Virus record (IMG/VR): IMGVR_UViG_3300021168_000013
Length of the DNA stretch: 64,000 bases
Reading direction: 5' to 3' (one strand)
Source of the DNA: a virus
Position 1 is the first letter of the stretch. The number at the start of each line of letters is the position of its first letter. The position numbers were made by a program, and so were the translations under genes. The notes under the pieces were generated by a model that made no database searches, had not been told where the DNA came from, and saw nothing but the letters and a program-made list of their open reading frames with translations. This document shows positions 1 through 64,000 of this stretch, piece by piece.

Positions 1-2
1 CA

Positions 3-1781
3 TTTACTGGCACAGCAAGCTACGCTAACAATCTTGTATATCCAAATACATCAACGGCCAGTTTGGCTATATCAGCCAGTTATTCCGTAAGTGGATTAAG
101 CAGTAGTTATGCAAAAACAGCAAGTTATGCTTTAAATAGTAACGGAAACGCAACATTCTCGGAAATTGTTGTACAGAATAATTCCTTTAATATTGGAGAC
201 GCTGTATATGTTACGGCTATTCAAGGTAATACGCGATATTTTGCACAGGCAACATCTAGTTACATACCAAACACTAATTATAATGAAGTCGTTGGAATCA
301 TCCAATCAGCAACACCTACTTCATTTGTGGTAGTGTATAGCGGTATTGTTAGTTTTATCTCTCCTCCAGCATATTTCAATCCTTATTATAACGGTGTAGC
401 ATATTTCTTAAATGGATTGGGATCATTAAGTTCAGTTGATCCATCCCAAGCAGATTCAACTCAAATATCGAAACCAGTGTTATTGCAAGTGAATTCTTCC
501 TCGGGATTAGTTATAAATCAACGTGGATTGTATGAAAATTTGGGTCCATCTATTACAGCAAGTTACGTTTATTTTGATGGGATCACTCCGAACGGAACAG
601 TTTTTAATGCGATTACAGCAAGTTATGCTTTAAATGGCGGCAATGCTGGTAGTGGAAGTGGAACAACAATTGTCAATCCAACATCATCTTATTATTTTGA
701 TAGTACCCCAATTGGTACTGTAATAGCATATACAAGTGGAAGTGCTCCATCTGGATGGTTACCTTGTGATGGTGCTTTCTATCCTATTACTGGAGCAAAT
801 GGTGCATATACAGCATTATATAATGTTACTTCTCAGAACAACAGTGCTATAACTTCTTTTGGACAAAGATACACATATAATCCTCCAATCGGTGGGCAAG
901 CTGGATTTTACACTCTGAATTCCAATGGTGGATATTTTAATGTTCCTGATTTGAGAGGTATTTTCATCAGAGGATTTAATAACAGTTTACAGAATGATGG
1001 TAATTTAGCTTCTCCATATGATAGTGGAAGTAGTAGACAATTTGGTAGTTTACAAAAATACGCCACGGCTGCACCACAATCGTTATCTGGAGTTAACAGT
1101 AATGTTTCGGGATTCACTCCAGTCGAACCAAGTAGTCAACTTGGATTCGCAAGAATAGCAACGGCTACTGATAATCCACCAACATCAACTACTGATGTAA
1201 CAGATAATACTGTTCCACCATATCCAAATACAGAATTGGATATTAGATTTGCATATAAAGGAGATTCCGAAACCAGACCAGTAAACATTGCACTTTATTA
1301 TTATATAAAGTACACACAATATTCAATTTCTAGTGCTACGGCTCAATCTATTGCTAACGGAAATTATCCAATAGCTGGTGACGTGGGCGGTACATTGGCG
1401 GGAACAATAGTTACAGGAATTCAAGGAGTCCCAATATCAACAACTGTACAAACACCACAATCTGGAGCAGTATTACAGTATAATGGAAATCAGTGGGTGT
1501 CCGCACAACCATCAAGTAATCTATCAGCCATTCGATGTGGATCAGCAGCGGGAGTAACTGGAACAGTAACATTTAGTACACCAATGTCATCAGTTAATTA
1601 TGAAGTATTTTTTAACGAGGGATGTGCAAGTAATGGATCGGGCCTCCCAAGTAGAGCAGGAAGTACATATTATGCGTATAACAAAACAATAAACGGATTC
1701 TCATTTTCCAATGTTTTGGCATTCAATGGAGGATATCCTTCCAATATTTATACAGCATGGATGGCAATGCAACATATATAA
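3..1781 (+). CDS. Tail fibre protein with phage tail-collar domain (5' partial)
   Basis: The frame is open from position 3 (FTGTASYANNL...), so the TTG at 63 is not the real start and the gene begins upstream of the window. The tail-collar signature is present: TPIGTVIAYTSGSAPSGWLPCDG...YTALYNV...FNVPDLRGIFIRG...ETRPVNIALYYYIKY. ASYA repeats also occur. Confidence 0.85.
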   Translation, partial: FTGTASYANNLVYPNTSTASLAISASYSVSGLSSSYAKTASYALNSNGNATFSEIVVQNNSFNIGDAVYVTAIQGNTRYFAQATSSYIPNTNYNEVVGIIQSATPTSFVVVYSGIVSFISPPAYFNPYYNGVAYFLNGLGSLSSVDPSQADSTQISKPVLLQVNSSSGLVINQRGLYENLGPSITASYVYFDGITPNGTVFNAITASYALNGGNAGSGSGTTIVNPTSSYYFDSTPIGTVIAYTSGSAPSGWLPCDGAFYPITGANGAYTALYNVTSQNNSAITSFGQRYTYNPPIGGQAGFYTLNSNGGYFNVPDLRGIFIRGFNNSLQNDGNLASPYDSGSSRQFGSLQKYATAAPQSLSGVNSNVSGFTPVEPSSQLGFARIATATDNPPTSTTDVTDNTVPPYPNTELDIRFAYKGDSETRPVNIALYYYIKYTQYSISSATAQSIANGNYPIAGDVGGTLAGTIVTGIQGVPISTTVQTPQSGAVLQYNGNQWVSAQPSSNLSAIRCGSAAGVTGTVTFSTPMSSVNYEVFFNEGCASNGSGLPSRAGSTYYAYNKTINGFSFSNVLAFNGGYPSNIYTAWMAMQHI

Positions 1782-1784
1782 TTT

Positions 1785-2567
1785 ATGAGTAGTACATATA
1801 AAATAGTAGCACCACAATTAGGCCAATTACAAAATGCGGTCACGGCATCATATTTACTTGGAAATGCGGCAACAGATAATATATCTATTACCCCAAATAA
1901 TCCATATGGAGGAATAATACAATTCAATAACAGTATTAGTGTTCCAAATGTATATGGTACAGCAAGTTTAGCAAGTGGATTACTTCCTCTGACATATTTC
2001 ATCACAGCAAGTAACGCAATCAATTCTCAAACAGCTATTGTTAGTAATTCTACCAATTTTTTGAATTACTCTCCGGGTCAAAATAATGGAACGGCAAGTT
2101 ATGCTGTGAACGCAGCCGTAGTAAAAACCGGATTGGTGTTCTTACCAGTACCAGTTATAATAGCTTATAGTGGAACAACTGGATCAGGTGCTTTCATTTC
2201 TGAATGTTTTCCATCTGGAAATTTCGCTGGAGCAACAGTGGTTGGGAGTCCTTCTTCTGCTGCGGCTGGTACATGGAATGCTACAGCTAATGCAGGAGTA
2301 CCAAGTAATGTTACTGGATTAATTATACAAGGTGCACATAGTGATGCACAGAATGGTGGAACATTTGGTGTAATATACATAAGTAACACATCGATATCCA
2401 CACAGAGACTTTTGATTACTGGAGGACAGGGTGGTGGTTCCGGCGCGGGAATAAGTAATGCCGAAGGAATATTTCCTATTAATGGTGATGGAACTATTTA
2501 TTGGAGTAGAATAAACTCCAACTTTAATGGGGGTTGGGTAGTTGGATTAGTTGGGTACTTTATATAA
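1785..2567 (+). CDS. Putative tail fibre/adhesin subunit
   Basis: Ser/Thr/Gly/Asn-rich ORF with TASY motifs, starting 3 nt after the collar-fibre stop (TAATTTATG junction). Function is inferred from context. Confidence 0.6.
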   Translation: MSSTYKIVAPQLGQLQNAVTASYLLGNAATDNISITPNNPYGGIIQFNNSISVPNVYGTASLASGLLPLTYFITASNAINSQTAIVSNSTNFLNYSPGQNNGTASYAVNAAVVKTGLVFLPVPVIIAYSGTTGSGAFISECFPSGNFAGATVVGSPSSAAAGTWNATANAGVPSNVTGLIIQGAHSDAQNGGTFGVIYISNTSISTQRLLITGGQGGGSGAGISNAEGIFPINGDGTIYWSRINSNFNGGWVVGLVGYFI

Positions 2568-2572
2568 AATTT

Positions 2573-4069
2573 ATGGCAAATGTTGCAATTAAAATTAGTC
2601 AATTACAACCGTTAACTGGTAGTGGTATAACGAATGATGATTTTTTACCTATCGTTGATAGCGGAAGTCTTAAAACCTATAGAATTGCGTTAGGTGATAT
2701 AGTGGCCTTGGCTCAAGGTGGATTGGCTTCTTTATTGGGTGGTTCCAATGAACAAATTCTTTATAATCAAGGCGGAATCGTTTATGGTGATAATAGTTTA
2801 GAATTTAATTATGTTAGTAAATCCTTACAGAATGGTTCAGGTTCACAAACATTTGGGTTATATAGTCATGCTGAAGGATGCCAAACTTTTACATCAGGAG
2901 TATATGCTCACTCCGAAGGATATCAAACTTACGCATATGGATTAGCTAGCCATGCTGGTGGATATCAGACTTATGCATATGGAAACTATCAAACTGTTGT
3001 TGGACAATTTAATGTAAAAAACCCACAAAATACCTCAAGTTTGTTCATCGTTGGCGGCGGCATAAGTGATGGTGCTAGAGCCGATCTTTTATTGGTTGAC
3101 CGAACTGGGTTGACAGTTAATGGAAATATCAATTTTAGTGGCAGTTTGAATAACAATAATTCTCTATATGTTCCACCTAGTGCAAGTTACGCGTTATCAG
3201 CAAGTTATGCACAAAATGGTGGTTCACAGTTCACTTCAAGTCAATGGATTAATGCTGGATCAAACATATATTATTCTCTGGGATTTGTTGGGATCAACAA
3301 TCCTAGTCCAGCATATTCAATCGATGTTAGCGGGAGTATTAATTTTACTGGAAATTTATTAAGTGGAAGTACTACATATATTCCTTTTAATGCGATTAGC
3401 GCAAGTTTTGCACCAAATCAATTAACTGATATTTCCGATGTAACAGGTCATAAAGTGGGTATTGGTCAAACAAACCCACAATATATTCATGGTTTGGACG
3501 TTGGTGGCGGTATTGTTGGTAATAGTATAGGTGATATGAATTTAGTATCGGCAAACTCTAGTATGTCTGGCACAAGTTCTTACAAAGCTAATAATATAAA
3601 TCTAGAAGCTGGATTAGGCTATAACGGCACAACGTCTGGATCATTTACTTTTTATGCTGGTGCACAAATTCAAGTCCAAGGTGGGAGTGCCGTAACTAAT
3701 AGTTTGGGTGGTAACATTATTTTAACTACTGGTAAAGAAACAAGTGGAACATTAGGTAGTCAAATGAATGGTATGGTGGGTATTAATACAACGACTCCTA
3801 AAAATATGTTGGATGTAATCGGTAACATTTCTTGTTCAGTAATTACTGCAAGTTTGAATGGTAATGCCACGTCCGCAACAACCTCAAGTTACATGAGCGG
3901 TTCGTTAGATTATATAAATGTTGGAATCTTTATTAGCCCATTAAGTTCATCTGTAATTTCACAAAATACTGGTAGTATGTTCTATAGTGGAAGCAAATTA
4001 TACATTTATACAGGAATTGGTACAGCATCTGGATTATCTGGATGGCAAACAGCATCTTTGGGTGGGTAA
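2573..4069 (+). CDS. Tail fibre/receptor-binding protein with YadA-like head repeats
   Basis: Start moved to ATG 2573 (MANVAIKISQL); the track start at 2534 overlaps the previous gene. Contains 14-aa SHAEG-type repeats and VGIN/GxT-P...LDV-G fibre repeats. Confidence 0.75.
   Translation: MANVAIKISQLQPLTGSGITNDDFLPIVDSGSLKTYRIALGDIVALAQGGLASLLGGSNEQILYNQGGIVYGDNSLEFNYVSKSLQNGSGSQTFGLYSHAEGCQTFTSGVYAHSEGYQTYAYGLASHAGGYQTYAYGNYQTVVGQFNVKNPQNTSSLFIVGGGISDGARADLLLVDRTGLTVNGNINFSGSLNNNNSLYVPPSASYALSASYAQNGGSQFTSSQWINAGSNIYYSLGFVGINNPSPAYSIDVSGSINFTGNLLSGSTTYIPFNAISASFAPNQLTDISDVTGHKVGIGQTNPQYIHGLDVGGGIVGNSIGDMNLVSANSSMSGTSSYKANNINLEAGLGYNGTTSGSFTFYAGAQIQVQGGSAVTNSLGGNIILTTGKETSGTLGSQMNGMVGINTTTPKNMLDVIGNISCSVITASLNGNATSATTSSYMSGSLDYINVGIFISPLSSSVISQNTGSMFYSGSKLYIYTGIGTASGLSGWQTASLGG
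2855..2995 (+). repeat. Three to four 14-aa YadA-head-like coding repeats
   Basis: GLYSHAEGCQTFTS / GVYAHSEGYQTYAY / GLASHAGGYQTYAY / GNYQTVVG. The 42-nt periodicity is visible in the DNA. Confidence 0.75.
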
Positions 4070-4073
4070 TCAC

Positions 4074-4081
4074 TATTTATT
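4074..4081 (+). promoter_or_regulatory. Candidate late promoter TATTTATT
   Basis: Recurrent TATTTAT(A/T) motif ending 7 nt before ATG 4089. Confidence 0.5.
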
Positions 4082-4088
4082 ATAAAGT

Positions 4089-5429
4089 ATGATAAATTAT
4101 TCTGCGTCAATTAAAATTAGCCAGTTAAACCCAGAAACTGGAAGCCTTATATCAATGGCGGATTTTCTTCCCATTGTTAATAGCGGTAGCTTAACCACGT
4201 ACAGAATAAGCCTAAGTAGTGTTCAGAATGCATTTTTTAATACATCAAGTATTGGTTCTGATAAAAATATAATATTCCAGACTGGAAGTGCATTAACAGC
4301 ATCAAACAATCTAAATTATAACTATAGTTCAAGTATATTATTTGTTTCTAATTCAATTCAAACTCCTAGTATAACGGCGAGTTTGGCTGGGAGCGCAAGT
4401 TATGCTGCCACATCGAGTTTCGCCACAAGCGCAAGTTATGTTGCTTCGGGATTTTTAACGGTTGCAACTAGTGCAAGTTATGTTTCTGGTAGCAATGGTG
4501 TTTTGGGTAATTTATATTTTAATGTTAATGGGCAAAAGATATCAACATTTTATCCAACTTACACAAATACGGATTCTGGATTATATTTTTCATCACAAAC
4601 CCCAACTTCTTCTGCTCATGCTGAAATTTATTTGGCACCATCTGGAAGTATAACATCAAGTTTAAATGATTCCATTAATAATGTTGGTTTATGGATGAAT
4701 GGTATTTATAATGGTACTACCAATCCAATACCTGTATATTTAGGAGGAAATCCATCATCCAACCCACCAAGTGCCACCTTGACCGTTCTACCAAATGGAT
4801 TTGTCGGTGTTGGAACCATGAATCCTTCTAGTAATTTGCAAGTCATAGGTATAATAAATGCCACGGGAATTACCTCAAGTTTGGCGGGAACAAGTAGTTG
4901 GTCTTCCAATTCCGTTAATTCATTGAATTCAACCATTTCACAGACCAGTAGTTATATAAATTATATTGGTCAGAACACAGGAACAAGTAGTTATGCTATA
5001 ACAAGTAGTTTTGCCCAGTCCGCTAGTTATGTTACACCGTCTGGAACAACAATTAAGGGATTTGCAATGGTAACGGGTAGTAATGCTGGGTCTAAAACCA
5101 CCGATCCATTAACAGTAGTTACAGGATATAATATAGCATCCGTTTCTCCTCTTGGATTATTGAATGTATATTCAGGATCATCGTTTTCACAGTATTGTTG
5201 GGGAGTTACATTTGTTAATGCGGTCAGTTCATCTAATTATATAGTGATAGGTAATGGTTGGGAAATGACTATTACTACTGGTTCAGGACATGCATCTGTA
5301 TTTTTGCCACAAACCGCATCAATACTCAACAACAGAACAACTACGGCGTTTACTATGTCAGCACAGGGAGGATGGGCAGGAACTCCTAATGATTTATGGG
5401 GAATGAATTTTCAAGTAATAGGACATTAA
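4089..5429 (+). CDS. Tail fibre/receptor-binding protein
   Basis: N-terminus IKISQL...DFLPIVNSGSLTTYRISL is paralogous to that of the 2573 gene. Contains ASYA repeats and a VGVGTMNPSSNLQVIG fibre repeat. Confidence 0.7.
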   Translation: MINYSASIKISQLNPETGSLISMADFLPIVNSGSLTTYRISLSSVQNAFFNTSSIGSDKNIIFQTGSALTASNNLNYNYSSSILFVSNSIQTPSITASLAGSASYAATSSFATSASYVASGFLTVATSASYVSGSNGVLGNLYFNVNGQKISTFYPTYTNTDSGLYFSSQTPTSSAHAEIYLAPSGSITSSLNDSINNVGLWMNGIYNGTTNPIPVYLGGNPSSNPPSATLTVLPNGFVGVGTMNPSSNLQVIGIINATGITSSLAGTSSWSSNSVNSLNSTISQTSSYINYIGQNTGTSSYAITSSFAQSASYVTPSGTTIKGFAMVTGSNAGSKTTDPLTVVTGYNIASVSPLGLLNVYSGSSFSQYCWGVTFVNAVSSSNYIVIGNGWEMTITTGSGHASVFLPQTASILNNRTTTAFTMSAQGGWAGTPNDLWGMNFQVIGH

Positions 5430-5432
5430 TTT

Positions 5433-8400
5433 ATGGCAGATACTATACCAATTAGTCAATTAGCACAGCTAACTGTTAGTCAAATAACAGCTAGTGCAAT
5501 ATTTCCTATTTCAAATATATCTGATAACACCACGTTCAAAGTACTTGTTGGTGATTTGGACGCTTATTTTAAAACGTCAACTGGCAGTGTTCAGAATTTT
5601 GGTGGAACTTCAAAATATGCAATAACTGCATCCTATGCTACATCCAGTGCTACAGCAAGCTTTTTGAAATTTCCGAATGTTTCTTCAGCCAGTTATGCGG
5701 TAAAGGCTATAAGTTCTAGTTACGCAAATTCAAGTAGTTTCAGTACAAACGCTATATCTGCGGGATATGCAAGTGTGGCAAATGTGGTATTAAATCCATT
5801 TACTGCTACATTGGTTCCATCGTCATCCGCAACTTTATTTTTGCAGTATAATCCAGCAAATCCAAATAACGGAACGGCAAGTTATTCTATATTAAGCCAA
5901 AACAGTGTGACATCCAGTTACGTTAACGGAGCAAACATTTTCGCATCAAGCAGTGGATTTGCAAACAGTGCAAGTTGGTCACCAATTCAATTACCTAACA
6001 TAACCAATTCCGGAAGTTATACTGGAATATTACAAAATAATCCAAAATATGCATTGGATATTAGTGGAAGTATTGGTAATAGTTCTACGGGTAATGGTAT
6101 AAACCTTACTTTGGATAATGGCAGTAATACAATTTTACAATCTAATGCTGCCCAAGGTAGTTGGCATTTTGATGGTACTGGTATATTTTATTTTATATCA
6201 TCAGGAAGTGGGATAGTTCAATATAGATTTGGTGGACTTGGTAATAATTCTTATGTCGGCGGAAGTGGAAACGGTGATTTCTTTGGGGTAAATACTGAAT
6301 TACCACAACATACATTGGACGTTAATGGGGATATTAATTTTTCTGGAAATTTATCAAAGTCAGGCAATCCATTTACAGCATCATCTGCTATTTCTTCAAG
6401 TTATTTGGATGGAAACATTGTAAATAATAGGTTTGCACACACTAATGCTATAGCTGTAGATGATGGTACTGGTAATATGATATTGAATACCAATGGTGCC
6501 ACGATAAAGATAACACGAACTGGTATGGTTGGTATAAATAATACTAATCCACAACAGGTATTAGATGTTAACGGATTTATTGGTAATAGTGTCGGTAATG
6601 TAAATATAATATCTGCTAATGGGGCATTAAGTGGTAGCAATTCAGGGTCAAGTATAACACTCAGTACTGGATTTGGATATAATGGCTCATTCTATAATGG
6701 GTCTAGTATTGCTGTACAAGGTGGAAATGGACTTTCCAGTGGAAGTGGAGCAAATATCATACTAAAGACTGGTCAACGTTCTGATTTTTCGGTAGGATCA
6801 GTGGGAATAAACACCAATAGTCCTAGCGCATCATTGGATGTAGTAGGAAGTATCAATTTTACTACTAATTTAAATAAGAATGGTGTCGCGTATGTTCCAC
6901 CAACCAGTTCATATTCATTGAATGCATTAACAGCTAGTTATATCAGTGGTGTTGTGGTATCTAGTTCATATGCAAATACCGCAACCAATTTAAGATATAA
7001 CAATCTTGGTTCCACCGTTGCTACTAGTGGAAATGGATTAATGTTAAATGATACTATCGGTTCATCCATGGGATTAATTGGTGGTGGTATTGATATTATC
7101 GAAGGTTCTGGTTCCACAACAGTCCCTTTTACTTTAAACAATCCTAGTAATCAACCAATTGCCATTATTGATAGATCAGGTAATTATACAACAACTGGGT
7201 ATGTTTCGGCGTCCAACTTTTATGGAACGGCAAGTAACGCAGTAAACGCATTAACAGCATCATACGTTAGTGGAAGCAATAATAGCAATAGTAGTTCCTA
7301 TGCATTATTTGCATTGAATTCGTTAACCGCTTCATATTCGTTGAGTTCATCGAATTTATATGTAGTATCATCATCATACGCAACATCTTCATTAACAGCA
7401 TCGTATGCATTAACAGCATCATACGTTAGTGGAAGCAATAATAGTAATAGTAGTTCCTATGCAAACTTCTCGTTGTCATCCAGTTTCTTACCGAATGGAT
7501 ATAATGCCTCAACGTTTACTGGAATTCTTACAAATAACGTGTCTAATTTTGATTTGGCAAGTTGGTATAATGTTCCATTCAAGCCATCCAATACTCAATC
7601 TGTATTCATAGCAAATACAAATGGAGCGCCCGGATTCCAAGCAACAATAGTGATTGGAAACTTTTGGTATGGGGGAACTACATTTGAGCCTAGTAGTAGT
7701 AATTCTGTTATAGCCAGAGTAAATATGGACAGTATGACATATCAAACGGCAAGTTTGACTGGATCAGTAGGTTATACAATTGGGGAATTTACATACAATT
7801 CAAGCTCGAATCAATTATTTGCCTCAACTGTTGGTGGTAATGTATTTTTAATAAACCCAACCACACTGTCATCTTCATTGGTGATATATAATGGACAAAG
7901 TGGTAGTTTTGGCAGAGCGTCATCACTTACTAATGATGGGACATATCTATATGTAATAAATAATGCTGATAACAATGTGTTTAAGTATCAGATGTCAAAT
8001 TATGCATTGGTTGCATCGGCATCGATTGCTGGATTTGGAAGAATAGCTAACATAAAATACGATGGTCAATATTTATGGATTCCTTCACAAGACATTAATG
8101 GTGCTATAGCAAGAATGAATCCAACAACATTGTCATATATTTCAGCATCAGTGGTGGGTGCTGATTTTATAACTGATGATATGGCAATCACTCCATCGCA
8201 TGTATATTTGGGATGCGAGGGGTCTGTAACTAATCAAGTATATGTTATTAATAAAACCAATTTAAGTTATACTAGTTTCTTTGTAGACAATATGTATGCA
8301 ATGTGGTATGATAATGAATATGTGTGGATGGGTTCATCAATAACTTCAAGTTTATATAGACTAGACCCGACCACAATGCTGATGGCTACATTTAATTGTG

Positions 8401-8912
8401 GGGTTAATTTACCTAATGAAATTGTGGGGGATGGTAAACGACTCATGCTCACTTCGTGGTTATCAAATCCTTGGCAAGTTACCCGTTATGTACCTGAATC
8501 TCCGATTTACATGACACAATTAGACTATGCTGCTAATTTTGAGTCTATATTTGGAATATCATTTTATACTGGAGAAGATTTAACTACTGGTATATTTAGT
8601 ACAAATCAGATAAATATCTGGTCTGGAAAAATATCAAATGAAGTCGGTGGATTTTCGATAGACACAACAAACGGTGGAGTTGTGATTGGTAAAGCAATAA
8701 CAGCATCAGCAATAAATTCATTAGACGTGTATGGAAACATATCATGTTCCGCAATTACCGCATCGTTATTTACAGGAACAAGTTCTTATGCAAATACAGC
8801 ACAAACATCATCATTTATGAGATTGTTTAATCCCACAACCAATTCTTGGTATGCAATACAGATATCCGGATCAGTTGGTCAAGAAACTTTATTATTCACA
8901 CCAACTACCTAA
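5433..8912 (+). CDS. Long tail fibre/adhesin with probable beta-propeller domain
   Basis: IPISQL N-terminus, many SSYA repeats, GINT-P...LDVNG repeats, and a propeller-like region at about 7600-8480 with repeated DGxYLY/DGQYLW/DNEYVW strands. Confidence 0.7.
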   Translation: MADTIPISQLAQLTVSQITASAIFPISNISDNTTFKVLVGDLDAYFKTSTGSVQNFGGTSKYAITASYATSSATASFLKFPNVSSASYAVKAISSSYANSSSFSTNAISAGYASVANVVLNPFTATLVPSSSATLFLQYNPANPNNGTASYSILSQNSVTSSYVNGANIFASSSGFANSASWSPIQLPNITNSGSYTGILQNNPKYALDISGSIGNSSTGNGINLTLDNGSNTILQSNAAQGSWHFDGTGIFYFISSGSGIVQYRFGGLGNNSYVGGSGNGDFFGVNTELPQHTLDVNGDINFSGNLSKSGNPFTASSAISSSYLDGNIVNNRFAHTNAIAVDDGTGNMILNTNGATIKITRTGMVGINNTNPQQVLDVNGFIGNSVGNVNIISANGALSGSNSGSSITLSTGFGYNGSFYNGSSIAVQGGNGLSSGSGANIILKTGQRSDFSVGSVGINTNSPSASLDVVGSINFTTNLNKNGVAYVPPTSSYSLNALTASYISGVVVSSSYANTATNLRYNNLGSTVATSGNGLMLNDTIGSSMGLIGGGIDIIEGSGSTTVPFTLNNPSNQPIAIIDRSGNYTTTGYVSASNFYGTASNAVNALTASYVSGSNNSNSSSYALFALNSLTASYSLSSSNLYVVSSSYATSSLTASYALTASYVSGSNNSNSSSYANFSLSSSFLPNGYNASTFTGILTNNVSNFDLASWYNVPFKPSNTQSVFIANTNGAPGFQATIVIGNFWYGGTTFEPSSSNSVIARVNMDSMTYQTASLTGSVGYTIGEFTYNSSSNQLFASTVGGNVFLINPTTLSSSLVIYNGQSGSFGRASSLTNDGTYLYVINNADNNVFKYQMSNYALVASASIAGFGRIANIKYDGQYLWIPSQDINGAIARMNPTTLSYISASVVGADFITDDMAITPSHVYLGCEGSVTNQVYVINKTNLSYTSFFVDNMYAMWYDNEYVWMGSSITSSLYRLDPTTMLMATFNCGVNLPNEIVGDGKRLMLTSWLSNPWQVTRYVPESPIYMTQLDYAANFESIFGISFYTGEDLTTGIFSTNQINIWSGKISNEVGGFSIDTTNGGVVIGKAITASAINSLDVYGNISCSAITASLFTGTSSYANTAQTSSFMRLFNPTTNSWYAIQISGSVGQETLLFTPTT
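7248..7463 (+). repeat. 57-bp direct repeat (7248-7304 and 7407-7463), one mismatch
   Basis: gcattaacagcatcatacgttagtggaagcaataatag(c/t)aatagtagttcctatgca occurs twice, 159 bp apart and in frame (ALTASYVSGSNNSNSSSYA). Confidence 0.95.
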
Positions 8913-8917
8913 ACTTT

Positions 8918-11329
8918 ATGAAGAAAAATATAATTAACATAATATTAAGCGTGTTTGTCACGATATTATTGTTCACAACAACTGCATTGGCTGGAACATC
9001 AACCGTTTCAGTCGATAATAGTGGAAACATAGTGCATCCCGGTGGTAAGATTTCTGGAATTTTTGGTGGAACCGCTAGTTTTAACAATTTATTACCTGCT
9101 TCCGTAGCTGCTAGAATGCTGACAAACGGAAGTTCAATAACACTTACTATATGGACTAATTCAGATGGTTCCACTAACTATGGAATTTCTCTAGTTCCTG
9201 CTCCATATATGGCTGGAGATAACGCAACGAACACTTCACAAACTGTGCCACCTAATACAAATTCTTTGGTTTCGGCGGCACAGGCTTATATCATTGCTAG
9301 TCAATTAATGGCAAATATTCCTGCATCGGGAATTTCCGCTGCTCAACCGGTTCTTGTATTAGAATCGCAGGGTGGTGATATTGGTCAGGCAATGAATGCC
9401 CAATTCGCCGCTGGTATGCAAAGAAAAGGTTATATTAGAATAATTGGCTATGAAAATATTGAGGGACCTAATGCTCCATATAGTACTCCAGCATTAGATT
9501 CGATATTGAATTATATGGGAGTGAGTTCGGAGATTGGGTCATCCACAAATCAGTCAGTCACATATTCGGTTTCATATACTAATAACAATCAATATATTTC
9601 TCGTTATCAGAATAATGCATCATATCCCAACATGACACTTTCCATGAGAAAGTTATTGTCACGACAACAGACTAATAGTGTTGTTTTATATATAGCTGGA
9701 CCTTCAGTAGCATTAAGTGATTTTCTAAATAGTCCAGCAGACCAATACGGAGGAACCGGAACCCAATTAATCAGTAATTTTTGTTCATATGCAGTTATTA
9801 TGGGTGGCGGATATCCAAGTAATCTATTTGAGTTTAACTTAACTACCTCACCATCCACAGATAATTCATATGGTGCTCCGTTATGGCCAACGAACATACC
9901 ACAGTATTGGGTTGATTATCAAGCTGGTACAAATATATACTTATTGACAACAAATTTCTCTCAATATCTTGAGGCACAGAGTCCTTTGGTTACATATGTG
10001 ACACAGTCTGGAAACTATGTACAAAACGGAAGATGGAGTTGGGATTCTATGGCATTTTTGGCAACTTATCCACAGTTCATGACAAACTTTTTTGGTATAC
10101 AAATTGGACACATTGATACTGGTCTTACTAATAATATTAGTTTATCAACAGGAACTAATTGGTGGTTACCAAGTGCTACTTGTACATTCCAGAATCATAT
10201 TTCATTCACTAATTTCCCAGCATTAACCAGCATCCTTAATCTTATGTGTTTGGTGTCTCCTGATTCAGCATCATCAGATCATGTGATGTTTTCAAGTGGT
10301 ATTACTAACCAAAATGAATGGCCTAAAACCTATACAATGTATCCTGAATTTAATGCTGCTTCAGGAACATGGATGACCAACCTTATTCATGAGCAATTTG
10401 AGACTGGTTGTACTCCTTGGCCAAATATTTATGGTATTTGGACAAATAACTTTGGCGGGTATCCATTGAATTTCAATAGTATGCTGGGAGAAGTAGACTG
10501 GCATCAAACTGGAACTAACGCTATAGTTGGGAATTCATCGGCGGAATTTTTTGGAACTGCTGGAACAGTATATGCTGGATTTGAGTTTACAAGTATCAAC
10601 GTGACCAATGTATATGTTCATATGAACTTGGTGATGAGTGCTCTTCCCGGATCCACGGATAGCGCATTTCAATTATGTGCACAACCATTCATTTTAGGTA
10701 ATTCTGGACAAGCTGCCAATGTTAACATTACTACTGGTGGTAATATACAATTATATAACGGATCAACCACGGCGTCATCGGTTGGGGCTATGGTGCCAAA
10801 TGTGGCATACGATATATGGATGTTTTATTCTACATCGGCTACTTGTTGGGCCGCATTTTCCACAAATGGAACAATCCCAACATCCGGCAACAATTATGTT
10901 AGTGAAGCAGCCAACCATAGTTTGGGAATATCAGGAATTAATTTAACATCACCATATCAAGCAAATTTCTTTGTTGATAATTTAATTGTGTCAACGAATC
11001 CTATTCCTATACAGTTCCCACCAAATCAATATCCTTATGTTAAATTAATTAATCCATTAACTATTAATGTGCCATGGACAAATATATATCCATTTAGATT
11101 GGATGTTACGGCAACTGTCCAAACCATCAATAGTGCCAGTTTGATTAATTCTGATATTTATATAACCAATTTTACATCAGGTCTTTATAGTTTGGATAAT
11201 CCAAATGAGGCGTTTGCAGCGACAAATCCTGTAACGTTAAATACGTTAACTGTATTTCCAAATGAAGTTATATGTGTCACCAACGTTGCTAATTGTTCAT
11301 TAATTGGTAGTTATATAGTTCAGCATTAA
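8918..11329 (+). CDS. Secreted protein with nucleoside-hydrolase-like (IU-NH fold) domain, probably catalytically degenerate
   Basis: Start moved to ATG 8918, giving the Sec-type signal MKKNIINIILSVFVTILLFTTTALA. The central region matches the nucleoside-hydrolase-like pattern (VVLYIAGPSVALSDFLNSPADQY...AVIMGGGYP...FEFNL...WP...RWSWDSMAFL), but the N-terminal DxDxxxDD motif is replaced by ESQGGDIGQ. Confidence 0.6.
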   Translation: MKKNIINIILSVFVTILLFTTTALAGTSTVSVDNSGNIVHPGGKISGIFGGTASFNNLLPASVAARMLTNGSSITLTIWTNSDGSTNYGISLVPAPYMAGDNATNTSQTVPPNTNSLVSAAQAYIIASQLMANIPASGISAAQPVLVLESQGGDIGQAMNAQFAAGMQRKGYIRIIGYENIEGPNAPYSTPALDSILNYMGVSSEIGSSTNQSVTYSVSYTNNNQYISRYQNNASYPNMTLSMRKLLSRQQTNSVVLYIAGPSVALSDFLNSPADQYGGTGTQLISNFCSYAVIMGGGYPSNLFEFNLTTSPSTDNSYGAPLWPTNIPQYWVDYQAGTNIYLLTTNFSQYLEAQSPLVTYVTQSGNYVQNGRWSWDSMAFLATYPQFMTNFFGIQIGHIDTGLTNNISLSTGTNWWLPSATCTFQNHISFTNFPALTSILNLMCLVSPDSASSDHVMFSSGITNQNEWPKTYTMYPEFNAASGTWMTNLIHEQFETGCTPWPNIYGIWTNNFGGYPLNFNSMLGEVDWHQTGTNAIVGNSSAEFFGTAGTVYAGFEFTSINVTNVYVHMNLVMSALPGSTDSAFQLCAQPFILGNSGQAANVNITTGGNIQLYNGSTTASSVGAMVPNVAYDIWMFYSTSATCWAAFSTNGTIPTSGNNYVSEAANHSLGISGINLTSPYQANFFVDNLIVSTNPIPIQFPPNQYPYVKLINPLTINVPWTNIYPFRLDVTATVQTINSASLINSDIYITNFTSGLYSLDNPNEAFAATNPVTLNTLTVFPNEVICVTNVANCSLIGSYIVQH

Positions 11330-11335
11330 TAGTAT

Positions 11336-14300
11336 ATGTTTAAAAAAGTTCTATTATTTCTATTAAGTGTATTTATATTCTGTGATATAAATGCATCAAT
11401 AATCCCATATAGTGCAGTAATCACTAATGCGGTCAATGAATTTACATTGGATATGGGTACTACTAATACAATTGATGGTATTTTTACAACAGGAACAAAT
11501 TACATTGTGACTCCAAGTTGGCCAAATACTACTGGTTTTGGTACTAATCCTATTGGAACAATTTCAGTGTATATTGGGAATACAAGCCCGGCCACAACAT
11601 TTGCGGGATTACAATGGGTTCCATATGACGCATGTTTTTCTAATGGAGTATTTAATGTGGGCGACAACTTAGAAACTCAAGCCTCTATACATTTCAGCCC
11701 ATTAATTGGTAGATATGTAACATTATTGTTGCAAACAAATCAAAATTGGTTTTCCACAAATAATAATTGGGTATTGGTTTCTCCTCCAGCAACATTAAAG
11801 TGGGATTGCTATACTAACCAGATTCATGGTTGCGTTGGAACAAATTATCCAAATTTAGATGCTGTGGTTGCAGCAACCACATCTGTAAACGGTGGATTGT
11901 TGCAAGATTCTTCTGATTTGAGTTATTATTTGAGTGAATTGGAAGGTAAGCCGGTGCCAATTATTCTATCATCACAAACCAATTCATATCCCGGTGTAAT
12001 TTATAGAGTGATCGATTTACAAAATCTTGCCCCAAACTATGCCGCACAACAGGCAAATATATTAAATGGAACATTACCAACAAACATCACGGTGAATGTT
12101 CAGGGCACTCGTGAGGTTGATTTTACTGGATGGCCATATATGGATGTGTGGTTTGGAGTAATCACGTTTTTGGAAAAACAAGGAGTACGATGGGTTTATG
12201 CTGATGAAGATGGTGATTATATACCTTATGGTAATGGAGTATCATTGTCATCTCTGCCATATAACTTTTCTCCAAGCGTTAGAAGTATATATGCTAATTT
12301 TAGTGTGCAACAATATTATCCTTGGAGTTTTGGAATTGTTGGCCCAACTAGACAGGGTTATTTATATTGGTGGAGAAACCATTGGACGAGTAGCGAAAAT
12401 GGATTTATTTTTTCTGGGAACGAAATACAAAAGGCATCGGCACCCGGTGGATTGAGTATTTATTACTCAACAAATAATAGTGAATTTTCAGGATATCCAC
12501 ATAATTATAATAATGTTGTTCCTAGCTCAATACTAGAATTAACTAACCAAGTGATTAATGGTGTTCTTGTGGATACTAATTGGTGGGGATATAGAGGAGG
12601 TCAATATGTAAATCCTACTACTGGAGTTTACGATGGAAGTCCATATCAATTGACTTGGTCACAAACTAGTTCGAACTTAATAAAATGGGTGGCTCAAAAA
12701 ATGATTGCGGTAGACACCTCAAATCCATTAGATTCAATATCACCTTTAACATATAAACAATGGAGCAGATACTATGGTATACTTCCTATTGATGCCACAC
12801 TGTGGTCAACTAATCAAACCGAAGTTTCTTTGGACTCTCCTTTACAACCTGCGGGAGACGGATGGGTAAATGCAGGTGGAGCCTATTCATATTCACCACA
12901 ATATTATTATTTAATTACTAACGTTGCATATCAAGTCACTCAGTTAGGTGGAAATCAAACTGTAATGGGACTGGCATATGCTAACGTTAACGCTGCGCCT
13001 CCTAATTTCAATAAATTTCCATCAAATATCCATATGCAAGTATGTGTTTATGGTCAACCCGTTTTATCGACTGCTTCTCCGCAGAATATATCTATATCTA
13101 ACAATTGGGTGGCTTGGAACAATTTGACAACCAATTTAGGTGTATATGATTATCAATTATTATTAACGGATTTTTCACAACAAAATCCGTTGTTACCAGT
13201 TCCAGAAGTAAGTGGTATGGTTGATAGGGCTAAATTCCTACAAAACGAGGGAGTGTTTGAGGCGGGTTGTCAGGCTACCCCAAATCAAATTATTGATAAT
13301 CCTTGGGATTATTACGCGTATCCACGAGTATGGTGGGATAAAACTCAAACCGCATCTAATTTATTAAGCGAATTCTTTACTGGATTCTATAATGAATCGG
13401 CGTCGCCGATGCTTAATTTTTATAATATTTTTGAGCAAAATGTCACAACGAATAATATTGGAATGCATGGACAGTCTAGTGGTTATGCTGAATCCATATT
13501 GCCCGGAACGTTTACTTTTCCAGTGCTTTATGCGATGCAAACAAATCTTAATTTGGCTTTTTCTGATTGTACCACATGGATTACATTACAGAGATTGAAT
13601 GTTATTTCCAATCAGTTTGCATGGGTGATTGGTCAAATGAACTTGACGGGAGTGAATTTAAATGACCCTACGATATATACGCCAGTCCCTACTAATTCAA
13701 TATTTACATTATTTGAAAATGATTTTACGAAACTACAGACAAGGGCTGGTAACCCATATCTTGATGCTTCTTCTGGGAACAATTATGCTACCACTAGTAA
13801 CGCTGGTATAGGTGCCACAAATCCGTGGACTTTACAATATCAAGAAAGTAGTATACAAAAAACTTTTAATTTTACAAATTCTGGATATTATAGGGTTATA
13901 GTAAATGGTGGTTACGGATATTTGGGTAATCCCGGATTATGTAGAGTGACAATAGGAAATAGTTCGGCTCCGATTATATTTACTAATGATGGTAGTCCAG
14001 CGGGATATATTCATGGATATACTAATTTTTTATCAGTCAAAGCTGGTGCGAATGTCATGCAAATTGATTCGTTTAATGAAACAAACAATGCAGCGTCGCC
14101 CGGTGTCATTTACACAGCATCAATCCAATATTTGTTGAACACTGCACCGACTGCAACATTTGCGGCATCCACACCAACCAGTGGAGCGTACCCATTAACA
14201 GTCAATTTTAATTACACAGGAACAAATGGAACTAGTTTTCTATGGAATTTTGGTGATGGTTATACTAGCACCAGTGAGAATGTATCCCATACATATGATT

Positions 14301-17236
14301 TAGCAGCAACAAATACTGTAACTTTGGTGGTTAACGGAATGATAACAAATTCGGAAGCAGGATTGGTTGTTACCACAAATGGTACATTTAATCCTACAAA
14401 CTATCTATATCAATTATCTCTTGGAACCAATGGTACGTCGGCTTACGCTCCTGCATCTGGAAATGCATCATCAACTACTTTGTGGTTAGGGACAAACTCA
14501 ACATTATGGACTGCACCAACTAGTTTAGCTTGCGTTGGATATGCTTCGGCTATATCATCGCAATGTTGTTTAGTTGCATCCAATTTGGTTTTCATCTCAT
14601 CGCATGTTAATTTCAGTGGAAAAACCCTTACTTTTCATGACACTAACGGAACGGGATGGTTTCCGGTAGTGACAAACCAAGTATTATTGGGGGACGATTT
14701 CGGTATAGGTCAATTGGATAGATCGGCTCCTGCAAGTATTCCATTACCATATTTATTCTCAACTAACTCAATCAATAAATTACAAGGTAAAACAATAGTG
14801 AATTATCCAGCATTTTGGGCACACAATTCTACCGCTCAAATTGAGTACATGTACATAGATGCGGCATATGATGGTCCGGGCGTAAATACTGGTAGTGGAG
14901 TTGAATATGGGTCTTGGATATCTCCTTATGCCAATGTTACTCAAGGACAGTGGGCAGCGTCATATGCCGTCAGCGGAGATTCATCCAGCCCAATATTTAC
15001 AATGTATGATACCAATTTGGTTTTGTTGGGTGCAATGTCTGGTACAGGAGGATCGTTGGGTGGAGGACTAACCACAGTTGGTCTTGGTGTTTTTTATAGT
15101 GGCTACACTAATTTCTCAATTCTTCAACACAGTGGGTTAACGAACGGATTACAAATATTGAATTTGGGTACAAATATCACCAGTGTAACTGTCACAGATT
15201 TTGGTGCAATAGGAGATGCTATTCAATTTTCAGCAAGCTGTGTATCAAATTCATCATTAATTGTTACTACAAGTTCTGTTCCCAATACTGCAATTGGTGA
15301 TAACATAGAAATATATAATGCAGGACCTATTACTCCATTAGGTATTAATAGTTTTGGTGTATATACAAATGGGTATTATGATTTAATTGCAACAATAACT
15401 AACATAGTACATGGAACCAATGTTTATATTTCGCAGGTGTGTTCTAATACAATAAATAATGCGTTCACAACTTATGGATATGATAATGAGACTGCAATAA
15501 ATTCCGCATTGTCTTATATTTATGCATCAGGTAGTCCAAATGTTAATCTTTTGTTTCCCGCTGGAAATTATTTAATTTTATCAACCAATACAGATTTGGT
15601 ATATGCTTATTGTGGTGTATTTTTGCGACAAGGTTGGATTAATATTATTGGTGCGGGAACTAATAACACTCGTTTAATTGGTCAGGGGGCAAGAGTAGTG
15701 AAACCAATAGGTTCTGGATCAGAAGGAAATGGATTCTTTCCACCATCTGGCCAGTTTGCTTCCACAAGAGGAATCATGTTTGATGAGATAAATATCGGTG
15801 TTTTCAGTGGAACAAATACACCATTAACTATTCAATCGATAAACATAGATGGGGGGATACCAAATGTAGCAACTAGGGATAATTATAATCGCAATGATGG
15901 ATTTTTTATGAATCCTATAGATGGTATGGGTTTAGATGAAACTCATTCAGCTATAGAAGCATCATATCTATACAATTCCAATGGTGTACCGTCTGCTGGA
16001 AGTACATACTATAGTTGCGATTTTAGTATATATTGTACTAATACGATATTTGATAATTGGGCAGGAGAAGTGCTTAAGAATCCAAATCACAATACCAATG
16101 CAAATGTTTGCACATATTACAACAATGTATTTTACGATGATAGGTTTGATGGAGTTAATATCGGACAAGTTATGGTAGTATCAAACAATGTATTTGACAC
16201 AGTTGGACAACCAATTGAGATGTATACAGCATCAATGACCTCTCCTACGTATTTTGAGGACAATCTTGTGACTAATTGTTTCGGTGAATGTGCTATAGGA
16301 TTTTCACGTGGTTATAATAATATTCCTTTTGTTTATTTTATAAATAATACTTGTTACTATTTTAACCCATCACAAGGTAACATGTTTTTAAATTTAAATC
16401 ATTTGGTTAATTGTGTTGTATCTAATAATTATTTTTGCGACACTGATCCAAATGGAGGGAATGGTGAATTTTCTATAGTAACAGGGTCTACTAGCGGAGA
16501 AATAGCATTTACATGTCAATCCAATATTTTGGTTTTAAATAACACATTTGTTGATACGCCATTTATGATAGGTTCATGGAATGGATTAACAACTTTCCCT
16601 GCGAACGACATATATCATTCGGATACAATCATTGCTGGTGGAAATAAAATGATAAACACTAATACATCCGGAACTGTTATTGGGCACTTATCTCTTAATT
16701 ATGGATGGACTACCAATTGTTCATTTAATAATAACGATTGCAGTCAATTCAATAGTATTGGTGGAAACAGTGTTTATGTATTTCCAACATTATACAATTT
16801 TGGATTAACATTTGATTCATCTTTACCAACAAATTTAGTACAATATGATCAAGTATATACTACTAATGGTTTGGTTATAACAACTAATAATGTATACACA
16901 ACGTATCCTTTGGTATCAACCAACAATACCTATTGGACAGAACTCAATACTGGAAATGCAGTTAATTATATAAGTTATGGATTTGGTTCGAAATTTTATC
17001 AGATTGGCACACAATCAACAATATTGATAAATAGTGATTCTAATTGTATACCATCGGGTGCACAAATCACGATGTTCAATGATAATTTGGTAAATTTTCC
17101 ATTATATTTAAACAATGCTAATGGAACAAAAGTTACGGTTACTAATCAAACCGCAGTTACATTGAATTGGTCCACCAATAATGTATGGGTGGTGGCTCCG
17201 ACAACCGTGATATATTTCCTACCATTTCAATTTTAA
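11336..17236 (+). CDS. Giant secreted multidomain protein: GH20/GH67-N-like + DUF4838-like, PKD, trypsin-like protease, pectin-lyase-like beta-helix
   Basis: Signal MFKKVLLFLLSVFIFCDINA. WFGVITFLEKQGVRW and GLAYANVNAAPP...YAYPRVWWD...EFFTGFYNESASPMLNFY resemble DUF4838. The PKD motif is APTATF...PLTVNF...FLWNFGDG...VSHTY. Trypsin-like residues are SSH / DD / GDSSSP. The beta-helix starts with VTDFGAIGD...DNETAINSAL...LLFPAGNYLI. Confidence 0.65.
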   Translation: MFKKVLLFLLSVFIFCDINASIIPYSAVITNAVNEFTLDMGTTNTIDGIFTTGTNYIVTPSWPNTTGFGTNPIGTISVYIGNTSPATTFAGLQWVPYDACFSNGVFNVGDNLETQASIHFSPLIGRYVTLLLQTNQNWFSTNNNWVLVSPPATLKWDCYTNQIHGCVGTNYPNLDAVVAATTSVNGGLLQDSSDLSYYLSELEGKPVPIILSSQTNSYPGVIYRVIDLQNLAPNYAAQQANILNGTLPTNITVNVQGTREVDFTGWPYMDVWFGVITFLEKQGVRWVYADEDGDYIPYGNGVSLSSLPYNFSPSVRSIYANFSVQQYYPWSFGIVGPTRQGYLYWWRNHWTSSENGFIFSGNEIQKASAPGGLSIYYSTNNSEFSGYPHNYNNVVPSSILELTNQVINGVLVDTNWWGYRGGQYVNPTTGVYDGSPYQLTWSQTSSNLIKWVAQKMIAVDTSNPLDSISPLTYKQWSRYYGILPIDATLWSTNQTEVSLDSPLQPAGDGWVNAGGAYSYSPQYYYLITNVAYQVTQLGGNQTVMGLAYANVNAAPPNFNKFPSNIHMQVCVYGQPVLSTASPQNISISNNWVAWNNLTTNLGVYDYQLLLTDFSQQNPLLPVPEVSGMVDRAKFLQNEGVFEAGCQATPNQIIDNPWDYYAYPRVWWDKTQTASNLLSEFFTGFYNESASPMLNFYNIFEQNVTTNNIGMHGQSSGYAESILPGTFTFPVLYAMQTNLNLAFSDCTTWITLQRLNVISNQFAWVIGQMNLTGVNLNDPTIYTPVPTNSIFTLFENDFTKLQTRAGNPYLDASSGNNYATTSNAGIGATNPWTLQYQESSIQKTFNFTNSGYYRVIVNGGYGYLGNPGLCRVTIGNSSAPIIFTNDGSPAGYIHGYTNFLSVKAGANVMQIDSFNETNNAASPGVIYTASIQYLLNTAPTATFAASTPTSGAYPLTVNFNYTGTNGTSFLWNFGDGYTSTSENVSHTYDLAATNTVTLVVNGMITNSEAGLVVTTNGTFNPTNYLYQLSLGTNGTSAYAPASGNASSTTLWLGTNSTLWTAPTSLACVGYASAISSQCCLVASNLVFISSHVNFSGKTLTFHDTNGTGWFPVVTNQVLLGDDFGIGQLDRSAPASIPLPYLFSTNSINKLQGKTIVNYPAFWAHNSTAQIEYMYIDAAYDGPGVNTGSGVEYGSWISPYANVTQGQWAASYAVSGDSSSPIFTMYDTNLVLLGAMSGTGGSLGGGLTTVGLGVFYSGYTNFSILQHSGLTNGLQILNLGTNITSVTVTDFGAIGDAIQFSASCVSNSSLIVTTSSVPNTAIGDNIEIYNAGPITPLGINSFGVYTNGYYDLIATITNIVHGTNVYISQVCSNTINNAFTTYGYDNETAINSALSYIYASGSPNVNLLFPAGNYLILSTNTDLVYAYCGVFLRQGWINIIGAGTNNTRLIGQGARVVKPIGSGSEGNGFFPPSGQFASTRGIMFDEINIGVFSGTNTPLTIQSINIDGGIPNVATRDNYNRNDGFFMNPIDGMGLDETHSAIEASYLYNSNGVPSAGSTYYSCDFSIYCTNTIFDNWAGEVLKNPNHNTNANVCTYYNNVFYDDRFDGVNIGQVMVVSNNVFDTVGQPIEMYTASMTSPTYFEDNLVTNCFGECAIGFSRGYNNIPFVYFINNTCYYFNPSQGNMFLNLNHLVNCVVSNNYFCDTDPNGGNGEFSIVTGSTSGEIAFTCQSNILVLNNTFVDTPFMIGSWNGLTTFPANDIYHSDTIIAGGNKMINTNTSGTVIGHLSLNYGWTTNCSFNNNDCSQFNSIGGNSVYVFPTLYNFGLTFDSSLPTNLVQYDQVYTTNGLVITTNNVYTTYPLVSTNNTYWTELNTGNAVNYISYGFGSKFYQIGTQSTILINSDSNCIPSGAQITMFNDNLVNFPLYLNNANGTKVTVTNQTAVTLNWSTNNVWVVAPTTVIYFLPFQF

Positions 17237-17238
17237 TA

Positions 17239-18204
17239 ATGAATAAAATTTTCAAATTTGAGAATCTAGTAGGCATCTCTGCATTATTTGTTGCTGGTTG
17301 TGCGGCATATTATAGTATAATTGGAATATCTACATTATTTAGTGGATCGTTTGTGGCAGCAATGATAATGAGTTTTTCTCTGGAATTGGGCAAACTCACA
17401 GCCACCAGTTATCTATTTAGATTTTGGCAAAAAACTCAATTATATCTTCGAGTGTATCTTATAATGGCGGTATTGATACTTAGTTTAATCACTTCTCTTG
17501 GTATATTTGGATATTTGAGTGGAGCATATCAGTCTTCTGCAATGGAAAACCAATTATCGGAAGAGAAGATATCTACTATAGAAAGTCAGAGAGAATATTC
17601 ACAAAGTAAGATTGTGGACGCAAGAAAACAAATAGAACAATACACTAAATTAAGGTCACAACAGGAAAATAGAATGGATCAGTCCGTGACGAATTTATTG
17701 ATTGCTAGAAATCCAATAGAGATGGAACAATTACAAGAACAGACCAAAGAAATGATAGACCAAAATCATACGGATATTGAGGCACAGAATCAAATCATTC
17801 AGAATAGCACCAAGGATTTAGAAAATTTAGATTCACAAATATCGGATATTCAATCCAAAATAGGCGGCAAAAAAGATATGATAATCTTTAAATTTGTGGC
17901 CGATGCAGTTCATATGAGTATGAATAGTGCTGTAAAATGGTTTATACTCCTATTGATAAGTGTATTTGATCCTTTGGCGTTATGTCTATTATTAGCATAT
18001 AACACCTCAATAACCAAAGAAAAAATCATACCACTTAATGATATTATAGAACCACCATTGGGACAATCTATTGTTAATACGATAGCGGAACCAGTAGTTA
18101 GTAAGATAGAGGAATCTATAACTGGTTCAGTGCAACCATCGGTTACTCCACCACCAAAGACACGACAATTACCAGCAAAATTGCGCGGAATGTTCTCTTT
18201 TTGA
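17239..18204 (+). CDS. Membrane protein (about 3 N-terminal TM helices, long coiled coil, C-terminal TM)
   Basis: Start moved to ATG 17239. Hydrophobic segments are ALFVAGCAAYYSIIG, FVAAMIMSFSLELGK, YLIMAVLILSLITSLGIFGYLS and WFILLLISVFDPLALCLLLA, with a Gln/Glu-rich heptad region between them. Confidence 0.75.
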   Translation: MNKIFKFENLVGISALFVAGCAAYYSIIGISTLFSGSFVAAMIMSFSLELGKLTATSYLFRFWQKTQLYLRVYLIMAVLILSLITSLGIFGYLSGAYQSSAMENQLSEEKISTIESQREYSQSKIVDARKQIEQYTKLRSQQENRMDQSVTNLLIARNPIEMEQLQEQTKEMIDQNHTDIEAQNQIIQNSTKDLENLDSQISDIQSKIGGKKDMIIFKFVADAVHMSMNSAVKWFILLLISVFDPLALCLLLAYNTSITKEKIIPLNDIIEPPLGQSIVNTIAEPVVSKIEESITGSVQPSVTPPPKTRQLPAKLRGMFSF

Positions 18205-18263
18205 AATATAATTAATTTTTAAAGCTTTAATTAGATATATTACTATATATTACATTGACTAAC

Positions 18264-18413
18264 ATGAAACAATCTGATATTATAGAGGTAATAAAACTTT
18301 TAAGAAGTGCTAATAAGCATGGCGATTGGGATGAAGTATCTGATGCCATTATATATTTAGAAGAATATTTGGAAGAACTCTTAGAAGATAACGAGGAAGA
18401 TGGAAATTTTTAA
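18264..18413 (+). CDS. Small acidic hypothetical protein, 49 aa (missed by the ORF track)
   Basis: ATG 18264 to TAA 18411-18413 gives MKQSDIIEVIKLLRSANKHGDWDEVSDAIIYLEEYLEELLEDNEEDGNF. The next gene starts 2 nt after the stop. Confidence 0.7.
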   Translation: MKQSDIIEVIKLLRSANKHGDWDEVSDAIIYLEEYLEELLEDNEEDGNF

Positions 18414-18415
18414 AT

Positions 18416-18682
18416 ATGTTGACTGCATTTATTATAGTATCGATACTGCTAACCATAGCGATATGTGTTATTGGGGCCGGGATAATTGTTATTGGAATAC
18501 AAACCGATAAAATAACCACTTATGAAAACTGGGTTATTGAGTTTCATAAGGATGTCAACAATACATACACCAAGTTAAAACAGCTAGATGAACGAAATAT
18601 TTTTTCAAGAGACGATGAGGTAGGTTTTGCTTTTTCTCAAATGGTTTCCATAATGGAGAAACTTAAGGATAAAATTAAATGA
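18416..18682 (+). CDS. Small membrane-anchored coiled-coil protein
   Basis: Long hydrophobic N-terminus (MLTAFIIVSILLTIAICVIGAGIIVIGI). ATGA overlap with the next gene. Confidence 0.75.
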   Translation: MLTAFIIVSILLTIAICVIGAGIIVIGIQTDKITTYENWVIEFHKDVNNTYTKLKQLDERNIFSRDDEVGFAFSQMVSIMEKLKDKIK

Positions 18683-19503
18683 GAAAATTGAAAATTAAGA
18701 CACGAAAACAATCTTCCAAACCAAAAAATACAAAAAAAGAGAAAACGGTACTCGTTTTGGAACCTAAAAAGGTTTCTTCTTCTCCAGTGCTCCCAATTGA
18801 GGCTAAGGTTGAAAAATCTACACCAAAAATGTATTTCACTAAAGATACAGAAGACTCTATTATTACCTATAATAAAGAGATAGATGATTCTATCCGTAAT
18901 GATATTTACAACAATAAAATAAAATACGCGTTTGAGAAATTGGTGGAAAATGTATTTAACACGTTTAAATTTTCATATTTTGATGTTAGTCCTCTGGATA
19001 TGCAAAAAGAAACCGTGTCACATTTAGTATCAAATATTCATAAATTTGAGGCAGGAAAAGGTAAAGCTTTTAGCTATTTCAGTATAGTCGCAAAAAACTA
19101 TTTAATCTTCCATAATAATAACATATATAAACGTAGGAATCAGCATGTGAATATATCAGATACTCCATCGGAATCATCCGTGTGCTTACAAAGTCTAGAT
19201 TCATATCATAAAGACGTGGAATTGGATGAATTTATGGAAATGATGATCCAATATTGGGAAAAGAATGTCGGGAAAGTATTCACTAAAGAAAGAGACTTGA
19301 ATATAGCTAATGCCGTCATAGAACTGTTTAGGAACTATAAGAGAATAGACTGCTTCAATAAAAAGGCATTGTATTTTTATATTAGGGAAATGAGTGATTG
19401 TCGTACCCAACAGATAACAAAAGTCATAAATAAATTCAAATATCATCAAGATAATATCACTCGCCTATATCAAGAACATGGTACATTTTCATCAAAAATC
19501 TGA
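18679..19503 (+). CDS. Phage RNA polymerase sigma-factor-like protein (T4 gp55-type late sigma)
   Basis: The region-2-like segment HKFEAGKGKAFSYFSIVAKNYLI and the upstream YFTKDTEDSII resemble gp55-family sigma factors. It has a basic low-complexity N-terminal extension. Confidence 0.65.
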   Translation: MRKLKIKTRKQSSKPKNTKKEKTVLVLEPKKVSSSPVLPIEAKVEKSTPKMYFTKDTEDSIITYNKEIDDSIRNDIYNNKIKYAFEKLVENVFNTFKFSYFDVSPLDMQKETVSHLVSNIHKFEAGKGKAFSYFSIVAKNYLIFHNNNIYKRRNQHVNISDTPSESSVCLQSLDSYHKDVELDEFMEMMIQYWEKNVGKVFTKERDLNIANAVIELFRNYKRIDCFNKKALYFYIREMSDCRTQQITKVINKFKYHQDNITRLYQEHGTFSSKI

Positions 19504-19524
19504 TAAATTTCATATATATTATAT

Positions 19525-19896
19525 ATGGATACAGAATTTGAGTTATATAAAAACAAGAAATTTTCAAGTCTTTTAAAAGATGTTGTTGTTAATAGTGAAC
19601 AAAAAAGAGCACAAATAGACATCTTTGTTAGTGACTTGAGACAGATGATAAAAACTCCTCAAGATGCTATAACAATAGTTCCCTTAATACGTGAATATCT
19701 TGATGTTGGGGTTAAAAACGACGAACAATTAGTAAAATTGGCCGCAATTGTCCAACGTTTAATTGCTGCTACTAATAGTGCCGAAGCAACTACTGGATTT
19801 GGTGGTATAACTGATGAAGAAAGAAAATCTCTAATGGCCGAAGCGGAGAAAATAACAAAGGAAATGAACACTCCACTTGTTAATCTAAATGCGTAA
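19525..19896 (+). CDS. Hypothetical helical protein
   Basis: Clean 123-aa ORF tightly packed between the sigma and spike genes. Confidence 0.7.
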   Translation: MDTEFELYKNKKFSSLLKDVVVNSEQKRAQIDIFVSDLRQMIKTPQDAITIVPLIREYLDVGVKNDEQLVKLAAIVQRLIAATNSAEATTGFGGITDEERKSLMAEAEKITKEMNTPLVNLNA

Positions 19897-19898
19897 AT

Positions 19899-21485
19899 AT
19901 GGCATATTTTGAGAAAAAATCAGGAGTTGGAGGCAATTCTAAATTGAATGATACAGGACTCGGCTCAATCATGGGTAATTCAATGGGAGATTCCGTTGAA
20001 TTTTATGAAATGGAACCCGGCATTGTATTGGATATTATTCTTGATGAAAATCATCCAGTTTTAAAGAATAAAAAAATAGACGTATCTTCATTTCCTGATA
20101 ATTACGATAATACATCTCCTAGTCCAACCGATGTAGATTATACATGGATAGGTAGGGCATTGGTTAGAATGGTAAATAGTCAACAGGCTATTGCTAAAGA
20201 AAGATTGAATTGGGCACTTCCGCTCGATGTCAGTGGTATTATCGAATATCCTCTTATAAACGAACCTGTTGTGGTTGTTAAATATTTCGGTAATCTATAT
20301 TATACAAAACGCTTAAATCTTAGGAATTTTATAAATAATTGCGGAGATTATAAATTTGAGAAAGTTTATGGAATCAATAATGGTTTAGGCACCTTCGGTC
20401 CTCAATCATTATTAACAAATAAAACCTATATTAACAATGATTACATTGGAAGTCTGGGTTCATACTTTCTAAGTAACAATTTTATACGTCGTTTAAAGAA
20501 ATATGAAGGAGACACCACCATTGAGAGTAGGTTCGGGCAATCTATACGATTTGGTGCATACGATGATAACAGACAAAACGATAAGGGTGATAACGCAAAT
20601 TACATTGGAGATACCACATTAAATCCACCCAGTGTGGGTGGTGGAAATCCCATGATTCTTATCAGAAACAGACAGCGTCTGATAGCATCCAATTCAGCCC
20701 AACAGCAATATCCAAAATTGCCCCCAATTCCACCAATAACAAATTCCGAGAAAAATGTAGGAGGATTGATAAATGAAGATATAAATAATGACGGGAGTTC
20801 TATACATATGACTTCGGGTTTAACGGTGTCAAAATGGCAACCAACTGTGTATAAATCGATGTTTGGTGTTAGCGAAGAACAGTCAGCATTTAATGGATCA
20901 AGTACCTTTCAATACCCGATTTTAGATGGTGATCAGATTATTATAAACTCAGATAGATTGATATTGAGTTCCAGATTCGGTGAGACTTTTCATTATAGTA
21001 AGAAGAGATATGGAGTTGTTACTGATAGTGAAATTACCATGGATGCACAGGATCAGATAGTTATCACCACGAATAATAAGACCGTCATAAACAGTCCAGA
21101 AATATATCTTGGCCAATATGATCAGACCAGTGAACCTGTATTATTAGGACAAACCACTGTAAATTGGATGTTTCAATTATGTGGATGGTTACTTGCACAT
21201 ACTCATTTGTATAATCACACCCATCCAGATGCTCAGGGTGGTGACACAGGTAATTCAAATGCAAATATAACACAAATGAGTATTGAACAACAGCAGTTAA
21301 TAGCATTACAAACTCAATTAAATGAGCTATTAAGTAGACGAGTTTTTGTTACAGGTGGAGGTTTCGCTCCCGGAGCTAACGGTGGGACACCGAGTGGATA
21401 TGACGGAACTGGACAAGCAACTACTATAAACGTGGTAAGTGGAGAAGGGGTTAGTGGAGGATTTTCAGGAACTAACTACAAATAA
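19899..21485 (+). CDS. Baseplate hub/central spike (T4 gp5-like, no lysozyme domain seen)
   Basis: EGDTTIESRFGQSIRFG motif, beta-strand repeats (QIIINSDRLILSS), EPVLLG and a His-rich tip (HTHLYNHTHP). It lies upstream of gp25 and gp6. Confidence 0.7.
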   Translation: MAYFEKKSGVGGNSKLNDTGLGSIMGNSMGDSVEFYEMEPGIVLDIILDENHPVLKNKKIDVSSFPDNYDNTSPSPTDVDYTWIGRALVRMVNSQQAIAKERLNWALPLDVSGIIEYPLINEPVVVVKYFGNLYYTKRLNLRNFINNCGDYKFEKVYGINNGLGTFGPQSLLTNKTYINNDYIGSLGSYFLSNNFIRRLKKYEGDTTIESRFGQSIRFGAYDDNRQNDKGDNANYIGDTTLNPPSVGGGNPMILIRNRQRLIASNSAQQQYPKLPPIPPITNSEKNVGGLINEDINNDGSSIHMTSGLTVSKWQPTVYKSMFGVSEEQSAFNGSSTFQYPILDGDQIIINSDRLILSSRFGETFHYSKKRYGVVTDSEITMDAQDQIVITTNNKTVINSPEIYLGQYDQTSEPVLLGQTTVNWMFQLCGWLLAHTHLYNHTHPDAQGGDTGNSNANITQMSIEQQQLIALQTQLNELLSRRVFVTGGGFAPGANGGTPSGYDGTGQATTINVVSGEGVSGGFSGTNYK

Positions 21486-21524
21486 AACTAAATAATACTC
21501 GATTTATTTAATAATTATAGATAT

Positions 21525-22055
21525 ATGAACTCACAAGATTTAAAGAATATAATAAAGACCATAGTTCAAGAGGAAGTGAAAAAACAACTTCCTTCTATGA
21601 TAACACAAGTACTTTCAGAAGCATTAACTGGTAATAAATCACCAGTTGTAAAACGACAAGTTATTTCGACTCCTCCTGTTGTGGCTAAACCAAAAGAACA
21701 AAAACAGTATGTTAAAAACCCTCTTTTAAATGAGATTTTGAATAATACAACGGTGAAAATTAAACAAGAAAATACACCGTTTGTCGGGTATTCTGAGACA
21801 TTTGCACCCGGTAGTTCAGAAGATATTAATATAATTGATAATAATCAATCAGAAGAAGAGAATATTGATTATGGTTCATTAAATGAATCGCATGTAAATC
21901 AGATTCCCGTGGTATCAAACATTACACCTACCACACAGGAACAGGCAAAGGTTTTAAGTAAGATAAATAGAGATTTTAGGTCTATAATGAAGACGGTGGA
22001 TGAAAAAAGGAAAAATGGGGGATTTAGCAGTGGAGCCGTATCATTGGAGCAATAA
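21525..22055 (+). CDS. Hypothetical virion protein
   Basis: N-terminus LKNIIKTIVQEEV resembles those of the other late/head proteins in this window. Confidence 0.65.
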   Translation: MNSQDLKNIIKTIVQEEVKKQLPSMITQVLSEALTGNKSPVVKRQVISTPPVVAKPKEQKQYVKNPLLNEILNNTTVKIKQENTPFVGYSETFAPGSSEDINIIDNNQSEEENIDYGSLNESHVNQIPVVSNITPTTQEQAKVLSKINRDFRSIMKTVDEKRKNGGFSSGAVSLEQ

Positions 22056-22058
22056 TTT

Positions 22059-22490
22059 ATGTTGCCTCTTATCAATCCATCATCCAATACAACACCCTAT
22101 CCAATTGGATTAAGTATTCCAATTCAACGTGGTAGTGCTGGATATTTTGATCAGACATATGATACAGTATCACAAACAAAGATGAATATAATGAATTTAT
22201 TGAATACTGTAAGAGGGGAACGACGATTTCAACCACTTTTTGGAAGTGGTTTACAGAGTGCGTTATTTGAGCAGAATTTATCAAATTCTCCCGATGTGCT
22301 AAAGCAAATAATAACGGATGATATAAACACATGGATTCCTAATGTGGTTATTACTGATATTGAGTTTAATTTACAGGGAACTGACAGCAATACATTAATA
22401 GATAACTACATAGTATATATAAAGATACTGTTTACCGTGAACAATGTGAAAGACAGTATCAATTTAGTATTGCAACAAAACGGTATTTAA
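22059..22490 (+). CDS. gp25: Baseplate wedge protein, GPW/gp25 family
   Basis: NIMNLLNTVRGERRFQPLFGSGLQSALFE...IITDDINTWIPNVVITDI is the gp25 signature. Confidence 0.9.
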   Translation: MLPLINPSSNTTPYPIGLSIPIQRGSAGYFDQTYDTVSQTKMNIMNLLNTVRGERRFQPLFGSGLQSALFEQNLSNSPDVLKQIITDDINTWIPNVVITDIEFNLQGTDSNTLIDNYIVYIKILFTVNNVKDSINLVLQQNGI

Positions 22491-22493
22491 TTT

Positions 22494-24470
22494 ATGGCAA
22501 ACAAAACGTCTAAAAATTTTAATAATGTAACACAGCGTGACATCCAATATCTCAATAGAGATTTCGGTTCTCTGAAGAATCAATTAATTAGTTACGCCCA
22601 GACCTATTTTCCTAAAACTTATCAAGATTTTAGTACTTCCTCGCCCGGCACTATGTACATAGAAATGGCAGCATATGTTGGTGATGTGTTGTCATATTAT
22701 ACAGATTATCAATTCAAAGAGAGTTTGATGCCATATGCCCAAGAACGTCAGAATGTTATTGCTTTGGCTAAATTCTTGGGGTACACACCATCGGTATCCA
22801 AAGCATCCACGGCTACATTGGACATTTATCAATTAGCACCTGCCGCACAAGATTCTTCTGGTAATTATGTTCCGGACACGAATTATTGTTTAAGTATTCG
22901 TGAGTATATGCAAGTAAAGAACTCATCTGGAGTGAGCTATATTACGACAAATCCAATAGATTTTTCCGTAAATACGGCACTTGATCCAAGAGATGATGCG
23001 GTATACACCAGAGATAACTATGGTATCCCTCAATTTTTCTTATTACATAAAACTGTCAACGTATTGGCCGGAGCCATAGTGTCGAGAACTTTCCCCATAG
23101 GAAGTCCAGTCCCATTTTATCAATTAACTCTACCCGAAAACAATGTATTAAATATACTATCCGTTGCTGATTCTGATAATAATCAATGGTATAAAGTAGA
23201 TTATTTGGGTCAAGATTTGATATTTACCAACGTAGATAATACTCAGACTAATGACGGACAATATTATGTATATCAATCAGAAGTTCCTAAATTAATTAAG
23301 AGCCTAAGAACAAATAGGAAATTTACGGTCAATGTTACTGCGGATAATTCCACGTTTTTGGAATTTGGACCAAATGCTGATTCTATATCGGATGAGATCG
23401 TATTTCCAAGTGCTCAATTAATCGGGGTTGGTTTGAACAACATATCCACATTGGGATTGTCACTCGATTCATCCACATTCCTTCAATCTAACACTTATGG
23501 ACAGGCACCAGCTAATACAACATTAACGGTGACATATATTGTTGGGGGTGGATTATTATCAAATTGCCCAGTAGGAGATATAAACTCAATTTTCTCCGTA
23601 CAATATAATAACAATCTATCAACATTAAATCCCTCGCAGTTATCGCTATTACAAACAGTTAAAAACTCATTAAAAGTATCAAATCCATCGCCAGCCACAG
23701 GCGGAGCCGATCAAGAGAGTGTGGAACAGATTAGACAGAATGCGTTAATGAATTTCACATCTCAGAACAGAATGGTGACAGAGGATGATTATATCGTCAG
23801 AGTATATAGTATGTCTCCGATTTATGGATCAATATCAAAAGTAACGGTAAAATCTGATAAAAACTTAACGGTCAATAATATCGCCAGTGGATATCTTGAT
23901 TATAACGATGTTGCTACACTGACTCAAAATGCTCAAAGTAATTACTACCGAAGGGTAAATTATGATAATTCAGACCCATTTGGTATAAATTTATATATAT
24001 TAGGTTATGATCAGAATAAGAACCTTACCACCATAAATGATGCAATCGTTCAAAATTTAAGAACATATCTAACTAAATATAAGATGTTAAACGATGGCAT
24101 CAACATCATAGATGGTTATATTATCAATATTGGTGTAAATTTCCAAATTATGGTCTATTCCAATTATAATAAACAAGATGTGTTAAATAGCTGTTTAGCG
24201 GTTGTTCAAGACTTCTTTGACATAGATAAGTGGTATTTTGATATGCCTATCAATTTAGGTCAACTTCAGCTATCTATTGCCCAAGTTAATGGTGTTCAAG
24301 CCGTAACTCAATTAAGTATAAATAATCTCACTGTAAATGACGGAAATTATTCTCCATACGAATATAATATCCAACAAGCTACAGTTAACAATATTATATA
24401 TCCGAGTCTCGATCCATCTGTTTTTGAGGTTAAATATCCTAACGAAGATATAAAATGCAGTTGTGTATAA
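22494..24470 (+). CDS. gp6: Baseplate wedge subunit (gp6/baseplate J-like)
   Basis: YLNRDFGSLKNQLI...YIEMAAYVGDVLSYYTD...ATGGADQESVEQIRQNA...QNRMVTEDDY. It follows gp25. Confidence 0.9.
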   Translation: MANKTSKNFNNVTQRDIQYLNRDFGSLKNQLISYAQTYFPKTYQDFSTSSPGTMYIEMAAYVGDVLSYYTDYQFKESLMPYAQERQNVIALAKFLGYTPSVSKASTATLDIYQLAPAAQDSSGNYVPDTNYCLSIREYMQVKNSSGVSYITTNPIDFSVNTALDPRDDAVYTRDNYGIPQFFLLHKTVNVLAGAIVSRTFPIGSPVPFYQLTLPENNVLNILSVADSDNNQWYKVDYLGQDLIFTNVDNTQTNDGQYYVYQSEVPKLIKSLRTNRKFTVNVTADNSTFLEFGPNADSISDEIVFPSAQLIGVGLNNISTLGLSLDSSTFLQSNTYGQAPANTTLTVTYIVGGGLLSNCPVGDINSIFSVQYNNNLSTLNPSQLSLLQTVKNSLKVSNPSPATGGADQESVEQIRQNALMNFTSQNRMVTEDDYIVRVYSMSPIYGSISKVTVKSDKNLTVNNIASGYLDYNDVATLTQNAQSNYYRRVNYDNSDPFGINLYILGYDQNKNLTTINDAIVQNLRTYLTKYKMLNDGINIIDGYIINIGVNFQIMVYSNYNKQDVLNSCLAVVQDFFDIDKWYFDMPINLGQLQLSIAQVNGVQAVTQLSINNLTVNDGNYSPYEYNIQQATVNNIIYPSLDPSVFEVKYPNEDIKCSCV

Positions 24471-24534
24471 TATGGTTGTTTTACATTTTAGTGGATAATT
24501 TGAAGTAAACCACTTTTTATTACGCGTTCTTAGA

Positions 24535-24542
24535 TATTTATA
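24535..24542 (+). promoter_or_regulatory. Candidate late promoter TATTTATA
   Basis: Ends 10 nt before ATG 24553. Confidence 0.6.
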
Positions 24543-24552
24543 TCATAACGAT

Positions 24553-25986
24553 ATGCATACTTTTATTTATCCAAGTCAAGATACCTACATAACTAACGAA
24601 AGTGGTTATGATGGAAACAATTTTAGTTTAGATTCTACATTAGAAATCAAGGCAGTCAATACATCCATCCAGACCGAGATATTATATATTACACAGAGCG
24701 TATCGGGATCAACCGCATGTGATATCAATTTATACAGTTTTTCTGGTTCTTTTTATGGAAATTTGAATGGGTATATGCCAAGTTCACAGGTATTTGTCAC
24801 AGGAAGCGGAAATTTCATAACTAATAATTTCTCTGGTACGATTATATCCAGTTCTGTTATTAATTATAGTGGATCGGTTAGCGGATCATTCTCAGGAACA
24901 GTTACTGGATCATTCAGTGGTTCCGTTTTATACGTTCCAAATAAAACCTCTTACATGAGCGGAAGCATAATCAACTTTACTGGAGACATATCATCCGGAA
25001 GCATTTATAGTGGGTTTGGGGGGATATATAGCCCATACATAGGATATGTTACAGATTCTGTAATATCTAGAACACTAATGCAATTTGATGTGTCCATCAT
25101 ATCACAATCAATATCAAATGGAAATATAAGTAATACTGGTTCGTTGGGGTATTTTTTAACACTGAAAAATGCTCAAGCAAATGAAGTACCGATATCCTAC
25201 ACAATATTTGCATACCCACTAACTACTCCATGGTATTCAGGGGACGGTAGATATCAATTGGGTGGGTCCAATAATGGCGTTAGCTGGGATTTCACCAATT
25301 ATTATAGTGGAAGTCAATGGACTAATCTCGGCGGAGATTTTGTGACATCTAGTCAATATTCCTCGTTTCAAGTGTTCAATAATACAAATTCCGATATTAA
25401 AATGAATATTGGTAAGATTGCCAATGCTTGGATAAGTGGCAGTTTACCAAATTATGGTTTGATATTGATTACATCATTGGAGACTTCTAGCATGGTATCA
25501 AATAACAAATTGAAATTTTTTGGTACACACACAAACACAATATATTCTCCATATTTAGATGTTAGTTGGAATGATAGTATATATAACACTGGTAGCTTGT
25601 TGCCAGCAATGTATCCGTATAGTGTTGTTTTACAGAATCTTAAGGCTCAATATAAATTTGGTAGTGTTCCTCGAATTGATGTATATTCTTCCCCTGTCAA
25701 TCCATTGAAGAATTTCAATAAAGCTACACAGACTAGTTATTATATAACCTCAAGTTTCTTGCCAGCTCCAGCATATTACATGGTTAAAGATAAAGAGAGC
25801 GAAGAGGTATTAATTAATTTCGATCAAGGAACTATTCTTAGTTGTGATGGCAATATAAACTATTTCATGATGGATACATCAGGTCTTCCACAGGAGAGAT
25901 ATTATAAAATACTAATTAAAACTACCGATTCTTCTGGTGCAGTGAACATATTTGATAATAATAATATATTTAAAGTAGTAAGATGA
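24553..25986 (+). CDS. Baseplate-associated protein with DNRLRE (disaggregatase-related)-like domain
   Basis: YPSQDTYI...SRTLMQFDVS...NYGLILI...LKFFG...YSPYLDVSW pattern, interrupted by a Ser/Gly-rich insertion. Confidence 0.55.
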   Translation: MHTFIYPSQDTYITNESGYDGNNFSLDSTLEIKAVNTSIQTEILYITQSVSGSTACDINLYSFSGSFYGNLNGYMPSSQVFVTGSGNFITNNFSGTIISSSVINYSGSVSGSFSGTVTGSFSGSVLYVPNKTSYMSGSIINFTGDISSGSIYSGFGGIYSPYIGYVTDSVISRTLMQFDVSIISQSISNGNISNTGSLGYFLTLKNAQANEVPISYTIFAYPLTTPWYSGDGRYQLGGSNNGVSWDFTNYYSGSQWTNLGGDFVTSSQYSSFQVFNNTNSDIKMNIGKIANAWISGSLPNYGLILITSLETSSMVSNNKLKFFGTHTNTIYSPYLDVSWNDSIYNTGSLLPAMYPYSVVLQNLKAQYKFGSVPRIDVYSSPVNPLKNFNKATQTSYYITSSFLPAPAYYMVKDKESEEVLINFDQGTILSCDGNINYFMMDTSGLPQERYYKILIKTTDSSGAVNIFDNNNIFKVVR

Positions 25987-26432
25987 GTGATTTAAGCAAT
26001 TACATTAATAGTTTTGTTACCACTGGAATATTCAGTAATAACTTGGATGGCATGGGAAATGTCGTTTTAAGTATTAGTGGAAGCGTGGCATCACAATCAT
26101 TTATGGCGTACGGATTGTCAAATAATGAATATAATGATACATCCATATCAAAATTGTATTCAGTAAACATAGCTACTACAACATCAAGTATATCACAATC
26201 CACGACATCATCCAATCAACTACAGAGTTCATATAATCAAGTTGTGGCACAAAATCAATCATTGACTCAACAATTGAATAGTTTGGTAAAGGTTGCGGAC
26301 TCAAATACTAATAACGTACAAGTTCTTGCTGATAAGAACTTAATAATTCAATTAAGAATACAGTTGGGACAGGGAAACAGCACTACGGATTTCAATCCTA
26401 TATTTCCATATACTCCTGTAACACCAGCATAA
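25983..26432 (+). CDS. Hypothetical baseplate-region protein
   Basis: ATGA overlap with the upstream gene. Short coiled coil near the C-terminus. Confidence 0.65.
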   Translation: MSDLSNYINSFVTTGIFSNNLDGMGNVVLSISGSVASQSFMAYGLSNNEYNDTSISKLYSVNIATTTSSISQSTTSSNQLQSSYNQVVAQNQSLTQQLNSLVKVADSNTNNVQVLADKNLIIQLRIQLGQGNSTTDFNPIFPYTPVTPA

Positions 26433-26433
26433 T

Positions 26434-29400
26434 ATGTCATTCCCATTTCTAACAATATCATCTGACACGGATAATTTGAACACTGGATCATATTTTGATT
26501 CCACCGATCTTTCAACATTTTATGTTAGCCAATCAACTGACAATTTCTTCGGCTCATCATATGAAGATTTTATAGAGTTCTCAGTTTTTGATATAAGTGG
26601 AAACCAAATAAATTGGAACATACTTAAGAAAACTGATACTTATAACATAGTTTCCTCTAATTATATCGATGTCACTGGTAGTAATTTAAGCTACAACTAT
26701 CCACGATATAATTCTAGTTATGCAATTGCATCCAATCGAGAAATATTGTTAAATACTGTAAATGATTTAACGAATGTTGGGATACAGACCGGTAACCAAA
26801 TTGTTTCATATAATTTCCTAAGAAATGTTGCCGGTGATAGTAACAATTTATTGGTGATAAAATCCATATCTACTGATAGAACCGAAATACAATTGATACC
26901 AACATTTGTATTCGATGCAACTAATCCTCAAAGTATATTGATAAATAACTGGTATGATGGTTTTTGCCAAAAGAAAACAATGGTTAACGATATCATCAAT
27001 TTATTGATTTCAGCCCTAGATAATTTCAATATAAATGACGGATACAACACATTAATTAAATCTAATCCACAAGTATTGAATTCGTTTAAAACTATATTTG
27101 GATTATCATCTAATTCGGATATTATCAATTTTTTAAATGGTATATACAATGGGTACAATATTTCATACAAGAATTCATCGGGAATTATTGTATCAAAAAC
27201 CTATTTGGGAATAAAGTCCTACATAACTAACTGGTTGCACACGTATTATGCTGATATTGTGTCAGAAGAAGAACTTCACGCACAATTTCAATTCATTGTG
27301 GATACATCAGTCAATACGGCTCTAATTGCGCGTAATTATAATTATGGAAATTTAGATTCCAGTGGATCGGTTGCAAATTTTATAGATAATATATTCTTCA
27401 ATAATTTCCTATCACCTGAACTTGAGGTTATATTCAATCAATATACCGATAAGTTTTATTCCTATTTAAAAAATGCATTAAATTTTGGTAACAATGTTGT
27501 ATTACCTATAATTGACCATACTTACACATTGGATGACAACAATGACATAATATTAGTTGCTAAATTATTCAGTCCATTGGGTGAATCTATTAGTCCACGA
27601 AATACTTGTTGGGTGTCTAATATATCAATTGCTCCGCTTATTCAGAAAGTAATATTAACCCAACCATCAAATGTAGTCAAGTATAAAATTGCTGGCCCAA
27701 ATTTCAACGCAAATCCAAAAATAAAAACTAAACCGATAACGAAGACGGTAGATTACACAAACCAGAATCAATTAAATAGTTCCAATTTACAGAATCAAAT
27801 AGAGTTTAATAAGAAATTACAAGCACTGAGTGTGGATTATTCTAGTTTCAGTAATTTTGTATTATTTTCGTCCGCTCAATTACGAATCAAATTATTCGTG
27901 AATAAAGTTAACCAATTAAATTCGCTAACATCATCTCTTAATAATGTACAGATAAGTGCATCGTCCGAAAATTATTCTGTAAGTTCCTCATTTTCATACG
28001 ATACAACGTCATTGACTGAGAAAATTGATGCCATATACAAATCATTTGATGGATTTGAGTCGTACTTATACACCAATCAATACTTGATTAGTGGATCAAA
28101 TTATCAAAATTATATAAGAGGTGCCATCGATTACGATTTCAATAACAGAGACGCGTTTGTAAATAATACTCCTGAATTCATAAAGAGCAATGATGACAAT
28201 TCAGATTATTTGGTGTTCTTGTCGATGGTGGGGCATTTCTTTGATAATATTTATTTATACATTCAAAATTTCCCAACAACTCAGTATTTGAGCAACTCAA
28301 ACTCTAATTCCTTTGTTAGTACTATAGCAAATAATTTATTAGAACAATTTGGTTGGAATCCTATTAGTTCGGTGGAAAATGTATCCAGAGAATCTTACTA
28401 TTTAAACAACGCGCAGTATAGTGGCTCCCAAGCAATTAGTGGAGTCAATAAGATGAATATCATATGGAATAGAATATTGAACAATCTACCAATGATATAT
28501 AAGGCGAAAGGAACCGAAGAAAGTGTCAGAATATTGGCCAATATTTATGGTATTCCTTATAGTTTTCTCAATATCAAAGAATTTGGTGGAAACAGTTTGT
28601 CTGATTACGATAATAGCTCATATTTGTTTCAAAGTCGTTATTATTTCACCAGTTATTCAGGAAGCAGTGAATATGTTCAATTGCCATATAATCCGTCAGT
28701 TCAGTCAATGGAGTTTAAATTCTCCTTTGATAGCACACACCAATACAACTGGAATGATGTAATCCAATTAGTGTATAAAGATCAAAATTTTCAAGTGTTC
28801 GTGACGAAGGCTTATCAAGATTACATGGGTATATTGTCTTTCAGTTTCTATGATCAGACTATATCTACACAACCTCTTCCTTTATTTAATGGGGACGTGT
28901 TCAATGTGCTCATTCAACAACGGGATGTAACTTCAGAATTTGATGTGGTATATACTAATGTCATTCCATCAATATACAGTTTACAGGTTAATAGTGTTGA
29001 GAATGATAGAGTTATATTTCAAAGTTCGAATGAATTGTTATTAGGAAGCCAATATATTGGATATTTTACATCCAGTAATTCAGTTTGTTTCGGAAATACT
29101 CCCTATGGAAATAACAATTTCTTTGGTAATCTCGATAAAATAAACATATGGAATTACCAGTTGTCTCAAAGTGCATTTATAGATCATTGCAAGAATTTCG
29201 ATGCATATGATGATTATGATCCTACCAATACTTACACCCATTTATATTTCAGATACAGTTTTGAGTATCCGATTAATTTAGCATCGGCAAGTATGGTTAG
29301 TGTTCCAAATGCTATAGGATATAACGGATTGACTGGTAGTGCTTATAATTTTCCATATAATACACTGGCATATGTGTCATCTAGTTGTTTATATGTCCCC

Positions 29401-30489
29401 ATATCATCTTATCCATTTCAGTTTGATGAATTTGACATAACACAAAATGTAAATTTGTCTAACTTTGGACCAAATAAGCTTAAGAATTATAGAATCAACA
29501 AGGTCGCTCAAACCGCGCTGGCAAGATTAATGCCGACCGAATTGAGCACCACGCCTGTATTAGTCAGTAATGATTCCAATTTGGTTGCTGCTTACATTTC
29601 ACCATACGTAACTAGGGATAGTGACATTCTAAACTTTATTGGTAATTACGATATAATGAATATAGTTGGTGACCCATCGTATTTATACAGTTCTAGTTAT
29701 GACGCTTTGGAAAAATTACGGGATGATTATAATAATTATAATTTAGCGGAACCTATATTATATCAAGAATTTTTCACGATATACAAATTATTCATAGACA
29801 GTTCATTTTTTGATTCTATTAAGAGATTGACTCCAGCACGAAGTAAACTTATAACGGGAACATTGATTGAGCAGTCGTTAATCGAGCGAAATAAGTATCA
29901 AAATATACCAATACAATCAAATAACATTGGTGTATTGCCATTTACTCCAAGTCAGAGTTTATATGATATTACAGCTAATTCTATAATAGTAAATAATGCT
30001 CCCATAACGATGAGTATACCAACTCAGATAACAAATGGATATGAGAAGATTTCCACACGTTATATTAGTAATGATAAAGTGGATGCAAGATTTTCATCGT
30101 TGTCTATAAATGGAAATTGTTTGATTCACCCATACAATAATGGATTTATTACACAAAGTGTTTATAAACTTTCCAAAAATGTTCATCATTTGAATTATAT
30201 CCCATTAGGTTTAACTAATGGTGTTCCTACCCCGAGTGAATACACATATGTCACTCAATCCGTTAATTTTTATAATTTCGCTTCTGGAAATAATTTCCTA
30301 TCAGGATTGTTGGATAAGGCGTTATATCCCGTAGGTCATTATTCTTTAAATAGAAACAGACACGGATTATCATTTTCTACCACTAATTTGAACACTGTGG
30401 ATGCAAGTGGTAGTTTAGATGGATCATCTCCAATAGAGGTAACTGCGGTAAATCAGAACACATCTATACAAAAATTGGTATCGGTTTGA
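26434..30489 (+). CDS. Large baseplate wedge protein (gp7/P2 gpI-like KGT motif, LamG-like domain)
   Basis: YKAKGTEESVRILANIYGIP...NIKEFGG resembles the gpI/gp7 motif. The region FFGNLDKINIWNYQLS is LamG-like. Confidence 0.6.
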   Translation: MSFPFLTISSDTDNLNTGSYFDSTDLSTFYVSQSTDNFFGSSYEDFIEFSVFDISGNQINWNILKKTDTYNIVSSNYIDVTGSNLSYNYPRYNSSYAIASNREILLNTVNDLTNVGIQTGNQIVSYNFLRNVAGDSNNLLVIKSISTDRTEIQLIPTFVFDATNPQSILINNWYDGFCQKKTMVNDIINLLISALDNFNINDGYNTLIKSNPQVLNSFKTIFGLSSNSDIINFLNGIYNGYNISYKNSSGIIVSKTYLGIKSYITNWLHTYYADIVSEEELHAQFQFIVDTSVNTALIARNYNYGNLDSSGSVANFIDNIFFNNFLSPELEVIFNQYTDKFYSYLKNALNFGNNVVLPIIDHTYTLDDNNDIILVAKLFSPLGESISPRNTCWVSNISIAPLIQKVILTQPSNVVKYKIAGPNFNANPKIKTKPITKTVDYTNQNQLNSSNLQNQIEFNKKLQALSVDYSSFSNFVLFSSAQLRIKLFVNKVNQLNSLTSSLNNVQISASSENYSVSSSFSYDTTSLTEKIDAIYKSFDGFESYLYTNQYLISGSNYQNYIRGAIDYDFNNRDAFVNNTPEFIKSNDDNSDYLVFLSMVGHFFDNIYLYIQNFPTTQYLSNSNSNSFVSTIANNLLEQFGWNPISSVENVSRESYYLNNAQYSGSQAISGVNKMNIIWNRILNNLPMIYKAKGTEESVRILANIYGIPYSFLNIKEFGGNSLSDYDNSSYLFQSRYYFTSYSGSSEYVQLPYNPSVQSMEFKFSFDSTHQYNWNDVIQLVYKDQNFQVFVTKAYQDYMGILSFSFYDQTISTQPLPLFNGDVFNVLIQQRDVTSEFDVVYTNVIPSIYSLQVNSVENDRVIFQSSNELLLGSQYIGYFTSSNSVCFGNTPYGNNNFFGNLDKINIWNYQLSQSAFIDHCKNFDAYDDYDPTNTYTHLYFRYSFEYPINLASASMVSVPNAIGYNGLTGSAYNFPYNTLAYVSSSCLYVPISSYPFQFDEFDITQNVNLSNFGPNKLKNYRINKVAQTALARLMPTELSTTPVLVSNDSNLVAAYISPYVTRDSDILNFIGNYDIMNIVGDPSYLYSSSYDALEKLRDDYNNYNLAEPILYQEFFTIYKLFIDSSFFDSIKRLTPARSKLITGTLIEQSLIERNKYQNIPIQSNNIGVLPFTPSQSLYDITANSIIVNNAPITMSIPTQITNGYEKISTRYISNDKVDARFSSLSINGNCLIHPYNNGFITQSVYKLSKNVHHLNYIPLGLTNGVPTPSEYTYVTQSVNFYNFASGNNFLSGLLDKALYPVGHYSLNRNRHGLSFSTTNLNTVDASGSLDGSSPIEVTAVNQNTSIQKLVSV

Positions 30490-30511
30490 TTAAAATAATT
30501 TATTTTTCTTA

Positions 30512-30519
30512 TATTTATA
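30512..30519 (+). promoter_or_regulatory. Candidate late promoter TATTTATA
   Basis: Ends 11 nt before ATG 30531. Confidence 0.6.
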
Positions 30520-30530
30520 TATATATTAAT

Positions 30531-31172
30531 ATGGCATATCTAGATAACACAACAATAACGGTGCAAGCAATATTGACAAATAAGGGTCGTCAATTATTGG
30601 CTCAAAATGGAACATTGAACATTACATCATTTGCGTTGGCTGATGATGAGATAAATTACAATTTATATCAACCAAATACCCCACTCGGAAGCGCATTTTA
30701 TGATTTAGGTATAAGAAATACACCAATTTTAGAGCCATTTAGTGATGAAACTCAGAATTTGAAGCATAAATTGGTTTCTTTGCCCGCTGGCGTCACAAGT
30801 ATTCCAGTTGTTAGTGTTGCTCAGACCAGCATTGTGACGGATAGCAAATATTCTGGACAAATCATATTGGCACCAAGTACCAATCCATCGTATGATACAA
30901 CCCTTGGGTATACTGCTGTATTGGTCAATAAAAACGTTGGAAGTATTGTTGTGACTCAGACAAATAGTATAAATAGTACATCTGCCACAGTTCCCACGTT
31001 CTTTGGATCAGCTATCACGGAATCATCTCAGGTTGTTGTCGGTGTACAATTCCAGTTCATCCCTAATTCAACATTGGTTACTACTACATCTACACAAATC
31101 ATAATCATAGGTAACGAGAGTGGTGGAAGTGTGACTATTCCTGTTACAGTTACGGTGCCTACGAACTCTTAA
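30531..31172 (+). CDS. Tail-collar-fibre (DUF3751 N-half-like) structural protein
   Basis: Start moved to ATG 30531. ILTNKGRQLLAQ...ITSFALADD resembles the N-terminal half of tail-collar fibre domains. Confidence 0.55.
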   Translation: MAYLDNTTITVQAILTNKGRQLLAQNGTLNITSFALADDEINYNLYQPNTPLGSAFYDLGIRNTPILEPFSDETQNLKHKLVSLPAGVTSIPVVSVAQTSIVTDSKYSGQIILAPSTNPSYDTTLGYTAVLVNKNVGSIVVTQTNSINSTSATVPTFFGSAITESSQVVVGVQFQFIPNSTLVTTTSTQIIIIGNESGGSVTIPVTVTVPTNS

Positions 31173-31178
31173 TATTTT

Positions 31179-32333
31179 ATGATATATCAGCAATTTAATC
31201 CAACAACAGATATAGTAGCAGGAAGAATACAAACTGTAACATCCGGTTTCTTTAATGATGGTAATTATTCGGTTTCCCAACCAATTTTCACCACCAGTTC
31301 TACTCAAACCACCCCTTTTTCTAATCCGATCACCAATAATATAAACACCAATGTATTAAATGGATTATATTACTGGAATGTATATTATAATAATCAAGTA
31401 CATTTTTCATTGGCTTATGGAAATCTATATGGAAATGGAAGTCCTGTTAGCGATTTTTCGACCACAAACATATTCCCAACAATTGCAACTTATCAAACCT
31501 ATCTCAATTTGCTATTAGACCCATCACAGACCGCATTCTCATTTCTTACTGGATCATTTAATACATCCACTAATACATCAAATGCGTCCGCTGCTACTGG
31601 ATCATCCATCTTTATTATAAATTTTGAGAACAATCTTTATAAAAATGATGTTAATCCGGGCCAAGTATCATTCTCCCTCACGGGAAACAATGGAACATTT
31701 ACGTTTATTGATGATTCTACCATTATAAATGGAACATCTAACGTATATAACATAATATCTGGTGCTATCTCTCCAACTACTGGATTGATCACCCCATATT
31801 ATTCTTCAACTAATACTATCCCATACAATTCGTATGGACTATTCTATCCAAATGACGGAATAATCATATTAAATGCCGATGCTATTAATAATCTATTGGG
31901 TGGCATGACTGGTATTGATTCGAATGGAAATACGATCCAATATTCGTCCACATTATATAATAGTATATCTAATCCACAATATAATTTCCAGTTATATCAA
32001 AGCTGTCTTTACAATGCAATTGTTACTTCGGCTCAACCAATGTATGTTGTAAAATCGGAATTAATTCCTACAACACAATATTACGTAAGAGTACAAAATT
32101 CAAACTTCAATTACACAAACAATCCAACATTTGTTTCGACTGGCAATGATGGCACTGGATTGACTAAAGGAACTATAAAAATTCCAGCATTGAGAAACAA
32201 TCCTACCACATATATAACAACTGTTGGATTATATGATAATAATAATGAGTTGGTTGCCGTTGCTAAATTAAGTCAACCGTCGGCCAAAAGTTTTGATAAT
32301 GAGTATTTAATCAAAGTTTCACTGGGATATTAA
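31179..32333 (+). CDS. Baseplate/tail-fibre attachment protein
   Basis: The C-terminal YITTVGLYDNNNELVAVAKL motif resembles the C-terminal half of the DUF3751 fold and is shared with the 34706 gene. Confidence 0.55.
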   Translation: MIYQQFNPTTDIVAGRIQTVTSGFFNDGNYSVSQPIFTTSSTQTTPFSNPITNNINTNVLNGLYYWNVYYNNQVHFSLAYGNLYGNGSPVSDFSTTNIFPTIATYQTYLNLLLDPSQTAFSFLTGSFNTSTNTSNASAATGSSIFIINFENNLYKNDVNPGQVSFSLTGNNGTFTFIDDSTIINGTSNVYNIISGAISPTTGLITPYYSSTNTIPYNSYGLFYPNDGIIILNADAINNLLGGMTGIDSNGNTIQYSSTLYNSISNPQYNFQLYQSCLYNAIVTSAQPMYVVKSELIPTTQYYVRVQNSNFNYTNNPTFVSTGNDGTGLTKGTIKIPALRNNPTTYITTVGLYDNNNELVAVAKLSQPSAKSFDNEYLIKVSLGY

Positions 32334-32390
32334 AATAAGTACGTAATTCAGTAATTACCGCTTTGTTTGATTATATTCCAACAAATTTGC

Positions 32391-32398
32391 TATTTATT
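32391..32398 (+). promoter_or_regulatory. Candidate late promoter TATTTATT
   Basis: Ends 10 nt before ATG 32409. Confidence 0.55.
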
Positions 32399-32408
32399 TA
32401 GTAAAGCA

Positions 32409-34694
32409 ATGATTAAATCTTTAGACAAAACTGATGTATTAAATACACCGTTTCAAGCAATAAAAAACTGGGAGGTTAATAATATTGATCCTTCTGATTT
32501 GATATTGTGGATGTCTCAGTCCATAGATTTGAATTCTGGTATAACCTCTTCGTTAACTGGGGATATATCATTGACTTACATTGACTATGGTGATAATAGT
32601 CCGGGATATCCCATCACAAACAGTAATTGTAATATTGCATTACAACAACAAACTGAAGGATATGTTACTTACCGAAAAGGTACAGTAAATCCAAATGTAT
32701 TGTATCCTACCTCAAGTTTTTATACTTCTAATTTACCTAATTATGATGCGAAAACCAATCCGCAAAATATCGATAGGACGTATACAAATTTGATTTATAT
32801 TGAAAATCAGCATTTGTTTTACAATAATTATAACAATTTCACTCAAACTTTTGGTATGGAATCTGCGGATTTGTCAACTACCAATAGATTGTTGACTAAT
32901 ACTATGGACGTTTTTACGGTTCCTCAAAATAAATTTGGAAATAAGATTGTGCCACGAACTGTATTTATTGTTGATGATAGTCTGGATAAACCATATACTA
33001 TAATAGACGATGGAAACTGCAATTTAATTTTTTCAGGAAGCGTGTTCTCAACAATTGAGATAGATACGTTGTTGAATAGTATACAAAAGAGTTTGAATGC
33101 TTCTATATATTCATACGATGTGACTGGAAGTATAAGTGACACAATTTCTAATTTAGTTTTCAATACATTCGGTGCATTATCCAGAGTTAGTTCCTCTGTG
33201 ATATCCTCAACCATTTTAGGAGGAATAGCTCCGTATGATATAAACTGGTATGTTGTGGGAGATTATAGTGGATTATGGACTTTAACCTCTACCACTGGCC
33301 CCAACACTCGGGTAACTTATAACAACGTAGTATCGGCGACAAGTCCAGTATACTACACAAATACATATATTGTTTGTTTAGTAACTGATACCGCAGACAA
33401 CCAAATATTCTCAAATTTGATATATTTATCATCTGGAAGTATTCCATTTGTGCCTACTCCAATAACAGGAAGTCCAATCCCAACTAGTAGTGCATTCAAT
33501 CCTCCTCCTGCTCCACCCACAAACGAATTTCTACATATAGTAAATACTGGAATAAATACAGGAACTGATAACTCGGGAAATAAATACGATGAGAGTTATT
33601 TATTGTATAATTATGTGCCCGATCCAAATGTTGTGGTAAGTATTGCTGGACAATTAACTGATCTTACCCCATCTAGCAGTTATACAGGAATAAGAAACGG
33701 TTTATGGTATACTCCAGACACCTCAATCGCCAATTGGATAAGTCCTATTAGTCCATTGATTTCTGGTTTTTATGGAAACGAATATGCTGGAAATTTCACT
33801 TATAGAATTTATTTTGATCTAGTCACTCCTAATAATGTGGCGATAAATCCAAGTGGATTTGTATTAAACGGTAATTGGACAGTTGACGACACCGGCTCAA
33901 TATTGATAAATGGATCAGATACAGGAATAAGATTGACATCAGGAAGTGTTCCTGATTTCGAGTCCTTGTATTCATTTAGTATAACTGGCGGATTTGTTTC
34001 TGGAAGAAATTATATCGATTTTAATTTATGGAATATCTGGCCATCTGGATCAACTATATATGGCACATTTGCAAATTCAACCGGTCTATTAGTGGAATTT
34101 GATCCAACAAATGCTTTGATTTTAACAGGAACACCACCTTCTGAAATAAATCAGAGTAGTGATACTACTGTGGTAGTCGGTAGCCCAATTAGCTTGTATG
34201 GAAATTTTGCTGGTAGCCAACCTATATCATATCAATGGTATTTTGATGACAATATAATAGCTAATGCAAATTCATCTACATATACAAAACCGTTCAGTCA
34301 ATTTTCTGATGTCGGGAGTTATACCTTGAGTGCATCAAATGCTTTCGGAAATGCATCAACGGCTCCAATTAATCTATCTGTTATAAACCCACAATTACCA
34401 CAAGTCACGTTTGCTCCACCATCAGGAACAACTATTAACACAGCAAGTGTATATATTAATTGTCCAAGTTATCCATTTGTGACTATTTATTATTCATATA
34501 CGGTGTTTTATTCAAATGGATTTGTATTTAATTCAGATATAATTACAGGTTCAGTTGGGGCAGTTACTTTTGGTGGAATATCATCTGTAAATGTATCACA
34601 ATATCAGATAGCAAATGCATACGCATCATATAATGGGTATATCAATAGCGTGCCTGTTTTTGGATATTGGCCCGGAGGAAATATTTTAGGATAA
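32409..34694 (+). CDS. Virion structural protein with galactose-binding-like, Ig (I-set) and Fn3-like domains
   Basis: Start moved to ATG 32409. Jelly-roll pattern YRIYFDL...GNWTVDDTGSILING...NYIDF...TGLLVEF. Ig pattern AGSQPISYQWYF...SDVGSYTLSASNAFG. C-terminal PQVTFAPPSGT...TIYYS. Confidence 0.6.
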   Translation: MIKSLDKTDVLNTPFQAIKNWEVNNIDPSDLILWMSQSIDLNSGITSSLTGDISLTYIDYGDNSPGYPITNSNCNIALQQQTEGYVTYRKGTVNPNVLYPTSSFYTSNLPNYDAKTNPQNIDRTYTNLIYIENQHLFYNNYNNFTQTFGMESADLSTTNRLLTNTMDVFTVPQNKFGNKIVPRTVFIVDDSLDKPYTIIDDGNCNLIFSGSVFSTIEIDTLLNSIQKSLNASIYSYDVTGSISDTISNLVFNTFGALSRVSSSVISSTILGGIAPYDINWYVVGDYSGLWTLTSTTGPNTRVTYNNVVSATSPVYYTNTYIVCLVTDTADNQIFSNLIYLSSGSIPFVPTPITGSPIPTSSAFNPPPAPPTNEFLHIVNTGINTGTDNSGNKYDESYLLYNYVPDPNVVVSIAGQLTDLTPSSSYTGIRNGLWYTPDTSIANWISPISPLISGFYGNEYAGNFTYRIYFDLVTPNNVAINPSGFVLNGNWTVDDTGSILINGSDTGIRLTSGSVPDFESLYSFSITGGFVSGRNYIDFNLWNIWPSGSTIYGTFANSTGLLVEFDPTNALILTGTPPSEINQSSDTTVVVGSPISLYGNFAGSQPISYQWYFDDNIIANANSSTYTKPFSQFSDVGSYTLSASNAFGNASTAPINLSVINPQLPQVTFAPPSGTTINTASVYINCPSYPFVTIYYSYTVFYSNGFVFNSDIITGSVGAVTFGGISSVNVSQYQIANAYASYNGYINSVPVFGYWPGGNILG

Positions 34695-34705
34695 GATTAC
34701 AATAA

Positions 34706-37700
34706 ATGAACACATTTAATGTTTTAATAGTTGGCAATTTCGACAACGACATACGAGGAGATAGCGCACTATACTTACTTAGTGAGGTTGCTCCATATAC
34801 ATGCAATGTGTACTTTACTGGAACTGGAAGTACCAGTCCTTCTGCTTCATACACTACTCCAGTTGATATACATTTATCTGGTGTTGTTGCAGCCAGTGGT
34901 AGTATATCATCGGGATCACAATTGTTTTATTCAGGATCGGGATCTACAGTATATAGGAATCCTAGTTTTTATGGAAAATCTTTTAACCAATTCAATCCAA
35001 CATTCCCCTCGGTGGACATATCATATGTTAGTGCTTGGACGAATATTCCGACACAAAGTGTATGGTCATATACATCTCCAACATATTTAATAACTCCTAG
35101 ACACGTATTAACATCTACTCAGTTTGCTACTGGTATAGGTCAATCAGGAAGTGTTAAACCAACGGATCGACGAACAATTACGTTTGTTGGGCCTGATAAT
35201 GTAGTGTATACAAAAACCGTGGTATCGGCATCTACGGTGTGGACAAATAATCCTATAACATGGGATAATGCCAGTGGATTGGGGAATAATGGAGTGTCCG
35301 GCTCAACTGATTATACCGTATATCTATTGGATTCAGCAGTAACAGCTTCCATTTCTCCAGTTAAAATTTTACCAGTAAACGTAGACCCAAATATTATAAC
35401 GGCGTTGGGAACAGGCGCAATCCCTATATATAAATCAAATCAAGATTTAAGACAAATGTCGGTTGGAGTATCATACTTATTAAATTTAAATACCAATTTT
35501 GAGTATCAAAATATTGTCCATGATTCATCGAATGTTAATAGGAATTCCACATGGCAGGGAGTTACTACGGGTGATGCAGGTAACCCAATATTTATACAGA
35601 CTCAATCGGGTTCAGTTGCCTTGGGTCACATAACGTATTTGTCTGGGGTTGGTGATGGAACAGGAGGAATGGGAAAACCTTTATTTAGAATTCAAAACGA
35701 AATAAACGGGGTAATCAATTTGTTGTCACCAAGTCAGGGATATTCGGTAACGACATCCTCATTAGCATATCAAGATTTATTAAATGAGGGGTATATTAGT
35801 TTAAATCAGCACATAACATCTCTTGGATGGAGTGGTAATCATAGTGCATTGTTATATACCGCAAGTATTTCAACTGCTCCAAGTATAGACTGTATTATAT
35901 TACATGCATTAAATGGTGATTGGAATAATCATATTGATGGAGTGTTGAGTGCCAGTAACGTTGGTATACCAGTATTTACACAACATTATAATGATGTATC
36001 ACAATCGGTACGAGTTGGTGAATTTTATGGATTTGCTCCATCCATGAACATTGGATGGGGTGGATTTACATCTAATAATAGTGGGTCTTATGGACCTGAA
36101 TTGGAATTTTTTGACACTGCTATCGAGGGATCAAATTTGTCAGCATCTATCTTATTATATGGAGATTCTTCTGGGTTACTAGAAACTGAAAATTTTATAT
36201 ATCTAGACAATAATGATGTAGGAACGAATGAACTTAATGCGGTGGCCTCAACTACTGGAAAATATTTGAATTTAATTCAAGCGTTAAGCTCTAGTTTTTC
36301 TACCAATGTAGGTGGACAAAACTACAATCTATATACAAACTATAATAATTATTTAATCACTAATAATACACAATTAAGAAAACAATTTAATTTTGACATT
36401 AGACAGTATTTAAGACAGGCATCGTCATTTTATTCAAGTAGCTGGACTCCTACAGAGGGATATGGAATGATTCAAATTAGGAATTTGGCGGGAAGTTCAC
36501 AAATAATGCCAAATTTAACATCCAGTTTCAATTATACTAATTTGGGAGTGGGAACTCCATTGTATATAAATGTTACCGGGTCAAATGCTGAAGGAATTTT
36601 TATTTTCTCATGGGTAAATTTTGCTCAATCCGGATATCAAAGCACTAAGATATCAATAAATGGCATAACTATATATGAAGGAAGCGATTCCACATTTACG
36701 TGGACACCCAATATTACTACAACCAATGCGGTGGTTACATTTCAGACCACGTTAATAAATGGATTACAATCTTATCCGGAGTTAAATTCAATAATAACAT
36801 TGGGGCCATTAAATTCTGAATCAGGAGTATTTTCAAAACTCTGGTATGGATATAGTTGTGCAACCAACGGAACATATGTTGCAATCAGTAGTGTAAACAA
36901 TAAATTCGGGTTTGAGTCTGGTATAGTTGATATATTAGTTTATAATCCGGTAACCAATACATATGAAAACAGTTTCTTGATTAAAAAACTAATTAACCCA
37001 TCTAATTACTCATTGATATTAACCGCTGAGGATAATACCATAGATGTAACTGGCAGTTCTGATAGTGGGTCTTTTATAACAACGGAAACTTCATCTTCAT
37101 ATAGTGTGTACACTCAATTAGTTGTGGGTACTGAACAGTCTGGGTCAACAGAACCTCACCAAGAATTGCAGACCGAATCTGGTATAGATTTATATGCTGA
37201 TACACAATTTTTACCAATATCGGATGATCCTCTTGATTTGGAAGTAGAATCTGTATTGAATTTGATAACATTTTATTCCGATAATTTCGGTAAATCGCTA
37301 TCATTGTTTAATAATTTACTTGCTGTTGGTTGTCCAGAAACGGAAGTTATTTTCACAAACGGACAACTATATGTTGGTGGAAGTGTGGAAATTTTTGATT
37401 TATCCATGTGGGTGGCTGGCCAACCTTATTATTCCACTGCTTCATTGTCTATAGATAATGATGTTAATTTTGGAGAGAGTGTTTCGTTTTCTCAATTAAC
37501 ATCCGTTACAAGTTCATTATTCTTGGCTGTTGGATCGAGTACGGCTTTTGCTGGATATGGTGCTGTGTATATTTATATGAGAAGCGGTGGAGATAGTACT
37601 GCATGGGATTTGAAACAAACCATATATGGGCCTACCAGTGGAAGTTTCTTTGGTGGCAGTGTTAAGTTTGAACAAAGTGGTATGGATTATACATTAGTTG

Positions 37701-39247
37701 TAGGGAACTCGAATAAAGTCAATAATCAGACTGGTGTGTATATTTATAATTATTACAATGGAACTTGGACATTAAGTACCACGTTATATCCAAATGATGC
37801 TATTCCACAAACATTGCCATACTTAAATAATGCAGTTCCAATAATATTACCTAATAACTGTGATGGATTTGGTAATTCTGTGGCAATATATGGAAACAAT
37901 ATTGTGGTTGGTGCTCCAACAGATACCGTTTATTTGGAGTTCTTGGGGGGGAATTCAATAACACGCGGTGCAGTATATTTCTACAATAGATGTTCACCCA
38001 CAAACAATTACTGGCAGTTTGTACAAAAATCTTGGGGTGATCATGAAACTCTAGTGAACAACAATTTTGGATTTTCAGTTGACATGTATAATGATATGGC
38101 TATCGTTGCTGTACCTAAAAATAATGTTAATTTGACGGCTAATTATATAGTCAATACTCTGTATAAGAAATTTGATTGTAATCCTAATGATTCATATTTT
38201 AACACATTGGGTCAAGTTATATTATATGAATATGACACCTCATCCAGTTTATGGGACGTATATTATACCCAACAAAAGATCAAAGACTATGGATATCCTT
38301 ATCTAAATTATGGTTATTGTGTTGCCATTTACAATCAGATATTCGTGGTTGGTGCCCCGTGCTTTATATCCGATTATCAATTATTGACTGTCAATTTCAA
38401 TACTAATATACAAGGCTACTCGTATATTTACAACCTAAATAATCTGGTGTCAAATATCCCAGTGGGTAATGTATTTTATAGAGACGGTGTAATTATTCTA
38501 TCAAATAGTGGATCAATATTTGATAGTCTTATGAAAAACAAATATGACAATAGATATTCATATTATGATTTATCATATAACAGCGCAATGACATTACATG
38601 AAAAGCAAATAGTTTGCACAATCAATCCGGGAGAATTCAATTACAGTACTAATCCAACTTCATTGGTGAATAATAGTTATTTCAATTTTCAAAACATTGA
38701 TTTGATGTTGAAATATATCAGTTCAAAGGTAAATAACGGTGATGTCGATTGGTGGAATTATCTCAACTTTAATGTAGTAGAGCAATCGTTGTTTAATATG
38801 TACACGGAGAACTATAACATATACAATAACACCATTAATCCCTATATCACTTCTCTATCAAGTTCTTATGCTAGTTGGGATGTTGATGGTAATAGTAAAA
38901 TCAATAAAAACGACATGACATTGATTTGGAAGTATTTTACCAATACATTGACTCAAAACGATGTATTTGCCTGTGTCGAACCAAAATCAACGAGAAAAAC
39001 GTTGACTGCTATTCAGAATTACATTGAAACTGTTGTTATCGTACAACAATACGGTCAGATTAATCCATTATTCTTCCAATATGATTATAGCAGTTCTATT
39101 GATAGGACTGGTAGTTATTTGGCTCCATACATAACTGCTATTGGACTATATAACGGTTCAGATATGGTTGGTGTGGCTAAGTTAGCCAAGCCAATTAAAA
39201 ATGGTGGTGAGTTTCCTTTAAATATTTTAGTAAAATGGGATTTCTAA
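34706..39247 (+). CDS. Large baseplate-anchored protein with degenerate trypsin-like and subtilisin-like domains, FG-GAP propeller and dockerin/EF-hand-like motif
   Basis: YLITPRHVLTSTQF / DYTVYLLD / GDAGNP (trypsin-like, H>Q and S>A). SYGPELEFF...DIRQYLRQ...EGYGMIQI (S8-like). Repeated FGxSV...xVGAP blades. DVDGNSKINKND. C-terminal PYITAIGLYN...VAKLAKP. Confidence 0.6.
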   Translation: MNTFNVLIVGNFDNDIRGDSALYLLSEVAPYTCNVYFTGTGSTSPSASYTTPVDIHLSGVVAASGSISSGSQLFYSGSGSTVYRNPSFYGKSFNQFNPTFPSVDISYVSAWTNIPTQSVWSYTSPTYLITPRHVLTSTQFATGIGQSGSVKPTDRRTITFVGPDNVVYTKTVVSASTVWTNNPITWDNASGLGNNGVSGSTDYTVYLLDSAVTASISPVKILPVNVDPNIITALGTGAIPIYKSNQDLRQMSVGVSYLLNLNTNFEYQNIVHDSSNVNRNSTWQGVTTGDAGNPIFIQTQSGSVALGHITYLSGVGDGTGGMGKPLFRIQNEINGVINLLSPSQGYSVTTSSLAYQDLLNEGYISLNQHITSLGWSGNHSALLYTASISTAPSIDCIILHALNGDWNNHIDGVLSASNVGIPVFTQHYNDVSQSVRVGEFYGFAPSMNIGWGGFTSNNSGSYGPELEFFDTAIEGSNLSASILLYGDSSGLLETENFIYLDNNDVGTNELNAVASTTGKYLNLIQALSSSFSTNVGGQNYNLYTNYNNYLITNNTQLRKQFNFDIRQYLRQASSFYSSSWTPTEGYGMIQIRNLAGSSQIMPNLTSSFNYTNLGVGTPLYINVTGSNAEGIFIFSWVNFAQSGYQSTKISINGITIYEGSDSTFTWTPNITTTNAVVTFQTTLINGLQSYPELNSIITLGPLNSESGVFSKLWYGYSCATNGTYVAISSVNNKFGFESGIVDILVYNPVTNTYENSFLIKKLINPSNYSLILTAEDNTIDVTGSSDSGSFITTETSSSYSVYTQLVVGTEQSGSTEPHQELQTESGIDLYADTQFLPISDDPLDLEVESVLNLITFYSDNFGKSLSLFNNLLAVGCPETEVIFTNGQLYVGGSVEIFDLSMWVAGQPYYSTASLSIDNDVNFGESVSFSQLTSVTSSLFLAVGSSTAFAGYGAVYIYMRSGGDSTAWDLKQTIYGPTSGSFFGGSVKFEQSGMDYTLVVGNSNKVNNQTGVYIYNYYNGTWTLSTTLYPNDAIPQTLPYLNNAVPIILPNNCDGFGNSVAIYGNNIVVGAPTDTVYLEFLGGNSITRGAVYFYNRCSPTNNYWQFVQKSWGDHETLVNNNFGFSVDMYNDMAIVAVPKNNVNLTANYIVNTLYKKFDCNPNDSYFNTLGQVILYEYDTSSSLWDVYYTQQKIKDYGYPYLNYGYCVAIYNQIFVVGAPCFISDYQLLTVNFNTNIQGYSYIYNLNNLVSNIPVGNVFYRDGVIILSNSGSIFDSLMKNKYDNRYSYYDLSYNSAMTLHEKQIVCTINPGEFNYSTNPTSLVNNSYFNFQNIDLMLKYISSKVNNGDVDWWNYLNFNVVEQSLFNMYTENYNIYNNTINPYITSLSSSYASWDVDGNSKINKNDMTLIWKYFTNTLTQNDVFACVEPKSTRKTLTAIQNYIETVVIVQQYGQINPLFFQYDYSSSIDRTGSYLAPYITAIGLYNGSDMVGVAKLAKPIKNGGEFPLNILVKWDF

Positions 39248-39250
39248 TCA

Positions 39251-39258
39251 TATTTATA
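39251..39258 (+). promoter_or_regulatory. Candidate late promoter TATTTATA
   Basis: Upstream of AAAGGA (SD-like) and ATG 39278. Confidence 0.6.
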
Positions 39259-39277
39259 ATAAAGGATAACTAATATT

Positions 39278-39559
39278 ATGGCAGACCCAAAAAGACCCTC
39301 AACTACAATATCATTGGCCGACAGATACGCCTCACAGAAGGTTGGAGGAGCGTATAATGCCAAATTGGCAGGAACATCTACTGATTTTTCGCCACAAGCA
39401 TCACGGTACGACACTACGGGTAATTTCGTGGTAGATCAGCAATTAGGAGTTTCTAATTTCAAAGGAACAACCAATCAGAATTACAAAGAAATATCCTTAT
39501 TGGCTCAAGGTTTAAGTAATTATAAATACGATCCAAGTGGCGGACCACTTAATTATTAA
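39278..39559 (+). CDS. Small late/virion protein
   Basis: Has its own TATTTATA motif and AAAGGA ribosome-binding site. Its 3' end overlaps the convergent GIY-YIG gene by 11 bp. Confidence 0.7.
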   Translation: MADPKRPSTTISLADRYASQKVGGAYNAKLAGTSTDFSPQASRYDTTGNFVVDQQLGVSNFKGTTNQNYKEISLLAQGLSNYKYDPSGGPLNY

Positions 39560-39956
39560 TAGTTTTTCGGATTCTTACTCTTCCTCCTACATACTCATTA
39601 TAATAGCTATTGTCATATAAGGCATTAGCTATTATTATTTGTTTCATTTCTTCGTAACTTAATTCGGATTTACTATTACACCACGATAATATTTCAAATT
39701 TGAAGTTTTCTTTACCAATCTTAGTGATATCATCATTCAACTGATTACAAGACCCTGTATACGTTTTCCAATCAGATTCTTTAGTTCCACGGCGTTTATT
39801 AGTTCTTCCCTTAAGTGGCTTTTTTGATGTTTTGAACTTTAAGAGCTTCTTTCCAATGTACTTCCTGTCATTAACTAAATTATGGATTTCATATATAAAT
39901 CCAATACATTCAGTTGGTGGTTCACCGATAACATTCGTCCAATGGCCATAATTCAT
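39549..39956 (-). CDS. GIY-YIG family endonuclease
   Basis: GFIYEIHNLVNDRKYIGKK motif, ESDWKTYTGS, and the E...N residues of the catalytic core (SYEE, YYNEY). Confidence 0.85.
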   Translation of the reverse strand: MNYGHWTNVIGEPPTECIGFIYEIHNLVNDRKYIGKKLLKFKTSKKPLKGRTNKRRGTKESDWKTYTGSCNQLNDDITKIGKENFKFEILSWCNSKSELSYEEMKQIIIANALYDNSYYNEYVGGRVRIRKTINN

Positions 39957-39967
39957 ATTATAATAAC

Positions 39968-39996
39968 TTTACATTTAAGCGTTTTTAATATATAGT
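39968..39996 (+). promoter_or_regulatory. Sigma70-type promoter for primase
   Basis: TTTACA (39968-39973), 17-nt spacer, TATAGT (39991-39996), 7 nt before ATG 40004. Confidence 0.55.
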
Positions 39997-40003
39997 ATTT
40001 TAA

Positions 40004-40951
40004 ATGTCATTGCAGCAAGAAAACACGTTATCGATTTTAAATAAAGTATTGAAGCAAACACCCAAATTAAGAAAAGGTGGAACTCAGGCCATATACTATT
40101 GTGTAAAATGCCATCATTATAAACGGAAACTTGAGATCAATTTGGTTACGGGTCAATATCATTGTTGGATTTGCAATTTCGCTGGAAAAAGCATTAAATC
40201 AATTTTACGCAACCTCAATGCACCAAAAGAATATTATAATAAGGTCGTGGAAGAACGTAAGGCATGTTCCGATGAAACATTAAACGCCTTGTTTGATACA
40301 CAAAAAAAAGAACATATAATCAATGTTTTACCGAACGACTTTCAATCTTTGACAGAATATAATAAGTCCATTGAATATACCCATGCGATGCATTATCTTA
40401 AAAAACGCAATGTAACTGAATATGACATTTATCGATATAATATAGGATATTGCACCGAAGGTAAATATAAAAACCGAGTAATTATACCATCGTATGATAT
40501 TGACGGGAACTTGAACTTTTTTTCAGGTAGAGATTTCTTCGGTACATCTTGGTTAAAATATGTAAACTGTGAATTTAATAAGAATATAATCGGCTTTGAA
40601 TTGACTGTTGACTTTGATAATCCGATTATATTGGTGGAATCCCCATTTAATGCGATTACGATTAAACGAAATACAATTCCATTGTTTGGGAAGACGGTAT
40701 CCAAAAAATTATATACAAGAATGATGGAAAAGAGAACCAAAGATGTTTACATATGTCTTGACAGTGATGCGGGAAAAGATGCTATAAGAATCGCTGAGAG
40801 ATTGATTAAGTTAGGAATCACTCCATATATAGTTGATCTCGATGGTGGGAAAGATCCAAATGAAATTGGTTATGATGCTACATGGAAATGTATTAATAAA
40901 GCTAAACTGGTGGATTTCTCATATTTAATGAACATAAAATTAAATATATAA
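40004..40951 (+). CDS. DNA primase (Zn finger + TOPRIM)
   Basis: CVKC...HCWIC zinc-binding domain, RVIIPSYD...FFSGR, TOPRIM ILVES and LDSD, KDPNE. Confidence 0.9.
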   Translation: MSLQQENTLSILNKVLKQTPKLRKGGTQAIYYCVKCHHYKRKLEINLVTGQYHCWICNFAGKSIKSILRNLNAPKEYYNKVVEERKACSDETLNALFDTQKKEHIINVLPNDFQSLTEYNKSIEYTHAMHYLKKRNVTEYDIYRYNIGYCTEGKYKNRVIIPSYDIDGNLNFFSGRDFFGTSWLKYVNCEFNKNIIGFELTVDFDNPIILVESPFNAITIKRNTIPLFGKTVSKKLYTRMMEKRTKDVYICLDSDAGKDAIRIAERLIKLGITPYIVDLDGGKDPNEIGYDATWKCINKAKLVDFSYLMNIKLNI

Positions 40952-40953
40952 AC

Positions 40954-40982
40954 TAGACAACGTGAGGAATTTGTGTTACAAT
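40954..40982 (+). promoter_or_regulatory. Sigma70-type promoter with extended -10 for the gp47-gp46 fusion
   Basis: TAGACA (40954-40959), 17-nt spacer, TACAAT (40977-40982), with TG at 40974-40975. Confidence 0.65.
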
Positions 40983-41001
40983 AAGTTGACATACTAGACT
41001 C

Positions 41002-44000
41002 ATGATTAAATTAGAATCCGACATTACAAATTTTACAAATGTATTACACATTGGTGATATACATATAAGACTTGTTCAACGGCATCAGGAATATACCGAG
41101 GTATTTAATTCTCTTTACAATGCCATTGATAAAACTCCTGATACCACATTGGTATTAATAGCGGGAGATATTTTTCATAATAAATCCGATTTAAGTCCTG
41201 AATCAGTAAAACTTGCCACGGATTTTTTGAAGAATATCGCAGATCGGCGTCCAACCATATTAATAGCGGGAAATCATGATGCCACTCTAGCAAATAAAAA
41301 TCGATTGGATAGTTTGAGTCCAGTTATAGACGCGATACAACATAAGAACCTATTTTATTTAAAGGATAGCGATACATATATCATAGGCGATGTATTATTT
41401 AATAACTATTCAGTATTTACGGAATCGGATAAATATATAAAATACAAAGATATTCCAAGTATTTATAGAAACCAAGTAAATTACAATATTGCTCTATATC
41501 ATGGCCCTGTTAATAATGCTATAACAGATGTGGGATATGTTGTCAGTAACAGAACCATCATGGCCGAATTGTTTGATGGGCATCAAATGGTGATGCTAGG
41601 TGATATTCATAAACATCAGGTATTACAGGAATACGATGCCAATTTGGATAAACCAGCTATTGTCTATGTTGGAAGTTTAATCCAACAAGATCATGGCGAA
41701 CATTTGTCGGGTCACGGATTTGTTTATTGGGAGTTAAAATCCAAGAAATTTAAACATGTTGAGATTCCTAATGATTATGGGTTTTTTACGGTGGAAGTAA
41801 ACAAAGGACAACTTACCACTGATGTAAAATCTATACCAAAAAAAGCCAAACTTAGAATTAAGTGTATAGAAAGTATTCAAACCGAGATTAAGTCTATATT
41901 ATCCGATCTAAGAAAAGTATCAGAAATAACTGATGTGAGTTACGTTAGAGTAGAAGAGGGCGATGGTTCAAATAACATCATAAATGCAACTAATTTCAAT
42001 CTACAAAATGTTTCGGATGTTGATTACCAAAATAATCTAATCAAGGAATATCTTACTAATAAAAAAATCAGTATATCGGAGGATACATTAAAATGTATAT
42101 TCACCTTAAACAAGACTCTCAATGATGAATTGAAGAAGGAATATGTAGTCAGAAATATCAGGTGGAAACCTAAAATTTTTGAATTTGACAACATGTTCAG
42201 TTATGGGGAGGGAAATATTATAGATTTCTCAAAAATGAATGGAGTAATGGGATTATTCGCCAATAATGCTAGCGGTAAAAGCAGTATTCTATCGGCTTTA
42301 AGCTTTTGTTTATTTGATAAATGTGATAGAGCCTTTAAAGCCTCTCATATATTAAACAGTCAGAAAATGACATTTCGATGCAAATTCAACTTTGAAATCA
42401 ATGGGGTTGATTATTATATTGAGAGAAAGGCTAATTCCGATAAGAAAGGAAACGTCAAGGTTGATGTTAAATTTTGGAAAGTTGTTAGTGGAGCAGACGT
42501 TGAATTGAACGGAGAGGCAAGACGAAGTACCAATGATATTATCAGAGATTATATCGGAGAATATGAGGATTTTGTTTTAACTGTATTGTCTATCCAAAAT
42601 GGAAAAGACGGGAGTTTTGTTGATATGGGCCAAACAGAAAGAAAAGATTTGCTTGCCCAATTCATGGGACTTACTATTTTTGATAAACTTAGTAATCTCG
42701 TGGTAGAAAAATATAGAGAGAGTTCTATATTACTAAAAAATCTCAATCAGGAAGATTATACCATTAAATTGAATGATATTGAGAATAATATACTCACTAT
42801 TACAAAATCAATTCAAGATGAGACGGCTCAGGTTGACAAACTTCATCACGATAAAGATGAAAAGAGTAATGAACTTATTGAGTTGACTAAAAAATTAATC
42901 AATGTTGATTCAGATACGGAAGATATCACTATATTGGAAACTCAGAAGGTTGACATAACCAAGAATATCGAATCCATAACAATTCAGATTAATTCTCTTA
43001 AACAAGAGATACTGCGTAAAGAGGACGGTCTTAAATTGGAACAAAGTAAATTTGATGAATTTACCAAAAATAAAGTATCGCAAACATTTGAATCTTTCAA
43101 TCTTCAAAAGAAAGAATTGGTTAAATTAGAATCAACCATTGAGCGTAAGAGGGTCGAGATTAGAAATAAACTTGACAAACTAGCAAAGCTTGAGGAACAT
43201 AAGTACGATCCGAATTGTAATTTCTGTATAAACAACGTGTTTGTGAAAGACGCAATTAAAACCAAGGCAGAATTAGAGAAAGATAGACAGGATGTTATTC
43301 CTTTAATGGAATCATTTAAAAAACTCAAACAGGATGTTGCATCCCTTGAATGGGTTGTGGATACACATCACAGTTATAAATTTTGTCAAGAGTGTATTGG
43401 ATTAATAGGTATTGCTATTTCCACGGTCAGAAATGATCTATTGAAGTCCGAGAATAAGTTGGCGCAACTTACAGCTAAATTATTATCATTAAACACCAAG
43501 ATTGATTTATTCTATCAACAAAAAGAAACCATTGAGAATAACAAGGTAATAAACCAAGAAATTCGTGTGGTTAAAGACTCTGTTAAAAGATTGGATTCTG
43601 AATATAAATCTATAAATAAGCATCTTATTGACTTGACAAGTGACCTAAGATCATTTTCTAACGATAAAAGGCAGATCGAAATTAATATTTTGAAATTGAA
43701 AGAATTGGAGTCTCAAAACGATTGTTATAAGTACTACACTCAAGCCATTAGTCGAGATGGTATTCCATATGATTTGATAACTCAAACGTTGCCAGCCGTA
43801 GAAAAAGAAGTAAATGATATATTACATCAAATAGTTGAGTTTACGGTTGCTTTAAAGACAGATGGTAAAAACATAAGCACTTGGATTGTTTATAGTGATA
43901 AAACTTGGCCTTTGGAAATGTCAAGTGGAATGGAGAAATTCATAAGTTCTTTGGCTATAAGAGTGGCATTAATCAATATTAGTAATCTACCAAGACCCAA

Positions 44001-44196
44001 TTTTATTATTTTCGATGAAGGATGGGGTACATTAGACGCTGATCACATTTCCGAAGTAAAGCTGTTATTTGATTATCTTAAGACGAATTTTGATTTTATA
44101 TTGATTATATCACACATTGACTCAATCAAAGATTTGGTTGACAAATTGCTGGAAATCAGTAAAGACAAGGGATTTTCTCAAATTAAATATACTTAA
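41002..44196 (+). CDS. gp47-gp46: Fused recombination nuclease-ATPase (Mre11/SbcD + Rad50/SbcC)
   Basis: Phosphoesterase motifs DIH, GDIFH, GNHD, YHG, GDIHK. Walker A NNASGKS, coiled coils, Zn-hook CNFC, signature SSGMEK, Walker B/D-loop FDEGWGTLD, H-loop ISH. All in one uninterrupted ORF. Confidence 0.92.
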   Translation: MIKLESDITNFTNVLHIGDIHIRLVQRHQEYTEVFNSLYNAIDKTPDTTLVLIAGDIFHNKSDLSPESVKLATDFLKNIADRRPTILIAGNHDATLANKNRLDSLSPVIDAIQHKNLFYLKDSDTYIIGDVLFNNYSVFTESDKYIKYKDIPSIYRNQVNYNIALYHGPVNNAITDVGYVVSNRTIMAELFDGHQMVMLGDIHKHQVLQEYDANLDKPAIVYVGSLIQQDHGEHLSGHGFVYWELKSKKFKHVEIPNDYGFFTVEVNKGQLTTDVKSIPKKAKLRIKCIESIQTEIKSILSDLRKVSEITDVSYVRVEEGDGSNNIINATNFNLQNVSDVDYQNNLIKEYLTNKKISISEDTLKCIFTLNKTLNDELKKEYVVRNIRWKPKIFEFDNMFSYGEGNIIDFSKMNGVMGLFANNASGKSSILSALSFCLFDKCDRAFKASHILNSQKMTFRCKFNFEINGVDYYIERKANSDKKGNVKVDVKFWKVVSGADVELNGEARRSTNDIIRDYIGEYEDFVLTVLSIQNGKDGSFVDMGQTERKDLLAQFMGLTIFDKLSNLVVEKYRESSILLKNLNQEDYTIKLNDIENNILTITKSIQDETAQVDKLHHDKDEKSNELIELTKKLINVDSDTEDITILETQKVDITKNIESITIQINSLKQEILRKEDGLKLEQSKFDEFTKNKVSQTFESFNLQKKELVKLESTIERKRVEIRNKLDKLAKLEEHKYDPNCNFCINNVFVKDAIKTKAELEKDRQDVIPLMESFKKLKQDVASLEWVVDTHHSYKFCQECIGLIGIAISTVRNDLLKSENKLAQLTAKLLSLNTKIDLFYQQKETIENNKVINQEIRVVKDSVKRLDSEYKSINKHLIDLTSDLRSFSNDKRQIEINILKLKELESQNDCYKYYTQAISRDGIPYDLITQTLPAVEKEVNDILHQIVEFTVALKTDGKNISTWIVYSDKTWPLEMSSGMEKFISSLAIRVALINISNLPRPNFIIFDEGWGTLDADHISEVKLLFDYLKTNFDFILIISHIDSIKDLVDKLLEISKDKGFSQIKYT

Positions 44197-44213
44197 TATC
44201 CATTAGCTATATA

Positions 44214-44221
44214 TATTTATA
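44214..44221 (+). promoter_or_regulatory. Candidate late promoter TATTTATA
   Basis: Ends 15 nt before ATG 44237. Confidence 0.6.
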
Positions 44222-44236
44222 TGGAACACAACATAT

Positions 44237-46837
44237 ATGGCTACGATTTTGACTGGAACCAACTTAGGATTAAATAACATAACAGTTGGTATTGAGGATA
44301 CGGCTTATTTATCGGAATATTTCAATATTACCGAATTTAATCCCGTATTCGGTGCTGGAAAAAATCTATTGATCGTAAATACCACCTCGTTACTATCAAC
44401 TTCTCCAAATATACATGTTCAAGCAAGTGATAGTGCTGGAAATTTCCTATACGTTGAGTCGGCCATCATTCAAAATACAGTATCCGATCAACAGGCTTAT
44501 TATTATTCATTTCATGTATATGATAACTTAGTGTCGGGTCCCGGAAAATTGACCATAGTTGGTAAAACTATTAGCGGAACCGTAGTAAGATGGACATCAA
44601 ACATAGTGATATCCACAACCACAGAAACAAAATCAAAAGTTGTATTCTATAATAAACCTCAGTTATTAGTATATCCTTTAATAACTAATGTGTTGAGTGG
44701 ATTCACAGATATTAATCCAACAGTTCTATCAGGCAGTTTTTATTCTATGGCGGTGAATCCACCAAAAGATTTTGATATAACCAATAATTATGATAAGACT
44801 TTGTTGGATTATAGAATAATTGATCCAAGTGCCAGTTTTTCTATCGGTCAATTGAATTTCCCAATTACATTGAACGTGTCTTCAGTAAAGATGTATAACA
44901 CATCAATAACGCAATCAGTATCTAATACATCATCTCTTTTAATAAGTAATATCTTAAATAAACACACACTTCAATTGGCCGATCCATATGTGTATCAAGG
45001 TAATAAAATTGCTGAAATTTCTTCAGGAACATATCAATGTTCTTTTAATAATATAAATTATGATTCATCATCATTTCTAACATCAAGTTATGCCACGCAA
45101 TCTATTGATTTTGCTGGAGATTATCGTTTTGTAAAGAACTCATATGCACTGATTGGGTATACTAATTTAGATACATTTTCAGGTAAAATAAATAGACATA
45201 AACTATACAAGCAAGATTTATCTACGGCCGGAGGATATCAATTGGTTACAGATGAATCTTTCAATAATTATGAGTTATTGGTTGATATAACCACACCAAA
45301 TAAAACGTTTGAAAATTTGGGAACATTTTATTCACAATTTCATATAGACAATTTCTGGTTTACTAGCTCAAACTCCTTTAATTTATATAATGATAATACC
45401 AATTTTATTAATGGTATGATTATATCAGGTAGCGTAAACAATAATTACATCATAGCAAAACCAAATTCATCATATACCAACAGAAATGCTGGATATATAC
45501 CATATGATTCAATTCAGAATTTTAATTTTCAAGGTTCCGCATTCGATTCTAATTATTTACACTTTTATCCCAATAGTTCGTATACCCTAGGTTTAAACGC
45601 GGCATTCTTAAACAAAGCATTGACTAATTCCGCTTCTTTGGATTTTTATATAACAAGTAGTTCGCCATTTATACAAAACGAAGTTGGTTATACAGCATCA
45701 TTGGGAGTTAAGGTGGGATCATTATCGTTCTCAGACTATTCAACGTCAACGATATACGATTCATTGCAAACATTTGATTTTAGTTTCTTAAATGAGACTT
45801 TTGGGGCATTGGTTATTCGCACCAACAATTTCAATTCAGCGGAGATAGCAAATTTATCAATATCTCCAACTAACACATTTGGGTTTTCAAAGGACGTGTA
45901 TTTCTCTAAATACCCATTTGATGTGACTAAGCCAAATGATATATTTAGTATAGATGCTGAATTATATGATAATGACAGTATTCTGGCATATAATGATTTA
46001 TACACCGTTCAGTATTTTGATCCATCTGGAAGCACTACTCCAATATCCATATCATCATTAGGTAACACAATTACAGCCACAACCCTAAGTGCATCATCAT
46101 TAATTGTGAATGGCACGTCGTTTTTGAATGGTAACGTCGGTGGCATTAATGTTTTAAGTGCTGCCCAAATAACAGGTAGCTTGGATGGAACGGCAACCAA
46201 CGCGATATCATCAAGTTATGCATTTTTCTCAACTTTCGCACTTTCCTCGGTATTTGCTGTTACAGCTAGCTATATTAGTGGATCAATTAGCAACGCCTTA
46301 TCAAGTTCATATGCGTTATCAGCAAGTTATGCATCAAATGGTGGTTCTGTTGGATTAACCACTGGATCGACATACCCAATAACATCATCTTGGAGTAATA
46401 ACAGTTCAACCGCTTCATATTTACTGGGATCAGTTACGAGTGCTTCGTATGCACAAACCGCATCTTATATATTAAATGCTATAAGTTCATCATATGCCTT
46501 AAATTCAAATTCATCAAGTTATGCATTAAATGGAAGCATTTCAAATAACGTACTGGTATCATCAACTCAAAGTATAGTGGTTCAATCACCTACCCAATCG
46601 TATAATTCCGCATTTTTTGATTATGTTGCCTTTAGTGCAAGTAATATGAGAGCGGGAACGGTAAAGTCATGTTTTTTAGGAAACGCTATAACATTTAATG
46701 AATTTACAACTACTGATATTGGGTCAACTTCACAAGTAACAATGTCCGTAGCAATTTCATCTTCATATGTTCAATTGGTTTCAACTGTGCCGATAAATCA
46801 AACATGGGATATCAAAACTTTGTCCAGATATATATAA
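44237..46837 (+). CDS. Virion structural/fibre protein with ASYA repeats
   Basis: Ser/Thr/Asn-rich, with an SSYA repeat block at about 46190-46530, a compact C-terminal beta-domain and a late motif upstream. Confidence 0.6.
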   Translation: MATILTGTNLGLNNITVGIEDTAYLSEYFNITEFNPVFGAGKNLLIVNTTSLLSTSPNIHVQASDSAGNFLYVESAIIQNTVSDQQAYYYSFHVYDNLVSGPGKLTIVGKTISGTVVRWTSNIVISTTTETKSKVVFYNKPQLLVYPLITNVLSGFTDINPTVLSGSFYSMAVNPPKDFDITNNYDKTLLDYRIIDPSASFSIGQLNFPITLNVSSVKMYNTSITQSVSNTSSLLISNILNKHTLQLADPYVYQGNKIAEISSGTYQCSFNNINYDSSSFLTSSYATQSIDFAGDYRFVKNSYALIGYTNLDTFSGKINRHKLYKQDLSTAGGYQLVTDESFNNYELLVDITTPNKTFENLGTFYSQFHIDNFWFTSSNSFNLYNDNTNFINGMIISGSVNNNYIIAKPNSSYTNRNAGYIPYDSIQNFNFQGSAFDSNYLHFYPNSSYTLGLNAAFLNKALTNSASLDFYITSSSPFIQNEVGYTASLGVKVGSLSFSDYSTSTIYDSLQTFDFSFLNETFGALVIRTNNFNSAEIANLSISPTNTFGFSKDVYFSKYPFDVTKPNDIFSIDAELYDNDSILAYNDLYTVQYFDPSGSTTPISISSLGNTITATTLSASSLIVNGTSFLNGNVGGINVLSAAQITGSLDGTATNAISSSYAFFSTFALSSVFAVTASYISGSISNALSSSYALSASYASNGGSVGLTTGSTYPITSSWSNNSSTASYLLGSVTSASYAQTASYILNAISSSYALNSNSSSYALNGSISNNVLVSSTQSIVVQSPTQSYNSAFFDYVAFSASNMRAGTVKSCFLGNAITFNEFTTTDIGSTSQVTMSVAISSSYVQLVSTVPINQTWDIKTLSRYI

Positions 46838-46876
46838 AAATTTCCATAAATATAACATCTTTGAGTTTTTGGATTA

Positions 46877-46884
46877 TATTTATA
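46877..46884 (+). promoter_or_regulatory. Candidate late promoter TATTTATA
   Basis: Upstream of GAAAGGAA (SD-like) and the sheath ATG at 46929. Confidence 0.6.
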
Positions 46885-46928
46885 TTTAGATTTTTATATC
46901 TAGTTTAATTTTGAAAGGAATATAATAT

Positions 46929-49900
46929 ATGCCAATAACCGAAGGTGGAACATTTACACCAGACAGAAGAATCGTTAGTCCGGGTGTTTTTACCAGAGAG
47001 AACGATTTAACAGGAATTACACAAGGAATATCGGACATAGGTGCCGTTGTCGTTGCTCCGTTTGCCAAGGGTCCCGGATTCAGTCCAACATTGATTACAA
47101 GTACCAATGATTTACAGCAGATATTTGGTGTACCTGATGGAACTTATTATGGTCCATATACAGCTAATGAATATTTGACACAAAAGGGGTTTGTAACAGT
47201 ATGTCGTGTTGGTGGATTAACTGGCTACAATCAAGCACATCCATTGGTTGTGTATGCTCAAGCTGGTAGATGGGAAAGAAATTATGATATTGGTTCCTTG
47301 AATGGCAATTTATCATTTATTACACCAAATGGAGCATTTGCTACGGGATATTCAGGTAGCTTGACATTGGTTACTTCTAGCCTATCAAACGGTTGGTATA
47401 CTGGTTCGTTATATTTCAGTTCGCCTACTTTCGCCGTGACGTTCCAATCAATTTCAGGAACAGCAACGGCAAGTGTAAGTCCATTATCATCTAGTTTCGG
47501 AAGTTTGCTTTTCAATGGACAATCAACTCAATTTGTCACTACTACAAATTATACCGCAAGCGTGTTTTTCACTGGTTCTGGTTTAACAACTGCTTCATGG
47601 CCATTGACTGGATCAGCACTAACTTCGTTTTTGGCATCGAGTGGTGCTCAATTGACTGGAAGTTTGGCTGGTGCAACAAATTTAGCTCCATATGGCAATG
47701 ATCCATTTGATGGTAAAAGTGATCCAAACTCTCCAAATGGGCCAATTAGTTTAACTACGGCATCATTTACATTGAATAATAATGCGGGTTGTTCTAATCC
47801 AACATTTAACCTTACTGGTTATTTAAGTGGGTCATTTGGTCAATACAATGGAACATTCCGTAATAACTCAGTGGCTCCATATTTGAATAATTGCGGAGTA
47901 TTGGTAACTGGCAGTGGTTCTAACGTTCTTTTGGCTGTTCTTAATGATACCTTGGCTGGAGGAATTAATACATCAACATTGACGGCTCCGGGATTCAGTG
48001 GATCATATGTATTGACAAGCAGTATATTGAACAGTAACTCCTCTAGTATAACTCAAGAATATTCCTTGGTATTATCATCAAGTAACGGATTCGGTTGGGG
48101 AATTTATAATTTCAATATAAGTGCTGCCAACAACGATTATATTCTTAACTCCTTTGGTAATGTTCCTACTGTTGGAAATCCCGCAACACAAGTTTCTGGT
48201 CAAAAGATTCCAGCGGCATATCTATATTCTACATTCCCTGATAGTATGGCACAAATTGTTGCTTCTCCGGATGATTGGATTATACAAGTGGCGGCACCAC
48301 TTCAATTTGGAACTCCATTCAGTGGTTCAGTTCAAGCATTGACCTTCACAGATCAATATTCGTTTAATCCAACAGCCGGAGATAGTGTATTCTCATTGAC
48401 CAACGCAACTACTCCATGGGTATCATCCCAAGCCGTAGCTGGTGTCAATGGAAATAAATACCGTTATCAATTATTCCAGATTGCGACTATTGGAGATGGA
48501 ACATACAATAATACTCAATACAAAATTGAGATAAGTAATGTTAAATTGGCAGGAACCGTTCCCGGATCGAATTGGGGAACGTTTACACTAAGTGTAAGAG
48601 CGTTCGGTGATACAGAAAACCGTCCACAATATATCGAGTCTTATACCAATTTAACTCTTGATCCTACGTCTGATAATTTCGTTGCTAGAGCAATTGGTGA
48701 TCAATACAGCTTTATCACCGCTGGCGGAAAAGTAATTGAATATGGATTGTTCAGAAATGTTAGTAGTGTTATTCGTGTTATAATGAGCACAAATAACTAT
48801 CCAGTAAGTGCGGTTCCTTTTGGATTTGCAGCATATCAAGTTCCGTTTGGTGGTTTGGTTGCTGACAACATGACTCCTGTAATGTTGTACTCAAAGGCTT
48901 CTACATCAACTAACACTCCGGGAAAATTTGCTTCGGGAATTGTGTTGGCACAAACGTTGACTTCTGATCCAGAAATTTCTGGATTGTATCCAACTAGTTC
49001 CGCTGGAACATTTATATATAATGATAATTTGGCATATTTTGCTCCATTACCAGCTAATACCACAATTGGCAATAATATTGGTTTCTATCTTGATACCGAT
49101 TATACAGCTAGCGGAGTTGGTGTTTCTGCATATATTAGTTCTTCAACAGGAGCTATTAATGCAATTCCGGCAACTATCACATCAAACGAATCTACATATG
49201 CTAAAATGCGTAAGTTTGTATTTGGATTCCAAGGTGGATTTGACGGTCAGTCGCCAGCCACCGTAATAAACACTGGTGTAAATATAACAGCAGGTAATAC
49301 ACAGGGACTTAACTGTGCCACAATTTCAAATGCTGGAAGTGTTGGATACAATCAATGTATCGGTGCTTTGAGTAATTCCGATGTATTCGATATTAACATG
49401 ATTGTTACTCCGGGCATATTTTACAGTTTACATTCTTATGTTGCACAAACAGTGATTGATATGTGCACAAACCGTGGGGACTGTTTCTATATAATGGATA
49501 ATACTATCCCACCAGCAATAACTCCGGTTGCAAGTCAGGTTGATGGAGTTGTTAATAGTGTGTCAACAATTGATAGCAATTACGTCGCAACATATTACCC
49601 ATGGGTGACTATATTGGATACAAACATCAATCAAATTGTGAGTGTGCCACCATCCGTTGTTCTTCCAGCAGTATATGCTGCTAGTGATAATGCTTCGGCT
49701 GAATGGTTTGCTCCAGCGGGATTAAACCGTGGTGGTATTCCACAAGCAACCGGTGTATTGGATAGATTAACTCACGGTGAAAGAGACACTCTATACATTG
49801 GACGCATCAATCCAATCGCGACATTTGCTGGAACAGGAATCGCGGTCTGGGGTCAAAAAACCCTTCAAGTAGCTGATAGTGCTCTTAACAGAGTAAGTGT

Positions 49901-50204
49901 TCGTAGATTATTGATAAACTTGAAGAAGTTTATTGCGAGTACCAGTCAATATTTGGTATTCGAACAGAATACATCTACAACCCAAAACAGATTCTTGAGT
50001 GTGGTCAATCCATACCTTGAGAGTGTTCAACAGAGAAGTGGTTTATATGCATTCAAAGTAGTGTGTGCTGGAAGCAATAATACACCAGATGTTGTTGATG
50101 AAAACATACTCTACGGACAAATTTACATACAACCTACCAAGACGGCTGAATATATCGTCATTGACTTTAATATATTACCGACTGGAGCAAGTTTTTCTAG
50201 CTAA
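46929..50204 (+). CDS. gp18: Contractile tail sheath protein
   Basis: SPGVFTREND N-terminus, YYPWV, WFAPAGLNRG, INPI, WGQKTL, RVSVRRLL, IQPTKTAEYIVIDF. Confidence 0.95.
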   Translation: MPITEGGTFTPDRRIVSPGVFTRENDLTGITQGISDIGAVVVAPFAKGPGFSPTLITSTNDLQQIFGVPDGTYYGPYTANEYLTQKGFVTVCRVGGLTGYNQAHPLVVYAQAGRWERNYDIGSLNGNLSFITPNGAFATGYSGSLTLVTSSLSNGWYTGSLYFSSPTFAVTFQSISGTATASVSPLSSSFGSLLFNGQSTQFVTTTNYTASVFFTGSGLTTASWPLTGSALTSFLASSGAQLTGSLAGATNLAPYGNDPFDGKSDPNSPNGPISLTTASFTLNNNAGCSNPTFNLTGYLSGSFGQYNGTFRNNSVAPYLNNCGVLVTGSGSNVLLAVLNDTLAGGINTSTLTAPGFSGSYVLTSSILNSNSSSITQEYSLVLSSSNGFGWGIYNFNISAANNDYILNSFGNVPTVGNPATQVSGQKIPAAYLYSTFPDSMAQIVASPDDWIIQVAAPLQFGTPFSGSVQALTFTDQYSFNPTAGDSVFSLTNATTPWVSSQAVAGVNGNKYRYQLFQIATIGDGTYNNTQYKIEISNVKLAGTVPGSNWGTFTLSVRAFGDTENRPQYIESYTNLTLDPTSDNFVARAIGDQYSFITAGGKVIEYGLFRNVSSVIRVIMSTNNYPVSAVPFGFAAYQVPFGGLVADNMTPVMLYSKASTSTNTPGKFASGIVLAQTLTSDPEISGLYPTSSAGTFIYNDNLAYFAPLPANTTIGNNIGFYLDTDYTASGVGVSAYISSSTGAINAIPATITSNESTYAKMRKFVFGFQGGFDGQSPATVINTGVNITAGNTQGLNCATISNAGSVGYNQCIGALSNSDVFDINMIVTPGIFYSLHSYVAQTVIDMCTNRGDCFYIMDNTIPPAITPVASQVDGVVNSVSTIDSNYVATYYPWVTILDTNINQIVSVPPSVVLPAVYAASDNASAEWFAPAGLNRGGIPQATGVLDRLTHGERDTLYIGRINPIATFAGTGIAVWGQKTLQVADSALNRVSVRRLLINLKKFIASTSQYLVFEQNTSTTQNRFLSVVNPYLESVQQRSGLYAFKVVCAGSNNTPDVVDENILYGQIYIQPTKTAEYIVIDFNILPTGASFSS

Positions 50205-50230
50205 GTAAGTTAGGATATAAAAATCAAAAG

Positions 50231-50261
50231 AACCCGTGATGTCAAAATCACGGGTTTTTCA
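50231..50261 (+). terminator. Rho-independent terminator after the sheath gene
   Basis: Perfect 10-bp stem AACCCGTGAT (50231-50240) / ATCACGGGTT (50247-50256), 6-nt loop, followed by a short T tract. Confidence 0.85.
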
Positions 50262-50274
50262 TTTAAATGTTACA

Positions 50275-50282
50275 TATTTATG
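50275..50282 (+). promoter_or_regulatory. Candidate late promoter TATTTATG
   Basis: Directly after the terminator, ending 4 nt before ATG 50287. Confidence 0.5.
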
Positions 50283-50286
50283 TATA

Positions 50287-53200
50287 ATGAATAGTTTATC
50301 CAAATACCTTGTGGACTCATTAAGACCCAGTGTTTCTCATAGTTTATATAAAATGTATGAGTTCAAAGGCGCACTAAATGAAGATGCTAGAATTCAACAT
50401 GCTGAAGATGTTATATTTTGGGAAGGTTCGGTTGGGGCAAAAAGAGTATTACAAAGCTTCTTGGAGATTCAAAAACAAGGATATAAAAACATCACTATAA
50501 AATGGGATGGGTCACCAGCAATTGTATTCGGGAGAAACCCTTCTGGACAATTTGTATTAACTGATAAAAATGGTTTTTTTGCCAAAGGCTATAACGGAAA
50601 AGCTACGTCAGGAGATGAACTTGAGAAGATGTTTTTAGCAAGAGGTGGTGGTGGAGAAAAGAGCGAAGAATTTAAAGCATTTGCTGGACAAATGAAGTCG
50701 ATATTTAGTATATTTGAGAGTGCTATTCCAGTCAATTTTCGTGGATATTTTAAGGGAGATTTATTATACTCAAAGACTCCTCCAATAAAAGACGGTAACT
50801 ATGTTTTCAAACCAAATATTGTCACATATTATGTGGATATAAATTCGGAATTAGGAAAGAAAATATCACACAGTGTATCAGCAGTAGTTATTCATAGATT
50901 CATGGATGAAACTGGAAAGGAAACTGCCATAACAGATTTCAGTATTTTTCAAGGAGAAAAATTATTAGTTATTCCTCCTATAACTATTCAGAAAGCACCT
51001 AAAGTAGATAACAATAAAATAAAAGAGACATTGTCAGATATCGCTAAATACGGAAAAGCTATTGACAAAATGTTAGATGAGAAAACTTTAATTTCACTGA
51101 AATTGGTTGATTTCCCTGATACGTTGTATAGATACATAAATTCCAAAGTTGATACTGGGTTGACTAATTTAGGTAAAGATTTTGAGGCGTGGGTGGTTAC
51201 TGGGTCTAAGTTAACCGAAGTAAAAAGAAAAAGAATGTTGGAATACATCAAGGCCAATCAATCAGCATTTGATGGACTGTGGTTAATTGTTGGTAATATA
51301 ATGAGTATCAAAGATTCTGTGGTAAATGATATCGACCAACAGAGTTTACCTATCAAAGCCTTTATTGGTAATGTTCCTAGTGGAGAGGGTTATGTATTAT
51401 CCCATCCAAAGGGTGATATAAAATTTGTGTCTAGACCGATTTTTACTGCGGCCAACCGAGCAGTTCAACGGGAAACTATCGCAAATTATGATTTTGATAT
51501 ACCCGATTATCAACGGGAATTAAAAGAAGGCGGCTTTTTAAAACCTGAATTAACTGCTAAAACCAAAATAACACCACAAGTAGTTAATGCTGTGTTCGAT
51601 AATGCTAAGAAGTTTCTCAGGGAGTTTAATGAATATCTTAAAGCCAAAGGCCATTCCATGATAATGGATATTAAGATATTGGGTTCGGCCAGATATTTCC
51701 AACAAGATTTACAAACAAACCCAAATGAACAATATGGTGATATAGATATAATGTTCGTTTTGCCGGAAGCTGATAGTGATGAAAATGAGGCAAAAGTCAA
51801 GACTCTATATTCCAAATTAATAGTTGATTTCGTTAAGACATCCAATCAAAATTACATTGATAAAGAAAGTGCGGAAAGAAGTGGTGGCACTCAATTAGTA
51901 GTTAAGATAGATGATAAAGAATGGGTTCAATTTGATTTGCTATTCACGTTTAAAAAGTATGGAGATTGGTTTTCCACTAGATTCAGTCCACAAAGAGGAG
52001 TTAAAGGATTTGTGACTGGTAAATTATATTCGGCATTGGCAGAGACTTTAAATATTAGAATAGGAGATAGAGGAGTTCGTGCTAAGTTACAGAATGGGCA
52101 AATTACAAATCCTTTATTGAGGAAAGGTGTAATAGACAAATTAATATCAACTAGTCCTACAGATTTCTTGTTTGAGTTATTTCATTTCCTAACCGAATTA
52201 TTTGATATAAAGTACACCAGTGATCAAATTGATTCCCGATTGAATTCCCATAAAGGGTTGAATCCTGAAAATATTCAATTTACTGATTTGGCGGAAGGTA
52301 TAGCGGGACTTGTTCAGAGTTTAGATAATGTTGGGGTATTGCGTAAAATGAATACATCTCATGCTGCATTTATAGATTCTATAAAAACTAAATATGAAGA
52401 GAAAATTGCTGAAGATATCGCTTTTAAATCAAAAAAGGCCACGGATGTCGATACTCAACATAGATTGATTAAAATAAAAAGGGATGCGGAAACTGGTAAA
52501 GAATTGGTTAATAGACTGATTAGAGAGTTTACCGAGCAATTTAATGAGTATATCAACGAGAGCGGGAATGCTGTAGCCACGAATTCAAAGGTTCCTAGAC
52601 AATATCTGGAGTCTACAGTATCTAATGGATTAAATATGTATAAACTAGGTACATTAAAATATGAAATCGTAGGCAATAAACAGAAGGAATACCTAGGTGA
52701 CATAGATGTGGCTACTTCCGTAATTGGTTTAGAAAAGATATTGGGTGTTTCTTATGAAGCAGATAAGAAGGAATTCTATAAAAAGTTAGATGATTATATA
52801 AAAAGCAAGGTTCCTAGTAATGTTCCTCAACCAGCTTACAAAGTTATGGCTGGATTGGATCAATTAAGTATAAATGTTCCAATAGTTGATTCAACTGGTA
52901 AAATAATGAAATCAACTGAAACCAATGAAGAAGAGGGGTATGCTCAATTAGATTTAATGATTGGTGATGTGGATTTCATGAATAAAGCTTTAAGTGGTGC
53001 TCCTGATAGCAAATACAAAGCCGCTCTTAGAAATTTGTTACTGATGTCTATAACAAGATATAGTTATGCTCCTACAGCCGTTCCTAATATAAAAACTCGT
53101 TATCAATTTAATTGGAAAAAGGGGATGCAAAAGTTGGATGTTATTACAAATGATAAAGGAAAAGAAGAAAAGCATAATATAAAAACAGTTACTAATAATA

Positions 53201-53373
53201 TGGATGATGTGGCAGTTTTTTTATTTGGTAAAAATCACACGTTTAATGACATTAACACTTTTGAAAAACTATTTAAATTGATGAATAGTAATGATTTCCG
53301 TTATAAGGAACATAAAAACGAAATCATCGCAGATTTTAAAGGTGAAATTAAAAAGTTGGGTTTTGCAATATAA
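50287..53373 (+). CDS. Multidomain nucleotidyltransferase: ligase-superfamily (DUF6267-like) domain plus two Pol-beta-family NTase domains
   Basis: Start moved to ATG 50287; the track start lies inside the terminator. Motifs are KWDG / KGDLL / EGYVL / IKFV, then LGS...GDIDI...QFDL, then IVGN...GDIDV...QLDL. Confidence 0.7.
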   Translation: MNSLSKYLVDSLRPSVSHSLYKMYEFKGALNEDARIQHAEDVIFWEGSVGAKRVLQSFLEIQKQGYKNITIKWDGSPAIVFGRNPSGQFVLTDKNGFFAKGYNGKATSGDELEKMFLARGGGGEKSEEFKAFAGQMKSIFSIFESAIPVNFRGYFKGDLLYSKTPPIKDGNYVFKPNIVTYYVDINSELGKKISHSVSAVVIHRFMDETGKETAITDFSIFQGEKLLVIPPITIQKAPKVDNNKIKETLSDIAKYGKAIDKMLDEKTLISLKLVDFPDTLYRYINSKVDTGLTNLGKDFEAWVVTGSKLTEVKRKRMLEYIKANQSAFDGLWLIVGNIMSIKDSVVNDIDQQSLPIKAFIGNVPSGEGYVLSHPKGDIKFVSRPIFTAANRAVQRETIANYDFDIPDYQRELKEGGFLKPELTAKTKITPQVVNAVFDNAKKFLREFNEYLKAKGHSMIMDIKILGSARYFQQDLQTNPNEQYGDIDIMFVLPEADSDENEAKVKTLYSKLIVDFVKTSNQNYIDKESAERSGGTQLVVKIDDKEWVQFDLLFTFKKYGDWFSTRFSPQRGVKGFVTGKLYSALAETLNIRIGDRGVRAKLQNGQITNPLLRKGVIDKLISTSPTDFLFELFHFLTELFDIKYTSDQIDSRLNSHKGLNPENIQFTDLAEGIAGLVQSLDNVGVLRKMNTSHAAFIDSIKTKYEEKIAEDIAFKSKKATDVDTQHRLIKIKRDAETGKELVNRLIREFTEQFNEYINESGNAVATNSKVPRQYLESTVSNGLNMYKLGTLKYEIVGNKQKEYLGDIDVATSVIGLEKILGVSYEADKKEFYKKLDDYIKSKVPSNVPQPAYKVMAGLDQLSINVPIVDSTGKIMKSTETNEEEGYAQLDLMIGDVDFMNKALSGAPDSKYKAALRNLLLMSITRYSYAPTAVPNIKTRYQFNWKKGMQKLDVITNDKGKEEKHNIKTVTNNMDDVAVFLFGKNHTFNDINTFEKLFKLMNSNDFRYKEHKNEIIADFKGEIKKLGFAI

Positions 53374-53379
53374 AAAGTT

Positions 53380-54123
53380 ATGAAGCGAGCAAAAAATAAG
53401 TCGAATTTATCGATCATCCAAGACTATGTCGATGATGTCAGACCATTCACACAAATTAGTATGGTTGGAACTGATGAATTATCAAAACGAAAAGAGGGGG
53501 AAGAATGGACTGATGCTACTGGGAAAAAATGGAAAAAAAAGAATGGTGTCAAAACCAAACTTAACAAGATAAAAACTACTGCATTAGATGTTGCCAATCA
53601 ATCATATGTCTGTTCCATATGTAAATGTGACACCCGCTTTAGCACAAACGCCATGAAACGTTTTGATCAACAGGTTATATTCAAAACACGAAAATGTTAT
53701 GATTGTTTTATAGAATTTGAGACTCTTTTAAAATTCAAAGGATTTTTCAACGATTATGAGAAGTTTAGATCATACACCAATTTCAAAAATTATCTACTGG
53801 ATTTTAGACAAAAATTAAATGAAACAGTTACTTGGTGTAATTCTCCAGATTCCAAAAAAATTCAATCATTGAATGATACTGGAATAAATAGTGTTGAGTT
53901 ACAAACGGAATATGACACCACTGATAAAGTAGAGATCGTTAAACGTGATGCGATTAAGGATTTAGCAGAGATTGATTCTAAAATGAAAGATGTTGATATA
54001 TTTCTTTCTGAACTGGATTTTGATTATAATAAAATAAAGGATGTAGAAAAATTCATGAAAAAGAAATACAAAAAAGGTAGAAATACCGAAGAATTTAAAA
54101 TCAAAATGGGGAGTGCTAATTAA
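53380..54123 (+). CDS. Hypothetical Zn-finger protein immediately upstream of TerL
   Basis: KRKEGEEWTDATGKKWKKKNG, CSIC...CYDC and C-terminal helices. It ends 1 nt before the TerL start. Confidence 0.7.
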   Translation: MKRAKNKSNLSIIQDYVDDVRPFTQISMVGTDELSKRKEGEEWTDATGKKWKKKNGVKTKLNKIKTTALDVANQSYVCSICKCDTRFSTNAMKRFDQQVIFKTRKCYDCFIEFETLLKFKGFFNDYEKFRSYTNFKNYLLDFRQKLNETVTWCNSPDSKKIQSLNDTGINSVELQTEYDTTDKVEIVKRDAIKDLAEIDSKMKDVDIFLSELDFDYNKIKDVEKFMKKKYKKGRNTEEFKIKMGSAN

Positions 54124-54124
54124 T

Positions 54125-55732
54125 ATGGCACCAGAATCAAAAAATCTACGGGATGTAATTAAGGAAGAATATAAAAAATGTTTCCTTGACCCTATGTATT
54201 TCATGAAGAAATACGTTAAAATTCAACATCAAACTCGCGGTATTATAGGATTTGAGTTATATCCATTCCAAGAAGAAACTCTCAAGGATTTTATTACTAA
54301 CGATAGAAATATCGTGTTAAAATCGAGACAGATGGGCATTTCAACACTGTGTGCGGCGTATTCATTGTGGACTATGATATTCAACCCGGGAAAGAACGTG
54401 TTGATCATTTCTACCAAACAAGATACTTCAAAAGAAATTGTTTCCAAGATTCGTTTGGCTAATAATAATTTACCAAGTTGGTTAAGAATTCAAACGGCGG
54501 AGGATAATAGATTGTCTTTAAAATTTACCAACGAATCTAAAGTTGAGGCAGCTTCTTCTTCTTCTGATTCAGTTCGTGGTAAATCTGCTTATTTGGTGAT
54601 ATTGGACGAGTGCGCTTTCATTGATGATGTTGAGGCTATCTGGACATCGGCTCAACAAACTATTGGTACAGGTGGCCGTGCTATATTGTTGTCCACACCA
54701 AACGGTGTTGGTAATTTTTTCCACAAGATGTGGGTGGAGTCAGAAGCTAAGAGAAATAGTTTTCATACTATTAAACTTAAATGGAATCTTCATCCTGAAA
54801 GAAATCAGGAATGGCGTGATAGACAGACTATTGAACTTGGTATTAAAAAAGCATCACAGGAGTGCGATACCGAATTCTTAAGTTCTGGTAATACTGTAGT
54901 CGAAATTCAATTAATTGAAGAGTATAGAAAGGAAGTAAAAGAACCTGTAGAAACTCGTGGTGTAGATCATGCATATTGGATATGGGATAGACCCGATTAT
55001 AGTTTGGATTATCTAATAAGTGCTGACGTTGCTAGAGGAGATGGAAATGATTTCAGTGCATTTCAAGTCATTGATCCAGTAAACTTAGTACAGGTGGCTG
55101 AATATAAAGGGGTGATAGGGACTAAGGAGTATGGTAATATGTTGGTGGCAGCGGCAACCGAATATAATAATGCATTATTAGTTATTGAAAATGCATCATA
55201 TGGGTGGGCAACTATCCAACAAGTAATCGATAGAAATTATAAGAATTTATTCTATAGTAGTGCGGATTTGCAATATGTAGATGTCGAACAACACATTACT
55301 AATAAACTAAACGCATTAGATAAAAAGTTGATACCGGGATTTACTAACAGTACCAAGACACGTCCATTGATAATAAATAAGCTTGAGACGTGTATGCGAG
55401 ATAAATCTTTCACTATTCGTTCTAAACGATTATTGGATGAATTATCTACATTTGTTTGGAATAATGGAAAAGCTGAAGCGATGCGTAATTATAATGATGA
55501 TTTAATTCTCAGTGCTGCTATTGGTTTATGGATTAGAGACACCGCATTGAGATTAAATAAAGAATCCATGAGTATAAACAGAGTTATATTGGATGGTATC
55601 CGAAGGACTGGTATAACAGAGACTACTATTCTAAAGTACTCACAGAATAGAGAAAATGCCAAAAAATCATGGACTTTTGAGCTTCCGGGTGGTGCCAGAA
55701 ACAAAAAAGAAACGTTAAATTGGTTATTATAA
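54125..55732 (+). CDS. gp17: Terminase large subunit
   Basis: Start moved to ATG 54125. Walker A KSRQMGIST, Walker B LVILDECAF, STPNG, nuclease SADVARG...DFSA...DDLI. Confidence 0.97.
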   Translation: MAPESKNLRDVIKEEYKKCFLDPMYFMKKYVKIQHQTRGIIGFELYPFQEETLKDFITNDRNIVLKSRQMGISTLCAAYSLWTMIFNPGKNVLIISTKQDTSKEIVSKIRLANNNLPSWLRIQTAEDNRLSLKFTNESKVEAASSSSDSVRGKSAYLVILDECAFIDDVEAIWTSAQQTIGTGGRAILLSTPNGVGNFFHKMWVESEAKRNSFHTIKLKWNLHPERNQEWRDRQTIELGIKKASQECDTEFLSSGNTVVEIQLIEEYRKEVKEPVETRGVDHAYWIWDRPDYSLDYLISADVARGDGNDFSAFQVIDPVNLVQVAEYKGVIGTKEYGNMLVAAATEYNNALLVIENASYGWATIQQVIDRNYKNLFYSSADLQYVDVEQHITNKLNALDKKLIPGFTNSTKTRPLIINKLETCMRDKSFTIRSKRLLDELSTFVWNNGKAEAMRNYNDDLILSAAIGLWIRDTALRLNKESMSINRVILDGIRRTGITETTILKYSQNRENAKKSWTFELPGGARNKKETLNWLL

Positions 55733-55743
55733 TGTATTTAAAC

Positions 55744-55751
55744 TATTTATT
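55744..55751 (+). promoter_or_regulatory. Candidate late promoter TATTTATT
   Basis: Ends 5 nt before the portal ATG at 55757. Confidence 0.5.
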
Positions 55752-55756
55752 TTTAT

Positions 55757-57682
55757 ATGCCTGATGTAGAATTCCAAAATTTAAAACAACGCTCGTTATT
55801 TGCGAGGTTGAAAAAGCTTTTCAGTACTGACGTTATTGTCAGAAATATCGGCGGGAAACAACTCAAAGTTGTTGACACAGATGAAGCAATGTATGCTACC
55901 GATAGAAACACTTTACGAGATCGTTTCAATCGCATAAGAACTTCAGCATTTAATCAATATAGTAGAGATTTCTCGTTGAGTTATCAAGCATCCCGTATTG
56001 AATTATTTCGTGATTATGATACAATGGACATGGATCCTATCATAACCTCCGCATTAGATATTTATGCTGATGAATGCATAACAAAAAATGAATTAGGCAG
56101 CATCTTAACGGTACATTCAGAGAACGGTAACATAAAACAGATATTGGAGAATCTATTCTATGATATATTAAACATTGAGTTTAATCTATGGTCATGGACT
56201 AGAAATTTGGTAAAATATGGTGATTTTTATCTAAAATTGCATATTTCCCCAGAATATGGTGTATACATGGTAGAACCATTAAGTGCATACAACGTTACTC
56301 GTGTTGAAAATAGCGATTTAAATAATAAAGCATATGTAAAATTCCAAGTTAATTTACCAGAAGGTGGTAAAATTGAGAATTTGGAGAATTATAACGTTGC
56401 TCACTTTAGATTATTAAGTGATAGTAACTTCTTACCTTACGGAAAAAGTTCAATTGAGGGTGCTAGACGCGTGTGGAAACAATTGAGTTTAATGGAAGAT
56501 GCCATGTTAATCCATCGTATCATGAGAGCACCAGAAAAACGTATTTTTAAGATTGATGTTGGTAATTTACCCGCAGAAGAAATCGATGCTTACATGGAGA
56601 AGTTAACATCCAAAATGCAAAAAGCACCATATATTGACGAAACGACAGGTGATTATAATCTACGATTTAACCTACAGAACATGGCGGAAGACTTCTGGAT
56701 TCCAGTTCGTGGTGGTGATAGCGGAACTAGCATTGAACCATTGTCTGGTATGGAATTCACGGGTATTGATGACGTTGAGTATCTACGTAATAAGATGATG
56801 GCTGCTCTAAAAATTCCTAAAGCATTCTTAACTTATGAAGAGGATTTGAGTGGTAAGGCTACATTAGCACAAGAAGATGTTAGATTTGCCAAAACCATAT
56901 TGAGAATACAAAGAATATTGGTAAGTGAATTAACTAAAATAGCCATAGTTCACTTGTATGCACAAGGGTTTAAAGATGCTGCATTAGTGAATTTTACATT
57001 AGAGTTAACAAATCCCTCAGTTGTATTCGAGAAGGAAAAGATATCCATGTGGGGAGATAAAGTCGGGGTTGCTAAAGACATGATCGAGAATAAGTTATTT
57101 AGTAAGGAATGGATATATGAATTTGTATTCCATCTTTCCGAAGAAGATGTCAATAAAGTCACTAATGCAATCGTTGATGATAGTAAACAGGCATTTAGAT
57201 TGAAAGAGATAGAGGAGGAAGGAAATGATCCAGCGAAGCCGTTTAATAAGATAAAACCAGAAGGTGAAGAAGTTCCACCGAGTGGTGGTGAACCTAGCGG
57301 TGGATTAGGTGGTGAACCGGAGGGTAGTGAACCTAGTTCGGAACCAACACCTGAACCAACCGCAGAACCTGCTCCTGAACCTGCTGGTGGTGGAGAAGCC
57401 AAACCTATTGCGGAAAAGATTAAAAAGGAGTATGAAAGACCATCACAGGCTGGAAAGAAAAAAGCATCAGATTATCCGTTTGGTGAGGATGAAATAGGAC
57501 AGTTATCCTTTAGTACAACCACAACGGAAGACCCAGTAAGTCATTCTTATAAGAAAAATAGTGCATTGAGTTTAGAGGGTCTTGGTACTTATCTAACATC
57601 ACTGGATGCTGATAAGAAAGCACTACTTGCCGAGAACACTGTTACGGGATCGTATATGGATGAAAACAATTTATCCGTATAA
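55757..57682 (+). CDS. gp20: Portal vertex protein
   Basis: MEDAMLIHRIMRAPEKRIFKIDVGNLP, EDFWIPVRGG...GTSIEPL, DDVEYLRNKM...LKIP are T4 gp20 signatures. Pro/Glu/Gly-rich tail. Confidence 0.97.
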   Translation: MPDVEFQNLKQRSLFARLKKLFSTDVIVRNIGGKQLKVVDTDEAMYATDRNTLRDRFNRIRTSAFNQYSRDFSLSYQASRIELFRDYDTMDMDPIITSALDIYADECITKNELGSILTVHSENGNIKQILENLFYDILNIEFNLWSWTRNLVKYGDFYLKLHISPEYGVYMVEPLSAYNVTRVENSDLNNKAYVKFQVNLPEGGKIENLENYNVAHFRLLSDSNFLPYGKSSIEGARRVWKQLSLMEDAMLIHRIMRAPEKRIFKIDVGNLPAEEIDAYMEKLTSKMQKAPYIDETTGDYNLRFNLQNMAEDFWIPVRGGDSGTSIEPLSGMEFTGIDDVEYLRNKMMAALKIPKAFLTYEEDLSGKATLAQEDVRFAKTILRIQRILVSELTKIAIVHLYAQGFKDAALVNFTLELTNPSVVFEKEKISMWGDKVGVAKDMIENKLFSKEWIYEFVFHLSEEDVNKVTNAIVDDSKQAFRLKEIEEEGNDPAKPFNKIKPEGEEVPPSGGEPSGGLGGEPEGSEPSSEPTPEPTAEPAPEPAGGGEAKPIAEKIKKEYERPSQAGKKKASDYPFGEDEIGQLSFSTTTTEDPVSHSYKKNSALSLEGLGTYLTSLDADKKALLAENTVTGSYMDENNLSV

Positions 57683-57729
57683 ATATACACAAAATATGAC
57701 AATTATAATATTTTGCCCAAAAATTTATA

Positions 57730-57737
57730 TATTTATT
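57730..57737 (+). promoter_or_regulatory. Candidate late promoter TATTTATT
   Basis: Ends 12 nt before ATG 57750. Confidence 0.55.
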
Positions 57738-57749
57738 GAATAAAGTAAT

Positions 57750-58616
57750 ATGAGCAAACCTAAGCACTCTAAGTTTAGAAATACAGGTATTCTGTTTGAA
57801 CTGTTGACAAGACAGATTACCGCAGATATTTTGGCTAATAAAGAAGACTCTGTCGCCAAGAAAATATTGTTTAAATACTTTTCTGAAAGTAAAGAGATTG
57901 GCAAGGAATGGCAATTATATCACTTTCTTTTAAATGAGAAGGCAAAGAATGAGACTCAGGCCGAAAAATATATAGATATTGTACTCAATAAAAGATCAAA
58001 ATTAAGTAATAAGACTCTAAATGAAGAGAAATACAACTTAATTAAGGAAATTAAAGAAACCTATCCAATTGAGGACTTTTTAAAATCCACTATTAAAAAC
58101 TATAAAGTTAATGCCTCTATTTGTAAGTTATTCGAGGACTGTACCATTGTTGAGAACAAATTCGATATTCAAGAAATTATTCAATCGAGAAATTGCATCA
58201 TGGAACATCTCTGTGGTGTTAAAATGGAAGTAAAAGAAAAGACCGAAGATAAGTTAATAACCTTCTATAAACAGCAAAACGAGGAAATTAGATTATTAAG
58301 TTATAAGTTATTGGTTGATTCAATGAATGAGAAGTACAAGAACTTGGATGATTTCCAAAAGAACATATTGAGAGAGTATATTAATAACATATCTAATACT
58401 AATAATCTGACAACAGTTGTTACTAATGAGTTTTCAAAAATCAAATCAATTTTAAATGAGCTAAGAACCAAGGTTGATGACAATGTTGTATCGATCAAGA
58501 TAAATGAAACGATTAAGCAATTGGATAAGATTAAGTTCAAGTCGGTCAAAGATAATCATATTATGGCTGTATTGCTTGGGTATGAATTGATTAAAGAGAT
58601 AAAAGGTAAATTATGA
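57750..58616 (+). CDS. Hypothetical head-module protein
   Basis: KHSKFRNTGILFELL N-terminus, all-helical, located between portal and protease. Confidence 0.75.
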   Translation: MSKPKHSKFRNTGILFELLTRQITADILANKEDSVAKKILFKYFSESKEIGKEWQLYHFLLNEKAKNETQAEKYIDIVLNKRSKLSNKTLNEEKYNLIKEIKETYPIEDFLKSTIKNYKVNASICKLFEDCTIVENKFDIQEIIQSRNCIMEHLCGVKMEVKEKTEDKLITFYKQQNEEIRLLSYKLLVDSMNEKYKNLDDFQKNILREYINNISNTNNLTTVVTNEFSKIKSILNELRTKVDDNVVSIKINETIKQLDKIKFKSVKDNHIMAVLLGYELIKEIKGKL

Positions 58617-58900
58617 CTGATTGCCCAAAGAATTGTAAATGCAAGAAATGCACCAAAAATTTAATGGTTGGTAAGATCAAAGAAGCCATTAAAAAAATGG
58701 TATCTAAAGAATTAGATGAAATTTCAGCATCTGGAGCCGCTGGCCCTTATGCTACACCATTTGCATTTGGAAAGAATGGTAAAAAGAATGCAACCGCAGG
58801 ATTGAATGATCCTAATGATAAAGGCGGGGGTTATAAAGTAGTAGGTAAGGATTCCACAGGAACATTGTGGGAAGAGAAGTCTAAAAAGAAAACCCAATAA
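58613..58900 (+). CDS. Small head/prohead-core protein
   Basis: ATGA overlap with the upstream gene. ELDEISASGAAGPYATPFAF carries an LxE motif. Confidence 0.7.
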   Translation: MTDCPKNCKCKKCTKNLMVGKIKEAIKKMVSKELDEISASGAAGPYATPFAFGKNGKKNATAGLNDPNDKGGGYKVVGKDSTGTLWEEKSKKKTQ

Positions 58901-58901
58901 T

Positions 58902-59435
58902 ATGTTAAAATTAAAGATTTTACTAGAAGCAGATGAAAAGCCAATCGCTCAACCAGCCGTCGCTCCCGCAGCACCTGCTGAAAAACAACCTGCTCAGGCT
59001 CCTACCGAACCTGCTGCTCAGGGAGCATCTACTGAATATAGTCCAGCTTTTGATTTTAATGATTTCGAGACTAAATTAGCACAAGCCACTGAATCTGCTA
59101 AGAATAATTTTCAAGAGAAATTGATGTCTAAGGTTGGTGGTAAACAAGTATTGGTAAGAGCATCAAAAGGTCAGCCGGGCCAGCCATTAAAGGATTATAC
59201 CATTGATGTCACAAGTGTTAGTGTTGATTATTACTATGATAGATATGTTGTTATATTGAAGGATGAGAAGGAAAAAGAATACTTTTTAAATACAATGATG
59301 AAAATAAAGGTATTGGGGCCGGGAGAGACAGCGGGAAATAAGGCTCCTAAAGCAGCGTCTGCTCCAGCAGCACCATCTGCTCCAGCACAACCTGCGCCGG
59401 AACAAACCCCAAATACGGCTACACAAGGAATTTAA
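58902..59435 (+). CDS. Head-module protein with Pro/Ala-rich arms
   Basis: MLKLKILLE N-terminus and PAPA low-complexity flanks around a small globular core. Confidence 0.7.
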   Translation: MLKLKILLEADEKPIAQPAVAPAAPAEKQPAQAPTEPAAQGASTEYSPAFDFNDFETKLAQATESAKNNFQEKLMSKVGGKQVLVRASKGQPGQPLKDYTIDVTSVSVDYYYDRYVVILKDEKEKEYFLNTMMKIKVLGPGETAGNKAPKAASAPAAPSAPAQPAPEQTPNTATQGI

Positions 59436-59436
59436 T

Positions 59437-60054
59437 ATGAACAAAGAATTACTAATAGACTGTCTATCGTTCGAGATATCAAAAGATGTTATAAACGAGG
59501 TATCTTCTAAGAGTGGACCGTTTATTGTCAAGGGTGTACTACAACGTGCTAATGCAAAGAATCAAAATGGTAGAGTTTATCCAAAAAACATACTTGAAAG
59601 AGAAGCAAAGAAGTATCAAGATAACTTTATCAAAGAACGTAGAGCATTAGGTGAATTAGATCATCCAGAGAGTCAAGTGGTAAATCTTCAAAATGTTAGC
59701 CACAACGTCATTGATATGGAATGGAATAGTGATGATTTAGTTGGAACAGTAGAAGTATTGACAACACCAAGTGGAAATATTTTAAGAGAATTGTTCAAGG
59801 CTGGAATAAAACTTGGGATAAGTTCTCGTGGAATGGGCAGTGTCAAGAAGAATGTCCGAGAAAGTGCCGATGAAGTCCAAGATGATTTTGAATTGATTGC
59901 GTTTGATTTTGTTAGTAATCCATCAACAAGAGGGGCATTTTTATATCCCGATGGTCAAAATCAAATCCAAGAAGGTGTCGTAAGAAATCCTATTACTAAT
60001 AAATGGGAGAAAACTGAGACAATCATCAGGGATATATTAAACAATTTAAGTTAA
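59437..60054 (+). CDS. gp21: Prohead core protease
   Basis: NQNGRVYP, GELDHP, GISSRGMGS, FDFVSNPST. Confidence 0.97.
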   Translation: MNKELLIDCLSFEISKDVINEVSSKSGPFIVKGVLQRANAKNQNGRVYPKNILEREAKKYQDNFIKERRALGELDHPESQVVNLQNVSHNVIDMEWNSDDLVGTVEVLTTPSGNILRELFKAGIKLGISSRGMGSVKKNVRESADEVQDDFELIAFDFVSNPSTRGAFLYPDGQNQIQEGVVRNPITNKWEKTETIIRDILNNLS

Positions 60055-60105
60055 ATTACTTAAATGTAATTATAAATTAATCGAGTGTAATGGTATTCTT
60101 GATTA

Positions 60106-60113
60106 TATTTATA
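60106..60113 (+). promoter_or_regulatory. Candidate late promoter TATTTATA
   Basis: Ends 21 nt before ATG 60135. Confidence 0.55.
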
Positions 60114-60134
60114 AGCAAAGATTATAATTTACAT

Positions 60135-60533
60135 ATGAAATCGTTAAAGCAAATAATTGAAGAATCTGGGCTTGGTGGATTCAGTAATGAAAACCCACAG
60201 CAACAGAAGATGTCTGCCGAAGCAAAGAAACAGTTGCTAGGCATGGTCAATCAATATAATGAAGTTGGTAAGAAACTTTATGAATATGGCGATGTTCGTG
60301 AGATAGCCGAGAGATTGTTGACAGTTGCTGAACTTGCCGAAAAATATGCATTAGAAGAAGCTAGTGAAGATATGTTACAAACTGGACGTGTTGAGAGAGA
60401 CATGAAGGATATCAAGAAAGAAGCCGGTGATCTTCGTAAAATTGCGTTGGAAGCATGGAAATCAAATGAAAGATTGAAAGCTTCATATGAAAGAATCGGT
60501 AAGACACTTGAGAATTACTACGAATTAAACTAA
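60135..60533 (+). CDS. Small helical head-module protein
   Basis: Start moved to ATG 60135 (MKSLKQIIEE); the track start at 60090 lies upstream of the promoter motif. Confidence 0.75.
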   Translation: MKSLKQIIEESGLGGFSNENPQQQKMSAEAKKQLLGMVNQYNEVGKKLYEYGDVREIAERLLTVAELAEKYALEEASEDMLQTGRVERDMKDIKKEAGDLRKIALEAWKSNERLKASYERIGKTLENYYELN

Positions 60534-60549
60534 TTTAGCTATACAACCA

Positions 60550-60580
60550 AAAACCCGTTAAATTGATTTTAACGGGTTTT
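60550..60580. terminator. Bidirectional rho-independent terminator
   Basis: Perfect 13-bp stem AAAACCCGTTAAA / TTTAACGGGTTTT with a 5-nt loop, between convergent genes ending at 60533 and 60599. Confidence 0.9.
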
Positions 60581-60598
60581 CTATTTTATAATATTAAG

Positions 60599-60970
60599 TT
60601 AAATTGGTTTAATATCTTGTTTCAATTTATCTTTCTGTGTTGCGCTTGCAACTTTATCGGGATGTTCCGCTTCAATTTGTTTATCTTCAATGAAGTTAAT
60701 CATATCAACGAAATTATTGAATACATGGCGTCTACCATTGATTAACATGATATAATGATTGGTTGATTTCTGTTTGAATATTTCAACATTCAATGTTTCA
60801 TCATACTCTTTCTTATCATCTAATTTTAGACGGGTTTCGCCATCCATAGTAAATCCCATATCTAACAAATGATCTACATCTTTCCAGTGCCATCCCTTAG
60901 ATGAATCAAAATCATCTATCACATATTCATCTTTATCTTCCAACGGAGTTAGTAAGTGGCTTAATTTCAT
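60599..60970 (-). CDS. Hypothetical acidic protein
   Basis: Start moved to ATG at 60970 (MKLSHLL), 1 nt after the stop of the 61649 gene. Confidence 0.7.
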   Translation of the reverse strand: MKLSHLLTPLEDKDEYVIDDFDSSKGWHWKDVDHLLDMGFTMDGETRLKLDDKKEYDETLNVEIFKQKSTNHYIMLINGRRHVFNNFVDMINFIEDKQIEAEHPDKVASATQKDKLKQDIKPI

Positions 60971-60971
60971 A

Positions 60972-61649
60972 TTATTTAATTTCGATTTGTTGTAAAAAGT
61001 CTCCAAGAATGTCTAATTTCTCCGAACCTCGTTCATCAAATGGTTGGGATAACTTTATATAAACCTTGTCTTTTTTGACTTCTTCTGGTTTTTGAGGTGT
61101 AGGTTCTGCGGGTTTTGGTGCGGGTGCTTGTGCAGATTGTTCTGGTTTATCTTCTGCTGCCGAATTATCGGTGGGAATAACTGTAAAGAAATTAGCATAT
61201 AGTAAAGTGTTCGGGTCACTCATGTTTTTCAACTTCTTAATAACATTTATCTTATTGTTTCCAAACATGTCACTAGTTGAGAATTTAATCTCCGTACCAT
61301 TTCGTTGAATAGTTGATTTTATACCCAACTCCCCTTGTTTAAATACCACTTCTTGTTTTTCTTTATCGTCAAATGGAATACCAACGTTTTTATTCAATAC
61401 ATTTTCAATATTATCATTCTCTACTTTGGTGCGCATGATGACATTCTCGGATTCCTCAATGACTTCGTATATGAGTTTTCTAATGCCTTCTTTTAATTGT
61501 TCAGTTTTAGAGTCTTTTTCGTTGGCATGAAAGTGTAATGCGGCAAGATATTTCTTTAATTTGTCCTTGGTTGTACAACCCACTTTTTTACCAGTGTCTT
61601 TTCGATAAACACAGTATTTATCCCCCTCTTTTTTGTATGAATATGGCAT
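60972..61649 (-). CDS. Hypothetical late/head protein
   Basis: MPYSYKKEGDKYCVYRKDTGKKVGCT N-terminal domain, internal LKEGIRKLIYEVIEE, and a late motif upstream on the minus strand. Confidence 0.75.
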   Translation of the reverse strand: MPYSYKKEGDKYCVYRKDTGKKVGCTTKDKLKKYLAALHFHANEKDSKTEQLKEGIRKLIYEVIEESENVIMRTKVENDNIENVLNKNVGIPFDDKEKQEVVFKQGELGIKSTIQRNGTEIKFSTSDMFGNNKINVIKKLKNMSDPNTLLYANFFTVIPTDNSAAEDKPEQSAQAPAPKPAEPTPQKPEEVKKDKVYIKLSQPFDERGSEKLDILGDFLQQIEIK

Positions 61650-61654
61650 ATATC

Positions 61655-61662
61655 AATAAATA
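61655..61662 (-). promoter_or_regulatory. Candidate late promoter TATTTATT (minus strand)
   Basis: AATAAATA on the + strand, 5 nt from the CAT at 61647-61649. Its orientation flips with the gene. Confidence 0.6.
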
Positions 61663-61688
61663 TTGAGTTTTATATGAAAAGATAAGTT

Positions 61689-62624
61689 TTAATGATTTTT
61701 AATTATAATTTCGGGGCTGGTTTTTTTAGATTTTTTGAATACTATATAAAGTATATTATATCCAATATTGAATGCTGTTGATATTTTTGCTAGATTTTTT
61801 TCTTTTTGTGCTTTGTGAGTATATATTGATTTAATTTCAACAATTGTATTGGTGGATTTTATAAAAATATCAGGAAAATAATTATGAGTTCTTCCATTAA
61901 AAGTATATTCTATGATAGGACATTCCTTTTCCGATGATGTTACAATATCATCTTCTTTGATATTATATTTTGTTAATAAATAATCAATTCCTCTGTCTTC
62001 ATAACCTTGTATTACTGTTCGTTTCCCCGATGGAAATATATATTCTTTCTTTTTATATCTTGCAATAAATCGCGCTTTTATCCAATCCAGTGTTTGTGGT
62101 CTGTTTACATTATTGGTTGCACATTTTATACACTTAATGTTATTTTTTCTCTGAAGACTTTGGATTTTATTTCTTACGACTACTTTTCCACAACATGGAT
62201 AAGTAATTGTGTATTCTTTTGTTATATTATTGTATATTATCCATTCTGGTAATGATTTATATGGTCCGCATTTTCTGTTTTTAATATTAATCCTATTTGC
62301 ACAACTATTGCATACACTATTCTTTTTAAAAAGTTCGGTTGCAGTGTATTTATTTATATAAGATAATATATTATTACATTGTGGACATTTTCTTTCATAT
62401 TTTTTGTTGATGACATTATAACAAACACCTTTAATGGTTTTACAAATAACACATTTATCCCCCAATGTTTTCGATGAATGATATGAAACAAACGAATGTA
62501 TATTACCGCACGTTTTACATGTTTTAATCCATACATTATTTTCTCTTTTTATATTGTCTGGATAAATCTTTTTAAATATGTCAGGATTAATTCTATATTG
62601 TTTTTGATATTCTTGTAATGTCAT
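61689..62624 (-). CDS. Zn-ribbon-repeat PD-(D/E)xK endonuclease, probable free-standing homing endonuclease
   Basis: Three Cys-cluster repeats (CKTC..CVIC, CPQC..CNSC, PCC..CIKC) and C-terminal YFPDIFIKSTNTIVEIKS. AGGAG precedes ATG 62624 (alternative start 62642). Very AT-rich. Confidence 0.75.
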   Translation of the reverse strand: MTLQEYQKQYRINPDIFKKIYPDNIKRENNVWIKTCKTCGNIHSFVSYHSSKTLGDKCVICKTIKGVCYNVINKKYERKCPQCNNILSYINKYTATELFKKNSVCNSCANRINIKNRKCGPYKSLPEWIIYNNITKEYTITYPCCGKVVVRNKIQSLQRKNNIKCIKCATNNVNRPQTLDWIKARFIARYKKKEYIFPSGKRTVIQGYEDRGIDYLLTKYNIKEDDIVTSSEKECPIIEYTFNGRTHNYFPDIFIKSTNTIVEIKSIYTHKAQKEKNLAKISTAFNIGYNILYIVFKKSKKTSPEIIIKNH

Positions 62625-62818
62625 AATTCTCCTATTATACATATAATCAAAAACATAAAATATTTAAAAATATTTTATTTTAATAAATCATTTTATATTT
62701 TTCGGTGATTTTTATATATGTATTGTTACTAAAGAATACAATATACTCTATATTGTCCAATAAAATAATCTACTATTGGAGTTCATAAATAACTTCAGAA
62801 AATTAAGGAATTTAAAAT

Positions 62819-63979
62819 ATGTCAACATTATTTGAAGAAGCTATCGCTGATGCTAAAGCTGTTAGAGCAAGTGCTCTCGCTAATGCAAAAGCCGCATTAG
62901 AAGAGGCGTTTAAGCCACAAGTCGAAGCTATGCTTTCACAAAAATTAAAAGAAGAAGCTGGTATGGAAGAAGAAGGTGTGTTTGATAAAATCGCTGCCGG
63001 AACCTCAACCAGTGCTACTACATCTGCTCAGACTCATTATAAGTCTGCTGGTGGAAAAGAAGCTAATAAAGGTCAAGAAACTGACGTTTGGAAAGAAGGC
63101 GAAACTCAAGCTGTTGCTCCAACCGCTACTGCTCCAGCCCCAGTCCCAACGGGTCAAGGTGGACAAGGTGCTCCAGTTGCTGAAATGGCAAATGACGAGA
63201 CAGTGTCTGACAAAGAATTAGAAGAAATTTTGGCTGAATTAGGTCAAGAAATGTCCGAAGAAGGCGAAGTTCCTGCTCCTGCTGCTCCTGTAGCACCCGC
63301 TCCAGAAGCTCCTGCCGCTGTGGCACCAGAAGCTCCTGCTGCTCCTGTGGCTCCTGCTCCAGTTGCTGAACATGCTGAAGATCAAGAAGAAGTTGACTTA
63401 AATGAACTTCTCGCATCTTTGAATGAATCTGAAAAAGAGGAAGAGAAGAAAGACAAGGAAGAAGAAACTGTTGATGAGAATTACATTGATGGCAAGGCTG
63501 GTAAAGAGAAAGACCAAGAATATGGCAAAGCTGGCAAGAAAGTCAGTGGCGACCAAGATTATAAGAAAGTCTCTAAGGAATGCTATGAGAACGTTATTAA
63601 AGAACGTGATGATGCAGTTGCCGCAGTCGGTCATTATAAGAAACAGATCAATGAAGTTAATTTGTTAAATGCAAAACTTCTTTATACAAACAAATTGTTC
63701 AAGAACTATCCATTGTCCAATGAACAAAAGATGAAAATCGTCGAGACTTTCGACTTGACCCAGACGTTGCGTGAGGTCAAGATCGCATACACAAGTTTAG
63801 CTGAATCGTTTAATTTTGGTAAATCAGCGGTTAAAAAAACCAATACTGCTGCAAAAACTATTACCGAAGGATTAGCAAGTAAAACAGTAGCATCAACGAA
63901 GCCCGCTCCTAGCGTAATTGTTGAAAATACTAGCGCACAAGCAAAGAGATTCCAACTTCTTGCCGGAATCAAAGCTTAA
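62819..63979 (+). CDS. Prohead core scaffolding protein
   Basis: LFEEAIADAKAVR N-terminus, acidic coiled coil with Pro/Ala linkers and many LxE sites, EVNLLNAKLLYTNKLF, RFQLLAGI end, AAGGA upstream. This type of gene normally precedes the major capsid gene. Confidence 0.85.
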   Translation: MSTLFEEAIADAKAVRASALANAKAALEEAFKPQVEAMLSQKLKEEAGMEEEGVFDKIAAGTSTSATTSAQTHYKSAGGKEANKGQETDVWKEGETQAVAPTATAPAPVPTGQGGQGAPVAEMANDETVSDKELEEILAELGQEMSEEGEVPAPAAPVAPAPEAPAAVAPEAPAAPVAPAPVAEHAEDQEEVDLNELLASLNESEKEEEKKDKEEETVDENYIDGKAGKEKDQEYGKAGKKVSGDQDYKKVSKECYENVIKERDDAVAAVGHYKKQINEVNLLNAKLLYTNKLFKNYPLSNEQKMKIVETFDLTQTLREVKIAYTSLAESFNFGKSAVKKTNTAAKTITEGLASKTVASTKPAPSVIVENTSAQAKRFQLLAGIKA

Positions 63980-64000
63980 TAAAATAGTAATGGTGAGAAA

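Follow-up and report, generated by a model that had tools for sequence, protein, structure and literature searches.

Sec-type signals on two giant proteins of the tail-fibre module of a T4-like phage, and a possible role in degrading host slime

Introduction

Phage polysaccharide depolymerases are classically regarded as virion parts that are assembled in the cytoplasm. In the large T4-like phage (myovirus) analysed here, the tail-fibre genes end with two genes whose products, P0001 and P0002, carry N-termini of the signal-peptide type. This raises the question of whether these proteins leave the host cytoplasm and, if they do, what they act on. The window in which they were analysed is a 64,000-nucleotide stretch of viral DNA from record IMGVR_UViG_3300021168_000013. 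Tentatively, and at somewhat short of an even chance, we propose that P0001 and P0002 are Sec-exported slime-degrading proteins and not conventionally docked fibres.

Organization of the block

The two tandem ORFs reported in a preliminary description of this DNA are both intact (803 and 1966 aa; Table 1), and they are as tightly coupled to their neighbours as had been described, with gaps of 5, 6 and 2 nt. The 2-nt figure presumes that the downstream gene starts at 17239, and this start is backed by alignment to relatives. Five fibre-like ORFs without signals lie upstream of the block, where four had been counted earlier. The TN/NT-richness that had been thought to mark out the two proteins is present but not distinctive. 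An N/T-rich, K/R/D/E-poor composition is common to all the fibre-like ORFs of the window and to the bacterial homologues discussed below, and P0001 and P0002 are therefore not set apart by composition. Scans of the surroundings of the block for sigma-70, terminator and T4-late motifs detected neither promoters nor terminators beyond the level of chance.

A paralogue of P0001, named P0157, is encoded by the 183-kb phage genome in a second fibre operon, ~10 kb past the end of the window. A place within a fibre operon, with gaps of 2–6 nt and with a paralogue in another such operon, is the expected site of virion receptor-binding proteins, and it weighs against our proposal. The GC3 of the two genes (0.24–0.26) equals the phage norm, whereas that of the bacterial genes is 0.51–0.83, which indicates that P0001 and P0002 have long been resident and maintained in phage genomes. 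Recent capture from a host is disfavoured by this fully phage-like GC3.

Table 1. Genes and features of the block and of the adjacent membrane-protein genes, in window coordinates.
Feature	Position	Strand	Basis or remark
P0001 gene	8918-11329	+	
P0001 predicted Sec signal peptide, residues 1-25	8918..8992	+	sequence features; modelled as a single helix; predicted cut after A-L-A
P0001 N-terminal region	8993..9322	+	~80-residue segment missing from paralogue (alignment A7); without Pfam or docking-profile match; low model confidence
P0001 nucleoside-hydrolase-like (IU-NH) domain, degenerate Asp cluster	9323..10282	+	phmmer matches over residues ~130-450 carry PF01156
P0001 ConA/LamG-like lectin beta-sandwich, residues ~531-706	10535..11017	+	
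P0001 C-terminal ~85-residue tip domain, swappable	11069..11326	+	identity pattern against paralogue, P0022, P0024
P0002 gene	11336-17236	+	
P0002 predicted Sec signal peptide, residues 1-20	11336..11395	+	sequence features; homologue comparison; predicted cut after I-N-A
P0002 N-terminal beta-sandwich domain, common to bacterial family	11396..11845	+	alignment A3; all-beta in AF2 model
P0002 DUF4838 glycosidase-like core (GH115/GH67/GH84-type)	11855..13645	+	
P0002 CBM6/35/36-like carbohydrate-binding module	13697..14137	+	
P0002 PKD domain	14138..14374	+	PF18911 6.5e-10, PF00801 3e-6; PDB 2kzw and collagenase PKD domains; missing in P0003
P0002 probable S1 (trypsin-fold) protease-like insert	14498..15181	+	lead only; ESM-Atlas neighbours; missing in P0003
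P0002 C-terminal module: probable right-handed beta-helix glycanase and terminal domain	15182..17233	+	homology to P0118, P0006/P0007; ESM-Atlas
Two conserved membrane-protein genes, outside block	17239-18204 and 18416-18682	+	homologues in 17 related phage loci

Synteny comparison shows that the block is variably present. In 17 related phage loci without P0001 and P0002, where the whole 8.3 kb is missing, homologues of the two membrane-protein genes (40–47% identical) are found at the corresponding position. Retention of the membrane genes where the block is missing does not support the suggestion that both together with the block form one envelope module. A viral scan for the product of the gene at 17239 gave no match.

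Predicted Sec signals

The signal-type N-termini ascribed to both ORFs are upheld by rule-based features and by conservation, on which our signal-peptide call is founded. The N-terminus of P0001 has a net charge of +2, an uncharged run of 22 residues, and Ala at positions -3 and -1 before residue 26. That of P0002 likewise has a net charge of +2, followed by an uncharged hydrophobic core of 12 residues, with Ile at -3 and Ala at -1 before residue 21. Both c-regions conform to the signal-peptidase I rule, P0001 as A-x-A and P0002 as I-x-A. The 12-residue Kyte-Doolittle maximum is 3.1–3.2 in the two proteins; among the 35 ORFs of the window, an N-terminal value above 3 is confined to these two and the adjacent small membrane-protein ORFs (17239 and 18416), all others staying at or below 1.7. 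The I-x-A site of P0002 recurs at the same position and with the same pattern in its bacterial homologues (I-Q-A, M-Q-A, I-L-A).

Conservation of signal character goes together with divergence of the signal sequence. P0002 and its orthologue P0003 are 30% identical in the signal and 80% over the next 40 residues, and P0001 and P0157 are 36% identical in the signal against ~88% in the body, the signal nevertheless being kept. P0023/P0157 are 77%-identical relatives of P0001 in which the signal segment is kept at 36% identity. In a neutral-drift simulation, 8–9% of the drifted signals held a hydrophobic core of at least 2.8, whereas both real partners are at 3.0 or above. Cysteine accounts for 34 of the 2769 residues of P0001 and P0002 but for 10 of the 2935 residues of the five adjacent signal-less fibres (3.6-fold; Fisher p = 1e-4), an enrichment which fits oxidative, extracytoplasmic folding.

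On these features of sequence, both products look like genuine export substrates, in line with the earlier suggestion that they are exported. Export looks functional rather than vestigial, given signals kept despite divergence, cysteine enrichment and phage-like GC3.

Two further sorting routes were considered and found no support. That the conserved Cys16 within the signal of P0002 might be a lipoprotein cysteine is spoken against by the preceding residue, which is Phe, and by the homologues, in which the predicted cut lies downstream at I/M-x-A. Nor is a second sorting signal apparent at the C-terminus, be it a T9SS domain or a PEP-CTERM anchor: the C-terminal segments have no Pfam match and, by eye, neither a PEP motif, a full transmembrane stretch nor a basic tail.

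P0002 is a chimera with a bacterial-type exoenzyme at its N-terminus

P0002 is a chimera of a PVC-type secreted DUF4838 enzyme, a PKD domain, a probable S1-protease-like insert and a probable beta-helix. Its residues 21–935 align end to end, at 35–51% identity, with bacterial proteins of ~950–1000 aa, nearly all of which have classical signal peptides. The match of P0002 to DUF4838 (PF16126) scores 47.6 bits (cut-off 26.6), and the full-length bacterial homologues, held by PVC MAGs, carry PF16126 as well. By structural modelling the folds are GH115/GH67-like and CBM35/36-like, a multi-domain arrangement shared with GH115-GH67-like hydrolases, and alignment A3 shows acidic residues that do not vary across the family.

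The genomic setting of the homologues is informative. The nearest of them (39% identity) lie inside exosortase-linked exopolysaccharide (EPS) loci of Verrucomicrobiae MAGs. In four Verrucomicrobiae/Verrucomicrobiota MAGs the homologue is placed between GT4 glycosyltransferases, an acetyltransferase, a Wzy_C protein and the exosortase EpsH, and the order GT4, GT4, hexapeptide transferase, DUF4838, EpsH, GT4 is conserved in L027, L028, L029 and L031; the phage gene itself is in a fibre operon. At least the DUF4838 module of P0002 derives from host-lineage genes. The bacterial homologues are just 39% identical and their genomes are ~20 points richer in G+C, a distance that counts against our proposal.

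The beta-helix and S1-protease assignments are leads only. The neighbours of the insert in the ESM-Atlas are 'serine protease family' clusters, mostly from Verrucomicrobiota (score 0.93), and candidate triad motifs are seen near residues 1090, 1120 and 1216; the insert has no Pfam or PDB sequence match. Residues 1283–1966 have Beta_helix and Pect-lyase clusters as ESM-Atlas neighbours (feature similarity 0.90), again with no Pfam or PDB sequence match for the beta-helix module. This C-terminal module is 32% identical to the stand-alone protein P0118, which bears its own signal peptide, and is homologous to the C-terminal parts of P0006/P0007, which are repeat proteins that bear signals. A Pfam search at E <= 1 with eight sub-domains of the two proteins of the block gave no match. 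The orthologue P0003 is 66% identical to P0002 although it belongs to a phage whose terminase is only 26% identical, which indicates horizontal exchange between unrelated phages.

A bacterial ancestry for the N-terminal module brings up an alternative that we consider improbable, namely that bacterial genes were captured along with their signal peptides and that the products are cytoplasmic, virion-bound or lysis-released depolymerases, the N-terminal segment having no role. The module of P0002 was indeed inherited, signal position included, from a bacterial exoprotein family, and many phage depolymerases work without export. However, signal character has been retained in two independent pairs after divergence to 30–36% identity. 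Fully ameliorated GC3 points to a long residence, and a targeting signal that was useless and potentially harmful should have decayed over that time. Cysteine enrichment matches extracytoplasmic folding, and a functional-looking signal would send the protein to Sec regardless. The preliminary description had also offered captured host genes with relic signals as an option. Host-lineage origin holds up for the DUF4838 module, but the relic part does not agree with signals that are kept in diverged orthologues, nor with Cys-enriched proteins of phage base composition.

P0001 as a probable lectin with an exchangeable tip

P0001 is best read from its sequence as a lectin-type protein that binds glycans and ends in an exchangeable C-terminal tip. 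Its nucleoside-hydrolase-like domain is degenerate. The Ca2+-binding Asp cluster of the PF01156 family (D-x-D-x-x-x-D-D) is absent from P0001, the D-x-D...D-x-D-D residues (D-T-D in homologues) being replaced by E-S-Q...D-I-G-Q in both P0001 and P0023. P0001 itself falls below the Pfam thresholds for nucleoside hydrolase, and its AF2 model (mean pLDDT 57.6) is poor outside residues 140–295 and 540–700, so that this fold is assigned from sequence links alone. The tip is ~25% identical to that of the paralogue against ~88% in the body, and it is 30% identical to the C-terminus of P0022, a signal-bearing protein of the unrelated phage L002, and 44% identical to the fragment P0024. The lectin domain resembles CBMs of phage baseplates. 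Viral and metagenome scans with P0001 and its paralogue gave no match. The mosaic of P0001 and its paralogue, a conserved body with a divergent C-terminal tip, is typical of receptor-binding proteins and is a further point against our proposal.

Relation to the tail fibres

Three of the five signal-less fibre-like ORFs carry an N-terminal docking motif. With hhalign, the fibre profile (A6) aligned at one column only with P0001 and P0002 (E 0.37 and E 0.64), and this profile comparison confirms that both lack the ASYA/ISQL fibre motif, as had been noticed by eye. Neither protein belongs to a PHROG family at E <= 0.01 or to an NCBIfam family, and megablast and tblastn against 50,697 phage records gave no match for the proteins of the block. 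With signal-bearing PVC exoproteins as the best non-phage homologues, and with no PHROG tail family and no docking motif, the description of the two proteins as being of bacterial cell-surface type appears apt.

It is nevertheless conceivable, though unlikely, that P0001 and P0002 are receptor-binding proteins that are themselves exported: a depolymerase spike and a lectin fibre, moved by Sec and folded in the periplasm, would join the tail or baseplate sites at the breach of the envelope or at some other extracytoplasmic step. Their position inside fibre operons, twice in the genome, would suit this, as would the conserved body and swapped tip of P0001/P0157, the tip domain shared with the signal-bearing protein of L002 and the likeness of the lectin domain to baseplate CBMs. 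In L002, moreover, three signal-bearing enzymes have one N-terminal motif in common that directly follows the predicted cut site, in the manner of docking modules. As a fibre docking motif this was rejected; in a comparison with the fibre docking profile by hhalign, the segments expected to pair did so, but the alignment was not significant (E 0.28). P0001 and P0002 are without the motif found in the signal-less fibres, and over the whole of its first 915 residues P0002 is built like a free bacterial exoenzyme. Ordinary signal-less fibres are made from the same operon, so a cytoplasmic route exists. We know of no tailed phage in which tail parts are attached outside the cytoplasm, and none was found in the literature searched.

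We regard as doubtful, and quite unlikely, the specific form in which part of the host-recognition apparatus of this myovirus, namely a lectin fibre whose tips can be exchanged and a multi-enzyme depolymerase, matures outside the cytoplasm. Both would be exported by Sec and folded with disulfides in the periplasm, and only at or after envelope breakdown would they be added to particles that were built in the cytoplasm and are complete in other respects. If true, two assembly routes would run side by side in one phage, one for signal-less docked fibres and the other for signal-bearing exported appendages. The presence of signal-less docked fibres beside signal-bearing undocked enzymes in one genome offers a clean natural contrast for the wider hypothesis that some tail appendages might mature extracytoplasmically.

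Proposed role in degradation of host slime

In the slime-degrading role that we tentatively favour, the P0001 and P0002 pre-proteins would be made late, alongside the tail fibres, translocated by the host Sec machinery and cut by signal peptidase I, and disulfide folding would take place outside the cytoplasm. P0002 would be a multi-enzyme depolymerase of the host exopolysaccharide or capsule. Its N-terminal 915 residues would be the phage copy of a secreted DUF4838 (GH115/GH67-like plus CBM) enzyme from Verrucomicrobiae exosortase-linked EPS loci; in phages it would have acquired a beta-helix glycanase-like module by fusion, and here PKD and S1-protease-like domains as well. P0001 would act as the lectin-type binder. 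The enzymes may work in the periplasm and then, after lysis, as free enzymes, so that both nascent and surrounding EPS are cut; progeny could then leave, spread through the slime matrix and avoid sticking to debris. Among the roles listed earlier, capsule or EPS degradation is the best supported. One point against the proposal is that it gives no account of how a periplasmic enzyme could get to EPS beyond the outer membrane ahead of lysis.

Export might also serve another purpose. Destruction or masking of the phage's own glycan receptor (as superinfection exclusion, or against re-adsorption of progeny) and release of sugars for host metabolism by an auxiliary metabolic gene would draw on the same evidence for export, and a lectin protein with variable tips would suit receptor masking. 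We judge such purposes decidedly improbable, however. Expression from a late structural operon would come too late for exclusion or metabolic gain, and the homologues are found in EPS-synthesis loci, not in catabolic ones. In favour of the metabolic option, CAZymes on soil and peat viral contigs have reportedly been read as metabolic genes. Against it, a recent survey argues that viral CAZyme signal stems for the most part from core viral functions (bioRxiv 10.1101/2024.12.20.629349).

Under apparent selection, the phage keeps secretion signals on giant glycan-active proteins, one of which descends from an enzyme that PVC bacteria encode within the loci for their own slime synthesis. Should export be real, host secretion, oxidative folding and a copied EPS-trimming enzyme would be turned against the matrix of the host. 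This would bear on how phages get through the biofilms and flocs of soils and peat, on whether viral CAZymes in metagenomes are to be read as core infection functions or as metabolic genes, and on the search for depolymerases of the poorly studied EPS of Verrucomicrobia.

Comparison with known systems

Phage beta-helix depolymerases are normally virion-bound, a further point against our proposal. P22 gp9 and CBA120 TSP1-4 are virion-associated depolymerases or tailspikes without a signal peptide and with an N-terminal virion-attachment domain. Like phage tailspikes, the block lies in the fibre module, has a probable beta-helix and glycan-binding modules, and has undergone horizontal exchange, but it differs from them in having Sec-type signals and in lacking a docking motif and a PHROG tail family.

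Phage genes with host-type Sec signals have been described in Porphyromonas phages and were read as adapted to the secretion system of the host (Matrishin et al. 2023, PMC10367356). Those cases concern genes of unknown function, capsid proteins and spanins of Bacteroidota prophages, with no fibre-module enzymes named, whereas fibre-module enzymes are involved here. The Q-rule of Bacteroidetes is inapplicable to the block, the predicted mature N-termini being G and S.

Export of phage enzymes by host Sec before lysis is established for Lys44 of the Oenococcus phage fOg44 and for SAR endolysins (PMC6116005). These set a precedent for P0001 and P0002, which likewise are phage products with a predicted signal. 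Unlike these small peptidoglycan hydrolases of lysis cassettes, the block encodes giant glycan-active proteins in a fibre module, without a muramidase or amidase domain.

Periplasmic glycanases such as AlgL, PslG and BcsZ are encoded in EPS operons. GH115/GH67 alpha-glucuronidases (PDB 4c91, 4zmh, 1l8n) are ~10% identical to P0002, with low whole-chain TM-scores (0.3). In Pantoea stewartii, WceF of the stewartan locus is a Tat-exported EPS hydrolase with a tailspike fold (PMC7949094). In contrast to WceF, which is host-encoded, Tat-dependent and a single beta-helix, P0002 is phage-encoded and has a Sec-type signal and a GH115/GH67-like core beside its beta-helix-like module. The likeness lies in the pairing of an exported glycanase with an EPS biosynthesis locus, as in the Verrucomicrobiae homologues of P0002, and WceF demonstrates that a beta-helix of tailspike type can serve as an exported enzyme outside any virion.

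Gene layout and the 8.3-kb block

The window contains one long run of plus-strand genes, and its myovirus parts include a tail-collar fibre and a baseplate wedge. Five fibre-like ORFs, and not four as first counted, precede P0001 and P0002, the two large products of an 8.3-kb block. The gaps around these two genes are 5, 6 and 2 nt, in agreement with the close coupling reported before. Both are recorded on a 183,451-bp contig, and megablast and tblastn found nothing similar among 50,697 deposited phage records. A Shine-Dalgarno-like motif is absent upstream of about two thirds of the 35 window genes, where only A/T-rich leaders are present; the host may thus initiate translation independently of SD motifs. 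G+C of the genomes with PVC homologues is about 20 points above that of the phage.

Coordinates of features in the window and in the unrelated phage L002
Feature	Position	Strand	Description
Fibre-like ORFs	63-8912	+	five ORFs
P0001	8918-11329	+	803 aa, intact ORF
P0002	11336-17236	+	1966 aa, intact ORF
PKD and protease-like insert of P0002	14141-15181		G+C 0.40
Beta-helix-like part of P0002	15182-17233		G+C 0.325
C-terminal end of P0002	17201-17233		linker and short strand
Membrane-protein genes	17239-18204 and 18416-18682		directly after fibre module; conserved at 40-47% identity in every related phage examined
Product used for synteny	19899-21485		
Metallophos (Mre11-like) and SMC_N/AAA_23 (Rad50-like) domains	41002-44196		single ORF, 1064 aa
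L002 cassette	2188-13393		four consecutive signal-bearing proteins: 926 aa, 466 aa, P0003 (P0002 orthologue), 622 aa

Relatives of the synteny product are encoded in 22 loci. In 17 of them, whose upstream DNA extends for as much as 10 kb, a homologue of the 17239 membrane protein is present, and none of these 17 contains a P0001 or P0002 homologue. In all six loci with ORFs listed, the 18416 homologue and baseplate genes follow in the same order, and no large signal-bearing ORF is found. The block is therefore variably present and inserted at the fibre module's distal end. The preliminary description grouped the two membrane proteins with P0001 and P0002 as one possible envelope module. However, both are kept where the block is missing, and they are core genes rather than its partners. 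The 17239-18204 product has only a weak PHROG tape-measure match (E 3.5e-4). In T4, holin gene t follows the fibre genes, so the two membrane-protein genes may have a role in lysis. In five of the six listed relatives (L006, L010, L013, L017 and L023, about 6400-6900), a conserved 160-aa ORF separates the last fibre gene from the membrane-protein gene, in the position held by the 8.3-kb block in the window phage.

Signal-type N-termini

Inspection of the 35 window ORFs supports the earlier claim of two large proteins with Sec-type N-termini in the fibre module. In both, a basic n-region precedes a long hydrophobic core free of charges, after which comes the predicted small-residue cut site, A-x-A before residue 26 (P0001) and I-x-A before residue 21 (P0002). 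Elsewhere in the window, only the two small membrane ORFs, 17239 and 18416, have signal-type N-termini. The reported N/T-rich composition is real and also charge-poor, but it is not distinctive, being common to all fibre-like ORFs of the window and to the bacterial homologues.

Four indirect lines suggest that the signals are functional. First, in two pairs (P0002 with its orthologue P0003, and P0001 with its relative P0157) signals have diverged far more than the mature parts yet keep their character. P0001 and P0157 are about 88% identical in the body and 36% in the signal, and the C-terminal tip has diverged. Neutral drift was simulated to the divergence of the real pairs, with the base composition of the phage; in this crude test a hydrophobic core of at least 2.8 survived in only 8-9% of peptides, whereas both real partners keep at least 3.0. 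This retained character argues against the signals being relics, which we consider quite unlikely. Second, cysteine makes up 1.23% of P0001 and P0002 versus 0.34% of the five signal-less fibres next to them (p = 1e-4), and about 1% of other signal-bearing relatives. Third, GC3 of the two genes (0.24-0.26) is at the phage-gene level, compared with 0.51-0.83 in bacterial homologues; the genes are therefore old residents, and fresh capture from bacteria was rejected. Fourth, P0002 shows the same cut-site pattern as its bacterial family.

P0002 as a chimera of exoprotein modules

Pfam identifies DUF4838 and PKD domains in P0002. Residues 21-935 align end to end with proteins of about 950-1000 aa on long bacterial contigs (35-51% identity, about 90-100% coverage), nearly all of which carry classical signal peptides and share the conserved domain with which the mature part starts. 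When one genome per species was scanned, this N-module family fell within PVC bacteria, with best matches in uncultured Verrucomicrobiae (39% identity), followed by Planctomycetota and then Lentisphaerota/Victivallales.

Residues 1283-1966 are homologous to P0118 (646 aa), in which the module sits directly behind its own signal peptide; two signal-bearing repeat proteins also have homologous C-termini. By protein language model, this region neighbours beta-helix and pectate-lyase clusters at a score of 0.90, and the insert at 1014-1290 neighbours Verrucomicrobiota serine-protease clusters at 0.93. Because neither part has a match in Pfam or PDB sequence searches, these assignments serve as leads only. 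P0003 (66% identity to P0002) lacks PKD and insert and joins the N-module to the beta-helix module, and P0119 is the N-module alone, which suggests that the P0002 gene was built by stepwise fusion. The uneven G+C across the gene fits a mosaic origin. Members of the beta-helix module family (P0002, P0003, P0006, P0007 and P0118) end in a Pro- or Gly-rich linker and a strand of 7-11 residues, with a terminal Phe or Tyr in four of the five; this ending might serve as a tag for sorting or strand donation.

P0001 and its relatives

Exhaustive HMMER searches found one close relative of P0001, P0023 (about 75% identical and also signal-bearing), and two sets of partial matches. Matches to residues ~130-450 are PF01156 nucleoside-hydrolase-family proteins, whose Asp cluster is mostly lost in P0001. 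The last ~85 residues form a separate tip. An unrelated signal-bearing L002 protein has a C-terminus 30% identical to it, and the fragment P0024 is 44% identical. P0157, a signal-bearing protein of 730 aa whose tip differs, is a near-identical copy of P0023. It lies outside the window, is recorded on a contig of the same 183,451-bp length, and would represent a second P0001-type copy in the same genome.

Free enzymes or tail parts

Our tentative reading, held at somewhat below even chances, is that P0001 and P0002 are glycan-binding and EPS-degrading proteins, which would be exported by Sec, folded with disulfides, act in the periplasm and, after lysis, act as free enzymes. Alternatively, they might be exported and yet attached to the virion as appendages. 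Their position in the fibre operon, the receptor-binding-protein-like mosaicism of P0001 and horizontal exchange favour this; P0003 lies in a run of four signal-bearing enzymes in a phage with a terminase of only 26% identity. However, neither protein matches a PHROG tail family, neither N-terminus matches the fibre docking profile, and the first 915 residues of P0002 have the architecture of a free bacterial exoenzyme, so we regard virion attachment as fairly unlikely. The same comparisons agree with the earlier remark that the fibre N-terminal motif is lacking, and the best homologues outside phages, PVC exoproteins for P0002 residues 21-935, are not ordinary tail proteins. Export for exclusion or sugar scavenging appears very unlikely.

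The phage with the L002 cassette is represented by IMG/VR contigs L001-L004, and the ORFs on either side of the cassette do not resemble fibre genes. Its 926-aa protein is SGNH/GDSL esterase-like in the C-terminal part (weak NCBIfam match). Three of the four proteins share a motif of ~35 residues directly behind the predicted cut site, which is restricted to that phage family. Its match to the docking profile is not significant, and a reading as a fibre docking motif is not supported.

Comparison with known systems

Our literature search found no paper on giant glycanases with signal peptides in the fibre module of a myovirus. Endolysins are known Sec-exported phage enzymes (PMC6116005), and genes with signal peptides are on record for phages of Porphyromonas (PMC10367356). 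In two Verrucomicrobiae MAG loci (L027 and L028), the DUF4838 gene homologous to P0002 is preceded by genes for a Wzy_C protein, GT4 glycosyltransferases and a hexapeptide acyltransferase, and followed by those for exosortase EpsH and another GT4. This EPS-locus order is kept in four MAGs and partly in a fifth, with ~70% identity among the DUF4838 proteins of the four; no Wzy_C match was detected in L029 and L031. In other bacteria, EPS-trimming glycanases are placed similarly, as is WceF of Pantoea, which is Tat-exported and has a tailspike fold (PMC7949094). From this placement within EPS loci we infer that the P0002 N-module may be aimed at EPS of the host lineage.

Follow-up and report, generated by a model that had tools for sequence, protein, structure and literature searches.

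The internal head proteins IPI, IPII, IPIII and Alt of phage T4 carry a capsid-targeting sequence (CTS), are trimmed by the prohead protease gp21 and are ejected together with the DNA. Their N-terminal leader ends in [L/I]-x-E. The targeting sequence reads MKTYQEFIAE (PMC8442874), within which residues 4 and 7 serve targeting and residues 8 and 10 processing (PMC9026906). The cargo behind the tag is variable, comprising restriction inhibitors and the ADP-ribosyltransferase Alt, a precedent for an enzyme as cargo; Alt and IPI have host proteins or defence enzymes as targets (PMC9026906, PMC3012670).

In the giant phages phiKZ, 201phi2-1 and SPN3US, distant relatives of gp21 process many head proteins by cutting behind the glutamate of a short motif, in some proteins at more than one site, and the products are ejected (PMC9026906, PMC5694885). 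Their cargo includes the virion RNA polymerase and inner-body proteins. The motif cleaved in these phages is a small residue-x-E, whereas the one discussed here is L/I-x-E.

Another view of delivered enzymes was opened by the polyvalent proteins of Iyer, Burroughs, Anand, de Souza and Aravind (2017). In the accessible part of that study (PMC5512222), polyvalent proteins are single chains with several catalytic domains unrelated to one another, which are predicted to travel in the particle and enter the host along with the DNA. They draw on a shuffled repertoire in which Pol-beta nucleotidyltransferases (NTases) are frequent and predicted to modify proteins. Typically, a MuF or portal fusion serves as anchor and embedded peptidases release the parts. 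A combination of a ligase with PolX-like enzymes was not found among the polyvalent proteins in that part of the study.

On the enzymatic side, two systems come close. African swine fever virus (ASFV) pairs its Pol X with a DNA ligase as a minimal base-excision repair couple, and RNA ligases such as Naegleria NgrRnl, Trypanosoma REL1, fungal Trl1 and the T4 enzymes Rnl1 and Rnl2, which act in repair with Pnkp, seal RNA. The reviews consulted here do not report the T4 RNA-repair enzymes as head cargo.

Here we describe a gene from a divergent T4-like marine phage, located in a window of 64,000 nucleotides, the whole stretch of DNA that was analysed. With a probability of roughly 0.55, we propose that it encodes a modular polyprotein, composed of a DUF6267 ligase-fold nucleotidyltransferase and two paralogous minimal family-X-polymerase-like nucleotidyltransferases, that is packaged, cut in three and injected as a repair kit. 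As in T4, an N-terminal leader ends in [L/I]-x-E, the head module also encodes a gp21-family (Peptidase_S77) protease, and the presumed cargo varies among relatives. Unlike T4, which has one protein per tag, the locus places three enzymes with internal sites on one chain, the presumed cargo is ligase- and polymerase-X-like instead of inhibitors and an ADP-ribosyltransferase, and the leader has 32 residues instead of about 10. The union of unrelated catalytic domains is shared with the polyvalent proteins, but T4-style tags and a prohead protease presumably acting in trans would take the place of anchor and peptidase; domain searches of the 1028-residue protein found no embedded peptidase, MuF or portal fusion, or LPD marker domain.

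A three-module gene in the structural block

The open reading frame runs from ATG 50287 to the stop codon at 53373 and encodes 116 kDa of protein in three folded modules (Table 1). Its full-length homologues include P0002-P0041, P0047, P0048 and P0050. ATG 50287 is the likely start, because the N-terminus MNxLSxY is common to homologues P0003-P0005; an alternative longer start, GTG 50236, falls within the terminator hairpin. Every motif that the initial annotation had read in this gene was found where it had been placed: in module A the KWDG lysine K72 (50500) and the EGYVL glutamate E367 (51385), in module B LGS..GDIDI..QFDL with D485 (51739), D487 (51745) and D550 (51934), in module C GN..GDIDV..QLDL with D805 (52699), D807 (52705) and D889 (52951), and the candidate cut motifs ALNE (50371-50382), ELKE (51517-51528) and YINE (52549-52560). 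The same is true of its placement of the gene behind a terminator, with a TATTTAT motif, between sheath and terminase.

The terminator-like palindrome can be read on both strands and is followed by TTTTTC on the plus strand. TATTTAT also stands upstream of other plus-strand genes, namely sheath, portal and the ORFs at 57750 and 60135. Within the window, 11 of its 40 plus-strand copies lie at most 80 nt upstream of a plus-strand ORF start, in zones making up 4.5% of the window, an excess that AT-rich intergenic DNA somewhat inflates. We infer that the motif acts as a promoter; the canonical T4 late box TATAAATA shows no such placement before ORF starts in the window.

Sheath (46929-50204), the three-module gene, a 247-aa ORF, the large terminase gene TerL (54113-55732), portal and the gp21 homologue follow one another, and the three-module gene shares its strand with the sheath-terminase-portal block. 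Such a location would also suit a structural component of the head core or scaffold whose enzyme-like folds are inactive relics, and T4 core proteins are likewise cut at L-x-E. We consider this highly improbable, as distant relatives all retain the motif I lysine and both metal-binding Asp triads, and the modules also occur free-standing and untagged.

Table 1 Features of the three-module locus and of the proposed processing system (positions in the window).
Feature	Position	Strand	Basis or remark
Terminator-like hairpin and T run, after sheath gene	50231..50256	+	10-pair stem, 5 GC pairs
TATTTAT motif	50275..50281	+	12 nt before ATG 50287
Whole gene, three-module protein	50287..53373	+	ORF; homologues full-length at 37-99% identity
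N-terminal leader, residues 1-32	50287..50382	+	Predicted helix 3-26, then disorder ending L30-N31-E32
Module A, residues 33-414, 42.8 kDa, ending at L412-K413-E414	50383..51528	+	DUF6267, predicted covalent-nucleotidyltransferase fold
Module B, residues 415-758, 39.3 kDa, ending at I756-N757-E758	51529..52560	+	Palm and thumb fold match
Module C, residues 759-1028, 30.5 kDa	52561..53370	+	Divergent paralogue of module B
177-aa Ala/Pro-rich protein, begins MLKLKILLE/A, directly before protease gene	58902..59435	+	Read from sequence
Prohead protease, T4 gp21 homologue, proposed processing enzyme	59437..60054	+	Peptidase_S77 E 1.4e-27; phrog_207 E 6e-52
132-aa protein, begins MKSLKQIIEE/SG, directly after protease gene	60135..60533	+	Read from sequence

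A ligase-type fold in module A

Module A belongs to the Pfam family DUF6267 (PF19782; E 6e-29, 101.9 bits against a gathering score of 27), with residues 36-394 covering positions 4-375 of the 376 in the family model. We found no mention of DUF6267 in the literature. The suggestion that the first third of the protein is ligase-like is borne out by its AlphaFold model (pLDDT 86), for which a fold search of 48,161 representative chains returned RNA and DNA ligases and capping enzymes in all of the top 30 places. Although the Z-scores of these matches are no more than middling (7.9-5.4, with 144-208 residues aligned at rmsd 3.8-7.2 A; for example 5cot 7.9, 1xdn 7.2, 2hvq 7.1 and 1a0i 6.5), the list is uniform, and its best entries are RNA ligases (Z 6.8-7.9). 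Along the same lines, the best Foldseek matches, with weak E-values, are Trl1, Rnl1 and Rnl2. In the viral structure library BFVD the close matches are uncharacterised or cytidyltransferase-fused phage proteins, the more distant ones annotated RNA ligases.

Seven residues are invariant in 40 sequences of module A: K72, D74, G75, D158, E367, G368 and K379. Read from sequence and conservation, the invariant motifs appear to follow the order known from ligases, from KWDG through GDLL (D158) and EG to K379-x-V-x-R383, with an Asp in motif III in place of the Glu usual for ligases. A profile comparison with T4 Rnl2 (hhalign) found nothing, and module A further differs from the T4 enzymes by a helical insert at about residues 242-350, between motifs IIIa and IV. 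An OB-fold domain is absent: in the model, the module ends some 20 residues after motif V, with a helix and then a disordered linker. This OB-less form is that of RNA ligases and sets module A, a putative ligase, apart from the ligase of the ASFV pair.

Predicted minimal family-X-polymerase-like folds in modules B and C

Module B is predicted to fold as a family-X-polymerase-like palm and thumb (residues ~416-665) followed by a helical extension, in a model of the C-terminal part, modules B and C, with pLDDT 94.7. The fold search aligned it with Pol beta at Z 10.4-10.5 (183-186 residues, rmsd 3.5-3.8 A) and with Pol mu, Pol lambda and TdT at Z 8.8-10.5; altogether, 335 chains reached Z of at least 8. 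The match begins in the palm, at Pol beta residue ~139-142, and the 8-kDa and fingers (helix-hairpin-helix) domains are absent, nothing standing upstream of the Gly-Gly start of the module. The same two domains are missing from ASFV Pol X, on whose whole 174 residues module B superposes (Z 10.3, 170 of 176 residues aligned, rmsd 3.2 A). Both come from viruses and have a ligase-fold enzyme as partner, yet identity is only about 16% with no family match at the sequence level, and the phage version is fused and duplicated. PolX and NTP_transf Pfam families gave no match to the protein at E up to 1-10, and a profile of 38 module-B sequences found no polymerase among PDB sequences. In these 38 sequences G466-S467, D485, D487 and D550 are invariant.

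Is module C of the same kind? The profiles of the two families match each other (hhalign probability 95%, E 3e-8, 197 columns), a similarity that probably links module C to the Pol-beta-superfamily fold. Its triad D805, D807 and D889 is invariant in 16 sequences, with G796-N797 instead of G-S. The one fold match that falls separately on module C is 4xul at Z 5.9, and a feature search led to viral clusters, one of which has PF01909 on a third of its members. Of the two Pol-beta-type domains anticipated by the initial annotation, the first is thus predicted with a more specific assignment, a family-X-like palm and thumb; the second is backed by the profile match and the Asp triad, with that one match as fold support of its own.

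The palm of module B also matches OAS1 (Z 8.6) and, at Z 6-7.8, cGAS-like receptors, CD-NTases and TUTases, and the tandem-NTase protein human OAS2 is the top Foldseek match of the two-module model. Together with the targets of Alt and IPI and the protein modification predicted for the Pol-beta NTases of polyvalent proteins, this would fit a cargo that is packaged and cleaved as proposed but acts in counter-defence. Its enzymes might, for example, add tails or caps to host RNAs, attach nucleotides to host proteins, or produce or use up nucleotide signals (anti-CBASS or anti-OAS-like). We regard such a role as quite unlikely. The matches to OAS, CD-NTases and TUTases cover the palm only (~110-125 residues), whereas those to PolX are clearly better (Z 10.2-10.5) and include the thumb, and ligase-fold and HD/HAD phosphoesterase partners better fit the healing and sealing of ends. 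The family-X-like palm and thumb favours nucleic-acid end repair, that is gap-filling or tailing followed by sealing, while protein NMPylation and cyclic-nucleotide chemistry, which the initial annotation had put on an equal footing, fit less well.

Punctuation by [L/I]-x-E between interchangeable modules

The [LIVM]-x-E triplet alone is unremarkable, since the protein contains 18 of them. At a threshold of 80% of 15 full-length homologues, only five count as conserved. Only E414 and E758 are kept in all 15; E32 is kept in 14, and the fifteenth homologue, P0048, begins directly after the equivalent site. In the two AlphaFold models, pLDDT falls below 50 only in the linkers with these sites (residues 22-33 and 398-414, and residues 336-345 of the C-terminal model). 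The boundaries originally marked by L-x-E hence lie in conserved and, according to the models, disordered and exposed linkers.

Metagenomic relatives extend this picture. Across hundreds of them, module order varies freely and additional domains join in (HD, HAD-type (DUF2608), cytidylyltransferase-like and Cu/Zn SOD), yet [LIV]-x-E precedes each module regardless of arrangement or partner. At 202 distinct module junctions, P1 is Glu in 193 and P3 is L/I/V/M/F in ~190, while as many as 17 residues are seen at P2; in the few exceptions the motif is displaced by 1-3 positions. As the initial annotation had anticipated for stand-alone homologues, each module has copies that begin exactly at the boundary. 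These start with Met-Gly-Gly or carry a leader of 5-30 residues, most often 9, with the modal form M-[KR]-x-x-E-[FLI]-[IL]-x-E. An example is MRAKEFIIE, which shares the E-F-I-x-E core of the T4 CTS. Nineteen modules begin at a Met1 that replaces the Glu, as in MGGW, so that the Glu is part of the linker and not of the fold.

Could the protein instead be an ordinary cytoplasmic multi-domain repair enzyme, neither cut nor packaged, with [LIV]-x-E-G-G as a linker or N-cap that travels with shuffled modules? Cyanophage DUF6267 proteins such as PHM1_161 of P-HM1 have no L-x-E leader, and their genes lie among non-structural ones, adjoining cytidylyltransferases and mazG, which counts against the head-cargo reading. 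At least one tagged relative, P0107, is found among metabolic instead of head genes. Furthermore, functionally linked enzymes are often fused, and BFVD holds many DUF6267-cytidyltransferase fusions. We nevertheless think this explanation unlikely: a free P2 between fixed P3 and P1 is more in keeping with a protease signature than with a structural cap, copies that lack a leader have Met for Glu, the sites are disordered in the models, and the stand-alone copies with T4-CTS-like leaders have nothing upstream to link.

Leader residues 1-32 of the three-module protein itself are a candidate capsid-targeting propeptide. This helical leader shares only positions P3 and P1 with the T4 CTS, and its last five residues, GALNE, are a poorer match to the T4 core than are the 9-residue leaders found on stand-alone relatives.

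Prohead protease and tagged neighbours

A probable processing enzyme is encoded nearby, 6 kb downstream, where the initial annotation had noted a gp21 homologue. It shares 33% identity with T4 gp21 over 169 residues, with ELDHP/SSRGMGS aligned to ELNHP/SSRGLGS of T4. The Ala/Pro-rich protein of the preceding gene is likely a head-core or internal protein, and its T4-style tag suggests that the tag system operates in the same phage. The tagged candidate on the other side has TATTTAT 29 nt upstream. A chance look-alike of the tag occurs as well, the sheath protein beginning with MPITEGG.

A proposed repair kit delivered from the head

By analogy with T4, we infer cleavage, head packaging and ejection of the three-module protein. 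It would be made late and directed into the prohead core by its leader, as the CTS directs T4 internal proteins. The prohead protease would then cut after E32, E414 and E758 to release enzymes of ~43, 39 and 31 kDa, which would stay inside the capsid and later pass into the host along with the DNA. There, before any phage gene expression, they may heal broken nucleic acid, with gaps filled or 3' ends extended by the PolX-like enzymes and nicks sealed by the ligase-like one.

The substrate may be DNA of the phage itself, damaged or nicked, or else RNA that host nucleases have cut. Evidence on this choice points both ways, module A being more RNA-ligase-like and modules B and C DNA-polymerase-like. 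Relatives carry a HAD-type DxDxT phosphatase module, a class to which the T4 Pnkp phosphatase also belongs. To repair RNA after cleavage by an anticodon nuclease, a 5'-kinase would be needed; in contrast to T4 RNA repair, no such module was seen here.

If the proposal is correct, T4-like phages would deliver whole enzyme sets, beyond inhibitors and one ADP-ribosyltransferase, and mend nucleic acid upon genome entry, which would matter for phage survival under sunlight, oxidative damage and attack by host nucleases. DUF6267 would gain a function, two new minimal PolX-like families absent from cultured phages would be added, and tailed phages would possess a natural polyprotein strategy with the prohead protease at its centre. 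The tag-and-cut grammar could be reused for multi-protein delivery by engineered T4 capsids. More tentatively, and at somewhat less than even odds, [L/I]-x-E may serve as a universal punctuation mark in large uncultured T4-like phages of aquatic habitats, which would string interchangeable enzymes (RNA-ligase-like, PolX-like, HD, HAD phosphatase, cytidylyltransferase-like, Cu/Zn SOD) in free order into polyproteins that are loaded into the capsid, cut there and injected as a repair kit. As far as we know and in the literature searched, no DNA or RNA repair system delivered by the virion has been described in a bacteriophage before, and this one would be a natural and modular counterpart of the engineered T4 CTS protein-delivery system.

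Distribution of the modules

Relatives of module B were not found in 50,697 deposited phage records, and module C gave only weak Lak-megaphage matches there. In the one complete relative genome (296 kb), an S77 protease lies a few kb from the copy of the three-module gene. Two further relatives show individual features: P0160 has a weak LPD3 match (E 0.027), and P0063 contains the string HEIEH.

The gene and its surroundings

The protein under study is encoded by a 1028-residue ORF that runs from the ATG at 50287 to the stop at 53373 on the + strand. It is described here as a leader followed by the modules A (residues 33–414), B (415–758) and C (759–1028). All motifs that the initial annotation had read from the sequence are present where it placed them. 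It had also located the gene behind a terminator, between sheath and terminase, which agrees with the hairpin and T run (50231–50256) that follow the sheath gene and with the order on the 3' side: a 247-aa ORF, TerL, the portal and, at 59437, a gp21-type protease. Two other start codons were considered. A GTG at 50236 would lengthen the protein but falls within the terminator hairpin and was therefore rejected. Met23, which would leave a 10-residue leader (MYEFKGALNE), was not adopted since the homologues keep the longer N-terminus.

The TATTTAT motif ascribed to the gene is found 12 nt 5' of its ATG. The same word precedes the sheath, the portal and further + strand genes, and 11 of its 40 copies lie no more than 80 nt upstream of ORF starts, zones that make up 4.5% of the window. 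In the form (A)TATTTAT(A/T) it is the T4 late box core in reverse complement and may be the late-promoter element of this phage. In a scan of the window the canonical T4 late promoter, TATAAATA, was not positioned before late genes.

Table. Features of the gene, its candidate promoter element and tagged or scaffold-like genes
Feature	Position	Strand	Basis or remark
ALNE	50371-50382	+	sequence
K of KWDG (K72)	50500	+	sequence
E of EGYVL (E367)	51385	+	sequence
ELKE	51517-51528	+	sequence
First G-[SN]...GDID...Q-x-D set	51679-51934	+	sequence
YINE	52549-52560	+	sequence
Second G-[SN]...GDID...Q-x-D set	about 52670-52951	+	sequence
(A)TATTTAT(A/T), 11 sites	e.g. 24535, 39251, 44214, 46877, 55744, 57730, 60106	+	12-52 nt upstream of genes
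Small gene before protease	58902-59435	+	start MLKLKILLE/A (slash, presumed cut); T4-CTS-like tag, Ala/Pro-rich
Small gene after protease	60135-60533	+	start MKSLKQIIEE/SG; T4-CTS-like tag
386-aa acidic, Ala/Pro-rich protein	62819-63979	+	14 [LI]-x-E sites, no family match

A ligase-like module followed by two PolX-like modules

A Pfam match is limited to the first third of the protein, which belongs to DUF6267 (E 6e-29). Residues 1–414 and 415–1028 were folded as two models, both built on alignments of relatives, with a pLDDT of 86 for the first and 94.7 for the second. In an exhaustive structural comparison of module A with 48,161 representative PDB chains, the top 30 fold matches were all RNA ligases, DNA ligases and mRNA capping enzymes, with Z scores of 7.9 for Naegleria RNA ligase, 7.2 for Trypanosoma REL1, 7.1 for T4 Rnl2, 6.8 for fungal Trl1 and 6.5 for T7 DNA ligase. 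These scores are middling. The uniformity of the list nevertheless supports a covalent-nucleotidyltransferase fold, as do the motifs KWDG, GDLL, EG and K-x-V-x-R, which are invariant and, as read from the sequence, stand in ligase order. With a helical insert at about residues 242–350 and no OB domain, the modelled module resembles RNA ligases more closely than DNA ligases. In BFVD, a library of viral structures, its more distant matches are annotated as RNA ligases, and its closest are phage proteins that are uncharacterised and in several cases carry fused cytidyltransferase-like domains. In the PDB, Foldseek gave module A no match with an E-value of 0.001 or lower, and the leading weak matches were RNA ligases among CorA and other helical proteins. 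With a single sequence as template, an hhalign comparison of the DUF6267 alignment with T4 Rnl2 (probability 0.04) is uninformative. None of the papers found in our literature search mentions DUF6267.

Module B (residues about 416–665) matches family X polymerases over palm plus thumb, with Z scores of 10.4–10.5 to Pol beta, 8.8–10.5 to TdT, Pol mu and Pol lambda, and 10.3 to ASFV Pol X, of which 170 of 176 residues are aligned. A Z of 8 or more is reached by 335 chains, and for OAS, cGAS-like enzymes, CD-NTases and TUTases the match is confined to the palm (Z 6–8.6). The Foldseek matches listed for the second model are taken up by module B. In a profile-to-profile comparison, the module B and C families match with a probability of 95% (E 3e-8) over 197 columns, in an alignment that pairs the GDxD and QxD motifs as well as the region beyond; the Asp triads are invariant in both families. 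Where the initial annotation spoke of a ligase-type domain plus two Pol-beta-type nucleotidyltransferases, the ligase part holds, module B is recovered by fold and module C by profile, and PolX-like is the more exact term for the two. Pfam found no real family in modules B and C, either alone or over 16 family members; profiles of both drew only chance matches from PDB sequences, and a PDB sequence search with the whole protein found nothing. Among 50,697 deposited phage records, tblastn detected no relative of module B, and for module C only weak matches in Lak megaphages.

Junction sites and shuffled relatives

The initial annotation described the protein as a candidate packaged polyprotein, to be cut after the [L/I]-x-E sites that end at E32, E414 and E758. 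With 18 [LIVM]-x-E triplets in the protein, such a triplet by itself says little. Five features set the three junction sites apart from the rest, namely disorder, conservation, context independence, leaderless forms and leaders. Far from being buried, all three lie in the sole stretches with pLDDT below 50, at residues 22–33 and 398–414 of the first model and residues 336–345 of the second (750–759 in the full-length protein). They are also conserved: in a set of 15 full-length homologues with identity down to 40%, E414 and E758 are present in 15 and E32 in 14, the remaining homologue beginning just past that site. Only five triplets occur in 80% or more of this set, and of these E414 and E758 alone are kept throughout.

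For the whole protein, database searches yielded 283 relatives, and for its C-terminal part 305. Their module order is shuffled, with DUF6267 first or last, and the partner modules comprise HD, HAD-type (DUF2608), cytidylyltransferase-like and Cu/Zn superoxide dismutase (SOD) domains in proteins of 566–1818 residues. Module starts were located by HMMs whose first position is the module's first residue, after which the upstream residues were read. Position P1 is Glu in 193 of 202 distinct junctions and P3 is L, I, V, M or F in about 190, with up to 17 different residues at P2; all exceptional junctions have the motif 1–3 residues further upstream. Stand-alone homologues that begin at the LxE boundaries, which the initial annotation had named as a check on its reading, were found both leaderless and with a leader. 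Met1 replaces Glu at the start of 19 modules (MGGW..., MSGN..., MSRIQH), and the Glu therefore lies outside the module fold. The commonest leader of the other form has 9 residues, M-[KR]-x-x-E-[FLI]-[IL]-x-E, as in MRAKEFIIE, MRLHEFISE and MKIHELISE. The T4 capsid-targeting sequence (CTS) is MKTYQEFIAE (PMC8442874). Targeting depends on its residues 4 and 7 and cleavage on 8 and 10, and reviewers have suggested it as a means for T4-like phages to load varied proteins (PMC9026906).

Among the metagenomic relatives, P0092 (566 aa) carries a complete Cu/Zn SOD (PF00080, E 1e-47), itself preceded by a hydrophobic N-terminus, upstream of DUF6267, with the junction RPLKE/AARIQH. In the giant relatives P0063 (1728 aa), P0064, P0125, P0153 and P0160, cytidylyltransferase-like, HAD-type (YAFDLDDTLI), HD, PolX-like and DUF6267 modules are strung together; P0063 also contains an HExxH-like string, HEIEH, and P0160 a weak match to the polyvalent-protein domain LPD3 (E 0.027).

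Prohead protease and other tagged proteins

The gp21 homologue assigned to 59437 is indeed a Peptidase_S77 protein (59437–60054, E 1.4e-27), 33% identical to T4 gp21 over 169 residues. Its stretches ELDHP and SSRGMGS align with ELNHP and SSRGLGS of T4 gp21, which we take, following the T4 literature, to hold the catalytic His and Ser. Neither of the small tagged genes beside it matches a PHROG or Pfam family. The 386-aa protein looks, from its sequence, like a gp22-type scaffold that the protease would degrade. With tagged genes on both sides of the protease and a scaffold-like protein rich in sites, the T4 tag-and-cut system appears to be at work in this phage. Among five long IMG/VR records, the sole complete relative genome (296 kb) has an S77 protease a few kb from its own copy of the polyprotein gene; the other four are 16–27% fragments, uninformative on this co-occurrence. 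Far from the head module, a 176-aa ORF (21525–22055, +) likewise has a tag-like leader, starting with MNSQDLKNIIKTIVQE followed by E.

Proposed packaging and function

We propose that the polyprotein would be synthesized late and targeted by its N-terminal leader to the prohead core. Cuts after E32, E414 and E758 would release products of 42.8, 39.3 and 30.5 kDa, which would be retained in the head and then ejected. Some observations count against this proposal: cyanophage DUF6267 proteins are untagged and have cytidylyltransferase and mazG as neighbours instead of head genes; one tagged relative is located among metabolic genes; the leader of the protein itself is long and resembles the CTS less than the short ones of its relatives do; and the sheath starts MPITEGG, which mimics the junction motif by chance. 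The main alternative, a cytoplasmic multi-domain enzyme that stays uncleaved, we consider rather unlikely.

In cyanomyoviruses (PHM1_161–163 of the Prochlorococcus phage P-HM1 locus, L001, and BFVD entries), untagged DUF6267 stands beside or fused to cytidyltransferase-like genes, and a 591-aa protein of S-PM2 is such a DUF6267–cytidyltransferase-like fusion. Such pairing suggests that the two enzymes are functionally linked irrespective of packaging.

Once ejected, the packaged enzymes might heal broken nucleic acid, with the PolX-like enzymes filling gaps or extending 3' ends and the ligase-like enzyme sealing. We suggest this role because the pairing of PolX and ligase recalls that of ASFV Pol X and the ASFV ligase, because the HD and HAD phosphoesterase partners of the relatives could clean 3' ends, and because the SOD fusion fits a theme of oxidative damage. 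Clues to the substrate diverge: in the models, the nucleotidyltransferases look DNA-polymerase-like and the ligase module RNA-ligase-like. Among the modules, no 5'-kinase was seen.

The closest known systems are the CTS-bearing internal proteins and Alt of T4, the polyvalent proteins described by Iyer et al. (PMC5512222), and the processing by prohead proteases known from phiKZ-like phages. The novelty lies in combining several enzymes per chain, split by prohead-protease sites, with a cargo that is ligase- and PolX-like and a set of modules that is shuffled among relatives; our literature search found no paper on a packaged ligase/PolX polyprotein.

The phage and other genes in the window

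The window derives from an uncultured phage that is a distant T4 relative. Its portal shares 55% identity with Microcystis phage Mel-JY01, 51% with Flavobacterium phage immuto and 26% with cyanomyoviruses, and CheckV estimates that related contigs are fragments of genomes of ~300–350 kb. No tRNA genes were found in the window.

A single 1064-aa ORF (41002–44196, +) encodes a fused gp47–gp46 type protein: its N-terminal third matches SbcD/Mre11-like nuclease families (phrog_100, residues 10–361) and the remainder SbcC/Rad50-like families (phrog_77, residues 273–1063). The tail sheath (46929–50204, +) is unusually long with 1091 aa; sheath families cover only residues about 613–1090, leaving ~600 N-terminal residues outside the match. 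Two ORFs on the opposite strand interrupt the + strand structural block, one with a GIY...YIG-like N-terminus, GFIYEIHNLVNDRKYIGK (39549–39956, −), and one that is Cys-rich (61689–62642, −); both are probably insertions of the homing-endonuclease type.
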